DNA from: a virus
Strand: one strand, 5' to 3'
Virus record (IMG/VR): IMGVR_UViG_3300033143_001480
Location: 1-44,874 of that record
DNA length: 44,874 bases
In this document: piece after piece, positions 1 to 44,874 of the stretch
Position numbering within the stretch: position 1 is the first letter of the stretch
Layout: each line of letters begins with the position of its first letter
The notes under the pieces: model-generated
Seen by the model: the letters and a program-made list of their open reading frames with translations, nothing else
What the model was told of the DNA's origin: nothing
The model's database searches: none
Program-made: the position numbers and the translations under genes

Positions 1-114
1 CAGTCTCAGCCTTAACTGCTGCAATAGCTGCTGTATGGTCTGCTGTTTGTGGAGTATGGCCTGTTACATTAACTTCACCAGGTGTTGATGAAGCAGAAGT
101 AATTACAGTTTGAG
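1..114. repeat. Terminal direct repeat, copy 1 (identical to 44761..44874)
   Basis: Base-by-base comparison shows positions 1-114 and 44761-44874 are identical. The repeat lies inside a - strand ORF, so it is most simply a circular-assembly overlap. Confidence 0.97.
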
Positions 115-364
115 AAACTGGTAGGCAGGATGCTTTATAAGCTGTAACTACAAATGCTGTATAGTTTGTTTCAGCTTGTGTTGGGGTATAGTAAACAACA
201 TTAGAAGATGCCCCATAGCTGATCGTTCCACCGCCTGCTGATTCTGCTCCACCTTCAGCACGAACTACAACTGATACACCAGAACTTTGTACTGTTCCAT
301 CAGCTATTAATATGACAGCTCCTATAGCAATTCTTGGAGGAGAAGCATTATTTTTTGGGTACAT
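1..364 (-). CDS. 5' part of a wrap-around gene (ATG at 364..362) for a 357-aa tail-fibre-like virion protein; continues in frame at 44760..44051
   Basis: My reverse-strand translation from ATG 364 (MYPKNNASPPRIAIGAVILIADGT...) stays open to position 1. The frame joins 44760 and the ORF-track ORF 44051..44752, whose first residue is an internal GTG. The ATG overlaps the stop of 364..918 (TAATG). Confidence 0.75.
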   Translation of the reverse strand, partial: MYPKNNASPPRIAIGAVILIADGTVQSSGVSVVVRAEGGAESAGGGTISYGASSNVVYYTPTQAETNYTAFVVTAYKASCLPVSQTVITSASSTPGEVNVTGHTPQTADHTAAIAAVKAET

Positions 365-918
365 TATATTAGTCCTGACCTGTTAATTACAAAATATGGC
401 TTAAATCCACCAGCCGCAACAAAATCAACCGTAAATGTCGGGCTTGCTGTCACATCTATCGCACTTGTCACCAATACCGCCGCCGGAATAGTACACGTTA
501 TTATTTCTTGTGCGCTTATATCATAACCAGCTTGAGCCGTTAATGTAATTGTAGCTACTGTTGAGCTAGTTCGCACGACTGCCGTGGTTACTTCTTTGTC
601 TCTTACTTCGTTGTTCCAGCCGTTTGTCGGGCTACTTGCAGCGTCTAGGCCGTCTATTAGGGCTTGTGTGTCTGCTGTCGAACCTATTGGCCCCGTTCCC
701 GCCGCTGCCCATGTGTCACCAGTTAGAGTGAGGATTATTGTCTTACTACCAGTAACAATGTCACTTTCATTTATTGAAGCTGTGACAGTTCCGGTTAATG
801 CTGCTGCTGTTCCTGCTGCACCACTAGCTTCTTTAAATGTAGCTAAAAAAGTAGGATTTACATCGCCGCTAGTACCGTCACTAATAGTATCTCTTGCCGT
901 TGGGTTTATTTCACCCAT
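364..918 (-). CDS. Virion/fibre-associated protein with Ig-like beta-sandwich-type repeats (184 aa)
   Basis: Tightly coupled ORF with 1-nt overlaps at both ends. Repeated TIILTLTGDTW / TVATITLTAQAGY strands. Sits between a beta-helix protein and the fibre-like gene. Confidence 0.6.
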   Translation of the reverse strand: MGEINPTARDTISDGTSGDVNPTFLATFKEASGAAGTAAALTGTVTASINESDIVTGSKTIILTLTGDTWAAAGTGPIGSTADTQALIDGLDAASSPTNGWNNEVRDKEVTTAVVRTSSTVATITLTAQAGYDISAQEIITCTIPAAVLVTSAIDVTASPTFTVDFVAAGGFKPYFVINRSGLI

Positions 919-2234
919 CAGCTAATCACAACATCAGCGTCAAAATAAATAATTGCAGGTGAATTAGCCATGCAAACACCCGATATTTCGACAACGCCCT
1001 GCTGACCTTGAGTCACTCCACTTGACCCAGTTACAACATGGCAGTGCTGTGTTTTCTCTGCTGAAAATCCACTTGTGCCTGCCCAGCTTTCTGAATTAGT
1101 TGTTTGATCTGCTGGTGTTGCATCCCATTTGGGCAATTGGTAATTAGCATCAACACCTAAAATATCACTAATTAATACACCTTCCGTTGTTCCATTTTTT
1201 TTATACTCTGCCTGTATTCCAACTTCGTCATCTTGCAAATTCGCGCCATTATCACAAGTAATATTTATTTTTATTGTTTTTGCCGCTGCTAAATTTGATT
1301 CAGTTTCTACAATCGGAAATACAAAAGGGGTATCGTAGCTCGCATAACTAGTTGGCGATGCTTTCCATGACCAGCCCTGAGAGCTATATGAAGCGTTTAG
1401 ATAAATTCCTGTATCAATAATCGCAGATCCGTATAGATCATGATATTCAGAGCGTAACCCATTTGCTTCATCACAATCGATAACTTTAACAAACGATCCA
1501 ATTGTTTGGATTGCTCCAGATATTACCGATAGGCTCGCCGGCAAATCACAACGCCTTAATGTAACTCTAATATCGTATGTTGACGTTGATGTTGGCTTTA
1601 CAACACCAACCAAAACTTGCGATAAATCTATATTGTCAAAAATAAAAGTGCCGCCGGCAGATGCTTGTATAAGTTCATCTCTACCGGATACCGATGATGT
1701 ATAAGCACTATTTTTCCAGATTAAAACACTAGCTTTATTGCCCCGAATTTGTGTGTATGATGATCCTGTATCTTTTAAATCAAAGTTGTCCAGTGTGACA
1801 ACGTTCATCGCACTATTGCCCATAGTTCTAAAACCACTCGATGCTTTATTTGTGTGGCTACCGTTTTTTAGCGTGACATTTGCATACGATCCACCGAAAA
1901 ATAAACCGCCCACGGATTGAATATCAACACCGTCCGCAATTACAGACCCTGTGATTGTCATTGTTCCACCCGTGGTTGTACCCTCCAAAGCGCCCGTGCT
2001 CTGAATGTCCACATCAGCATCTGTCACACACTTTAAATAGACTGGATTGACTGACGTGCCTGGTGACACCCATGTCTTTGTAACACTAAGCCAGTCTTTG
2101 TCATGTGCATCAGATACATAAATAGTATCACCAGCCGCTGCGCTATCTAAAGCAACATCAATGGAGTCATAAATAGTCGGTGACCCTGGAGGGGCCGCCC
2201 ATACGCTCCCCTCTTTTGCATATAAATCAGCCAT
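918..2234 (-). CDS. Right-handed beta-helix (pectate-lyase-fold-like) tailspike/depolymerase candidate (438 aa)
   Basis: N-terminal AAAGDTIYVSDAHD motif. Periodic rungs VTLKNGSHT, VTLDNFDLK, LIWKNSAYT, FIFDNIDLS. G/S/T/N-rich. Located in the late arm. Confidence 0.55.
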   Translation of the reverse strand: MADLYAKEGSVWAAPPGSPTIYDSIDVALDSAAAGDTIYVSDAHDKDWLSVTKTWVSPGTSVNPVYLKCVTDADVDIQSTGALEGTTTGGTMTITGSVIADGVDIQSVGGLFFGGSYANVTLKNGSHTNKASSGFRTMGNSAMNVVTLDNFDLKDTGSSYTQIRGNKASVLIWKNSAYTSSVSGRDELIQASAGGTFIFDNIDLSQVLVGVVKPTSTSTYDIRVTLRRCDLPASLSVISGAIQTIGSFVKVIDCDEANGLRSEYHDLYGSAIIDTGIYLNASYSSQGWSWKASPTSYASYDTPFVFPIVETESNLAAAKTIKINITCDNGANLQDDEVGIQAEYKKNGTTEGVLISDILGVDANYQLPKWDATPADQTTNSESWAGTSGFSAEKTQHCHVVTGSSGVTQGQQGVVEISGVCMANSPAIIYFDADVVIS

Positions 2235-2767
2235 TATTTAAAACTCTCAGGTAATTTATTCCACACAGAATCATTATCAGTATTAACAAAGAAACTCGCT
2301 GAATCTGCATTAGTAAATCGAGCATCTATTAAATTATAATCAACCACATCAATTCCTAAATAAGTCGAACGCTGTCCATTATTATTCCCACCTCTATTTT
2401 CTACTGTTTGAAAAAATGGATAAGCATTGTAAAAGCTATAAATATTATCGAGCAACATCAACCGACCTAATACTTTTCGATCAAACTCTGGCTGTGCCTG
2501 ATGATCTGGTACTACATCAATAGTTAATCCTGATTCCATACGACTAAGTGCGGCTTGTATTTCCTGCTCAGCTAAACTAGCTAAAATACTGGGTTCTAAA
2601 TTACTTCGTACGATTGCATATTCTGTTTCAGTACCACTACCAGTTACTTTCTGTGGGCCACGTTTAGATACATTACCTAAATGATCAACAAAATAATGAG
2701 TAACATAGCGCCGCCCATCGGCTTGTAAATGCGAGTCTGCTTGTGTGTTACTTGATGCTATGCTCAT
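2234..2767 (-). CDS. Hypothetical virion-module protein (177 aa)
   Basis: Long ORF whose stop overlaps the start of 918..2234 by 1 nt. No motif recognised. Confidence 0.6.
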   Translation of the reverse strand: MSIASSNTQADSHLQADGRRYVTHYFVDHLGNVSKRGPQKVTGSGTETEYAIVRSNLEPSILASLAEQEIQAALSRMESGLTIDVVPDHQAQPEFDRKVLGRLMLLDNIYSFYNAYPFFQTVENRGGNNNGQRSTYLGIDVVDYNLIDARFTNADSASFFVNTDNDSVWNKLPESFK

Positions 2768-2846
2768 AACTCTCTCTTATGTAAATTAGTCCCGACTATC
2801 TCAGTGAATCCACGCACTATAAAATCTGTAGATAACGCCAGCACAG

Positions 2847-3122
2847 CTAATATAAACCAGCTAACTCAGTAGCTGTAGTTCCAGTAGCTAGCACCTGAGC
2901 TACTCTAAAAGGATACACCTGTCCAGCTAAGAGATTCTTAAATGTGAAGGTAGTTCCATCATTAAACTCTACTGCTAAGTCACCTGCACCGCCTATATAA
3001 ATAGAGCGAGTAAAGGTAGGTAGGTTGTCATCTGCAGTATCTGTAGGAGTGATAGCTGCTGCATAGGAAGCTGGCGCTTGCTGTCCTGACGCAGAGAAGT
3101 CTCTAGGATTGATTTTAGCCAT
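2847..3122 (-). CDS. Small structural-module protein (91 aa)
   Basis: ORF 12 nt downstream of 3135..3536. Beta-rich, ends TGTTATELAGLY. Function not recognised. Confidence 0.55.
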   Translation of the reverse strand: MAKINPRDFSASGQQAPASYAAAITPTDTADDNLPTFTRSIYIGGAGDLAVEFNDGTTFTFKNLLAGQVYPFRVAQVLATGTTATELAGLY

Positions 3123-3134
3123 TAGAGGTGTCCT

Positions 3135-3536
3135 TTACTTAGAAGCTTGTGTGTGAGAAGCAGCAGAAAGTTTAGTTAACGCTGCTGTAGAGAGAGCACC
3201 TACAGGAGAAGCTTCCTTCCCTTTTGGAGCTATATCTTCAGGAGATTCTGCAGCTTCATTTAGGTTAGCTGCCTGCTCTGCTAAGATCTCTGCTCGCAGG
3301 CGCTTCTTAAGAGCTGCCATTGGATCTAAATCCTCAGAAGTTACTGGCTCGCCTTTAGTAATAAATCGGATACCAGCTGCTATCTCATCATCTAGGTATT
3401 CGATCTCTTCAGGAATACAGGTAATATGCTTGCCTTTAATGAAGTTAATACGACGTCCCTTGGGAGTCATCATACGAAAAGAAGACTTAGGAGAGGAGTA
3501 AGTCTGGAACTGTTTTTCTTTGGCTGTTTGGGTCAT
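3135..3536 (-). CDS. Hypothetical structural-module protein (133 aa)
   Basis: First ORF after the post-capsid terminator. Charged helical C-terminal half. Confidence 0.55.
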   Translation of the reverse strand: MTQTAKEKQFQTYSSPKSSFRMMTPKGRRINFIKGKHITCIPEEIEYLDDEIAAGIRFITKGEPVTSEDLDPMAALKKRLRAEILAEQAANLNEAAESPEDIAPKGKEASPVGALSTAALTKLSAASHTQASK

Positions 3537-3595
3537 TTTATATCTACCTATATAGTCAGGTTATAAGAGCTGGGTTACTTGTGTCTGCTACGCAG

Positions 3596-3636
3596 AAAAA
3601 GTTAGCTACCTTAAGGAAAACCCTAAGATAACTAAC
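3596..3636 (-). terminator. Rho-independent terminator/attenuator just downstream of the major capsid gene
   Basis: On the - strand RNA, a 16-bp stem (3636..3621 pairs with 3616..3601, 3 G-U pairs) with loop UUUU, followed by UUUUU (3600..3596). Confidence 0.8.
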
Positions 3637-3662
3637 TTATTAAGCTTTATAAACCTTAGGTG

Positions 3663-4886
3663 CTAGCCGCTAGCAGCTGCAGTCAAATTGGTTAAGATCA
3701 TGTTAGCGGGAGGATTCTTAACTACAGTAGTCATCTCTGTAGTAAGAGTACCGCCGATAGCATCGATACCATCATCAGCAGCTTGGTCACCAGCAGTGTT
3801 GAACTCTTTAGATACAGTCTTACGACCGCCTAGGTAAGCAGCACGGAAGGTAGCTAAATCTACCCCGACAGCCATCTTAGCCCAGTCAGCATTAGAGTTG
3901 AACAAAGGATGCTCGATAAGACGAAACTTACCACGAGCTGTAGATAGAGTAGCGAACTGTAAACCCCAGTTAGTCTGCCCATCGATAAGCTGATAAGTAC
4001 CATTCAAGCGACCGATGTTGTTAAGGACAACCTTAGCAGCACCGCCACAGAATAGAACTCGCTCGTTAGCGCCTTTAGGATCAGTAGCTTGATCGAATAC
4101 TGGGTCTAAGAAGCCTTCCAACTGAGTCCAGTTAGTAGTCGCACCAGCAGCATTAACATTAACTGCAGCATAACTAGAAGGGTAGTAAGAGAGGTTACTA
4201 ACGATATTATGCAAACCATCCATAGTACGGAAAGGTTGTCCGTTACGAGTACCTTGCGACTTCTGACCAAAGAAGAGAGCTTTCTCGATATCAGCTGCAT
4301 GTAACGCAGCACAATCCTGACGAGATTCAGCTTCAGTTGACTCGCCAGCAATTACATTAGTAGCTGCAGTAGTACCAGATAACGCCCAAGTATTACGAAA
4401 GATCTGTGTAAGATTAGTAATACGAACTGGGATGATATTATTAGCGGTAGGACGAGTTGAAGACTCTTCAAACGCATTACCTACTTGATACCACTTATCA
4501 GCATCAGTGATAGTTGCAGCTGCTACAGAACCTACAGAGCGGCCAACTTCTACAGTAGTAGTAGAAGAAACTGAATTGATGATGATATTCTCTCCAGTAG
4601 TCTCATTACGCATGATCATGCCAGGTAAGACGTTAGCAGTGGTGTTCATAGTAAGAGTGGTGGAACCAGCTGCTACTAGACCGTTGTTTGTCTCCATCTC
4701 AGGGAACAAAGCAGTCTTAGTGAAGAAGCCGTGCTCAACCTGAACAGCAGTTTCATCAGCTAACATAGAAGTTAAGCCGAATAAGGGAGCTGAGCCGTTA
4801 GGCATCAGCCGTGTGATCATAGAAGCGAATGATGTCGCTTGCAGATCAGTAGTAAAATTACCAGTATTAAATATACCTGTAGACAT
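3663..4886 (-). CDS. Major capsid protein (407 aa)
   Basis: Size and position fit: portal, scaffold, a 138-aa ORF, then this ORF. SD GAGGT lies upstream and a strong terminator lies 26 nt downstream. The family cannot be verified without a search. Confidence 0.75.
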   Translation of the reverse strand: MSTGIFNTGNFTTDLQATSFASMITRLMPNGSAPLFGLTSMLADETAVQVEHGFFTKTALFPEMETNNGLVAAGSTTLTMNTTANVLPGMIMRNETTGENIIINSVSSTTTVEVGRSVGSVAAATITDADKWYQVGNAFEESSTRPTANNIIPVRITNLTQIFRNTWALSGTTAATNVIAGESTEAESRQDCAALHAADIEKALFFGQKSQGTRNGQPFRTMDGLHNIVSNLSYYPSSYAAVNVNAAGATTNWTQLEGFLDPVFDQATDPKGANERVLFCGGAAKVVLNNIGRLNGTYQLIDGQTNWGLQFATLSTARGKFRLIEHPLFNSNADWAKMAVGVDLATFRAAYLGGRKTVSKEFNTAGDQAADDGIDAIGGTLTTEMTTVVKNPPANMILTNLTAAASG

Positions 4887-4944
4887 TTTAAATTACCTCT
4901 CGAAGAGTGATTAGGTTTACGCTTAGAACCAGAGCTGCCAGTTC

Positions 4945-5361
4945 CTAGTATAAGTCCATAGTAGCTGCAGCAGTCTTAACTAGAGTAAAGACTCTGGTAG
5001 ACTGGGGAGGAACAGATAAAGTATTATTAGCACCTATAGCTGTCTGGCCTGTACCGACTGCGATTACAACATCAAAAGCACCGACTTGAGAGTTAGTGAC
5101 CATGAAGGAATAAGCATCTCCGATATCCATAGCTAACATCTCAGCTAGTAAGAGAGCAGAGGTAGGGAGTGTGTATACAACATCACTGGTAAGAGTAACG
5201 CCTTGGTGGATCAAACCGCCAGAGACTTCAGCTGCCGTTAAGGTAGCGTCAGTTTCAGCAGCTTTATTAGTAGGAGCAAAATTAGCTAGTAAACCTGCTC
5301 CTACCCGCATTGGTTGTGGGAGATGTGAGTCCCCCGATATAAGAGCACGATTAAAGCCCAT
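4945..5361 (-). CDS. Hypothetical head-module protein (138 aa), possible decoration/accessory protein
   Basis: Beta-rich ORF between the scaffold candidate and the capsid gene. Confidence 0.55.
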   Translation of the reverse strand: MGFNRALISGDSHLPQPMRVGAGLLANFAPTNKAAETDATLTAAEVSGGLIHQGVTLTSDVVYTLPTSALLLAEMLAMDIGDAYSFMVTNSQVGAFDVVIAVGTGQTAIGANNTLSVPPQSTRVFTLVKTAAATMDLY

Positions 5362-5400
5362 AATGAATCTCCTTAGAAATTAGTGTAAGTAAGCTATGAA

Positions 5401-6144
5401 CTAGAGTAAGAACTTAGAGAAGTCTTGCGCCACCGGTGCTCCTGGAATAGCTGGAGCTTTAGGTGCGAATGCTTCTCCCATGACGGTAATATACCGCTCA
5501 GTCATTTCTGCTAGTTGCGTAGGTGTAGCGTCTGGGAACTGGCCAGCTAGTTGCGTACGGGCAGCTTCCATAATAGGTTTAACAGCGGGATTGGAGAACA
5601 GTGGGTTAGACTCTGCAATGGTGTTAGCAGTAGCTTGGTTGCGGATCATTTCTGGGAGAGCTGCATCTTGTGCTGTCTTCATGCCATTAACAGCTTGTGT
5701 GATCATCTTGTTAGCTGCTAGTGTTGACTGCATTACTGATTGTTGAGCTACCGCGTTGATAGTTTCTGTTAAAGCTGCTACAGCTCCTTCACCGCCTGCA
5801 GTGATAGCTGCTAAGTTCTCAGGAGTAACTGTCTGAGTGAAGTTAGCTTTACCTAAGACTTCTTGTAACTTAGCTGGATCAAGTGCGACTGGAGTTCCGT
5901 CAGGTTTACCAGTAGTGTCTATAGGTTCCCACATTTTCTCAAACTCAGCAAGAGGCGAATTAGGAACAGGGGCTGCTCCAGGGACAGCTGGCGGAGTGAG
6001 TCCGTTAGGTTCAGTTGCAGGCGCAGTAGGTGCAGCAGCTCCTGCGTTATCAGGGATATTACCTGGATTACCTGGTGTTAGTTCAGGAGGTGGAGCTGCT
6101 ACTGGAGTAGGTGTATCGCTGCCGAATAAGTTTAAAAAGCCCAT
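5401..6144 (-). CDS. Scaffolding protein candidate (247 aa)
   Basis: Pro/Ala-rich N-terminus, then a long helical Ala/Gln-rich region. Canonical position between portal and capsid genes. Confidence 0.6.
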   Translation of the reverse strand: MGFLNLFGSDTPTPVAAPPPELTPGNPGNIPDNAGAAAPTAPATEPNGLTPPAVPGAAPVPNSPLAEFEKMWEPIDTTGKPDGTPVALDPAKLQEVLGKANFTQTVTPENLAAITAGGEGAVAALTETINAVAQQSVMQSTLAANKMITQAVNGMKTAQDAALPEMIRNQATANTIAESNPLFSNPAVKPIMEAARTQLAGQFPDATPTQLAEMTERYITVMGEAFAPKAPAIPGAPVAQDFSKFLL

Positions 6145-6147
6145 GGG

Positions 6148-6432
6148 TTATTCCTCTATAGTTTGGTTAGGATCGTTCATTAGTTGCTCAGAAGCATCTG
6201 AGAGTTCTAGTATATAAGATAAGGCTGCTATCTGTCCTGCTAAGGATGCTTCTTGTTGGATAAAGTGCTTAGCGTGCTCAGGATCGAAGACTAGAAGGAG
6301 CTTCTCCTCTGCTACTATTGATAGTCGGTTCTGTATTACTTGCTTCTGGTTTACTGTGAGTATCTGTCCTTGTAACTCCTCTAAGTCTGTCAGTTGGTAA
6401 GATGAAAATGTATTAGGTATTAGGTGTGCCAT
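6148..6432 (-). CDS. Hypothetical head-module protein (94 aa)
   Basis: ORF fills the portal-scaffold gap and ends 3 nt before the scaffold start. Confidence 0.55.
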   Translation of the reverse strand: MAHLIPNTFSSYQLTDLEELQGQILTVNQKQVIQNRLSIVAEEKLLLVFDPEHAKHFIQQEASLAGQIAALSYILELSDASEQLMNDPNQTIEE

Positions 6433-6467
6433 TAGGTGGTAGGTCCTTTCTTGTTATTTGATTCGGT

Positions 6468-8522
6468 TTATATTGCTGGTGATGCTGGTGGAGGTGTCGC
6501 TTCTGTCGCTTCTGTCGCTGCTTCTCTCTGAGGAGACTCTCCGCTATTAGACTCTTCTCCCTCAGGCGCTGGCTTATTCTTAGCAGGAGTATATCCGAAG
6601 TCAGCAGGAAGAGGCTGTGGAGGTAACTTCTCAGGGTCGATACCATTCTCGATTGCAGTAGTAGCAAGTTGCTGCCACATATTAGCTGCTTGCTCATAAG
6701 CTTGCTGCTCAGCAGACTTTTCGAAGTCAGTTATCTTAGCTCCCTGCGTCTTCATGAAGTAAGAGAATAACTGACCTATGTTGTAAGCAGCTCCTATCTG
6801 AGGAGAAGAGCCTATAACTTGTAAGGCTACTGCAAAGGTCTCTCCATTAATAAGTTTTTCTGTAGGTACTAAGCCGTCTGAAATCTTAAAGTTAAGGATA
6901 GCTTTTCGTAACTTTATTGGATCTACCTCTACAGCTATCTGCTTATCTCTATTATATACTGTAGTGCCTCCTTGGTACTGGAGGATATTAATCTTAAGAA
7001 CTTCTTTTAGGGGAGTAAAAACCTGAGCCTCTAGTAAGATAGCTACCATCTGATCGCTACCGTTAGCATTAGACATGACATCTTCATATTCGTGTAAAGT
7101 CTTATTCCCTTTTACGAACTGTCCCTGAGAGGCTTGATTCTGTCCTGAGAGAGTGTTAGCTAACCCTAGTACTTGCTGAATGTTATTCATAGAGAATGAA
7201 GCTTGATCTTCTCTGTAAGGAAACTGATACACAGCATCGGAGATAGTCTTACCGTACGCAGCAGAGCGAACAGGTATCTTAGCTGCACTGTTCGGGGAGT
7301 TAATATGAGCAGCTGTTATACGGGAAGGATCATAAAGGAGTCTGTCTGTAACAGCTCTGCGACGGGAATGGATGATAGAGTTCATTAAACCAGAAGCTAC
7401 TTCCTGGAAAGGAACTACATCTGTAGCTGCTGACTTAGTTTGGTATTCTAAGCCATCTTCTAAAGGCTGTCCTATGAAGATAGGGAGTAAGTTATGTGCA
7501 TTAGTCTGACGCTCACAGTAGATGATATGCTGATCATTGATTATGATTAACTTGTATATCTGTGGAGTGTTAGATTTAGGTACTGCAAGAGAGAACTCAG
7601 AAGGAAGGACTCTGCAGTAGAGAGTAGTTACCTCGTATGAATCCTTATATTGGATATCTTTCTTTAGACTAGATAGTCCTGCCCAAGATAACCAGTTAGA
7701 GCCTTCGTTAGATTCCTTAGGGTTAGTTACCTCTGGGTTAACAGAAGGTACAAAGAAGCCTGTAGTGGAATCTACGGTTACGCCGCTAGAGCCTATGCCA
7801 GATTCGAATGCACTTTTGATGTTAGTAATGATCTTATCAGGAAGAGCTGCTATGAACTGTTTAAGCTCTATGCGAGACATTCTTTCTTTATAACCTGCAA
7901 ACTCTCCTTTGGTATGTACCTCTGTAGGCTTAACCCTAGGATCTACGAAGGTGTTATAAGGATCTAAGCGCTTGACTCTGTTACCTGCCCATATATGCTC
8001 TACTGGCTTGCCCTCTGAGATAGAAGTCTGAACGTCTGTTTCTATCGCAGGAGTTACCTCAGAGACCCAAGTTACTTCCAAGGGAGCGAAGTTATACTTA
8101 AAGCCATCTTGAAAGAATAGGAGAAATTGCTTAGTCCATCCACCTTTTATAGCATTCTCGTCTATTACAGACTCTAGCTGTACAGCTTCGTCCATATACT
8201 TAGGTTCAGCTACTGCTCCAAAGAGAGGAACTCCCGTAAGAAAGACCGATGCTTGGTAGGCTACAGCTGTTCTTACATGAGGAGCTACTACAGGGATGGT
8301 GATATTTTGTAGGCGATCGCTGTTACCAGCCTTGTTAGCTGCCTTGGCTCGGCGCTGTTCTATTGTTAGATCCGTCTCTCTCTGGTAAGCCTTATCTACA
8401 GCTTCCATACGAGAGCGCAGGCCTGAGCGAAAGGTAGATTGGAGTTCTTGAGTCTGCTTGTAGTACTGGATAAAGGATAGTTGGGAGGTAACGGATAGAG
8501 GTACTGAGGTTGAAGCTGCCAT
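6468..8522 (-). CDS. Portal protein candidate (684 aa)
   Basis: Size and position downstream of terL. SD AGGAG lies within the end of the upstream ORF. The acidic/Pro-rich C-terminal tail includes an ATEATEAT repeat. Confidence 0.7.
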   Translation of the reverse strand: MAASTSVPLSVTSQLSFIQYYKQTQELQSTFRSGLRSRMEAVDKAYQRETDLTIEQRRAKAANKAGNSDRLQNITIPVVAPHVRTAVAYQASVFLTGVPLFGAVAEPKYMDEAVQLESVIDENAIKGGWTKQFLLFFQDGFKYNFAPLEVTWVSEVTPAIETDVQTSISEGKPVEHIWAGNRVKRLDPYNTFVDPRVKPTEVHTKGEFAGYKERMSRIELKQFIAALPDKIITNIKSAFESGIGSSGVTVDSTTGFFVPSVNPEVTNPKESNEGSNWLSWAGLSSLKKDIQYKDSYEVTTLYCRVLPSEFSLAVPKSNTPQIYKLIIINDQHIIYCERQTNAHNLLPIFIGQPLEDGLEYQTKSAATDVVPFQEVASGLMNSIIHSRRRAVTDRLLYDPSRITAAHINSPNSAAKIPVRSAAYGKTISDAVYQFPYREDQASFSMNNIQQVLGLANTLSGQNQASQGQFVKGNKTLHEYEDVMSNANGSDQMVAILLEAQVFTPLKEVLKINILQYQGGTTVYNRDKQIAVEVDPIKLRKAILNFKISDGLVPTEKLINGETFAVALQVIGSSPQIGAAYNIGQLFSYFMKTQGAKITDFEKSAEQQAYEQAANMWQQLATTAIENGIDPEKLPPQPLPADFGYTPAKNKPAPEGEESNSGESPQREAATEATEATPPPASPAI

Positions 8523-8527
8523 AAGAA

Positions 8528-8779
8528 CTACTCTCCTGCAGGAATTGTATTGCGTTCGCCGAATACGCCAGCGGAGCAGTGGTAAATATCGTCGTTCCTA
8601 AGATAAACTACGTAATCGCCCACTTCAGGCAGTTCGTAAGCTTTAAAGGTTATTGTGCCTGCCTCTTCCGCCGTCAGTAGGTAAGTAGCTTCTGTGCCCT
8701 CCACCTTATTGATAACATCTGTAGCTTGTATCTTGCGAGCAGTACATATTACTGGCTTGCTTTGGTATTCTTTAAACAT
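8528..8779 (-). CDS. Hypothetical protein (83 aa)
   Basis: ORF between terL and the portal. Its 3' end carries the portal SD. Confidence 0.55.
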   Translation of the reverse strand: MFKEYQSKPVICTARKIQATDVINKVEGTEATYLLTAEEAGTITFKAYELPEVGDYVVYLRNDDIYHCSAGVFGERNTIPAGE

Positions 8780-8800
8780 TTAAGGAGTCCTTTAAGGTAG

Positions 8801-10426
8801 CTAGAAAGCTGAGTTAAAATCTGGTACCTCAAGAGCTTCATACTCCTGAGATTCTATTAGGTTATTAGCTACTACATACTCTCCAAACTCTTCTATCACC
8901 TTAGGTGCATAGGTAAGGAGATCTAGTAAGCCGTCTGTGTTATCTCGTTTAAGAGGGTTAAATCCTGTTATCTGTAGGTGTACTGCAAGCTTAGCTGAGT
9001 CCTTTACGTACATCTCTCCCTGAGCATAAGCTTTAAACATCTCAAGGATCCTAGAGTTCTTAGAGCGAGTACCTGAATAGATTGGCGCAGCTTCTATCCC
9101 TTGTACTCCCATCTGCTTGCATATGAAGTCGAACCAATATAACAGAGAGTATTGATATGCGTTAGATTCTACAGCTATAAGACGACAATTATTTGTAAGA
9201 GCAAGGGTAAGGGCTCTTCTTATGGTTTCTCCTGGAGAGTATCTCCCTTCGTTTAAATCCATTAAGACTGGAGATGCATCGTGAATTTCGAAATAGCCTA
9301 TTGAGACTTCGTCTGCGCCGAGCTTATCGGTAGCAGGATCTATGATAATGAAGTTCCCAGCTGGAATATCTCCTTCAGAGTAAGGTACAGCAGGTAACTT
9401 AGATAGGTCAATAAGATTATTAGCAGTCGCATTCTCATCATTTAGCACCTCTGAGTAAAAGATCTCTGGCTTGCCCATAGCTAGATCATTCTCGAATTCG
9501 CTGATAAGCTGTGCTATAGGCTGTAGGTCTTCCCAGAGAGAGGTTCCATCTGCTAAGATTCCGCCAGCTATGAACTTAACCCACTTAGGATTTGTTTTGA
9601 GCTTACGTAAGAGAGAATGCTTGGTGGGGTACATATTAGCTACGAATAAGAACATGCAGCCATCTGGAGACTTAGCCTTCATAGCTGTACCTACCATCCA
9701 ATCTTCTAACTTGTTAGACTGTAGTTCTGAGTCTGCACACTCTCTGGATTGTATATCCTCGAAGATCATTACATCTGGACGAGAGTTCTTTATATTTAAG
9801 CCTCGTAGAGAGGTCTCTGCACCTAAGCCTGCTAAGGTGATGTTTCTACCTCTGAAGCCGAACTTCTTAACTGCTTGTGTATCTTTAGTTACGCCTAGGC
9901 GCCAGTCTCCGAAGACAGCTTTTATATTAGGTTCATCTAGCATATCTGCAACATCAGCTAGGATATTCTCTGCAAGAGATGCTTTAGCAGAGATGATAAG
10001 AATAAATTTTTTCCTTGTGAATAGAATACAGTATATGATAAAGATTTTCATCAAGGTAGTCTTACCAAAGCCTCGTGGGAGACCTAGTGCTAACTGAGGA
10101 AAGGATCTAGGTTCTTTAGCAAAGCCTGTTAGCCAATCCCAGACTGATTGGAAGACTGGAGGAAAACCAAAGGTGAATATAAGAGGCATGATTAGAGCTG
10201 CTAAGAAGTCCAAATCTTGCTTTGCTAAGGAGGATATCTCTGCAGAGGAAGCTCCTATCTCCTTTATATCGTGCGCTTCTGAGTCTGCATCTGGAGCTTC
10301 ATCAAGATCTGAGAAGGATACAGGAGAGCGGTGTATAGGAGGAGCTACCAAGGTCGCAGGTAACTTCCCTTCTGCATCTGTGCTAGCTGTTCCTCCTAGT
10401 CCATCTAGTAGCTTATTCGAAGGCAT
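8801..10426 (-). CDS. terL: Terminase large subunit (541 aa)
   Basis: Walker A GLPRGFGKTTLMK. Walker B-like DVMIFEDIQ. C-terminal nuclease-type acidic strand FIIIDPATD. Confidence 0.9.
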   Translation of the reverse strand: MPSNKLLDGLGGTASTDAEGKLPATLVAPPIHRSPVSFSDLDEAPDADSEAHDIKEIGASSAEISSLAKQDLDFLAALIMPLIFTFGFPPVFQSVWDWLTGFAKEPRSFPQLALGLPRGFGKTTLMKIFIIYCILFTRKKFILIISAKASLAENILADVADMLDEPNIKAVFGDWRLGVTKDTQAVKKFGFRGRNITLAGLGAETSLRGLNIKNSRPDVMIFEDIQSRECADSELQSNKLEDWMVGTAMKAKSPDGCMFLFVANMYPTKHSLLRKLKTNPKWVKFIAGGILADGTSLWEDLQPIAQLISEFENDLAMGKPEIFYSEVLNDENATANNLIDLSKLPAVPYSEGDIPAGNFIIIDPATDKLGADEVSIGYFEIHDASPVLMDLNEGRYSPGETIRRALTLALTNNCRLIAVESNAYQYSLLYWFDFICKQMGVQGIEAAPIYSGTRSKNSRILEMFKAYAQGEMYVKDSAKLAVHLQITGFNPLKRDNTDGLLDLLTYAPKVIEEFGEYVVANNLIESQEYEALEVPDFNSAF

Positions 10427-10432
10427 AGGAGA

Positions 10433-10657
10433 CTATTCGCAATCCACTTCTTTAGCTATAGAGATAGGTGTCGCTGCTAGAGAGCCTCTTTCTAAGAGAG
10501 AGTCTAACACTCTTCTAGCTGCAGATATATCTGCTAAGATATGAGGAGCTTGTTCTATAAGAACTTGCCTGCCAGCTATTCTCACAGTCTCTGGCTCATC
10601 CTCTAGGGCCATGAAGGCTCTCTGTAAGATCTGCTGTGCTGTCGCTTGTACCATCAT
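10433..10657 (-). CDS. Hypothetical protein (74 aa; alternative start at 10612)
   Basis: Ends 6 nt before the terL ATG, which has no SD of its own, suggesting coupling. The first ATG overlaps the upstream ORF by 62 nt; the internal ATG at 10612 would overlap by 17 nt. Confidence 0.45.
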   Translation of the reverse strand: MMVQATAQQILQRAFMALEDEPETVRIAGRQVLIEQAPHILADISAARRVLDSLLERGSLAATPISIAKEVDCE

Positions 10658-11291
10658 TCTTAGTCTCTTCTATGTGGGTTAGTGCTACTTGGGTTGGTGT
10701 ATCTATAGTTGATGTCGCTTCAGCTTCTTTAGAAGCCTCTTTCTCTTCTTTCTCTTTAGTCTCTTTTAGCAGCTGGTGAGCAGGTAAGGTTAATAACTCT
10801 TGTGTACCAGCCTTTATAACTTGGTTCTTGGTGTTTGTTTGGAACTTCTGGGTTATGATTGTTGGCAGTACTATATTAACTATATTAGCAGAAGATACTG
10901 TAGAATCCGAAGCTGCTTTAGCTCCTCTGCGAGTAGCGCCATTAACTACCTGTATTGCTTTTAGTATCTCTCCTGGCTTAATCATATAGGCTAGAGACTT
11001 CTCTAGTTTAAGAAGAAGCTTATCCTCTAGCGTATCATAAGAGGCATCTCGTTTTGTGTAAGACTGTAGTGACTCATATCGCAGTTCTGACACCTTCTCA
11101 GTAAAGACTGGAGAGGCTAGTAGCTGAGAGATTCTTGATTCTGTTACTCCCAAGGCTGCTGCTACTGAGACTGCTGGTACGCCTGAACCTAATAGAGATA
11201 AGGCGCGATCTTCTATAGAGGAGCCTGTTCCTTTCCCGCTAGGTTGAGGTGTATCTGAAATCTTAGGGGTAGTAGTTGAATTTGGTAGCAT
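10596..11291 (-). CDS. Terminase small subunit candidate with HTH (231 aa)
   Basis: First gene of the late arm, immediately upstream of terL. HTH-like VSVAAALGVTESRISQLL. Confidence 0.5.
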   Translation of the reverse strand: MLPNSTTTPKISDTPQPSGKGTGSSIEDRALSLLGSGVPAVSVAAALGVTESRISQLLASPVFTEKVSELRYESLQSYTKRDASYDTLEDKLLLKLEKSLAYMIKPGEILKAIQVVNGATRRGAKAASDSTVSSANIVNIVLPTIITQKFQTNTKNQVIKAGTQELLTLPAHQLLKETKEKEEKEASKEAEATSTIDTPTQVALTHIEETKNDGTSDSTADLTESLHGPRG

Positions 11292-11554
11292 AGGAGATAT
11301 CTTCTCATAAGAGGCTTAGGCAGGGAAGAGAGGAATCGTAAGAAGGAGCTGGCAGGTAACAGAGGTAAGTGCCTTTCAGGAGAGAGAAGCTAGGTGCGTG
11401 CCTTCTTAGGTATAAGCTTCTTGAAAAAGTTTAGGAAAAATAGGAAGAGTCCTTAGGATAACCTCTCACTCATAACTTAAAAAGGCTTCCACCCCCCTGG
11501 CATAGATATAACTGATGAGAGGTATAAGCTTATAAGCTAGGGTTATAAGGGAGA

Positions 11555-11576
11555 TAGATACTACTAGCGGTATCTA
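11555..11576. promoter_or_regulatory. Inverted repeat TAGATAC-N8-GTATCTA (operator-like)
   Basis: 7-bp perfect arms at 11555-11561 and 11570-11576, about 25 bp upstream of the predicted early -35. Confidence 0.4.
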
Positions 11577-11599
11577 GTTGGTTTATTTAAGCTAGGTGC

Positions 11600-11628
11600 T
11601 TGATTATTCTAAGGAATAGGTATAGTAT
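11600..11628 (+). promoter_or_regulatory. Sigma70-like early promoter candidate
   Basis: TTGATT (11600-11605), 17-nt spacer, TAGTAT (11623-11628), about 85 nt upstream of ATG 11712. Confidence 0.45.
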
Positions 11629-11711
11629 TAGCAGTAGGTAAGGAAAGGATTGACCTAGATATGCCTAGCACCGACTTGGTGCATGAATCTATTTAATACT
11701 GGAGATACAAC

Positions 11712-12470
11712 ATGGATACTAATACACCTAAAGATACACCTAAAGATACACCTACACAAGTAGGCACTAACCTAGATACAGGCGCACCCATAGCTAGTAG
11801 CATACATAGACCTACACTCCCCGAAGGAGCTAGCTTTCTTCCTTATGATACGCAAATAGAACTAGCAGCTAAGGAAGGCTTAAGAGCTGTTAAGTGCTTA
11901 TATAAGATGAACATGAAGACGCAGAAAGCTGCAGCAGAAAACTCTTATATTTATATTCCTGATACGATTACTCCTAAGAAGATAGAAGAGAATCTTACTA
12001 AGCTTATGCCTTATCTTGTCTCTTACCTAAAAGAGCAAGAGGACGCATTAGTTAAAGACTTGCATAAGCTTAAGGTTTCGACTGTTTTCGCTTCTAATCT
12101 CGGGATAAATAAGATCATAGAGCGACTAGAACGAAGCAGTTTAGGTAATAGATTGAACAAAGAAATGATTGAGGCTTGGTTTACTGAGAATGTAGCTGAA
12201 TCTCTGGCTGAGGCATTTGCTACGAAGCTTGGAGTAACTGAGAAATCTAGTGAAGCTGAGTTATCTAAGCTTTCGTCTGTTCTAGAAGTATATAAGATTA
12301 GATTCTCTTCTCTTGCTGGTGGAAAGGTTTCAATGAAAGAAACCGAATGTGATTCTCTGCAAAGAGCGATTTCTATCTCCGATAGCTTAAAAACTCCAAT
12401 TGGTGCAAGATTCTATGCAAGATTAGAAAGCATGAAGAAAGCGCAAGAAGTTGATTTATTAGCTTTATAA
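11712..12470 (+). CDS. First early protein, unknown function (252 aa)
   Basis: SD GGAG lies 8 nt upstream. N-terminal KDTPKDTP repeat. Followed by its own terminator. Confidence 0.75.
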   Translation: MDTNTPKDTPKDTPTQVGTNLDTGAPIASSIHRPTLPEGASFLPYDTQIELAAKEGLRAVKCLYKMNMKTQKAAAENSYIYIPDTITPKKIEENLTKLMPYLVSYLKEQEDALVKDLHKLKVSTVFASNLGINKIIERLERSSLGNRLNKEMIEAWFTENVAESLAEAFATKLGVTEKSSEAELSKLSSVLEVYKIRFSSLAGGKVSMKETECDSLQRAISISDSLKTPIGARFYARLESMKKAQEVDLLAL

Positions 12471-12496
12471 GCATAACTAGCTTTATAAGCATAACT
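12461..12496. repeat. Perfect 18-bp tandem duplication spanning the stop codon of 11712..12470
   Basis: AGCTTTATAAGCATAACT occurs at 12461-12478 and again at 12479-12496. Confidence 0.95.
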
Positions 12497-12516
12497 TGTA
12501 TGAAAAGAAACTCTCT

Positions 12517-12553
12517 AAAAGCCTGTAAGTTTTAATTAGCTTGCAGGCTTTTG
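12517..12553 (+). terminator. Rho-independent terminator (symmetrical A/T flanks, possibly bidirectional)
   Basis: Stem GCCUGUAAG (12521-12529) pairs with CUUGCAGGC (12540-12548), including one G-U. 10-nt loop. A-run before and U-run after the stem. Confidence 0.8.
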
Positions 12554-12568
12554 TAGCTAAGAGGATAA

Positions 12569-12730
12569 ATGAAAACTGGCTTTTTATCCATTAAAGACAA
12601 AAAACCAGAAAACCAAAAAGCCAGGATCGAAAATGGGGTCCGGGGGGGGGTCGATATATTTGTCTCTCTATCTGTATCTAACAGGTTGTGTATTTGTATC
12701 TCTCTTAGCTCTCTTGTATCTCTCTCTTAG
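12569..12730 (+). CDS. Speculative 53-codon ORF containing the G9 tract
   Basis: My translation is MKTGFLSIKDKKPENQKARIENGVRGGVDIFVSLSVSNRLCICISLSSLVSLS*. GAGGA lies only 3-4 nt upstream of the ATG. The C-terminal half is encoded by the GTATCT repeat DNA, so this may be non-coding. Confidence 0.2.
   Translation: MKTGFLSIKDKKPENQKARIENGVRGGVDIFVSLSVSNRLCICISLSSLVSLS
12576..12624. repeat. Perfect 10-bp inverted repeat CTGGCTTTTT / AAAAAGCCAG
   Basis: Arms at 12576-12585 and 12615-12624 with a 29-nt spacer. The right arm is part of AAAAAACCAGAAA..GCCAG, which is mirrored at 13041-13057. Confidence 0.9.
12635..12650. repeat. G-tract GGGGTCCGGGGGGGGG (G4 + G9)
   Basis: Read directly. Flanked by ATCGA / TCGAT. 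Confidence 0.9.
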
Positions 12731-12780
12731 AAGTGTCTATCTTGTAAGTATCTAGTATCTATGTGTTTGTAGGTGTATCT
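12674..12780 (+). repeat. Six direct copies of GTATCT (iteron-like), two as TTGTATCTCTC
   Basis: Exact hexamers start at 12674, 12696, 12716, 12748, 12755 and 12775 in a T/G-rich stretch. Confidence 0.85.
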
Positions 12781-12864
12781 TATTTCATATCTTATTTATT
12801 ATTAAAATAATACACACCCCTAAAACAGACATCAACTAGATATCAGATAGCTAGCTTAGATAGA

Positions 12865-12992
12865 CCTATATACACCCTTCTTACCTAACTACTCCTATAT
12901 ACACCTATTAGCTACCTATAAGCATATACCTACCTATTAGATACAGCTATAGCTACCTATTAGGTACAGCTACCTTATATACTCTTAGGTAC
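12865..12992 (+). repeat. Second iteron family: CCTATATACACC x2, CCTATTAG x3, GCTACCT(A/T)T x4-5, AGATAC/AGGTAC
   Basis: Exact copies: the 12-mer at 12865 and 12894; the 8-mer at 12904, 12933 and 12956; AGATAC at 12939; AGGTAC at 12962 and 12987. Confidence 0.85.
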
Positions 12993-13040
12993 AGGAATAA
13001 AGGTATATACAGAATCCCCATATATGGTATACTTTGGGTT

Positions 13041-13089
13041 CTGGCTTTCTGGTTTTTCAGCCAAAAAGACGTTTCGATCACTTTTTGGC
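13041..13089. repeat. Right-hand boundary repeats: CTGGCTTTCTGGTTTTT plus perfect 9-bp hairpin GCCAAAAAG-N12-CTTTTTGGC
   Basis: 13041-13057 is the reverse complement of AAAAACCAGAAAGCCAG (compare 12599-12624). Hairpin arms lie at 13060-13068 and 13081-13089. Confidence 0.85.
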
Positions 13090-13112
13090 CATTTTGCCAG
13101 AATACCTATAAC
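13085..13112 (+). promoter_or_regulatory. Weak sigma70-like promoter candidate for the main early operon
   Basis: TTGGCC (13085-13090), 16-nt spacer, TATAAC (13107-13112). Overlaps the 13060-13089 hairpin. Confidence 0.3.
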
Positions 13113-13151
13113 ACTCTCTCTAAGAGAGCAACAACTAAGAAGGACACTTAC

Positions 13152-13625
13152 GTGAGTAAAGACCCTAAAGATAAAATCACTCGTATAGCTCTGCCTGCAT
13201 CGTCTATACATTATATACTTAAGATAGCTAAGGAGGACTACATAAGAGAGTCATCTATAGAAGCGTCTACAGTTATAAAGAAGCTTACTCTGAGAGTAGT
13301 CAAAATGGACTTTGGCTTGATAGCTGCGGACTACACTTTGGTAGCACTAGAAGATAGAAAGAGTAACTCTACAAATAAGATAGGTGTAACAGACTTAGGA
13401 GGGGCTGTCATAAACACCTCTCTTAGTAGAGAGGCCTACCCTTCTAATGCTATGTACTGGAAAGAGTGCTATAAGAAGTATATAGAGTCTCCTATAGAGT
13501 GCTCTATATCAGAGATAGACGGGGCTAAAGAACATATGTACCTAGAAGGCTTACTATCTGATACAGAGATGGAAGCTATGGACGCTAAAACTATGGCTAT
13601 GGTTGTAAAGAACCAAGCAAGCTAA
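13152..13625 (+). CDS. Ribbon-helix-helix-like DNA-binding protein candidate (157 aa, GTG start)
   Basis: N-terminus KITRIALPASSIHYILKIAKEDYIRESSIEASTVIKKL fits a strand-helix-helix pattern. AGGA lies 7 nt upstream of the GTG. First gene after the repeat hub. Confidence 0.6.
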   Translation: MSKDPKDKITRIALPASSIHYILKIAKEDYIRESSIEASTVIKKLTLRVVKMDFGLIAADYTLVALEDRKSNSTNKIGVTDLGGAVINTSLSREAYPSNAMYWKECYKKYIESPIECSISEIDGAKEHMYLEGLLSDTEMEAMDAKTMAMVVKNQAS

Positions 13626-13684
13626 AGAACCAAGCAGTATAAACGAAACCGAAACCGAAACTACATAAGAAGGATACGCATGTA

Positions 13685-13888
13685 ATGGATACTATAACGA
13701 AACTGGAAACTATGTACCCTACAGGAATGACTAGCTTACTGGTATTTGTAGCTATAACAATAGCTATAGCTATCATAGCTCATATACATTATAGTAAGCT
13801 TATGAAGAAAGAAATAGATAAGATGTATACAGATTTAAGAGCTAAAAGAGCGAAAGCTGAGAGCGAAGGAGATTCTAAAAATGGCTAA
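13685..13888 (+). CDS. Small single-pass membrane protein (67 aa)
   Basis: Hydrophobic LLVFVAITIAIAIIAHI followed by a Lys/Glu-rich tail. Confidence 0.55.
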   Translation: MDTITKLETMYPTGMTSLLVFVAITIAIAIIAHIHYSKLMKKEIDKMYTDLRAKRAKAESEGDSKNG

Positions 13889-14984
13889 AGTAAACTGTGC
13901 TATATCTGGCCTCACCTTCTCCTGCGATCACCTACCGATCTTTATCCCTAAGAGCGCAGGATACTACCATCCTATATTCGCATTAGATTCTAAGAACCTG
14001 CTACCTCTCTATTCTAAGCATTGCCAAGGGCACCTGACACCTATAGACTCTTATCTCTTGCTCTTGGCTTACTTACACTCTACTGGTAAGGTGGCTTGGA
14101 ATCACCCTTGCTCTCTCTCACCTACAGCACCAGAGACGGTCACCTTTATAGAAAGGAACCTGCGACAGCTAATAGAAGCTATAGAGCTAACAGCTTCTGT
14201 AGATCACCCTTCTTTTAAGCAACCTTCTTACGCTGTGTACTCCGAAAACTCCTCTCTAAAGGAGTTACCTTCTTGGATAGCAGCTTGGACACAGAACCTA
14301 GAGGACTTTAGAAACGGATACAGAGAGCAGAGGAGGCGAGAAAGAATGGTAGCTACAGAGTCTCGCCTCTCTAAAGCTATTCTCTCAGGCGCAGCTCCTT
14401 CTACCTATGCGGCTATCATAGCTACCTGGGCAGATAAGGCTGCTGGGTTTCCACCTGCGAAAGCAGCAGCGTATATGAAAATCATTCGTACCTGCTATAA
14501 CTCTGATAAGATGTTCTCTACGCCACTGTCAGCTATTAAAGAAGTTAAGGCTTACTGCGAAGAGAATATAGAGGTAGGTTCTATACACTTCCATACTCTC
14601 TCAGAAGCTCTGCGAGAAGGGATAGCTAGGCATCAGGACTACCTAGGAATGGGCGCAATAACTCTCTTACCTGTAGGTTTCACAGTAGAAGCTAAGGAGC
14701 TTACTGCTATGAGAGAGAAGGCTACATTAGACTCTCCTAAGAGAGCAGATTACGAGAATGATTTAGATTTTCTGCGAGCTAAGCTTAGGTATAAGGCTGT
14801 AGAACATAACCCTACTGCCGAAGGTCTGCAAGCTGCGACACCTACCCCTAGCTCCCGCGCCAACTCTACCCCTAGTTCTACCCCTAGTTCTATAACAGAA
14901 GAGATAAGAGATATACTCTCTCTGGAAGCTACAGCGTATAACATAGACGACATCGAAGACGACACAGAAGAGGGAGATTTATAA
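13881..14984 (+). CDS. Unknown early protein with Cys/His-rich N-terminus and acidic C-terminal tail (367 aa)
   Basis: N-terminal CAISGLTFSCDH and HCQGH. C-terminal NIDDIEDDTEEGDL. Overlapping start and stop with its neighbours. Confidence 0.75.
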   Translation: MAKVNCAISGLTFSCDHLPIFIPKSAGYYHPIFALDSKNLLPLYSKHCQGHLTPIDSYLLLLAYLHSTGKVAWNHPCSLSPTAPETVTFIERNLRQLIEAIELTASVDHPSFKQPSYAVYSENSSLKELPSWIAAWTQNLEDFRNGYREQRRRERMVATESRLSKAILSGAAPSTYAAIIATWADKAAGFPPAKAAAYMKIIRTCYNSDKMFSTPLSAIKEVKAYCEENIEVGSIHFHTLSEALREGIARHQDYLGMGAITLLPVGFTVEAKELTAMREKATLDSPKRADYENDLDFLRAKLRYKAVEHNPTAEGLQAATPTPSSRANSTPSSTPSSITEEIRDILSLEATAYNIDDIEDDTEEGDL

Positions 14985-15388
14985 TGGATACTTATACAGA
15001 TATACTTAAAAAAGAGAGAGAGCTACCTTTAGGAGCTACAGCAGCTTATAAGAAATACGGAATAGCTAAGAGTAAAGCGTACTACACTATGCACAATAGC
15101 TTCTCTATACCTCTTAACTTGCAACCTATATTCCCTACCTACTACCTCTTGCACTGGGAAGTTAGCTATTTTCGTTCTCTAGTGCAGCTAGGTACAATAG
15201 AGAGAGCAGGTATAGTATACCAGATTATATACTATAGGACAGATCCAATAGCTATAGCTAAGGCTAAGAGTCCTGCTGACTCAGTGTTAGTAAGCTTTAG
15301 AACATTAGCTAAGGAATATGGAGCTATACCTACAGTACTGGTGAAGCTAGGAACAGTTAAGAAAGAAGAGAAAAAGGAGGATATATAA
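14984..15388 (+). CDS. Hypothetical protein, possible HTH DNA-binding (134 aa)
   Basis: TAATG overlap with the upstream gene. HTH-like ATAAYKKYGIAKSKAYYTM. Confidence 0.6.
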   Translation: MDTYTDILKKERELPLGATAAYKKYGIAKSKAYYTMHNSFSIPLNLQPIFPTYYLLHWEVSYFRSLVQLGTIERAGIVYQIIYYRTDPIAIAKAKSPADSVLVSFRTLAKEYGAIPTVLVKLGTVKKEEKKEDI

Positions 15389-15389
15389 G

Positions 15390-17234
15390 ATGGCACTAGA
15401 TATGAAAGTTATGCTAGCGAAAGCTAGAAATCGTAAGGAGAAGCCCCTAGAAAGGGAGAAGACACCGACACCGACACCTGCCGCTCCTATACAAACCATG
15501 CAAGTTCCTAGAGATATGGGTAAGAACCCAGTTATAATAGGATTAGCAGCAAGGTTAGCAGCCTTAAAAACCTCTCCAGAACCTGTGCTAGTTCCCAAAG
15601 AGACTACTATACCAGAAGGTTTCTTAACTAAGAGAGGGATTGATAGTATAGAGATAGTAGATGCTCCAGAGCCTATACCTACAGCAAAGGTAGCTCTCAC
15701 TCATACAGGCATGGACGGTGCTATCATCACCTATAACACAGAGCAGCAAGAGTTCATCTCTCTTATCTCTTCTGGTAAGAGTTGTGTCCTAATAGGAGCA
15801 GCAGGCTCAGGTAAAACTACCTGCTCCCAAGGAGGTACACAAGAGTTAATAGCTAGCGGAGTCATACCTGTTCTTAAGGCAGATGGTCATAAGCACCTTT
15901 CTGATGGTTCTCCAGGGGTTCTTATAATCTCTTATACTCGCCGCGCAGTTAATAACATACGCAAAGTACAGACAGAGGATCTGAAATATAACTGCATAAC
16001 AGCGCATAAGCTCTTAGAGTACTCCCCTGAATATTATGAGCTAATAGACCCTACTACTGGAGACACTAAGAAGACTATGCGCTTTGAACCCTCCCGAAAT
16101 AAGGAGAATCCTCTCCCTCCTTCTATACATACTATAATAGTAGAGGAAGCATCTATGCTCTCCTTAGAACTCTTTGCAGAGATAACAGCAGCCTTAGAGC
16201 ACCCTGTACAGTGGGTGTTCATAGGTGATATACAACAGCTACCGCCTGTATTCGGATCAGCTATCTTAGGCTATAAGATGCTAGAGCTACCTGTAATAGA
16301 GCTTACACAGATATACAGGCAAGCTTTAGAGTCACCTATAATACGCTTAGCGCACCGAATCCTCTCAGGGAAACCTATACCTCTCTCTGAGTACGCTTCT
16401 TGGAAGGTAGAAGGGCAGCTAACTATACACCCTTGGAAAAAGAAACTACACCCTGATACAGCAGTTCTTACGCTCGCAGCTTTCTTTAAAGCAGCCTACG
16501 ATGCAGGAACCTATGACACAGAAGCAGATATGATACTTATACCTTATAATAAGTCCTGCGGCACTATAGAACTTAATAAGCATATAGCTAATCATATAGC
16601 TCGCACCAAAGGGAGAGATACTTACGAAGTAATAGCAGGCTTTACAAAACACTACTTTACTGTAGGAGATAAGGTACTATACGATAAGGAGGATGCAGAG
16701 ATAGTAGAGATACACCGGAACCCAGCTTATACAGGAGCGTCATTTCAACAGGAGTCTAAGCACCTAGATTACTGGGGACATAACCCTAAAGCAGGAGAGG
16801 AGGCAGCAGAGAACTTTGACGGCTCTTTTGGAGATAACGATGATATAGACTTCTTACTAGACCAGGTAGCTAGCTCAGAAGAGAGAGTCACGCAATCTTC
16901 GCACCGAATAGTAGTTAGACTCCTAGACTCTGGTACTTCTCTCGGAGTAGACAAAGCAGCAGATGTTAACGCTCTCTTACACTCTTATGCTCTTACAGTA
17001 CACAAGGCACAAGGTAGTGAATGGAGAAAGGTATTCTTCTGTCTCCATCAATCACATGCTACTATGCTACAGAGAGAGCTTTTATACACTGCTGTAACTA
17101 GAGCAAAGGAGGAACTATATATAATATGCGAGCCAGAGTCTTTTACTAAGGGAATTAGAAGCCAGAAGATTAAAGGTAATACCTTGGATGAAAAAGCACA
17201 ATGGTTTAAAGGTAAAGTAGATAAGAAAGGGTAG
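15390..17234 (+). CDS. SF1 DNA helicase, RecD/Dda-like (614 aa)
   Basis: Motifs: I GAAGSGKTT, II IIVEEASML, III FIGDIQQLPPV, V TVHKAQGSEW, VI LYTAVTRAKEELYI. Strong SD AAGGAGG. About 115-aa low-complexity N-terminal extension. Confidence 0.9.
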   Translation: MALDMKVMLAKARNRKEKPLEREKTPTPTPAAPIQTMQVPRDMGKNPVIIGLAARLAALKTSPEPVLVPKETTIPEGFLTKRGIDSIEIVDAPEPIPTAKVALTHTGMDGAIITYNTEQQEFISLISSGKSCVLIGAAGSGKTTCSQGGTQELIASGVIPVLKADGHKHLSDGSPGVLIISYTRRAVNNIRKVQTEDLKYNCITAHKLLEYSPEYYELIDPTTGDTKKTMRFEPSRNKENPLPPSIHTIIVEEASMLSLELFAEITAALEHPVQWVFIGDIQQLPPVFGSAILGYKMLELPVIELTQIYRQALESPIIRLAHRILSGKPIPLSEYASWKVEGQLTIHPWKKKLHPDTAVLTLAAFFKAAYDAGTYDTEADMILIPYNKSCGTIELNKHIANHIARTKGRDTYEVIAGFTKHYFTVGDKVLYDKEDAEIVEIHRNPAYTGASFQQESKHLDYWGHNPKAGEEAAENFDGSFGDNDDIDFLLDQVASSEERVTQSSHRIVVRLLDSGTSLGVDKAADVNALLHSYALTVHKAQGSEWRKVFFCLHQSHATMLQRELLYTAVTRAKEELYIICEPESFTKGIRSQKIKGNTLDEKAQWFKGKVDKKG

Positions 17235-17266
17235 AAAGACCCTTCTCTCTAAGAAAAAGAAACATC

Positions 17267-17295
17267 TTGACAGAATCTGTCACTTACGCTACTAT
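17267..17295 (+). promoter_or_regulatory. Near-consensus sigma70 promoter
   Basis: TTGACA (17267-17272), 17-nt spacer, TACTAT (17290-17295), about 115 nt upstream of ATG 17410. Confidence 0.65.
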
Positions 17296-17409
17296 ACATA
17301 CTTACTTGCTAAGAACTCACAAGTTCTACAGAACTTAAAAGCCTAGCAGGTAAGTAAATTTCTTAAGAAAGCTACACCCAACTTAAACTTATATAAGGAA
17401 ACAAGTATT

Positions 17410-18156
17410 ATGAACCCAGAAACAGAAGTAGAAAACACGCCAGTAGAGACAGAGACAGCAGCAGAGACTCCTAAGAGTCCGGTGACTATCATAGCTAATA
17501 ACCCTTCAGCGGAAGAAATGAAAGCTATCTGCGAACACATCCAGGTTAACTATGACTTCGATGTAGAAGCTAAGGAAACAAGATTTAACTTTAAAAAGTC
17601 TAAGGACAAAGAGTCTGGTATCGAGACTATCCGTGAATCTGTTGAGTTAGCGATTCCTTTTCCTAGTATGCAGGGTATCATCGCCATCTTAGAGAAAGGA
17701 GGTAAAGGCTTAGACCTTTTACGTGATGCTGTAGAAGGTATTGTAACTGCTCAAGCTCGCGAACTCCTTTATGATGACCTAGAAGCTAATGCAGCTACCT
17801 TTCCGGTAGAGAAGCTATCTTGGGACTTCATTGCTAACATGCCTAAAGCACAGCGTGGTGGAAGTGGTATTGCTAAGGAAGTATGGGAAGACTTCGGTGC
17901 TGATTACATCACAGTGATGATGGAGAAAGGCGGTAAGAACTTAGACCAAGCTACTAAAGCGGCTAAGCTTCTTACTACTAAGCTCTCTAACGCTAAGACT
18001 AACATCCCAGTTCTTAAATTCTTGGTAGAGCAGTTAGCTGTATACGCTGAGAACACCGAGAACTTACAGGATTATAAAGACTGCGTAGAGTTCTTGCTAG
18101 AGAAAGCAGATACTCTTATCAATGTCTCTGCTAAGGATCTGTTAGCAGCATTATAG
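17410..18156 (+). CDS. Acidic early protein of unknown function (248 aa)
   Basis: Has its own promoter and is followed by two long hairpins. Glu/Thr-rich N-terminus. More acidic than basic residues by eye. Confidence 0.75.
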   Translation: MNPETEVENTPVETETAAETPKSPVTIIANNPSAEEMKAICEHIQVNYDFDVEAKETRFNFKKSKDKESGIETIRESVELAIPFPSMQGIIAILEKGGKGLDLLRDAVEGIVTAQARELLYDDLEANAATFPVEKLSWDFIANMPKAQRGGSGIAKEVWEDFGADYITVMMEKGGKNLDQATKAAKLLTTKLSNAKTNIPVLKFLVEQLAVYAENTENLQDYKDCVEFLLEKADTLINVSAKDLLAAL

Positions 18157-18181
18157 ACCTAAGCTACCTCTTTTAACCTAT

Positions 18182-18250
18182 TAGCTATCTTCTTCTTGCT
18201 CTTTACATTAAACTTTCGGCGGTTTATCTAAGAGTAAGAGTTGATAGCTA
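18182..18250 (+). ncRNA. Long imperfect hairpin 1 (RNase III-site-like or terminator-like RNA structure)
   Basis: Outer 8-bp stem TAGCTATC (18182-18189) pairs with GATAGCTA (18243-18250). An internal loop follows, then an inner stem of about 11 bp (18193-18205 with 18229-18240, one bulge, G-U pairs). 23-nt loop. Confidence 0.45.
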
Positions 18251-18258
18251 TCTTTAAA

Positions 18259-18344
18259 AGAAGCTCTTATAGCCCAGCTCCCTGCTACATCAACTCAGTA
18301 CCTCCCTTTTACTGACAGCAGGCCTTCTAGCTATGAGAGCTTCT
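18259..18344 (+). ncRNA. Long imperfect hairpin 2 (RNase III-site-like RNA structure)
   Basis: 15-bp outer stem: 18259-18273 pairs with 18330-18344 (one G-U). Inner stems CCTGCT/AGCAGG (18281-86 / 18317-22) and CAGTA/TACTG (18296-300 / 18310-14). Confidence 0.45.
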
Positions 18345-18393
18345 CTTAAAGATCCCTGAGATCCTAAATCCGCTAATAAGGAGATATAAAGAA

Positions 18394-18681
18394 ATGACAC
18401 AAGCATACAAGAAACCAGTTACTAAGCTTCACGGACTATTTGGAGCAGCAATAGCAGGCTTAGCAGCAACTCTGATGCAGAAGGAGATAAGCTCTAGAAG
18501 AGATACCAGCCAGCCTAAGCGTTATGACACCAAACAGCTTAACTCTTATTATAAGTCTTACAGAAATCGTAAATACACCTCCTCCCGCTCTTATCCTCAC
18601 TCTTCTACTCAAGAAGCAGCTCGCAGAAAGCGACAGCTAGATGCTGGTACTCTTCACTGCAACACCGAACATTACCTGTAG
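18394..18681 (+). CDS. Small basic protein with N-terminal hydrophobic segment (95 aa)
   Basis: SD AAGGAG upstream. GLFGAAIAGLAATLM followed by an Arg/Lys/Ser/Tyr-rich region. Confidence 0.6.
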   Translation: MTQAYKKPVTKLHGLFGAAIAGLAATLMQKEISSRRDTSQPKRYDTKQLNSYYKSYRNRKYTSSRSYPHSSTQEAARRKRQLDAGTLHCNTEHYL

Positions 18682-18687
18682 TACGCT

Positions 18688-18709
18688 CGTAATATACCCG
18701 TAATATACC
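18688..18709. repeat. Perfect 11-bp tandem duplication CGTAATATACC x2 in an intergenic spacer
   Basis: Copies at 18688-18698 and 18699-18709. Confidence 0.95.
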
Positions 18710-18719
18710 TTCTCTAAGA

Positions 18720-18968
18720 ATGCGCCAATACCAGCCTATCTGGAATCAGATAAGAGAGCAGCATACAGCTACTCTTATTGTTCCTTCTTATCTACATAAG
18801 AGGGTCATCCAAGCAGTTCGCGCTGAGAAATGTAGAGATTTAGCCTATAAGCTACTTCTCTCTGAGAAGAGTGTTACATACAAGCTATACGAAGATATAG
18901 ACACAGAGAAGAATACCATCACCTTCACCCTTATAAAGACATCAGATATAGGAATAGAAGACTTATGA
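18720..18968 (+). CDS. Hypothetical protein (82 aa)
   Basis: ORF with a 4-nt overlap to the next gene. No clear SD. Confidence 0.5.
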   Translation: MRQYQPIWNQIREQHTATLIVPSYLHKRVIQAVRAEKCRDLAYKLLLSEKSVTYKLYEDIDTEKNTITFTLIKTSDIGIEDL

Positions 18969-19165
18969 GCACAAAGAAGCTAACTAATATACGATTAGGT
19001 AAGGTAGGAGAGTCCATTGAACTAAGACTCTCTTTTGAAGAGGACAATGTAAACGTATATATCCCTTTAGGTTTAACTAAGAACGAAGTAGCTAACAGGT
19101 TTCAAGAGTTAGCTACTGTCTTATACAGAGAATACTATAAGAAAGAAGAAGGAGAGGAAGAATGA
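18965..19165 (+). CDS. Hypothetical protein (66 aa)
   Basis: ATGA overlaps on both sides. Confidence 0.55.
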   Translation: MSTKKLTNIRLGKVGESIELRLSFEEDNVNVYIPLGLTKNEVANRFQELATVLYREYYKKEEGEEE

Positions 19166-19512
19166 GTAATGAAATAGTTGCAACTACAGCTGTAGACACC
19201 TCTATAGATACAGCTATAGATACAGCTATCGACACCTCCTTTGTACAGCCTGATCAAGCATACCAGATAAGAGAGAAACTCCTAGCTTTAGATGAAATGC
19301 TCTTAGAGAAACTCCCAGGAATAGCTACCCTTCTAAGAGACATACATACAACTCTTAAGAACGATCCTGATACAGTCACTCTTCTTTCTGAGGAGGAGTG
19401 TTCTATCCTAGTAAGAGGGCTTAAGAAGCAAACAGCTACAGAGATAGCTACGGCTGCTGTTAAGAAGAAAGGCGGCAAGGCTATGAAGAACTTAACTGTG
19501 GATGACCTATAA
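19162..19512 (+). CDS. Hypothetical protein with N-terminal (V/I)DT(S/A) x4 repeat (116 aa)
   Basis: Four 12-bp units at 19192-19239; the two inner units are identical. Confidence 0.6.
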   Translation: MSNEIVATTAVDTSIDTAIDTAIDTSFVQPDQAYQIREKLLALDEMLLEKLPGIATLLRDIHTTLKNDPDTVTLLSEEECSILVRGLKKQTATEIATAAVKKKGGKAMKNLTVDDL

Positions 19513-19858
19513 GGAAGAGAGTATGAAAGATTCTATAGAACCTATTCTTATATGGAAAGGATACTCGAAACCCTTAGATGCTTCTGTTACTTTCCACCTC
19601 TTACATACTTGCGAAGCTACAGAAGATACCTCAGCACATCTACACATAGGTTTTCTAGTCTCTTCCTCTAACGGCTCTCACCCTCTGCACAAAGGGGAGC
19701 TGATAATAGCTAAGAAAGATCTTACTAACCCTTCTACACCGATAGCTATGCTTTCTACTGTAGAAGGTGCAATACTAGAAGAGATAGCTATTCAGTTAGC
19801 TGAAGATTTAGAGACAGCTAAATGGGAACAGAATAAGGAAGGGTATGTATGTCATTAG
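19502..19858 (+). CDS. Hypothetical protein (118 aa; more likely starts at 19523, 111 aa)
   Basis: ATG 19523 is preceded by AAGGAAGAG just after the upstream stop. ATG 19502 would overlap the upstream gene by 11 nt. Confidence 0.6.
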   Translation: MTYKEESMKDSIEPILIWKGYSKPLDASVTFHLLHTCEATEDTSAHLHIGFLVSSSNGSHPLHKGELIIAKKDLTNPSTPIAMLSTVEGAILEEIAIQLAEDLETAKWEQNKEGYVCH

Positions 19859-20241
19859 AAGCTCCCTTAGACCTATCTTCTCTTAGAGAGCTTCTTAACA
19901 CCTCTCCTCTATCTCGCTCTAGGAAACCTACACCTCTAGCTACATACTTAATAGTAATAGCGAAAAGTAATAGAGCCTACTATTCTAACGGAATGGAAGG
20001 TGCAAAATCTTTAGCTACCTACCTTGCTCCTATAGAGTTTCCTGTAGAGAAGTACCCAGCTATAGACGACTCTTATAATGTACCAGATTACCTAGTATCT
20101 TATGAACTGCAACAGTTAGCTAAGATACTTACACCTCCCTTCCCAGGAGAGGCTATAGAAGACAGAGTAGCTCGTATACAAAGAACACAGAGAGCTATAC
20201 TAATAACTACATATAATGAGGTGATCCCATGTCTGTACTAG
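19849..20241 (+). CDS. Hypothetical protein (130 aa)
   Basis: Overlapping, coupled ORF in the operon. Confidence 0.6.
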   Translation: MSLEAPLDLSSLRELLNTSPLSRSRKPTPLATYLIVIAKSNRAYYSNGMEGAKSLATYLAPIEFPVEKYPAIDDSYNVPDYLVSYELQQLAKILTPPFPGEAIEDRVARIQRTQRAILITTYNEVIPCLY

Positions 20242-21257
20242 ATACGCCTACCGACAGCTCCATCTCATTAGATATCCTAGATGAAGAGATCCCTCTAGCA
20301 GAGCTCGTTCTCCTAAAAGAAGGTGAGATAGATCCTAGGCTCCAACTTCTCTCTCATTCCTCCCGAACTAACTTGCATAAGTGCCCTCGTAAGTACCAGC
20401 TCTACCGCCTAGGTTCTGAAGAGATCTCATTAGAAGCTGAGAAAGAGAAGGAGCAAGGAGTTACCTTTGCCTTCGGACATGCAGTAGGTATAGGAGTGGC
20501 ATCTGCCTTAGAACACTCAGGCTCAGAATCTAAAGCTCTTATAGATACCTTCCTAGGTTGGGACACCGAACTCCTAGATACGAACACCAAACAGAAGAAG
20601 TCAGTATGGGAAGCTATCTTTGCAGTACAGAGATTCCTAACTATATGCAATAACGGCTACCTAGATGATTATGAGCTAGTGTACTATGAAGGCAAGCCAG
20701 CTGTAGAGTTAAGCTTTAGAATCACTCTTCCTGACGGGTACAAGTACCGAGGTTTTGTAGATGCAGTCTTGAAGCATAAGAAGACAGGAGAGGTAATAGT
20801 CTTAGAGTGTAAGACATCCTCTTCTAGTGCTAACTCCGCGCAGTATAAGAATAGCGGACAGGCTATAGGCTACTCCATAGTTTTGGATATTCTCTTTCCT
20901 TCCCTTAGCTCCTATAGTGTACTCTATCTAGTATACGAGACTAAATCTAAAGAGTATGTACAGCTCCCATTCACTAAGAGTCTCTTACAGCGAGCTTTAT
21001 GGCTACAAGAGCTTCTCATAGATATGGAACATATAAAGCTATATCAGTCTTTCGATACGTACCCTATGCATGGAGAGAATTGTTATGATTTCTTCAGAGA
21101 GTGTGAGTATCTAGGACTATGTACACTATCCACAGAAAGGTTAGTTAAACCACTTACGCAGCAGATGCTAGATAAAATAGAAGGAGAGGAATATATGTTT
21201 GAAGTAGATTTTTATGCTCTGGTACAGAGTCAGTTAGAGAAAGGAACCGAATCCTAA
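20229..21257 (+). CDS. PD-(D/E)XK nuclease, Cas4/RecB-like with Cys cluster (342 aa)
   Basis: Motifs GFVDAV...VLECKT (D..ExK) and QAIGY (QxxxY). One N-terminal Cys (LHKCPRKY) plus C-terminal CYDFFRECEYLGLC. Confidence 0.85.
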   Translation: MSVLDTPTDSSISLDILDEEIPLAELVLLKEGEIDPRLQLLSHSSRTNLHKCPRKYQLYRLGSEEISLEAEKEKEQGVTFAFGHAVGIGVASALEHSGSESKALIDTFLGWDTELLDTNTKQKKSVWEAIFAVQRFLTICNNGYLDDYELVYYEGKPAVELSFRITLPDGYKYRGFVDAVLKHKKTGEVIVLECKTSSSSANSAQYKNSGQAIGYSIVLDILFPSLSSYSVLYLVYETKSKEYVQLPFTKSLLQRALWLQELLIDMEHIKLYQSFDTYPMHGENCYDFFRECEYLGLCTLSTERLVKPLTQQMLDKIEGEEYMFEVDFYALVQSQLEKGTES

Positions 21258-22150
21258 TGGCTAAGCTATCCTCTCTATCTCATTCCACAACTCACCGTAT
21301 CATCATTTACGGTGGCCCGAAAACAGGTAAGACACAGCTTGCAGGAGAGCTAGCTACTCACGGGTATGACCTTATATGGTTCGACCTAGAGAATGGACAT
21401 GAGACTCTGTTCAAGCTACCTCCAGCAGCTCAGGAAAGAATAGAGCTTATCTCTCTGCCTGATACTCGCTCTTATCCTGTGGCCATAGAGACAGTGCTAA
21501 AGGCGATCAAAGGTAAGGTAACTATCTGTGAAGCTCACGGTAAGGTAGGGTGCTTAGTATGTAAGAAGAGAGAAGCTCCTAGTATAGAACTAGATCTCCC
21601 TTCTATAAGAGATACAAATACAGTAGTAGTATTCGACTCTCTTACTCAACTTTCTAATAGCGCCATAGCTCATATAACTAAGAGTCAGCCAGATGACTAT
21701 AAGCTAGACTATAACGACTGGGGAAATCTAGGAAAGTTATTAGAGATCTTTCTATCGCATATACAGCAAGCAGGCTATAATGTAATAGTAATCTCCCATG
21801 AGCAGGAGGTAGAGACAGAAGGGAAAAAGAATACTCTCGTACCTGTAGGCGGAACACGGAACTTCTCTAGAAATGTAGCTAAGTATTTCGACCATGTAAT
21901 CTATGCAGAGAGAAAGAATAAGAAACATGTCTTTGCGAGTAGCACTGGTTATATGAATACTATTTTGACAGGGAGCAGGACTGATATAAGGATGGAGGAC
22001 GAGAAAGAAGCGAGCTTGATCTCTATCTTCAGGCCGTCAGAAGTAGCGAAGGGAGCGACACCTATAGCTAAGACTACTAGCGTAGTAAGCACAGGCTCTC
22101 AAGCTTCTTCTATCTTACAGAAACTTAAAGCTAAGAAAGGAGGGATTTGA
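21257..22150 (+). CDS. RecA-like P-loop ATPase, Sak4/AAA_24-like (297 aa)
   Basis: Walker A IYGGPKTGKTQLA. Walker B VVVFDSLTQL. 1-nt overlap with the nuclease gene. Confidence 0.75.
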   Translation: MAKLSSLSHSTTHRIIIYGGPKTGKTQLAGELATHGYDLIWFDLENGHETLFKLPPAAQERIELISLPDTRSYPVAIETVLKAIKGKVTICEAHGKVGCLVCKKREAPSIELDLPSIRDTNTVVVFDSLTQLSNSAIAHITKSQPDDYKLDYNDWGNLGKLLEIFLSHIQQAGYNVIVISHEQEVETEGKKNTLVPVGGTRNFSRNVAKYFDHVIYAERKNKKHVFASSTGYMNTILTGSRTDIRMEDEKEASLISIFRPSEVAKGATPIAKTTSVVSTGSQASSILQKLKAKKGGI

Positions 22151-22204
22151 TACAGAAGTAGTATGGGATTATTACCCGAAACGAAGATAAGCTAAGATAA
22201 TATA

Positions 22205-22257
22205 AATATACTTAAATATACTTAATTTAATAAATAACATATAGGAATAAATAACAT
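22205..22257. repeat. Tandem AATATACTTA x2 and AATAAATAACAT x2 (17-bp period) in the AT-rich spacer before 22256
   Basis: 10-mers at 22205-22214 and 22215-22224. 12-mers at 22229-22240 and 22246-22257; the second contains the first two bases of the ATG. Confidence 0.9.
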
Positions 22258-22681
22258 GAACGAAATAAACAACTTACTTGATGCAACCTTAGATGACTTA
22301 GAAGATTTACCTGAGTTTAAACCTTTTCCACCTGGAGCACACCAAGTTACTGCTTCTCTCTCTCTAAAGGAGATTAATAAGAAGCAGTGTGTAGAGCTAG
22401 AGATGAAGATGATTGAAACCCTTGAAGTCTCTGACTCTAATGACGCTCCTGCTAAAGCTGGCGACTCCTGCTCTACTATTTTTATGCTAGATAATGAGTA
22501 CGGAAGAGGGAACTTGAAGAAGGTAGCAACTCCTTTAGGTACAGCCTTAGATACAGGTATCTTGCGAGAGATTATTGAGCAGGCAAAGGATATCGAGTGC
22601 GTAGTTATCACTAGCTTACGTACAGATAAGAACGATAAGGATAAGAAGTATATCCAAGTGAAAGAGTTGACTGTAGTATAA
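22256..22681 (+). CDS. Small acidic protein at the position usually held by an SSB-type protein (141 aa)
   Basis: Lies between the Sak4-like ATPase and PolA. Followed by its own terminator. The product call rests on synteny only. Confidence 0.65.
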   Translation: MNEINNLLDATLDDLEDLPEFKPFPPGAHQVTASLSLKEINKKQCVELEMKMIETLEVSDSNDAPAKAGDSCSTIFMLDNEYGRGNLKKVATPLGTALDTGILREIIEQAKDIECVVITSLRTDKNDKDKKYIQVKELTVV

Positions 22682-22723
22682 GCACCTAGGAAACTAGGAA
22701 CTATGTAATACTAACTTAGATTA

Positions 22724-22768
22724 AGATAGCTTATAGGACTTAGCGATTCCTGTAGGCTATCTTTGTAT
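22724..22768 (+). terminator. Rho-independent terminator/attenuator upstream of the DNA polymerase gene
   Basis: 14-bp stem: 22724-22737 pairs with 22749-22762 (two U-G pairs). 11-nt loop, then UUGU. Confidence 0.65.
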
Positions 22769-22797
22769 AAGAAGTAATAGAATTAAAAGGGAAGTAT

Positions 22798-25290
22798 ATG
22801 AGCAGTAACCTAAAGCTAGATCTAGCAGCACATATAGCAGCTCTCCGAAAGAAAGATGCAGCTAAGACAGCTCTAGTAGCTGATGATGCTATCATCTTCT
22901 GGGGCACAGCTGCAGATAAGGACTACCTACCTCAGCTTAAGCCTTGCGTAGGATCAGCAACAACATTCCTGCGGATGGAAAAGGTAGATACTCTTACTCA
23001 GGTGCAGCTCTATTGCAGGCAGAAAGGAATAACTAGAATAGTATCTTCTTCTCCTTCTCTCCTAGCTAAGATCTTATACTGGGATAAGAGGAAAGCACCA
23101 AGCTTATCTAACTATGCAGGCTCCTATTTTAAGCTGCCTCCTTTCAAAGAAGGAGAGCCAGAGATAGAGATAGTATTTATAGCTCCTCTGAAACAGCTGG
23201 TAACTGTTCCCTATGCGAAATTCATAGCTACTAGAATGATTTCTAAGCTTACTATTCCTGAAGTATGGTCAGCTCGTTTCGTACCTACTCCATTCACAGG
23301 GTTCGAACTCTTAACTGCTACAAATGAAGAAGGCTACTTCATATCCTTTAATCAAGCTAACTGTTTCCTTATCTCTATGGATATAGAAACCTTTAGAGAG
23401 AATGCAGCAATACGATGTATCTCCTATACCGCTTTCTTCTACGATCCCCAAGAACCTAACGGACTACACTCTGAGTCTGTAGTTCTCCCTCTCGATTCAG
23501 ACTATAACCTATCTATAATGAGGAAGTTTAACTATGAGACTAAAGCTCCCAAGTTGTTCCAGAACGGTAAGTATGATATTAGCTATCTTTCCCGTTATAA
23601 TGCTCCTGTCTATAATTACCAGCACGATACTGCTCACATGTTTCACTCTTGGTACTCTGAACTTCCTAAGGATCTTGGATTCCTTAATGCTTTCTTTGTG
23701 CGAGAAGCTATCTACTGGAAAGATCTAGCAGAGACTAATGACCTGCATGAATACTATCGCTACAATGCTCTCGACACTTGGGGTACAGGTAACGCTTGGT
23801 TAGCTATGCTCCTAGAAGCACCAGCTTATGCTATGAGAAACTACCAGCTAGAGTTCCCTCTAGTATTCCCTTGTCATATGTCAGAGATGCGAGGTATAGC
23901 TAGAGATATGGGCAGGATGAAGGAAGCTAGGGAAATGGCTCAGGAACTGGTTGATGCATCGACTAAGAGCCTAGATATTATATTAGATGTAACTCCTGGC
24001 ACTCATTTTAATGTTAACTCTCCTATCCAGATGAAAGCTATGCTTAAGATACTAGGCTGCGGAGACCTAAAAAGTGCAGACGCTAAGAACCTAGAGAAGG
24101 CTCGCTTTCGACATCCATTTAATGCAAGAATCATAGGTCACGTACTCTTAGTTCGCAAGGCTAGGAAGCTTATATCTACCTACCTTACAGAAGGTAAAGA
24201 GTTTAGTAGCCTGCGAGAGAAGCGGATCTATAGAATCCTATACGCTCTCAATCCGCACGGAACTGACTCCTCTCGCCTAGCTTCTAGGGAGCATCACTTC
24301 TGGTGTGGGTTACAGATACAGAATATACCACGAGGCCCAGCAGTTAAGAGAACTCTCAAAGCTGATGATGGTTTCTATATAGCAGAAGTAGATCTAGAAC
24401 AGGCAGAGTCCAGAGATACAGCTTATATCTCAGGGGAAGAGGCGTTAATAGAAGCAGTAGAGCACTCCCCTGACTTTCATTCATACAATGCATCAGCTTT
24501 CTTTGGCACACCGTTCTCTGAAATCTTTGATGTAGCTACTTCCAAGGTTCTTGATAAGAATTTAAGAGATCTAGCTAAGAGGGTTAATCACGGAGCTAAC
24601 TATAATATGGGCTGGATGGTTCTCATAGACACTATGGGAGAGGCTAAGATATTACTAGCGAAGCAGCTCTTAGGTTTAAACCGCTTTTGGGGATATAGAG
24701 AAGTAGCAGAATATCTCTTAGAGCAATTTCATGTAGCATATCCAGGGATAAGGAAGGTGTTCTATGCAGGAGTTGTTGAAGAAGTTGGGCGAACGAGAGT
24801 GCTTAGGAGTACTGCTTTGCATCATAGTTGGACTACAGCTAATGGTGATAGCGTGTTACCTAACCCTACTATGGAAGATTATTTAAGAGAGTACAAGGAG
24901 GCTGGTGGAGCTTGGACTCGCTACTGTTTCGGCAGGCCTGATAAGAGTAAGCGTTCTTTGAACCAGTACATATCCCACCCTCCGCAATCTCTTAATGCGC
25001 AGACTCTTAATATTAGCTACATGTCTGTATTCAATGATATAGCTATGGATGCTAGATATGCAGATCACTTTAAACTACTAGCACAAATACATGATTCTAT
25101 TCTTTTTCAGTATAGAATCGGACACGAGTATCTAGTAGATATGGTTAAGGAAAGGATGGAGATACCAGTGACTGTGCTAGGGTATGATAAGAAGTTAAGA
25201 ACATTTGTTGTGCCTGCCGGAGCTAAGATAGGAACAGAGAAAGTATTAGCAGAGGGAAGGAAAGCAATCTATTGGAGTGAGACAGAGTGA
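22798..25290 (+). CDS. Family A DNA polymerase with 3'-5' exonuclease domain (830 aa)
   Basis: ExoI MDIET (D195/E197). Motif A DLEQAESR (D532). Motif B RDLAKRVNHGANY (R590-Y602). Motif C QIHDSILF (H765 D766 S767). Confidence 0.92.
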   Translation: MSSNLKLDLAAHIAALRKKDAAKTALVADDAIIFWGTAADKDYLPQLKPCVGSATTFLRMEKVDTLTQVQLYCRQKGITRIVSSSPSLLAKILYWDKRKAPSLSNYAGSYFKLPPFKEGEPEIEIVFIAPLKQLVTVPYAKFIATRMISKLTIPEVWSARFVPTPFTGFELLTATNEEGYFISFNQANCFLISMDIETFRENAAIRCISYTAFFYDPQEPNGLHSESVVLPLDSDYNLSIMRKFNYETKAPKLFQNGKYDISYLSRYNAPVYNYQHDTAHMFHSWYSELPKDLGFLNAFFVREAIYWKDLAETNDLHEYYRYNALDTWGTGNAWLAMLLEAPAYAMRNYQLEFPLVFPCHMSEMRGIARDMGRMKEAREMAQELVDASTKSLDIILDVTPGTHFNVNSPIQMKAMLKILGCGDLKSADAKNLEKARFRHPFNARIIGHVLLVRKARKLISTYLTEGKEFSSLREKRIYRILYALNPHGTDSSRLASREHHFWCGLQIQNIPRGPAVKRTLKADDGFYIAEVDLEQAESRDTAYISGEEALIEAVEHSPDFHSYNASAFFGTPFSEIFDVATSKVLDKNLRDLAKRVNHGANYNMGWMVLIDTMGEAKILLAKQLLGLNRFWGYREVAEYLLEQFHVAYPGIRKVFYAGVVEEVGRTRVLRSTALHHSWTTANGDSVLPNPTMEDYLREYKEAGGAWTRYCFGRPDKSKRSLNQYISHPPQSLNAQTLNISYMSVFNDIAMDARYADHFKLLAQIHDSILFQYRIGHEYLVDMVKERMEIPVTVLGYDKKLRTFVVPAGAKIGTEKVLAEGRKAIYWSETE

Positions 25291-26549
25291 GCAATAAGCA
25301 GCAACCTCCTCAGGACTTCTTCACTCTCTACCTTCAATACACAGCTCAGACTGAGTGCCCAACATTCTTCCACCGTTGGACTTCTCTTACCTGCTTAGCT
25401 GCGTGGGTTGGTAGGGACATCTATTTCCCTTTTGGTCACTTCAAGATACATGCGAACATGTATACAATGCTTGTAGGCTTAGCTGGTACTAAGAAGTCTA
25501 CAGCTATCAAGATAGGAGTGAAGCTGTTAGAAGAAGCTGGTTACTCACACTTCGCTGCGGACAAGACGCGGCAAGAGAAGTTCCTTATAGATCTAGCTGA
25601 CGCAGGAGGAGACTCAGGCGAAGATAATATCTTAGATCAGAATCTTTTTGGAGACACTGATATGCAAGCTCTCCCTCCTGCAGAGTGTTTCGTAGCTTCA
25701 GATGAAATAAATAACTTCATAGGAGTAGGTAACTTAGAGTTCATGTCTATCTTAGGTGACTTCTGGGACAGAGATAAACCATTTAAGTATAAGCTTAAGA
25801 ACTCAGAGAGTGTAACCATTCCCTACCCTACTATAAATATCTTAGGCGGGAATACTTTCGTAAGCTTGAATCGCCTATTCCCTCCTGAGGCAGTGGAGCA
25901 AGGCTTCTTCTCTAGGCTCTTATTCATACACGCTGAACCTACAGGAGTTAAGCACACCATACCTGCAGAACCTTCTGCTGCCATTAAAGAGCAGCTTATA
26001 GAACAGCTAGTAAAGATTAAACAGACTATGAAAGGTAAGATAGAAATAACTCCTGCTGCTTTCGATCTACTAGATAAGATCTATCACGAGTGGGAAGGAA
26101 TGAATGATATACGCTTCGATGCTTATGAGAACAGAAGACTACAGCATTTACTAAAACTATGTATGCTTACTGCTGTTGTAAGATTATCTCATACTATAGA
26201 GGTGCAAGATATCATATACGCGAATACTATCCTCACCTTTACAGAGCATCTAATGCCTAAGGCTCTAGGTGAATTCGGATTAGCGCGAAACTCTGGCGTA
26301 TCTCATAGGGTAATGCAGCTCTTAGATACAGCTCCTGCTCCTATCAAGTTACATGAGATATGGAAGCACGTGCATACAGACTTAGAGAAGAGGGATATGT
26401 TAGTAGAGATACTACATAGTCTCACCATGGCAGAGAAGATACAGGTTGTAAATGGGGGTTACTTACCGATAAAGAGTGTTAGAAAGGTTGGAGTAGAAGG
26501 AGCAGTAGATTGGTCGCTGCTATCAGAGGCTGAGTTAGATTTATTATAG
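25287..26549 (+). CDS. VirE-like P-loop NTPase, putative replication protein (420 aa, GTG start)
   Basis: GTGA overlap with the polymerase stop. Walker A-like GLAGTKKST (deviant: K where G is expected). Walker B-like CFVASDEI. Confidence 0.6.
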   Translation: MSNKQQPPQDFFTLYLQYTAQTECPTFFHRWTSLTCLAAWVGRDIYFPFGHFKIHANMYTMLVGLAGTKKSTAIKIGVKLLEEAGYSHFAADKTRQEKFLIDLADAGGDSGEDNILDQNLFGDTDMQALPPAECFVASDEINNFIGVGNLEFMSILGDFWDRDKPFKYKLKNSESVTIPYPTINILGGNTFVSLNRLFPPEAVEQGFFSRLLFIHAEPTGVKHTIPAEPSAAIKEQLIEQLVKIKQTMKGKIEITPAAFDLLDKIYHEWEGMNDIRFDAYENRRLQHLLKLCMLTAVVRLSHTIEVQDIIYANTILTFTEHLMPKALGEFGLARNSGVSHRVMQLLDTAPAPIKLHEIWKHVHTDLEKRDMLVEILHSLTMAEKIQVVNGGYLPIKSVRKVGVEGAVDWSLLSEAELDLL

Positions 26550-26574
26550 GCTGCTTGTAGCTAAGGAGAAGGTC

Positions 26575-26931
26575 GTGGAAACTACAGAAGATAAGGATAG
26601 AGTTATAGCTAAGCTGAAGTCTTTAATAGCAGACGCTGTATGGAAGAAGACATCGCTGATATACAATGATATTCTAGCAAGTATCTACTTGGAGGATGGT
26701 AGTCGTATCACTATTCTAGACAGAATGACAGGTTTCGGAGGAGGTCAGAGAGATACAGAAACAGGGTACAAAGACGCAAAGGGAGACTTCTGGCTGGCTA
26801 GCGGAATGTTTGATATAAGAGACGAGCAGTACTGTAAGGATAAACCCCTAACAGTAGAAGCTGCGGTAGCTTTAATTAAAAGAAATGCAAATACATGTAA
26901 CCCAAACAGGAAAGAGGAGATACAAAGATGA
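26575..26931 (+). CDS. Hypothetical protein (118 aa, GTG start)
   Basis: SD AAGGAG lies 6 nt upstream. ATGA overlap with the DHH gene. Confidence 0.6.
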   Translation: METTEDKDRVIAKLKSLIADAVWKKTSLIYNDILASIYLEDGSRITILDRMTGFGGGQRDTETGYKDAKGDFWLASGMFDIRDEQYCKDKPLTVEAAVALIKRNANTCNPNRKEEIQR

Positions 26932-27908
26932 GTAATAGCACAAATACAAATACACAAAGTAAGAAGATATTAATCGCATACCACGGGCATTGCCTAGATG
27001 GGTTCACAGCAGCGTGGGTAGCTAGAAAGGAGCTAATAGAATCCTGTGGCTATACACCAGAAGAGATAGATACACTAGAGATGGTCTACGGAAAGCTAGT
27101 AGAGTTAGAGCAGAGAGCAGAGGATTACGATACTGTCTATATTCTTGACTTCTCTATACCAGTGCCTCTACTTACGCAGATAGCAGAAGTAGCTGAAGTG
27201 TATGTGATGGATCATCACAAGACTGCTATGGAGATGTATGCACAAGAGGATCTCTTATACTGGCAAGGCTTTATAGGCAAGGCGCATGTAACTATAGATA
27301 TGACTGAGTGTGGAGCTTCTCTTACCTATCAAAGTATGGTAACTACTATAGGAGAGTTACCTGTACTTCTTAAGTATGTTAAGGACCATGACCTGTGGGA
27401 GCATGAGTATATAGATACACCTTCTGTGAATAAGTACCTACGGACACTACCTAAATCTTTTGCTCGCTGGAATATACTTGAGACGCAACTAGAAGATTCA
27501 AAGCTGGAGAATAATATCATCATTTCAGGGGAAGGTATGCAAGCCTACCACGATATGATAGTATCTCACCTAGTAGCTGAAGCGACAGAAGTCACCATCG
27601 GAGGTATTACCGGACTAGCTGTTAACTGCTCTCCTCAGTTTACTAATGAGGTAGGCCACCTACTAGGGAAGCAGAGCGGTACTTACGGAGCTACTTGGCA
27701 GCAGGTAGGCTCAGAGGTGAAATGGTCACTGAGAAGCGATCGCAACACTGAAGGGACTACTGATGTATCAGCTCTCTGTAAGAAGTTCGGCGGCGGAGGT
27801 CATGAGAACGCAGCAGGGTTCACTCTATCTCCTCCAGTGCAAGGTAAGATCTTCTCAGATGAAGAAGACTTTCAGGAAGTAGGAGTATCGATATGGTCGG
27901 TGGAGTAA
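26928..27908 (+). CDS. DHH/DHHA1 phosphoesterase, NrnB-like (326 aa)
   Basis: Motifs YHGHCLDG, ILDFS, MDHHKT (DHH), KDHDLW and the DHHA1 motif GGGGHENAAGF. Confidence 0.85.
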   Translation: MSNSTNTNTQSKKILIAYHGHCLDGFTAAWVARKELIESCGYTPEEIDTLEMVYGKLVELEQRAEDYDTVYILDFSIPVPLLTQIAEVAEVYVMDHHKTAMEMYAQEDLLYWQGFIGKAHVTIDMTECGASLTYQSMVTTIGELPVLLKYVKDHDLWEHEYIDTPSVNKYLRTLPKSFARWNILETQLEDSKLENNIIISGEGMQAYHDMIVSHLVAEATEVTIGGITGLAVNCSPQFTNEVGHLLGKQSGTYGATWQQVGSEVKWSLRSDRNTEGTTDVSALCKKFGGGGHENAAGFTLSPPVQGKIFSDEEDFQEVGVSIWSVE

Positions 27909-27911
27909 GAT

Positions 27912-28163
27912 ATGAAATATGAATACTTCTCTGACTCTAGAGTAGCCTTAGATAGGGAGATAAGAGATCATCCAGAGCTGATGGAACTATTAGCTAACCA
28001 TCCTGTAGCTGAGTTTGAGATTAGACTCTCTGAAGTAGCAGCTTACTGTGGACTAGTCTTACATGGAGATTACTTACAGTCGGATTTGGATGCTTTATGT
28101 GATCATCTTGTAGGTAAGCTTAGAATGAAGAAGATTGCACCTAATATAATTACATTGAACTAG
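27912..28163 (+). CDS. Hypothetical protein (83 aa)
   Basis: SD GGAG lies 6 nt upstream. Helical and acidic. Confidence 0.6.
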   Translation: MKYEYFSDSRVALDREIRDHPELMELLANHPVAEFEIRLSEVAAYCGLVLHGDYLQSDLDALCDHLVGKLRMKKIAPNIITLN

Positions 28164-28191
28164 AGCAACTTAGCTGCAAGGAGATACAGAC

Positions 28192-28608
28192 ATGAGCAAA
28201 CAATACAACTCTCAAGCCAATACTAGCAAAGCTAACAAAGACCGTAGCGGTAACGACAAGGTAATAATAGAAGGACAGCTAATCCCTACTCCCAGCGTGA
28301 AAGCTAACCTCTATAAGTTCCCTGACGTAGATACAGGAGAGGTGAAGCAGGAATGGATACCTAATTCACAGGTATTCAAAACAGTGATACAACACCTAGG
28401 AGAAGGGGAGGAAGCACATACTTTAACAGTTCCTCGCTGGCTAGCAGAAGCGAAAGGAGTAGCTTATATGGAGGAGTCTGAGGTAGAAGAGGAAGGAGAG
28501 TCTACGGAGGAGGAGTTAGATTTTGATCCAGATATCTCTGAAGCTCCTGATAACTTCGCACCTGATGCCCTGTTTAACTACGGGACAGTAGATACCCCTA
28601 AAAGGTAA
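28192..28608 (+). CDS. Hypothetical protein with acidic C-terminal half (138 aa)
   Basis: SD AAGGAG lies 8 nt upstream. Contains EESEVEEEGESTEEELDFDPD. Last gene of the early arm. Confidence 0.65.
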   Translation: MSKQYNSQANTSKANKDRSGNDKVIIEGQLIPTPSVKANLYKFPDVDTGEVKQEWIPNSQVFKTVIQHLGEGEEAHTLTVPRWLAEAKGVAYMEESEVEEEGESTEEELDFDPDISEAPDNFAPDALFNYGTVDTPKR

Positions 28609-28612
28609 GCAT

Positions 28613-28663
28613 AAAAAAGCCGGAAGTAAGAGTTCTCAGCATAAGCAGACTCCTACTTCCGGC
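28613..28663 (-). terminator. Convergent-arm terminator (best fit for the - strand late transcript)
   Basis: 15-bp stem: 28619-28633 pairs with 28649-28663 (G-U on the - strand RNA, A-C mismatch on the + strand RNA). 15-nt loop. A6 at 28613-28618 gives a U6 tail only on the - strand. Confidence 0.75.
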
Positions 28664-28694
28664 AACACCCAACAGCAATCGTTTTAAATCCTTA

Positions 28695-31600
28695 TCAGAG
28701 TCCTTCAAAATCCTTCAATCTATATCCTCCCATTATCTCTTGCATATTCTGAGAGAAGTTACTCCCCAAACCATCCTGTATCTTATTAGCCTGCGACACA
28801 TTAGCAGTCTTATACAAGTTCCCCATCCAACTATTAAACTGTTCCTGCTTACCTCCTGTAGCTGCATAGCTTTCAGCGAAGCCTTCTATCTGCTCTTGGG
28901 TAGGATCTTGTCCTGCGATAAGAGTAGTCTTAATAGCTTCTCCTAAAGCCTGTCTCTTTCGTGAGTCTTTTAGTCCATAAGAGGTAAGACGAAAGGTAGC
29001 ATCAATAGCGATGGCTTCATCAAGAGGTTTTCCTCCAGCCATTCTACCTAGATTAGCTATGCTCAGAAGATCATTAGAAGCAATAACATTCCCACGGTTG
29101 CTAGTAGAATAAGACTGCCCTAGAGGATTCGCAGCTGCCTCCAGAGTTTGCGCCAAACCTGCTAATGGTCTGCTTATTCCATTATGCTCTAGCCCTTGTA
29201 AGAGAGTAGTAGCTACATCACCTCCTGCCTTTAGTTTCCCAGCCGTCTCGAATAAGTTACTAAAGAACTTAGTTGAAGCTCCTATGATAGGGACATCTGC
29301 AGGAGAAGAAGGTAAGATAGTTACGTGCCTAGGATTGATATCCCCACGAGTATATAGGTTCACCTTAAGATCAGGATGAATAAGCATATTAGATGCGACA
29401 CCGAACATTAACCAGTCTCCAGCCTGCTTTCCTAGTATGCCGTAGGTAGTATCATACACATCTCTATGCTCCTGATTCCCGCTAGCATTACCTAAGATAT
29501 GAGTATTCACAGCATTGAACGCAGGGAGTCCATTTAGTCCATGGATAGTACCTTGTAAAGCTAGCAAGGTCATAGCATCTTTCGAAGCTCCTTCTCCTAC
29601 GTGTCGTAGTAACTGCTGCATAAGGTTAAACTGATAAGTCTGAAAGAGGCCAATAGCCTGTCCTATAGGGCCAGCGAAAGCCATAGGTCTCTGAGCTGCT
29701 AGGTAGTTCCCTTGGGTTCGATTCACAAAAGTATTTATATAAGCAAGTTGCTGCTTACCTGTCATGATCTTATTCTTTACAGCTACATCTGTAATCTGTT
29801 TCATCACATCTGCAGCTACAAACCTATTAAACTCTTCAGCTAGCTTATTCCCTGTCCACTTCTCGCCTGTATTAGCTGCATTCCGTAGGGCAGAATGTAC
29901 ATCATCTACTCTACCAGACCAAGCTTGAACACTCTCCTTACCGTTATAAGTCATAGACTCCAAAGTCCACCTATACTGATCTGAGATAGAAGTGATGAAT
30001 CTATTATCTCTGTAGAAAGCCATCTCAGGAGTATCTTTTCCGAAGCGTTTCATGCTGTTAGCTATAAGCTTGCTAGGAGACAGGATCATCTTATTCGTAC
30101 CAGGAACTGTTATCTTTCCTAGCTTAGCGAGCTGTCCTACAGCATTCGTATCTGAGGCTTCTATGGCTCGTATTACAGCCTTAGTCTCAGCGCCAAGGAG
30201 AACATTAGCAGAGATAGCATTGTTAGCTGCATTTAAGAAGTCGAGTCGGAGAGTGATAGTTGCTAGGATACTATTAGCTTTCTGTACCGCAGCAGTTAGT
30301 ATCCCTTTAGAAACATTAGAGTTAGCGAACAGTTCCATAGATTCATCATAAGCTGCACCTTTATATCCGGACTGCTCAAGCATAGAGTTCACAGCAGCTA
30401 GTTCCTTAGGAGTCTTAGCTGTCTCTACTGCACCAGCAATCCTATTGTATACCTTGCTTACGGCATCATCTGCCATGCGATTTGTAGCTACCCACCAAGG
30501 ATAATCTGCATAGTTCTTAAGACCTAGAGCAGTCTTTATATAAGATCCATAAGGATTCTCTACAACTTCATCAGCATACTTAAGAAGAGAGGTGTTAGAG
30601 AACTTAGAGGTAGCTATATCAGTGTACTTCTCTCCAAGAGTCTTCAGCTCCTTGAAAGGAACTTCATAGTTAGCAGCGATAGTCTCTCTTACTAGCCCAG
30701 ACTCTCTCTGCATATGCCAGTTTAATAAGTCATCTATAATCTTCTTAGGCTCCGTAGGTACAAAGTGAGGAGCACTAACACCTTTCCGGTGCATAGCATT
30801 ATCTAGGTAGTTATCAGATAGAGTCTTCTCCACGTCCCACTGACCTATGCTCTTATAATATCTTTCTGCTTCGCCTTTAGTTCTTACTCTTAGGTGAGGA
30901 TTCTCTTTAACTTTAGAGATCTGCGCAGCTAACTCTTTCTCAGTAGTAGCGTATAAGGTCTTAGTGTGCCCCATACCTTGCCCGGTAATAGATTCATCAG
31001 AGACTAGTGCGAAGAAAGGATAGTCCTTAGGATCTACAGGAGTAGGATAGAACACACCGGCTTCCCTTGTATCAGTAGCACCTTGTGCATTACGTACACC
31101 TCTCAAGGAGTCTACTCTCTTTCCATTGCGCTCGATATGAAGCTTAGCAAGATCTAAAGACTCGGGATGCTTAAAAGGAATAACCTCTGGAGCACCTTCT
31201 GTCTGTAAAACAGGCCTAGCTGGCTCCTGCTTAAGCTTCTTAGGCGGAGCTTTACCTGCCGCTTTATTCTTAGCTAACTTCATCTCATTCAAAGCTCTAA
31301 CAGCCTTAACCTTCTGCTTCCATCTAGCTATGACAGCTGGCTCTAAGAACTTCCCTGCCGAATCTAAAACATACCGATCAGGAATAGATCGTAGAGTAGC
31401 ATTGATGGTAGCCCATTCGACAGCTGCAGCTTGATTCTGTCCTAGCTTATACAAGGCTGGTTCAATAGCTTCTCTGGTAGCCTTCTGAAACTTCTCAATG
31501 ATACCTGTAGTAACATTACCTAAATGTTCAGTAGTAGCTGCAAGAGATCCATAGTTAGAAGAAGCTGCAGAGTACAGCTTAGAGCCTGAACCTATTCTAT

Positions 31601-34244
31601 TAGCAGAATCTCTCACCATGTCAGATGTAATAACATCAAGCTTAGCATAGTCCGTACCAAGAGTAGATGCTACAGCATTATGTACTCCTTGGGTGTAAAG
31701 ACGCTGCTGTCCCTTGATGATAACCATATTCTCTAATAGGTTTCCGTCTACTCCTGCGAAAGGTTTAGTATCATAAGCTACCTTCACATGCTGAGGGATA
31801 TTAAATATATCTACATCGTCAGCTGTAGCAGAGAGTGAACCTTGCTTTCGTAAGCGAGAAGAGTATTCTTTAGCATAAGACTGTAATGCATACAGATCAT
31901 CTACTTCACCTCCTCCTATAGCATGCTCTCCACTAAGATACTTAGGGCGAACATTTACCATAGAGGCTATCTCATCTTGGGTAAGCTGCTTGGCTCGTAC
32001 CATATAGGAGTTAACTACATCCTCAGGTAATGGACGTACTATATCACCGAAGAGCTGCTTAAAGGTAGGAGCTTCGTTAGCCATTTTCTTAGGAAACTGA
32101 GTAAAGTAAGAGAAGGCGTCAGCCATAAGCTCATGTTCTTCGTTAAGATATTCAGACCACTCTGCAACCTTAGCTGTATCTCCATTAGCTTTGTAAGTCT
32201 CCAAGTTCTTCCAAGCCTTAGCTCTTCTTACCTTAGAGACAGCTATCAACTCTTTATGCAGTGCAGTTCTAGAAGAAGCAGGTACTCCACCTATATCTAG
32301 GAGTACATCAAACTTCCTGTGCCCTTCTTCATGGAGAAGAGTAGATACCAACTCATGCAAAGGCTTTCTAGTAATGAACTTCTTGTTGAGAACTATCTTA
32401 CCTAAGCCTGCACCTCCCCCTCCAGTAGGTCTAGAGAAGTGAGCAATGATTCCGCTCTCCAAATTCTCTGTAACAAAATCTAAACCTAAAATACTCCTTA
32501 GCTTAGCTACGACTACCTTAGGATCTGAACCTATAGAGCCTCGCGCAGTAGCGTCCTGGAGCTTACCAGCTACCTCACTCTTAGAAGCTTCAAGTACCTG
32601 CTTCATATTACTCACGTTAGGGAACTCTGCTAGCTCACCTGACTGAGTCTTCACTTTAAAATTTATTAGGTCTTCATCGCCTAGCTCACGTGCAGCCTTC
32701 TCAAACAAAGGGATATCATTAATATCTATTACTACTGGCTTAGCTTTAGTAGGAGTTAACTTAGGAGAGTGCGCCGCCCAGTAGTGCCTAGCCTGAGTCT
32801 CTAAAGGCTCTGAGCCTAAGATGTCATACCTACTCTTAGTATGATCTACAGTAAACTCCCACTTTCTTTTACCCGCGCGAACTGTATTCTTAACTACAGA
32901 AATAGATTCCCCTTTCTCCAAGGTATCTGCTAGGTGAGTAACAGCTCCGAGATCAGAAGAGGTTCTACCAGCGTCATCACCAAAAGAGCGTATGAAACCT
33001 ACCTGCAAGTCAGCTAACTTAGAAGCTTCATCTGCAGTAGCATTACCTTTCGCCACCTTAGTATTTATTCTAGCTATCTCTTTCTCTACTTTCGTAAGAG
33101 TGCCTACCCTAGATACTTCTTTCGCACCTATGAATACACCTAGCTGTTTCTGCTTAGATATACCCTTCGCTGTATCATACATAGTCTGGGCAGCTACTTG
33201 ATCTCCGCCAGCCATAGTACCTATTTCAGTCCGTATCCGCAGGTTCAGTGTCTCTACCTTAGATATTGCAGACTGTTTAAGGTATGTAACTCTCTCAGCA
33301 CCGACAGCTGCTTCAGAAGGAATCTTAGGAATAGAGTGCATCTGATCGAAATCTAATGCTACCTTCTCATAAGACTGCGTACCTTTCTCATAATCTTCTA
33401 TATGTCTCCAAGGCATAGCAGCTCTATCTGCCGTCTTAGCTGCACCTTTTACCTTAAAATATGCGCCTGCGCCCGAGACAACTCCACCAACTCCTCCGAA
33501 GACAACTCCTCCCCAAGCCACATTAGACATCAAATCTCCAAAGTCTTGATTCTCAAGTACAGGAGAGTTAAATAAGGTAGCAGCTACAGCAACTTCAAAG
33601 GCAGTAGCCTCTAGTACCTGCTGTCCTGCTCCGGCCATCATAGCTCGGATAGTATTCTTATTAGCTAGTACAGGAGCAGAAGAAGACTTAGCTACTTGCT
33701 CCACAGCTCTAGCTATCCAACGCTCCTTATCAGGTACCAGAAGACGTAAGGCCTTAGCTGTATGGGTGCCGAACTTATTCGCTACCAGAGCTGCTCTCAA
33801 ACTACTCTGCCCGGCATTCATAATCTTTATTCCACCTAAGCCAGGAACCATAGAGCTAGCTATGAATCCTACCATATCAGCTCCTTCTTTGTGCTCTTTG
33901 TAGAAAGAACCTAAGTCAGAGTCCATAGCAGAGATGACATCAGCAGTATTAGTTATTTCATACTCAGCGCCAAAGAGATTACCTATCTCCTTAGGAGCGT
34001 TATATAGCTGATGAACTCCTGAGATAGCAGCTGCGCGTATGAAGTTAGGAATATCTTGTATAGTCTCTGCAGCTGAGTCTGCGAAGCTCTGATCTTTGTT
34101 AGCTATAGAGAGAGTATTAGCAGAGGTCATGTAGGAAGGCATGAAGAGTTGCTTGGAGCTAGGAGTTTCCCCTTCACTTGCAGGAGCTGCCTGGGAAGCT
34201 ATCATCTCTTCATAAGCCGTTCTATAAGCTGTTGGTTCAGCCAT
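28695..34244 (-). CDS. Giant internal virion/ejection protein candidate with HExxH motif (1849 aa)
   Basis: Last gene of the late arm, at the T7 gp16-like position. Glycine-zipper hydrophobic segments such as VAWGGVVFGGVGGVVSGAGAYF. HEEGH at aa 638-642 (32319-32333), with EEHELMAD about 62 aa downstream. Confidence 0.7.
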   Translation of the reverse strand: MAEPTAYRTAYEEMIASQAAPASEGETPSSKQLFMPSYMTSANTLSIANKDQSFADSAAETIQDIPNFIRAAAISGVHQLYNAPKEIGNLFGAEYEITNTADVISAMDSDLGSFYKEHKEGADMVGFIASSMVPGLGGIKIMNAGQSSLRAALVANKFGTHTAKALRLLVPDKERWIARAVEQVAKSSSAPVLANKNTIRAMMAGAGQQVLEATAFEVAVAATLFNSPVLENQDFGDLMSNVAWGGVVFGGVGGVVSGAGAYFKVKGAAKTADRAAMPWRHIEDYEKGTQSYEKVALDFDQMHSIPKIPSEAAVGAERVTYLKQSAISKVETLNLRIRTEIGTMAGGDQVAAQTMYDTAKGISKQKQLGVFIGAKEVSRVGTLTKVEKEIARINTKVAKGNATADEASKLADLQVGFIRSFGDDAGRTSSDLGAVTHLADTLEKGESISVVKNTVRAGKRKWEFTVDHTKSRYDILGSEPLETQARHYWAAHSPKLTPTKAKPVVIDINDIPLFEKAARELGDEDLINFKVKTQSGELAEFPNVSNMKQVLEASKSEVAGKLQDATARGSIGSDPKVVVAKLRSILGLDFVTENLESGIIAHFSRPTGGGGAGLGKIVLNKKFITRKPLHELVSTLLHEEGHRKFDVLLDIGGVPASSRTALHKELIAVSKVRRAKAWKNLETYKANGDTAKVAEWSEYLNEEHELMADAFSYFTQFPKKMANEAPTFKQLFGDIVRPLPEDVVNSYMVRAKQLTQDEIASMVNVRPKYLSGEHAIGGGEVDDLYALQSYAKEYSSRLRKQGSLSATADDVDIFNIPQHVKVAYDTKPFAGVDGNLLENMVIIKGQQRLYTQGVHNAVASTLGTDYAKLDVITSDMVRDSANRIGSGSKLYSAASSNYGSLAATTEHLGNVTTGIIEKFQKATREAIEPALYKLGQNQAAAVEWATINATLRSIPDRYVLDSAGKFLEPAVIARWKQKVKAVRALNEMKLAKNKAAGKAPPKKLKQEPARPVLQTEGAPEVIPFKHPESLDLAKLHIERNGKRVDSLRGVRNAQGATDTREAGVFYPTPVDPKDYPFFALVSDESITGQGMGHTKTLYATTEKELAAQISKVKENPHLRVRTKGEAERYYKSIGQWDVEKTLSDNYLDNAMHRKGVSAPHFVPTEPKKIIDDLLNWHMQRESGLVRETIAANYEVPFKELKTLGEKYTDIATSKFSNTSLLKYADEVVENPYGSYIKTALGLKNYADYPWWVATNRMADDAVSKVYNRIAGAVETAKTPKELAAVNSMLEQSGYKGAAYDESMELFANSNVSKGILTAAVQKANSILATITLRLDFLNAANNAISANVLLGAETKAVIRAIEASDTNAVGQLAKLGKITVPGTNKMILSPSKLIANSMKRFGKDTPEMAFYRDNRFITSISDQYRWTLESMTYNGKESVQAWSGRVDDVHSALRNAANTGEKWTGNKLAEEFNRFVAADVMKQITDVAVKNKIMTGKQQLAYINTFVNRTQGNYLAAQRPMAFAGPIGQAIGLFQTYQFNLMQQLLRHVGEGASKDAMTLLALQGTIHGLNGLPAFNAVNTHILGNASGNQEHRDVYDTTYGILGKQAGDWLMFGVASNMLIHPDLKVNLYTRGDINPRHVTILPSSPADVPIIGASTKFFSNLFETAGKLKAGGDVATTLLQGLEHNGISRPLAGLAQTLEAAANPLGQSYSTSNRGNVIASNDLLSIANLGRMAGGKPLDEAIAIDATFRLTSYGLKDSRKRQALGEAIKTTLIAGQDPTQEQIEGFAESYAATGGKQEQFNSWMGNLYKTANVSQANKIQDGLGSNFSQNMQEIMGGYRLKDFEGL

Positions 34245-36115
34245 TATTCTTCTCCTTCTTCGTCTGCGTCTGCGTCCTCAAATAGAGGCTTCTGATCTGG
34301 TAAGACTGCTAGCATCTTAGCTATTACCTGCTGCACTTGAGAGTACTCTGTAAGATCTACCTTCTGCGTATCTGCTAAGAAGCTAGTTCCAAATAACGTA
34401 TCAGATAGAGCACCTGCGAAAGCAACAGGGATTGCTGCCAACGGATTAACAGTAGTCCCTGGAATTAGGCCTCTGAACTCTCCGATAGACCCTTCTATCT
34501 CTACTTCTGTATTATAAGAGTCCTGTACAGGGAGAGCTCCACGAGCAAACATCTTAGTAGTGTTATTATAATCCCCGGCTGCGCTGAAGATTTGAACTAC
34601 TCCTTGTGCTGCCTGCTCAGGAGAGATAGCTCCAGTTCTTACGCCCAGTACAACTGCTTCGAGTATTCTCTTAGGAGAGGTCTCCACCATAGCAGCTAGT
34701 TCAGGAACCTCTCTAAAAGCTGCGCTCTGCTTAACTCTTGTGTATTCCTTAAGAGCTGTCATAGGAGGAGCTAGATATTCGTTAGTAGTATCTCCTTCTG
34801 TTATGTTAGCTGCATATCCTGCATACACTGCGTTAGCTTTTAAAGTAAATGCTTCTTCAGCTTCCTGCTGTTTCATAGGCTTAGTATTCCTAGATGCAGT
34901 CCTGTCTGCCATTACCGAGCCCATAATCTTCTCTTGCTGTCTCACTAACTCAGTCTTAGGTGCACCAGGAGTAGTTACCATAGCAGTCACAGCTGCAGCC
35001 TTACCTGGAGTGTTAGCGAAAGGAACATTACCTTCTTCTCCTGGTTCAGCTGAGCCTACCGAGTTACCTAACTGCATCAGAGTTCTATTCCTGTCGCTGA
35101 CCTTACCTTTCCTGAGATCAAAACGAATAGTGTCTGCATCTTGTTCAGGCTGGTTAGCTAAGGCTAGGCCTTTTTGAATAGAAGCTACCATAGAATCCTC
35201 TACTCTTACCTTGAGTTCTCTCTGAGTCTTAGCGTCTTCATACTGCTCAATCTGTAGTTCTTGACTCCTCTTAGTAAGCTCGAACTGTTCAGCTCTCTGT
35301 GCTGCAACCTTCTCTTGGTTATACAGCCTGTATTGCGAGGTTCTAGCTTCAGCTACTCTTCCAGCAGCAATCACACCTCTTTCCACCTGCACAGCATTAG
35401 TAGAGAGAGCTTGCAATTGCGCTTTAGAGGCAGCTACTGTTGTAGTAGCAGCTATCTCAGTCTGGTGTGCAGCTATAGTAGCTTCATTCACAGACACTTT
35501 AAGATTGTTAGCTACAACCTTATTAGATTCAGAAGCTGCAGCTAGGTTATTTATGTTCTGGTCAATAATATTAAGAGAGGTAATCTCAGCTGCAAACTCT
35601 TCCTCTTCATCAGAAGCAGAGAAGTTATTAATCATATCATCAAAGAAGTCGATACCTGTAATCTCTCGGTCATAGATCTGATTCAGCTCTTCTTGTTTAG
35701 CTCTTACTCTATCAGAAGCTACCTTGCGATCTTGGTTAAGAAGAAGCATGTGCTCCTGCCCTCCGGCTGCATTAGTAGCTTTGATAGAAGCATTCTGCGC
35801 TTCGAGTTCTGCAGTGTCAGCTACCTTAGCTTGTAATGCTACAGCCTCTCCTTGAGTGAAAAGAGCTTCCTCTAAAGAGGCAGATACAGTAGCTCTCTGA
35901 GAAGCTATCTCCTGCATCTTAGCTTCGCCAGCTATCGCTGCTACTGAGTACTTATCCGTAGCAGCATTAGCAGCAGCAACCACAGGGTTAACTCTATTTT
36001 CTTGTGAAGCTGCCTTAGCTACTTCTATTATCTCTGGATTAGCTATAGCTTCATCTATAAGAGCTTGGAAGTCTGGAGCTGGATCTGCTGCACCTATTGC
36101 TATTGATTGTGCCAT
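34244..36115 (-). CDS. Internal virion (core) protein candidate, coiled-coil rich (623 aa)
   Basis: T7 gp15-like position. Ala/Gln/Glu-rich helical sequence. 1-nt overlap with the 1849-aa gene. Confidence 0.6.
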   Translation of the reverse strand: MAQSIAIGAADPAPDFQALIDEAIANPEIIEVAKAASQENRVNPVVAAANAATDKYSVAAIAGEAKMQEIASQRATVSASLEEALFTQGEAVALQAKVADTAELEAQNASIKATNAAGGQEHMLLLNQDRKVASDRVRAKQEELNQIYDREITGIDFFDDMINNFSASDEEEEFAAEITSLNIIDQNINNLAAASESNKVVANNLKVSVNEATIAAHQTEIAATTTVAASKAQLQALSTNAVQVERGVIAAGRVAEARTSQYRLYNQEKVAAQRAEQFELTKRSQELQIEQYEDAKTQRELKVRVEDSMVASIQKGLALANQPEQDADTIRFDLRKGKVSDRNRTLMQLGNSVGSAEPGEEGNVPFANTPGKAAAVTAMVTTPGAPKTELVRQQEKIMGSVMADRTASRNTKPMKQQEAEEAFTLKANAVYAGYAANITEGDTTNEYLAPPMTALKEYTRVKQSAAFREVPELAAMVETSPKRILEAVVLGVRTGAISPEQAAQGVVQIFSAAGDYNNTTKMFARGALPVQDSYNTEVEIEGSIGEFRGLIPGTTVNPLAAIPVAFAGALSDTLFGTSFLADTQKVDLTEYSQVQQVIAKMLAVLPDQKPLFEDADADEEGEE

Positions 36116-36169
36116 TGGGTGTACCTCGTAATATAGATCAGAGCGGATTGTATTCTTACTAGATTCTGC

Positions 36170-36697
36170 TTAGAAAATTCTGTCTAATAAGCCTTGCTTA
36201 TCAGTGGTAGTGTCAGTAGAAGAGCTAAAGTCTTCTCCTCCTCGCTGACCAGTAAGAGACTTGGCGAAGGAACCTGACTCTTCAGAGGTCTCTTCTTCTG
36301 TGGTGCTGACTTTCTTAGCAGTTAATTTAGCAATCTCTCCTGCTAAAGAAGCTAAGAGATTACCTCCAGCTATTCCACTAACCGAAGATCCTGAAAACCC
36401 AGAAGCCTTATCAGCACCAAAGATAGAAGCTAAGCCTTGAGTGCCTCCTAAGATCTGCTTCATTATTTGATCTATGCCAGCTTTGTCTATCTCTAGGAAG
36501 GATTCACTTCTGCCTGTTCCACTACCAGCTACTTGAGATGTATCTAGAGCTTGAGTATCTGTAGTTGAGAACTTACTGGACGTTCCGCTCCCTGAGCCAG
36601 TTACAGTAGAAGACCCTCCGAAAAGAGACTCTGCTATGTCTACTCCCATCTGTGCTTGCTCTAATCCGCTTGCTCCTCCTGTTCCTTTGCTAGCCAT
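36170..36697 (-). CDS. Gly/Ser/Thr-rich virion protein candidate (175 aa)
   Basis: T7 gp14-like position. Low-complexity sequence. Confidence 0.55.
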   Translation of the reverse strand: MASKGTGGASGLEQAQMGVDIAESLFGGSSTVTGSGSGTSSKFSTTDTQALDTSQVAGSGTGRSESFLEIDKAGIDQIMKQILGGTQGLASIFGADKASGFSGSSVSGIAGGNLLASLAGEIAKLTAKKVSTTEEETSEESGSFAKSLTGQRGGEDFSSSTDTTTDKQGLLDRIF

Positions 36698-36698
36698 A

Positions 36699-36920
36699 TT
36701 ACTTCTCCTTACCTTTAGCTTCTGTCTGCTTAGATTCTTTGGCCTTACCTACTGCCAAAGCTATAGCTTCTATAATCTTATATGCCTTGCCAACCTTAGT
36801 AGCAGTAGTAGCTACGTAAGCACTGGCGCCGAGATGAGCCAATAGAGCAGTTACTATAGTAGCTACAGTTTCAGGCTGCTCTTGTAAGAAGTTGAGTAAA
36901 AGTGACGTTAAATTATCCAT
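36699..36920 (-). CDS. Small membrane protein, holin-like topology (73 aa)
   Basis: Hydrophobic TVATIVTALLAHLGASAYVA and IIEAIALAV, followed by a Lys/Glu-rich tail. Confidence 0.5.
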   Translation of the reverse strand: MDNLTSLLLNFLQEQPETVATIVTALLAHLGASAYVATTATKVGKAYKIIEAIALAVGKAKESKQTEAKGKEK

Positions 36921-36943
36921 AAGTAGCTCCTAAGCTAAGTTTG

Positions 36944-37378
36944 TTAATAAGCTGATACAACATGCCAGTTGATCCCATCGCTTTGCACAGTAAATACACT
37001 GTTAACTACAGTAAAACTCAAAGAACCAAAGCCGTCTATTAACTCAGCTCCAGCAGGATTAAGAGTTACTGCATTAGTTATATCTACTGCCTTCATAGCA
37101 TACCTGGTACCTTTTATTCCTACAGCTGTAGGTAAGGTTACGTCTACTGTATTAGAAGTTCCATCAGCTAATATAGTACCATCTTTACGTGTGATAGTAT
37201 AGGTAGAATCCGTAACTGTTTCCACGTGTCTTAAACCTGCGCGATCTATCTCAGCTACTAATAGTTCCACAGCTAACTTAAGTTCGTCAAATACCTCAGC
37301 TAACTCTGGATCTTCTATGTTAGATACTCTATCTAAGTTAGTGAATATAGAGCTATTAAGTGTAAATATAGTACTCAT
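36944..37378 (-). CDS. Small beta-rich virion protein, possible fibre/receptor-binding accessory (144 aa)
   Basis: N-terminal helix, then beta-rich VDVTLPTAVGIKGTRYAMKAVD...VQSDGINWHVV. Confidence 0.55.
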   Translation of the reverse strand: MSTIFTLNSSIFTNLDRVSNIEDPELAEVFDELKLAVELLVAEIDRAGLRHVETVTDSTYTITRKDGTILADGTSNTVDVTLPTAVGIKGTRYAMKAVDITNAVTLNPAGAELIDGFGSLSFTVVNSVFTVQSDGINWHVVSAY

Positions 37379-37387
37379 AAGAGTCTC

Positions 37388-37415
37388 CTATCTTCTGCCT
37401 GCTATCTTCTGCCTG
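37388..37415. repeat. Perfect 14-bp tandem duplication spanning the stop of 37402..39024
   Basis: CTATCTTCTGCCTG occurs at 37388-37401 and 37402-37415. Confidence 0.95.
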
Positions 37416-39024
37416 CTAGACTATAAGTGACTTGCAACTCAGTAAGAGCAAACTCACCTTCTAGTACCAGGGAATGACTCTTCCCTACGGTTCTTAGCTT
37501 ATAGGTAGTTAGTCTTGCTGCTTCGGAAGTCTCAGTAGCAACTACAGTGGAAGAGATAGAGTTTCCATCTAGAGATACATTGTCATTAACTGTAAGAGAA
37601 TCTCCTGAGAATGTAGACTCTACCTCTATCTCATGTAACTCTGTAAGATGCGTAGCCGTGTGCTGCAACTTTCCTAGTATTAATACTCCTGAGGTAGCTC
37701 CAGATGGAGGAGGAGATACCATTATCTTAATAGCTCCATCTGCAGTAAGGAAGCATATACCAAACTTCTCTGGTCCTATATCAGCAGACTCTGCTCTGTG
37801 AGGGGCTTCGATAACATCTACGTGGTCAAGCTTTATCTTACCAAACTTCTTCAGAAATATGTCGTATATAACAGCGTGAGTAAGTTCATCTACCATAGTT
37901 GAGGTCTGATCAGGCATACCATAGCTTAGTATAAGATAGCGAGAAGATAAGAAAGTTAGCTTCTTCTTAACAATAGCTGAAGCTATCACTTCCGATAACT
38001 GCTTAGTAGTAGAATTGTAAATTTCAAATATCCTTCCTGAGAGGAAATCAGTTACTTCTGGCAGTATAGGAGTTATACGTTGAGTACTGACGGAGACTAA
38101 TCCCTTGCTTGTGTATGCGTAATGTAGTTCAGAGCTAGCTTCATAAGCTACTAGGTTTATATTCCGTATATACTCTCCTACTGAGGCGTGTGTAAATAGC
38201 CCTGTCTCTTCTGACCAAGAGAATCCAGAGGAGCCGGAGACTTCTTTAAGTTTAAAAGGGTACTGAGAGTTACCTGTATAAGTTGCAGCTACTATATTAT
38301 CTGCGCAGTAGATTAGGAATCCTGCTGCTATAGGTAGGCAGAATAGTATCTTACCTTTAGCGTCTGCGACATCCCCTATGCCTGCTCCTGTTACTTCGCT
38401 GGGTGTAAAATCAGTAGGATCTATAGTGCTGCTCCAAGCTATCTCAGTGTTAGTCCAAACTATGAGATATCCAGCAGAGGCTACCAGCCCATTAATGCCA
38501 GCAGGAGCCCCTGTTAAGGTTACAGCTGTCCTAGCAGGACTGTTTCCATCTATATCAAATACAGTATAAGTAGTACTTCCGACCTCGTCATATATATAAG
38601 TCACGCTATTAAGAGTAGCAGAAAAAGTAAAGTTATCTAAGAAGTCAGTGTTAGAAGTAGGAGTTAGCAGTGTGGCTTCTGTTCTCCACTCATCATTCAG
38701 AAGAGAGGAAAAATTTACTTTACCTGAGTCCTTTATTAGCATCATTGCTGGAGTACCTGCTGCACCGGTAGTACCTTTTACATACCTAACTCCTAGTACT
38801 TTATCTGTGCCTAAGGTAATACTAGAGGCAGGTACGCCGTCAATAAAACCTACTGTAGACATACCTTGAGCTGTAGGCATAACATTCTCTGCGTATAGGA
38901 TTCCAGGAGGCTGCTTATCTGGGCCACTCCCTTTCTGAGGAGCCATCTCTGTTCTACTTACATGCTTAGATAGCATAGGTATATCTGCAGTAGCTAGAGG
39001 TAAAGAGTATTTTCTTTGTGCCAT
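37402..39024 (-). CDS. Tail tubular B/nozzle candidate (540 aa)
   Basis: Call rests on synteny only: it follows the 196-aa adaptor-size gene and precedes the core-protein block. Confidence 0.5.
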   Translation of the reverse strand: MAQRKYSLPLATADIPMLSKHVSRTEMAPQKGSGPDKQPPGILYAENVMPTAQGMSTVGFIDGVPASSITLGTDKVLGVRYVKGTTGAAGTPAMMLIKDSGKVNFSSLLNDEWRTEATLLTPTSNTDFLDNFTFSATLNSVTYIYDEVGSTTYTVFDIDGNSPARTAVTLTGAPAGINGLVASAGYLIVWTNTEIAWSSTIDPTDFTPSEVTGAGIGDVADAKGKILFCLPIAAGFLIYCADNIVAATYTGNSQYPFKLKEVSGSSGFSWSEETGLFTHASVGEYIRNINLVAYEASSELHYAYTSKGLVSVSTQRITPILPEVTDFLSGRIFEIYNSTTKQLSEVIASAIVKKKLTFLSSRYLILSYGMPDQTSTMVDELTHAVIYDIFLKKFGKIKLDHVDVIEAPHRAESADIGPEKFGICFLTADGAIKIMVSPPPSGATSGVLILGKLQHTATHLTELHEIEVESTFSGDSLTVNDNVSLDGNSISSTVVATETSEAARLTTYKLRTVGKSHSLVLEGEFALTELQVTYSLAGRR

Positions 39025-39045
39025 GTGCTTATACCTTAGTTTCTG

Positions 39046-39282
39046 TTAGTGTTTCGGCCAGTTAGTGATAGTTAACCAGAAGGTTGTGAGAGAAGCAGCT
39101 GTAATAGCAAACCACTTAGCTATCGTACCTGTAAGCGCCATAAGTTTAATTACGGACTTTCCATCTCTAAAGAGTTCAACTACCTCTGCTACTGAATCTT
39201 TAAGCTCTTTAAGCTCTTCCCTTAACAGAGCTATCTCTAAGCTAAGATCCTCTGCGCTCTTCTCGTCGTGTTCTAAACTCAT
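39046..39282 (-). CDS. Small protein with coiled-coil N-terminus and C-terminal membrane segment (78 aa)
   Basis: LEIALLREELKELKDS followed by LMALTGTIAKWFAITAASLTTFWLTI. Confidence 0.5.
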   Translation of the reverse strand: MSLEHDEKSAEDLSLEIALLREELKELKDSVAEVVELFRDGKSVIKLMALTGTIAKWFAITAASLTTFWLTITNWPKH

Positions 39283-39285
39283 TCT

Positions 39286-39876
39286 CTAATATCCCACATC
39301 TGATATAGCAGTTCGCATCATGATATCCAGCTGCTCCCCTGCAAGATCCCTATAAGTATTAGACTGCTCAGTATCTCCAGTCATCTTAAAGACAACTCTA
39401 GCAGCTTCGTATATAATCGTATAAGGGTATTGATCATCTACCCAAGAAGAGTACCCACCGTCAGTTATAACAGGAAGAGTATAAGCTCCTACTATTATAT
39501 GCTCCTCCTCTGTATCCATACGGATAAGAAGGTTCACACCAGCTACATAGCCTACATTAACCTTCTCGATTCCGTAAGTATCCATAATTTCTTCTGCTGC
39601 TATCACTTCTATAAAATCACCTGAAGTAGCTTCTGTATTATCATACTTGCGTATATATTTCAAAGCGCGAAAGTTAGTAATAGAAGCTCCATAGTCCACA
39701 GTCTGCAAGTAAGCTGCTGATCCCATATCAATCACTGTCTCAGATACATCTCGTGTATAGAAGTCTGACATGTGAACTTTTAAAGTAGCAGCTTTAATCG
39801 CAATGGTAGTTTCAGCTACTAAATCTGATCTGTTAGTTAGTGTATATACTTCTGTAAGGAGGTTTGCTAAGCTCAT
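39286..39876 (-). CDS. Adaptor/tail tubular A candidate (196 aa)
   Basis: Size and position only. 4-nt overlap with the upstream gene. Confidence 0.45.
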   Translation of the reverse strand: MSLANLLTEVYTLTNRSDLVAETTIAIKAATLKVHMSDFYTRDVSETVIDMGSAAYLQTVDYGASITNFRALKYIRKYDNTEATSGDFIEVIAAEEIMDTYGIEKVNVGYVAGVNLLIRMDTEEEHIIVGAYTLPVITDGGYSSWVDDQYPYTIIYEAARVVFKMTGDTEQSNTYRDLAGEQLDIMMRTAISDVGY

Positions 39877-40577
39877 AATGATATCCCTAAGGCTAAGTTC
39901 TGTACTGACCCAGTAGGGACTATGATAGCCTCTGCTGGTGTGCTTCCGCTACCTCCTCCTATAGAGCCTGCATATATCTGGAGATCTAAGGCAGGAAGCT
40001 GTAAATCTACTGTGGCAGCTACTGTATAGGTAATAGTTATCTTTGCAGCGTTCCCTGCTCCGAAGCTATAGTCATGGAACTGTACACGCTCTCCAGAAGC
40101 ACTGCCGTTATCTTTCAATACTAGGCCTAAAGCATTACCACTAGCCCAGCTAGCTCTATCTACTATCTCCTGAACGATAGCAGCACAGTCATCTAATACT
40201 AGCGTAGTTTCATCTACTAAGTCAGTAGTATATACATAAGTTCTATCTACTAACGCAGTTGTCTGTGCTATCTGAGAAGGTCGATTACTTGCTCCGAAGG
40301 GAGACATATCGTCAACGTCAAACCCTTGCATCCTTGTAACGATATCACCAGTGCCGGCAAGAGCTTTAACAAACAGTTCCACAGAAGCTGTAAGTATGGT
40401 GACGCCTTTAGGGATAGTAACATTATCCCATAGCATACCCATATCGCTAGAAGTCCCTGCTACATCACCTACTACTGCTCCGTAGGCGCCTTGGCCAACT
40501 AAGTACCAAGTAGTATCGCCTGCCTCCTCTCCGTCATGAGCATCTGCTGATATCTGAGATGGGCCAAATACAGGCAT
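39873..40577 (-). CDS. Hypothetical virion protein (234 aa)
   Basis: Beta-rich ORF starting 2 nt after the stop of the 909-aa gene. Confidence 0.6.
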   Translation of the reverse strand: MPVFGPSQISADAHDGEEAGDTTWYLVGQGAYGAVVGDVAGTSSDMGMLWDNVTIPKGVTILTASVELFVKALAGTGDIVTRMQGFDVDDMSPFGASNRPSQIAQTTALVDRTYVYTTDLVDETTLVLDDCAAIVQEIVDRASWASGNALGLVLKDNGSASGERVQFHDYSFGAGNAAKITITYTVAATVDLQLPALDLQIYAGSIGGGSGSTPAEAIIVPTGSVQNLALGISL

Positions 40578-40578
40578 A

Positions 40579-43308
40579 TTACTGTCTCACCTGTACAGGA
40601 GTAGAAAACAAGTCTCTTATACCTAGGACTCCGCCTATAGATATGGCATTAGAGTTCTTAAACTCCACTTCTATAAGAGTATCTTTAGCAGGGAGTCGAG
40701 CATCGATAATAGTATATCCTCCATCTGAAGCTAAGGTTACACCTCCCCCTCCATCAGAGCAGAACGAAGTAGGTTTCTGCCTTACGGTATCTGTTAACTC
40801 CTCAGTAGTTGGATTATAGTCCCATACACACCAAGTCCAGCCTGAGGTAGCTCCTGCAGATAAGACGGTAAGGACCTCAGCTACGTATCTTTGAGAAGTA
40901 ATATAAGCTGTGATATTCTTCTCTTTTATGATAGAGCCTATAGTAAGAGTTACAGCTTCCGTATCCTCTCCGTCAGCGAGAGTGAAGGAGATAGTTCCAC
41001 ACCCTATAGAGTTAGCACCAGCATTAGCAGGAGTATACTCTATGGAATTAAGGCTAGTACTAACTACTGCTGTTCCGCAAGTGAGACTGGCAGTATTCAG
41101 CGCTCCTTGTATTACTATATTATTCTCCGTAGTTGTAGCTGCCCCTGTAAGAGAAACTACGTCTAGCTCTGTAGCTGCTGTATAGAGATTTACTATATTA
41201 GAAGCTGTAGGAGTAGTTGTAGCTAAGACTAATGTGTTAGTAGAGGTGTGATCTATTATACTTATACCTGAAAGCTGCCATTTCGTGTCAGGTGCAGTAG
41301 TACCCTGCCCTAGAACTATATTGAGTATATTATCTCCTCCAGTAACTACATTAGGAATAACATACAGATCAGCTTTATTAACTGCCTGAGTCTGTAAGCA
41401 GATATCATAGTTGGTCTCATATACGGTACCTTCTACGGTAATAGAGTAAGTTCGCTCTCCTCCCATACAAGTACCTGCTTCGTCTCCCCAGTAGGACTCC
41501 AGCTGTTTAAGAGTTACATCGCAGCCAGCTGAGCAGTCTATAGGTACTGTCCAGTTTCCTGTAGTGCCTGCGCCTCTAGTATTTAAGTACATGCAAGTAT
41601 CGCCATTAGCTTCTGTTACAGCATCTGTGATAGTAGTTGTATAGCCTGTACCTGTGTAATATTGATCAGTTTCGTAGGTAATAGTGCCTGTGCAGCCTGT
41701 TCCACCAACATCCATATGAAAAGGCCTGCTCTCAGCAGCATCTGGAGCCTCACTACCAGGCTCTAGTGCGCCCATATCTGGAGTAGTTGCGTTTCTAGCT
41801 AAGCCTTCGTAGTCATAGTAGAGAGCCTTAACAGAATGTGTATCATCCCAGTTGCCTGTAATCTCAGTTCTTAGTGGATAGTCTGATGCAGTAAGAACTA
41901 CAGCAACTCTAGGATCACCAGCGTTAGATGCTGTATTTGAACCAGAAGTATCTAGCCCGAAGTCAGCAATAGTAGGGACGTTCAACACACCATAACTTAG
42001 GAAGCTGGCAGTTGTATAAAGAGGTGGCCCGGCTACTGCGATCGCATCACCAGTACCGTTACATTCAGTAGTTGTCTGAGTATAGTCAAAATGGTTATAG
42101 CCCCAAGTTACATTCGCTACTGTTCCTTTAGCATCGCATGCGCTAGCACCTAGAGAGCTTTCATGAAATACATTATTAGCTACTGTAGATCCAGCAGCGT
42201 AGCTATCATTATCTGCAACTTGATTTGCTATCTCATCAAAACCTACGCAAGTATTACCTAATATATGAAACCCTGCTGTCTTGCCTGCTGCGATAGAGGC
42301 AGGATAAGCTCCTGTTGTGAAACACTCCCTAACATTAGCTATGAAGTTGTTTCTAGCTACATTACCTGTGCTGTGATTTATAGGAGTATAAATATCTTCT
42401 ACGCCGATTTTAATTCCGTAATCAGTCCGTGTCCAGTTATAAGTTCCGCTAGTACCACCTGCAATAAAATTATCTTCTATAATAGTGTCAGAAGAATTAT
42501 CAATATATACTCCTCCTTTAGCTATACCAAGAAAGTAATTACCTTTGATGATATTCTTATTAGAGTTGTTATACGGGTTTACTCCGTCGCCACCACAGTC
42601 TGAGACAGTATTGTTTTCTATTAGATTTTGAGACGAACCAGAAGCTATCTTTATACAACCTCCGTAGCCAGTAGAAAAACCTAAAACTCTACTTAGTACA
42701 ACCTGGTACATTGTACTATCTCGTAGTATATTAAGACTTGAGCCGCCTTCAAATATAACTGCTGAGTGCGATATGTGAGACATATCTAAGCGTTGAATAA
42801 CTGCATAACTCCAGTTGTTATCTACCTCAATAGCTGAGTAGGAGGAGTTTATAATTTTTATGTCCTGAACAGTAATGTAATCCTCTCTGATCCACACTAG
42901 CGGCTTCCAGATAGCAGGGAATGTACCTTCCGCAGCATCAGAAGTAAACGCACCAGAGATTGTCGGCTTGCTCTCGCCGCTAGGACAACCAACAGAACTT
43001 GTAACAGGGGTAGGAGTAGCGCCATCCATCCAGTAAGCGCCAAGCGTGACACCTGAGATACTTAATCTGATATCCTCTAAAGGCCAGCTTTCATTACATT
43101 TTAGGTATAACCTGTCTGCTGAGGTTGTTAGTAATGCCGATCCTACGTCTAAGGTCTTTACTGCTAGTGGATCAGTAGTACCTGCATCTGCATCATCCCC
43201 AGAGACACTACTGATGTAGTAGTTAGTAGCCTTAGCCGGCGTAGCTATAAAGAGTGAGGCTGCTACTAAGCTAGCTCCAAGTGCGATTAAGATCTTACCT
43301 ATGCTCAT
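40579..43308 (-). CDS. Cys-rich parallel beta-helix polysaccharide-depolymerase-like protein with N-terminal signal peptide (909 aa)
   Basis: N-terminus MSIGK-ILIALGASLVAASLFIA-TPAKA|TN. PbH1-like rungs IENNTVSD, IKGNYFLG, IEDNFIAG, ARNNFIAN, ILGNTCVG, VANNVFHE. 18 Cys by my count. Confidence 0.75.
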   Translation of the reverse strand: MSIGKILIALGASLVAASLFIATPAKATNYYISSVSGDDADAGTTDPLAVKTLDVGSALLTTSADRLYLKCNESWPLEDIRLSISGVTLGAYWMDGATPTPVTSSVGCPSGESKPTISGAFTSDAAEGTFPAIWKPLVWIREDYITVQDIKIINSSYSAIEVDNNWSYAVIQRLDMSHISHSAVIFEGGSSLNILRDSTMYQVVLSRVLGFSTGYGGCIKIASGSSQNLIENNTVSDCGGDGVNPYNNSNKNIIKGNYFLGIAKGGVYIDNSSDTIIEDNFIAGGTSGTYNWTRTDYGIKIGVEDIYTPINHSTGNVARNNFIANVRECFTTGAYPASIAAGKTAGFHILGNTCVGFDEIANQVADNDSYAAGSTVANNVFHESSLGASACDAKGTVANVTWGYNHFDYTQTTTECNGTGDAIAVAGPPLYTTASFLSYGVLNVPTIADFGLDTSGSNTASNAGDPRVAVVLTASDYPLRTEITGNWDDTHSVKALYYDYEGLARNATTPDMGALEPGSEAPDAAESRPFHMDVGGTGCTGTITYETDQYYTGTGYTTTITDAVTEANGDTCMYLNTRGAGTTGNWTVPIDCSAGCDVTLKQLESYWGDEAGTCMGGERTYSITVEGTVYETNYDICLQTQAVNKADLYVIPNVVTGGDNILNIVLGQGTTAPDTKWQLSGISIIDHTSTNTLVLATTTPTASNIVNLYTAATELDVVSLTGAATTTENNIVIQGALNTASLTCGTAVVSTSLNSIEYTPANAGANSIGCGTISFTLADGEDTEAVTLTIGSIIKEKNITAYITSQRYVAEVLTVLSAGATSGWTWCVWDYNPTTEELTDTVRQKPTSFCSDGGGGVTLASDGGYTIIDARLPAKDTLIEVEFKNSNAISIGGVLGIRDLFSTPVQVRQ

Positions 43309-43670
43309 GCGAAAGCTCCTGTTCCTGTGGCTGCTGTAACTGTAGCACCTGCAGGTATTATAAGAGTAGTTAGATTTACGTTTGCTCCAGAGAACCCTAC
43401 TGTACCTGCTCCGTATTTAGTTCCTCCAGAAACCTTAAGTACGCACTTAGTGACATTAGATACGCTACCTGTAGCATTGGTATCTGAAGTCATAGCGTTA
43501 AGGGACTTAGAGGCTCCGGAAGAGGCTCCAAAAGCTGTAGCTCCGAATCCTAGCGTAGCTACCTCTACATTAGCAGCTGTATGTAGTTCCAAGGTTCCTG
43601 AGTTAAATACGTCGTAGGCTGCATCTAGTATGATATTAGCCCAGACATTCTCTACGGTTAAGGCTGGCAT
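43305..43670 (-). CDS. Small beta-rich virion-module protein (121 aa)
   Basis: 4-nt overlap with the 909-aa gene. SD AAGGAG upstream. Confidence 0.6.
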   Translation of the reverse strand: MPALTVENVWANIILDAAYDVFNSGTLELHTAANVEVATLGFGATAFGASSGASKSLNAMTSDTNATGSVSNVTKCVLKVSGGTKYGAGTVGFSGANVNLTTLIIPAGATVTAATGTGAFA

Positions 43671-43834
43671 AAGAACTCCTTAGGGAGAAAGTAATGCTCG
43701 TACTGAGATTCTTCTCCATGTACCCGCAACTCAGCCTCTCCTCTAAGACCTTCTGGTATCTGCTGTAAAGAATCATAGAGGACGCAGCCGTCTAATTCTA
43801 CCTGAAAGTTCTGTTCTGGTATTTCTTGGTTCAT
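43658..43834 (-). CDS. Unlisted 58-aa ORF filling the 43671-43836 gap
   Basis: My translation is MNQEIPEQNFQVELDGCVLYDSLQQIPEGLRGEAELRVHGEESQYEHYFLPKEFLCQP*. The ATG lies 2 nt after the upstream stop. The ORF overlaps the next gene by 13 nt and carries its SD. Confidence 0.45.
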   Translation of the reverse strand: MNQEIPEQNFQVELDGCVLYDSLQQIPEGLRGEAELRVHGEESQYEHYFLPKEFLCQP

Positions 43835-43836
43835 TT

Positions 43837-44049
43837 CTATAGTCCTATTCCTACACCTATAAATAATCTATGAGCTGGCTCCAAGCCTTCCACTTCTGTC
43901 GGAGGGTCTAAAGCTATGCCGCCATACAGAGCTAAAACTGTAGCTTGATCTCCGAGACCTATAGAGCCGCTAGGGACAGGTAATAGATCATCAGTGATGC
44001 TAGCGAAATTAAGCGCTGAGTATCTCTTAGCTATAGTGTCGATAGCCAT
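43837..44049 (-). CDS. Small virion-module protein (70 aa)
   Basis: Starts 1 nt after the fibre-like gene stop. Confidence 0.55.
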   Translation of the reverse strand: MAIDTIAKRYSALNFASITDDLLPVPSGSIGLGDQATVLALYGGIALDPPTEVEGLEPAHRLFIGVGIGL

Positions 44050-44050
44050 T

Positions 44051-44874
44051 CTAAGGCCCTGTTACTATTTCAGTCTTAGTAACCACGCCTGCAGCTTCTG
44101 ATACTGTAGCCTTCTGATCTACTGTGGAGCCTGCATCATTATATAGATTAAATCCTGTAGCTGATTGGTCCTTAAGATTTCTCCAGTTCTTATATAGATA
44201 ATCTATCTTAGTTGCTAGATCTGCATTCACAGGAGGAGTGCCTTGGCCAGGTTCAGCGCGAGGATCATCTAGGAGAGCAAGAACAGCAGAAAGGTTAGTG
44301 AGAAGAGTTCCAATTTCTGTATCTAAGTAGCCTGCTACAGTATCTAGCTTAGTCTCGTTAGTATCACCTTGAGCTGTAAGTTCTGTTATTACAATATCTG
44401 TAGCGTCTTGCTTAGCTTCAGTTGCTGGAGCATAAGCTGTTAAAGCATCTGTTACCTCGGCCTCAATAGCCGCCGCCCAGTTAGCTCCAAATAAACCTCC
44501 ACTGCCTGATCGAGTAAATGCTAGGCCATCAGATGTGCCAGAGCCAGCTAGTGTAATATTATCCACACCGTTTGCTGCTGTAATGGTGATTGGCTGAAAA
44601 GTGATTGATTGTTGAGTTGAGGCAAGTGCTACCCCATCAGCTCCCGTAATAGTATCTAGGTCATCTTGTGCAGTGGCCAGTGCGGTTGCCGTTGCCAATG
44701 TTGCCAATGTTGCCGGGATATCATCTGTTTGTAGCTCGTTTGTATCTTCCACTATTAATACAGTCTCAGCCTTAACTGCTGCAATAGCTGCTGTATGGTC
44801 TGCTGTTTGTGGAGTATGGCCTGTTACATTAACTTCACCAGGTGTTGATGAAGCAGAAGTAATTACAGTTTGAG
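44051..44874 (-). CDS. 3' part of the wrap-around tail-fibre-like gene (same gene as 1..364)
   Basis: The frame remains open upstream of the GTG at 44752 (..AETVLIVEDTNEL..) to the window end. Includes an ATLATLATATALATA low-complexity tract (44688-44715). Confidence 0.75.
   Translation of the reverse strand, partial: QTVITSASSTPGEVNVTGHTPQTADHTAAIAAVKAETVLIVEDTNELQTDDIPATLATLATATALATAQDDLDTITGADGVALASTQQSITFQPITITAANGVDNITLAGSGTSDGLAFTRSGSGGLFGANWAAAIEAEVTDALTAYAPATEAKQDATDIVITELTAQGDTNETKLDTVAGYLDTEIGTLLTNLSAVLALLDDPRAEPGQGTPPVNADLATKIDYLYKNWRNLKDQSATGFNLYNDAGSTVDQKATVSEAAGVVTKTEIVTGP
44761..44874. repeat. Terminal direct repeat, copy 2 (identical to 1..114)
   Basis: Identical 114-mer to the window start. 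Confidence 0.97.

Follow-up and report, generated by a model that had tools for sequence, protein, structure and literature searches.

The 8-bp metboxes of MetJ, the ParG sites of TP228 (a 4-bp box plus a 4-bp spacer) and the omega heptads of pSM19035 are arrays for ribbon-helix-helix (RHH) proteins that serve as operators or centromeres and are bound cooperatively with one dimer per unit. Among replication origins, lambda ori and plasmid oriV combine iterons with an unwinding element, HSV oriS, the SV40 core and P4 ori are organised as dyads, and T4 ori(uvsY) and ori(34) consist of a promoter with a downstream unwinding element. In phage T7, the concatemer junction shows a switch, located exactly at a terminase cut site, from the T/G-rich right end of the terminal repeat to an A/C-rich CCTAAAG array. 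The T7 promoter phiOL comes next, and the host-RNAP early promoters A1-A3 start about 160 bp past the array. Where podoviruses have fixed ends, the early promoters are generally located beside the end that enters first. The pac sites of P1 (hexamer arrays around the cut region) and SPP1 (pacL-pacC-pacR) have short-repeat clusters on both sides of a central cut region, beside packaging genes and promoters. To our knowledge, no functional description exists of the end-spanning spacer of the 119X-type phages, in which, as shown below, a similar layout occurs.

The window analyzed here, the whole 44,874-nt stretch of IMG/VR record IMGVR_UViG_3300033143_001480, comes from an uncultured, podovirus-like phage of about 44.8 kb that is a distant relative of the Fredfastierviridae. 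Direct reading and repeat counts revealed that its spacer at 12554-13151, about 600 bp without genes, is a strongly organised, real DNA element. We interpret this spacer as a cis-acting control hub heading the early (replication) operon, in which two outer arrays would be operators and the inner dyad an origin, and we assign this statement as a whole a probability of roughly 35%. A sequence-only reading of the window had proposed a functional, dyad-organised hub; each repeat that it listed is present where it was placed and far from chance expectation, and the enrichment of the repeats together with the retention of the layout among relatives supports the proposal. The same reading regarded the spacer as the only large region free of ORFs of at least 60 aa, which proved incorrect on two counts: a second long spacer of 421 bp occupies 11292-11711, and a mechanical 78-aa minus-strand ORF (12975-13211) overlaps the spacer itself. 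No second copy of the spacer was found elsewhere in the genome, its motifs being unique to this locus. A DNA search of positions 12000-14000 against 50,697 phage records returned no match, tRNA and tmRNA scans found nothing, and single-protein searches in IMG/VR found no close relatives. Hidden small proteins in the spacer were considered and rejected, as tblastx against 83 related loci returned the conserved DNA core only.

The left flank of the spacer is a family-conserved 252-aa gene (11712..12470, plus strand), whose stop codon is spanned by an exact 18-bp tandem duplication, TAGCTTTATAAGCATAAC twice (12460..12495, plus strand), forming the left fringe of the spacer; relatives have short tandem repeats at the equivalent place. 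The hairpin AAAAGCCTGTAAG-N10-CTTGCAGGCTTTT (12517..12552), flanked by an A-run and a T-run, is a probable bidirectional terminator closing the 252-aa gene, and an equivalent hairpin stands 3' of the homologous gene in relatives. Next comes the left array (12576..12624), which comprises CTGGCTTTTT at 12576-85 and AACCAGAA/AACCAAAA/AGCCAG in an 8-bp register at 12603-12624 (CCAG/CCAA/CCAG at 12604/12612/12620). It mirrors the right array and is without a conserved promoter. Three elements described earlier as separate features, namely a perfect inverted repeat (CTGGCTTTTT at 12576-85 and AAAAAGCCAG at 12615-24), an outer inverted pair (12600-12618 and 13039-13057, 89% complementary) and the hairpin GCCAAAAAG-N12-CTTTTTGGC (13060-89), do exist, but they are parts of two arrays in 8-bp register. 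All three genome copies of CTGG[CT]TTT and both copies of AAA[AG]CCAG fall inside the spacer. The inner edge of the left array bears a G-run box, GGGGTCCGGGGGGGGG, lying at 12635..12650 as previously read, which holds the only two GGGGTC of the genome and five of its six GGGGG; the 119X counterpart, GGGGTGGCCCCCCCC, is found at the equivalent place. The left arm (12655..12791, plus strand) contains nine TATCT, mostly 20-22 or 32 bp apart, and these include all six GTATCT reported previously (0.65 expected for the region's share of the genome). This arm had been called T/G-rich, whereas it is in fact T-rich, with 49% T and only 15% G.

A 21-nt centre consisting of A and T only (12792..12812), with the motif TATTAT-N4-ATAATA, was read correctly the first time and is a candidate point for DNA unwinding or cutting. 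Within the spacer, this pure A/T centre is bounded by G/C boxes and repeats. It is followed by the conserved core (12813..12835, plus strand), made of a C box (CACACCCC, 12813-20), an A-rich spacer and ACATCAA (12829-35). The core is the best-conserved DNA of the spacer, reaching 95% over 22 nt to relatives L023 and L024, and its box reads either GGGG or CCCC, depending on the relative. The minus strand of the core presents a promoter-like TTGATG-17-TATTAT that points left. An IHF site (WATCAANNNNTTR) at ACATCAA was discarded as a resemblance only, the core being absent from the matches with at most one mismatch; enrichment of this pattern in the window was not observed either. As for the strand-bias flip said to occur at the centre, the flip is real, yet it involves T to A and keto content and not purine/pyrimidine content. 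A+G amounts to 34% left of the centre and 46% right of it, and the G+T skew flip at 12790 (0.63; sd 0.13) is the strongest of the whole 44.9-kb window.

To the right, the arm at 12836..13005 (plus strand; A 36%, C 26%, G 10%) carries four AGATA and two AGGTAC, along with the repeats already noticed there, CCTATATAC (two copies), CCTATTAG (three copies) and GCTACCT (three copies); the CCTATTAG copies at 12904/12933/12956 represent three of the four in the genome. A promoter scan identified an early promoter candidate at 13006..13033 (plus strand), TATACA-16-TATACT with an upstream TG (extended -10, TGgTATACT), and a second candidate, TTGGCC-16-TATAAC, at about 13085-13112. The right array (13041..13100) is composed of CTGGCTTT/CTGGTTTT in 8-bp register at 13041-57 (CTGG at 13041/13049, plus inverted copies), the palindrome at 13060-89 and GCCAG at 13096-13100. 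It spans the start and leader of the predicted early transcript, with units just downstream of the candidate -10. The first early gene (13152..13625, plus strand) codes for 157 aa from a GTG start and has a ribosome-binding site, AAGAAGGA, at 13137-44.

About 50 related uncultured phages, together with the cultured relatives 119X, PaP2 and Tiera, have an equivalent spacer in the same syntenic place. The element has terS/terL, along with the 252-aa gene, on one side and the first early gene on the other. The ORF-free spacer 3' of the 252-aa homolog is typically 410-1100 bp long and preserves the same order of parts; it measures at least 400 bp in 31 of 49 loci and is broken up by short mechanical ORFs in the remainder. 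In L010, L014 and Tiera the 252-aa gene is inverted and the spacer stands directly at the divergence point. The common layout consists of two outer short-repeat arrays, in strict 8-bp register, mirror-inverted and 300-450 bp apart, that enclose in order a T-rich TATC arm, a centre of A and T only, a G4/C4 box, ACATCAA and an A-rich GATA arm. The centre corresponds in relatives to a near-pure 20-mer with 16-20 A/T (17-20 in all but one), found at a relative position of 0.43 +/- 0.12 between the arrays. The array words are lineage-specific (TGGCA, TGACA, AGTCA, ACAGT, GTCTA and others, with CTGGC in the window). The arm sequences cannot be aligned between relatives, repeat type and orientation alone being kept: TATC and GATA occur in a ratio of 108:35 in the left halves and 26:77 in the right halves of 32 spacers. 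Taken together, these comparisons show that the spacer is a conserved, syntenic and, by ORF prediction, non-coding module with a fixed dyad layout.

This layout extends to the cultured phages 119X, PaP2, TF17 and PaMx41, and in looser form to Tiera and Mel-JY34. The spacer of 119X, PaP2, PaMx41 and TF17 (Jamesmcgillvirus, Fredfastierviridae) resides at the same syntenic place, bordered by the first early gene and, on the other side, by the genes that lie upstream of the terminase. Its layout is that of the window's spacer: the arrays (CCTTGG(G/C)C) are mirrored, a G/C run is present, TATCCCC and GGGGATA stand on opposite sides, and the A/T centre is accompanied by GGGGG boxes and TATCAATATG. 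However, the two share no DNA similarity, and the flanking proteins are at best distant relatives: the primase stands at 34% and the helicase at 35%, the 367-aa protein encoded near the spacer of the window matches gp56 only with E=9e-4, and the 252-aa protein does not match gp01. The TF17 record runs uninterrupted through the point at which those of 119X, PaP2 and PaMx41 open.

The sequence-only reading had mentioned a bank of operators or promoters as an alternative, and it is this alternative that gained the most from the comparison with relatives. TTGACA-16/17-CATAAT is the top-scoring promoter in nearly all of them, 96-192 bp to the right of the core, and the array units fall within its spacer, its -10 and its leader, so that the right array sits on a near-consensus TTGACA-17-CATAAT. 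Mirrored arrays in exact 8-bp register were detected in 23 of 50 related spacers compared to 0 of 186 coding controls. The candidate at 13006..13033 occupies the spot of the CCCC-TTGACA-17-CATAAT of relatives; the early promoter of the window is weak (TATACA-16-TATACT) and its arrays are degenerate. That the right outer array coincides with the main predicted sigma-70 early promoter is thus established at the level of predicted sites, and the outer arrays are quite probably operators through which a phage repressor would act on this promoter.

The comparison with MetJ, ParG and omega points in the same direction. As in these systems, the arrays consist of short head-to-tail units that keep to one 7-8-bp register, occur both directly and inverted, and lie on a promoter, the overlap with the presumably regulated promoter being found in relatives while the units of the window lie just downstream of the -10. 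They differ in that no RHH gene was found, two mirror-inverted arrays stand 300-450 bp apart around a dyad core, the unit varies between lineages (TGNCA-like) and binding is a prediction. In the early ORFs scanned, Pfam detected neither an RHH nor an HTH domain; since an RHH gene is missing from this set, we say that the arrays work like RHH operators and do not claim membership. For the 157-aa product, the earlier description as RHH-like found no support: it has no Pfam or PHROG hit, and a profile built from 14 homologs drawn from related loci finds nothing in the PDB, while a word-indexed search for homologs returned the protein itself only. Likewise, neither Pfam, PHROG nor the PDB sequences gave a match for the neighbours of 157, 252 and 367 aa, and AlphaFold models of the 367-aa (pLDDT 82) and 252-aa (pLDDT 79) proteins have no Foldseek match in the PDB; the 367-aa gene has 235 homologs, many of which are on 43-46 kb contigs. 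Co-variation did not single out an array-binding protein either, as L055 and L010 share the TGACA unit and have no small protein in common in the retrieved loci. A sigma-54 interpretation of the TGGCA units was rejected because the GG-to-GC spacing is 3 nt too short.

In the mechanism that we propose, a phage-encoded protein would bind both outer arrays side by side, one unit per 8 bp. Occupation of the right array would shut off the early promoter, and the left array, promoter-less, inverted and 417 bp away, would serve as an auxiliary operator that pairs with the right one and loops out the inner DNA. The word changes by lineage while the 8-bp register and the mirror layout are kept, which is expected of a co-evolving repressor/operator pair, i.e., of immunity specificity. 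The 119X-type phage Shea forms turbid plaques and gives superinfection-resistant, non-integrated carriers (PMC13348215), a behaviour that requires a repressor/operator and an origin somewhere in the genome.

For the A/T-rich core inside the arrays, the most likely function is that of a replication origin or of a genome-end/packaging site, and these two readings of the inner dyad are about equally good. Judged from its anatomy, the inner dyad may be a DNA-opening site and replication origin, an assignment that we make tentatively and at somewhat less than even odds. Short repeats of the initiator type are present (nine TATCT to the left, AGATA/AGGTAC to the right, with the bias across 32 relatives given above), next to a putative A/T-rich unwinding element (21 nt, 12792-12812). 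The looped inner dyad would be where the duplex opens for the start of replication, the outward-facing TATC/GATA repeats would direct the phage helicase/primase to positions on either side of this centre, and opening might be helped by transcription from the promoter-like core sequences. The phage encodes a replication set of its own, comprising a DUF3987 primase-helicase, a Dda-like helicase and a DNA polymerase A, with the gene for the primase-helicase 12 kb from the spacer. The iteron and unwinding-element origin suggested by the sequence-only reading is plausible as a candidate: the anatomy fits (A/T centre, oppositely oriented flanking repeats), but GC skew lends no support and Pfam and PHROGs recognised no initiator gene (Rep-, O- or DnaA-like). 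Cumulative GC skew reaches its lowest point at about 2.8 kb, climbs past 12.8 kb with no inflection there and peaks at about 28 kb, a skew inflection being a weak proxy for the start of replication and a poor indicator in phages.

Among known origins, lambda ori, oriV, HSV oriS, SV40 and P4 resemble the spacer in having a pure A/T stretch among multiple short repeats that look like binding sites, and in HSV oriS and SV40 the sites on the two sides are also inverted and the element is also in a promoter region. Unlike lambda ori, the spacer is not within an initiator gene, none being recognised, and unlike known iteron and dyad origins it has repeats of only 5-6 bp, irregularly spaced, has no support from GC skew and is known from its sequence. 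A likeness to T4 ori(uvsY) and ori(34) is seen in the putative core promoter TTGATG-17-TATTAT, which points directly into the A/T-only stretch; in contrast to T4, the direction of the core is not conserved (the G/C box flips) and the RNA would not be purine-rich.

The strongest rival keeps the outer arrays as operators and makes the inner dyad a genome end or packaging site (a concatemer junction, terminal repeat or pac). We consider it somewhat unlikely in its own right, although several observations speak for it. According to this rival, terminase would recognise TATC/GATA on both sides and cut at or beside the A/T centre, and the A/C-rich right arm with its array and promoter would be the leading end, first into the cell. 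The argument originates from three 119X-type GenBank records that open at the core: the opening points of those of 119X, PaP2 and PaMx41, from three laboratories, differ by no more than 1 nt and fall in the equivalent spacer, some 20 nt away from the A/T centre and the TATCAATATG core and 360-380 nt from the nearest gene. These records may nevertheless owe their common opening to having been made colinear; a terminal duplication is absent from those of PaP2 and 119X, and among otherwise near-identical genomes variation is greatest in the 14 nt at the 119X/PaP2 junction. The abstract of the PaMx41 paper reportedly describes the genome as linear and terminally redundant. PhageTerm likewise indicated terminally redundant ends for Shea (PMC13348215).

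The position of the spacer, with terS/terL on one side and the first early gene on the other, places it beside both packaging genes and early promoters, as expected of an end. The T7 junction provides a parallel, since in both cases a T/G-rich segment flips to an A/C-rich short-repeat array ahead of the early promoters (CCTAAAG in T7, ACCTAT(T/A)AG in the right arm of the window) and G/C boxes are present. However, all T7 repeats point one way, T7 has neither an A/T-only centre nor mirrored 8-bp arrays, and the terminases are unrelated. The layout is also similar to that of the P1 and SPP1 pac sites, except that the 252-aa gene separates the spacer from the small-terminase gene and that the cut site is putative. 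Against an end in the spacer, the window assembles as a circle through it, with a 114-bp end overlap that falls in structural genes, and the large terminase resembles Mu-like headful enzymes most closely, and not the T7-like enzymes. No genome-length relative contig begins in the spacer, and the truncated relative contigs that end in or beside it (about 2-3 of about 27) are at chance level, with no enrichment of ends. An 1849-aa protein acting as a virion RNA polymerase that would read the arm repeats was also considered and rejected, for want of domain evidence and because the early promoter is of the sigma-70 type.

A spacer devoted purely to the control of transcription, with neither origin nor end site, appears decidedly unlikely. 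In that case host nucleoid proteins or a phage activator would use the arms as upstream binding sites or bendable DNA, divergent promoters would lie in the A/T centre, and the arrays would be operators or roadblocks. Conservation of the early promoter agrees with such a role, as do the recurrence of the minus-strand TTGATG-17-TATTAT in 5-6 relatives and the plus-strand TAAAAT followed by the G/C box; but the core G/C box swaps strand between relatives, so any core promoter has no fixed direction, and most relatives have no gene that a leftward transcript could express. Outward-reading terminator-like hairpins are found in both blocks, and the A>T or T>A bias of each arm is that of outward-reading coding strands. 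Yet the IHF consensus is unmet within one mismatch, and about 400 bp of conserved dyad architecture far exceeds the needs of known promoter upstream regions.

Very improbable is the idea that the arms encode one or two ncRNAs, either a leftward RNA of about 220 nt running from the core promoter to the hairpin at 12608-12576 or a long two-arm hairpin RNA. The promoter-like site on the minus strand and the terminator-like minus-strand hairpin followed by a T-run (12608-12576) would suit the former, and the minus-strand fold is marginal (z = -2.5 against shuffles), but the plus-strand fold is no better than shuffles (z = -0.2), no Rfam family reached its gathering score (the matches at E<=1 were at chance level), the arms are not colinear complements and their sequences are not conserved among relatives. 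Finally, an insertion of MITE type bounded by the outer inverted repeats, which do enclose about 420 bp, is refuted by the presence of the spacer in synteny in all relatives examined, down to 25-30% protein identity and including cultured ones, by the lack of a second copy in the genome and by the nature of the supposed terminal repeats, which are 8-bp-register arrays overlapping a promoter, leaving it practically no chance.

The control hub that we favor, with operators in the arrays and an origin in the inner dyad, combines known kinds of element in a new variant, namely mirrored 8-bp arrays around a dyad core. Within a large phage family whose members are known almost exclusively through metagenomes, it is the chief non-coding landmark, and it gives precise coordinates for a candidate early promoter, operators and an origin or end site. 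It also calls for caution: before a phage spacer with iterons and an A/T centre is taken for an origin, the genome ends have to be checked. An unlikely and more far-reaching version is a "caged" module, in which the lineage-specific arrays would bracket and loop out the origin or end site so that one protein would stop early transcription and DNA replication or processing together. If true, this module would be an immunity and carrier-state (pseudolysogeny) switch that operates without an integrase, and the array word would set immunity or incompatibility specificity. With their lineage-specific words and conserved 8-bp register, the arrays resemble a naturally occurring set of repressor/operator specificities, which could supply orthogonal regulatory parts and could explain the turbid plaques, superinfection resistance and episomal carriage of an integrase-less cultured relative.

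The window represents a complete phage genome, about 44,760 bp long and either circular or assembled as a closed circle, since its first and last 114 bases (1-114 and 44761-44874), which lie inside structural genes, are identical. A search with 12000-14000 against 50,697 phage records returned no DNA match; by protein, the closest cultured phages (31-40% identity) are EBPR podovirus 3, Polaromonas phage Tiera, Aeromonas phage P5 and the Pseudomonas 119X/PaP2/PaMx41 group (Fredfastierviridae). Structural and packaging genes occupy 364-11291 on the minus strand and include those coding for major capsid, portal, large terminase (8801-10426) and a small-terminase-like protein of 231 aa. The plus-strand block that follows (11712-28608) contains a 252-aa gene, the spacer examined here (about 12554-13151), genes of 157, 67, 367 and 134 aa, and then genes for a Dda-like helicase, a PD-(D/E)XK exonuclease, Sak4, DNA polymerase A, a DUF3987 primase-helicase and a DHH phosphoesterase. 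Late genes lie on the minus strand (28695-44752), among them an 1849-aa ORF (28695-34244) whose sole match is a PHROG of unknown function and for which neither a Pfam domain nor a PDB sequence relative was found. Throughout the window, homopolymer runs fall short of the number expected from base composition by a factor of 3-4 (AAAAA 33 versus 92 expected, TTTTT 24 versus 86, CCCCC 5 versus 21, GGGGG 6 versus 18).

Direct reading of the sequence located every repeat, the A/T centre and the hairpin that the sequence-only reading had listed, each at the position given there. GTATCT occurs six times in the spacer (0.65 expected from its genome-wide frequency), which also holds three of the four genome copies of CCTATTAG, all copies of CTGG[CT]TTT (3/3) and AAA[AG]CCAG (2/2) and, in a G9 run, five of the six GGGGG of a genome that otherwise avoids homopolymers. 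The inverted repeats and hairpin, described as separate features, are pieces of two arrays in 8-bp register, with units CCAG/CCAA/CCAG at 12604/12612/12620 on the left and CTGG/CTGG at 13041/13049 on the right, each with inverted copies nearby. Between them, the right arm (12836-13005) is A/C-rich as described, and also G-poor, but the supposedly T/G-rich left arm (12655-12791) is simply T-rich (T 49%, G 15%). A compositional flip at the A/T centre (12792-12812) is real, the G+T skew flip at 12790 being the window maximum at about 5 standard deviations; what changes there is T to A and keto content rather than purine/pyrimidine bias. The spacer is not the only large region lacking an ORF of at least 60 aa, as a second one of 421 bp lies at 11292-11711, nor is it strictly ORF-free, as a mechanical 78-aa minus-strand ORF (12975-13211) overlaps it. 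An exact 18-bp tandem duplication (TAGCTTTATAAGCATAAC x2, 12460-12495) straddles the 252-aa gene's stop codon; short tandem repeats occupy the same spot in related loci (AATACTT x3 in L018, TGCAATGA x3 in L027, and also L047) and may constitute a further binding site.

The 367-aa protein has at least 235 metagenomic homologs, many on 43-46-kb contigs, and 82 related loci were fetched for comparison. Throughout these loci the order terL (minus), terS-like (minus), 252-aa gene, spacer, ..., 157-aa gene, 367-aa gene, helicase is kept. In 31 of 49 loci the spacer following the 252-aa homolog runs for 400 bp or more without an ORF, and in most of the others short mechanical ORFs are the sole interruption. 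This conservation at one syntenic place excludes the proposed MITE-like insertion. Where the 252-aa homolog or its positional counterpart is inverted (L010, 2283-3026; L014; Tiera OQ067478, 44514-45185), the element stays with the early genes; in these three the spacer lies exactly where late and early halves diverge. Relatives share one order of parts: terminator hairpin, left array, G/C box, T-rich arm, A/T-rich centre, G4 or C4 box (followed by ATACATCAA in closer relatives), A-rich arm, G/C box abutting TTGACA, and right array. In the distant cyanophage relative Mel-JY34 (PP438425, 43884-44433), a spacer of about 550 bp ahead of the first gene has an A/T-rich centre between inverted repeats of about 25 bp, then TTGACA-17-TATGGT.

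Under a strict test (one 5-mer at least twice at exactly 8-bp spacing and its reverse complement likewise, 150-650 bp off), mirrored arrays were detected in 23 of 50 distinct related spacers and in none of 186 1-kb coding segments from the same loci. The top plus-strand promoter in a position-weight scan of nearly all relatives is TTGACA-16/17-(C/T)ATAAT, 96-192 bp right of the core, and array units fall within this promoter's spacer and -10 and within the initial 40-60 nt of the predicted transcript. Because of this overlap, the outer arrays are very probably operators of the early promoter, and for them the "operator hub" proposed earlier is well supported, by the mirrored register as well. 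At the homologous position the window has only TATACA-16-TATACT with an upstream TG, a second candidate being TTGGCC-16-TATAAC (about 13085-13112); its predicted early promoter is placed mainly by positional homology. No conserved promoter was found on the left array, and this inverted, promoter-less array, 417 bp away, suggests pairing and looping with the right one. Shea, a cultured 119X-type phage with no lysogeny gene, forms turbid plaques and yields non-integrated carriers that resist superinfection (PMC13348215), behavior that calls for a repressor and operator of just such a type.

The array words are lineage-specific (TGGCA, TGACA, AGTCA/CAGTC/ACAGT, GTCTA/GACCG, CATTG and CTAAC in relatives, CTGGC/GCCAG in the window), and many are variants of TGNCA. 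Retention of register and mirror layout while the word drifts is as predicted by co-evolution with a phage-encoded sequence-specific protein. Operators of MetJ, ParG and omega are likewise 7-8-bp-register arrays, direct and inverted, on a promoter; the likeness would be one of mode of working, with no group membership claimed. The 157-aa product of the gene at 13152 had been called RHH-like, a label left unsupported: neither its family profile nor a Pfam scan of early ORFs revealed an RHH or other DNA-binding domain, and no PDB structure matched the folds predicted for the 367-aa and 252-aa neighbors. Homologs of the 157-aa protein have low-complexity N-termini, (PN)n in L007 (296-760) and (NIN)n in L004 (4281-4718), upstream of a conserved KYRPxLT...LAPFQAKI motif. 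The 367-aa protein (13881-14984) has an N-terminal CAISG motif and an acidic tail and is confidently modeled as all-helical (pLDDT 82); 119X gp56 may be a very distant homolog of it (E=9e-4).

For the inner dyad, our leading though tentative reading is a replication origin (probability about 0.4). Its architecture, a stretch of A/T only with short repeats facing outward on either side and G/C clamps, fits a dyad origin. In a set of 32 distinct spacers, TATC exceeds GATA 108:35 in left halves and GATA exceeds TATC 77:26 in right halves (in the window, 9/9 TATCT left and 4/4 AGATA right), and at 0.43 +/- 0.12 of the inter-array distance there is a 20-mer of almost only A/T. The core beside the A/T centre (12813-12835) is the best-conserved spacer DNA, at 95% over 22 nt to loci L023 and L024; its ACATCAA is similar to an IHF half-site but does not match the IHF consensus within one mismatch. 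The phage encodes its own helicase, primase and polymerase, and the genome of a relative that persists episomally must contain an origin at some place. The origin first proposed is plausible, but no initiator gene was recognized in the window, and cumulative GC skew, a weak guide in phages, rises through 12.8 kb, with its minimum at about 2.8 kb (inside late genes) and maximum at about 28.3 kb (the convergent junction). Its sign in the minus-strand genes at 3-11 kb is opposite to that in those at 28.7-44.7 kb.

An equally serious rival, if a somewhat doubtful one, is that the inner dyad is a genome end or packaging site; the two roles are not mutually exclusive. Phages 119X, PaP2 and PaMx41 carry a counterpart of this spacer, about 600 bp long and laid out in the same way: CCTTGG(G/C)C arrays that mirror each other, a G/C run, TATCCCC opposite GGGGATA, and an A/T centre accompanied by GGGGG boxes and TATCAATATG. 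The linear GenBank records of these phages, which come from three laboratories, open within 1 nt of one another, about 20 nt from the core and 360-380 nt from any gene, although this could reflect alignment of the records to each other; the TF17 record runs through this point without duplication. Variation among the near-identical 119X-type genomes is greatest in the 14 nt exactly at this opening point, which speaks against an end. This 14-nt segment (L084-L089, L094-L095) has two very different alleles, CCCTTATATAAGTG in 119X and PaMx41 and TATGTATATCAGGC in TF17, with a close variant in PaP2. Terminally redundant ends reported for Shea (PMC13348215) count in favor. At the T7 concatemer junction, the T/G-rich end of the terminal repeat passes into an A/C-rich CCTAAAG array exactly at a terminase cut site, and the host-RNAP early promoters A1-A3 start about 160 bp past the array, after phiOL; ACCTAT(T/A)AG repeats in the window's right arm occupy the same relative place. 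The right part of the T7 DTR (NC_001604), tgtctctctgtgtccctatctgttacag, resembles window 12660-12685, tgtctctctatctgtatctaacag, perhaps by coincidence. Against an end, the window assembly continues across the spacer, none of the genome-length contigs of relatives begins there, the 2-3 of about 27 truncated contigs ending in or beside it match the chance rate, and the window's terminase is nearest Mu-like headful enzymes.

That the 400-bp dyad serves transcription alone is improbable. Promoter-like sites do occur in the core on both strands, the minus-strand TTGATG-17-TATTAT recurring in 5-6 relatives, but the core box reads either CACCCC or GTGGGG at one and the same position, depending on the relative, so a promoter using it has no fixed direction. 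A structured RNA or hidden small proteins from the spacer are unlikely.

The spacer would thus combine elements of known kinds, operators built as repeat arrays and a dyad core serving as origin or end, and is no new category. Since a large and mostly uncultured group of phages retains the module, it is more than a single-genome curiosity, and it is also present in cultured relatives, where it is testable.
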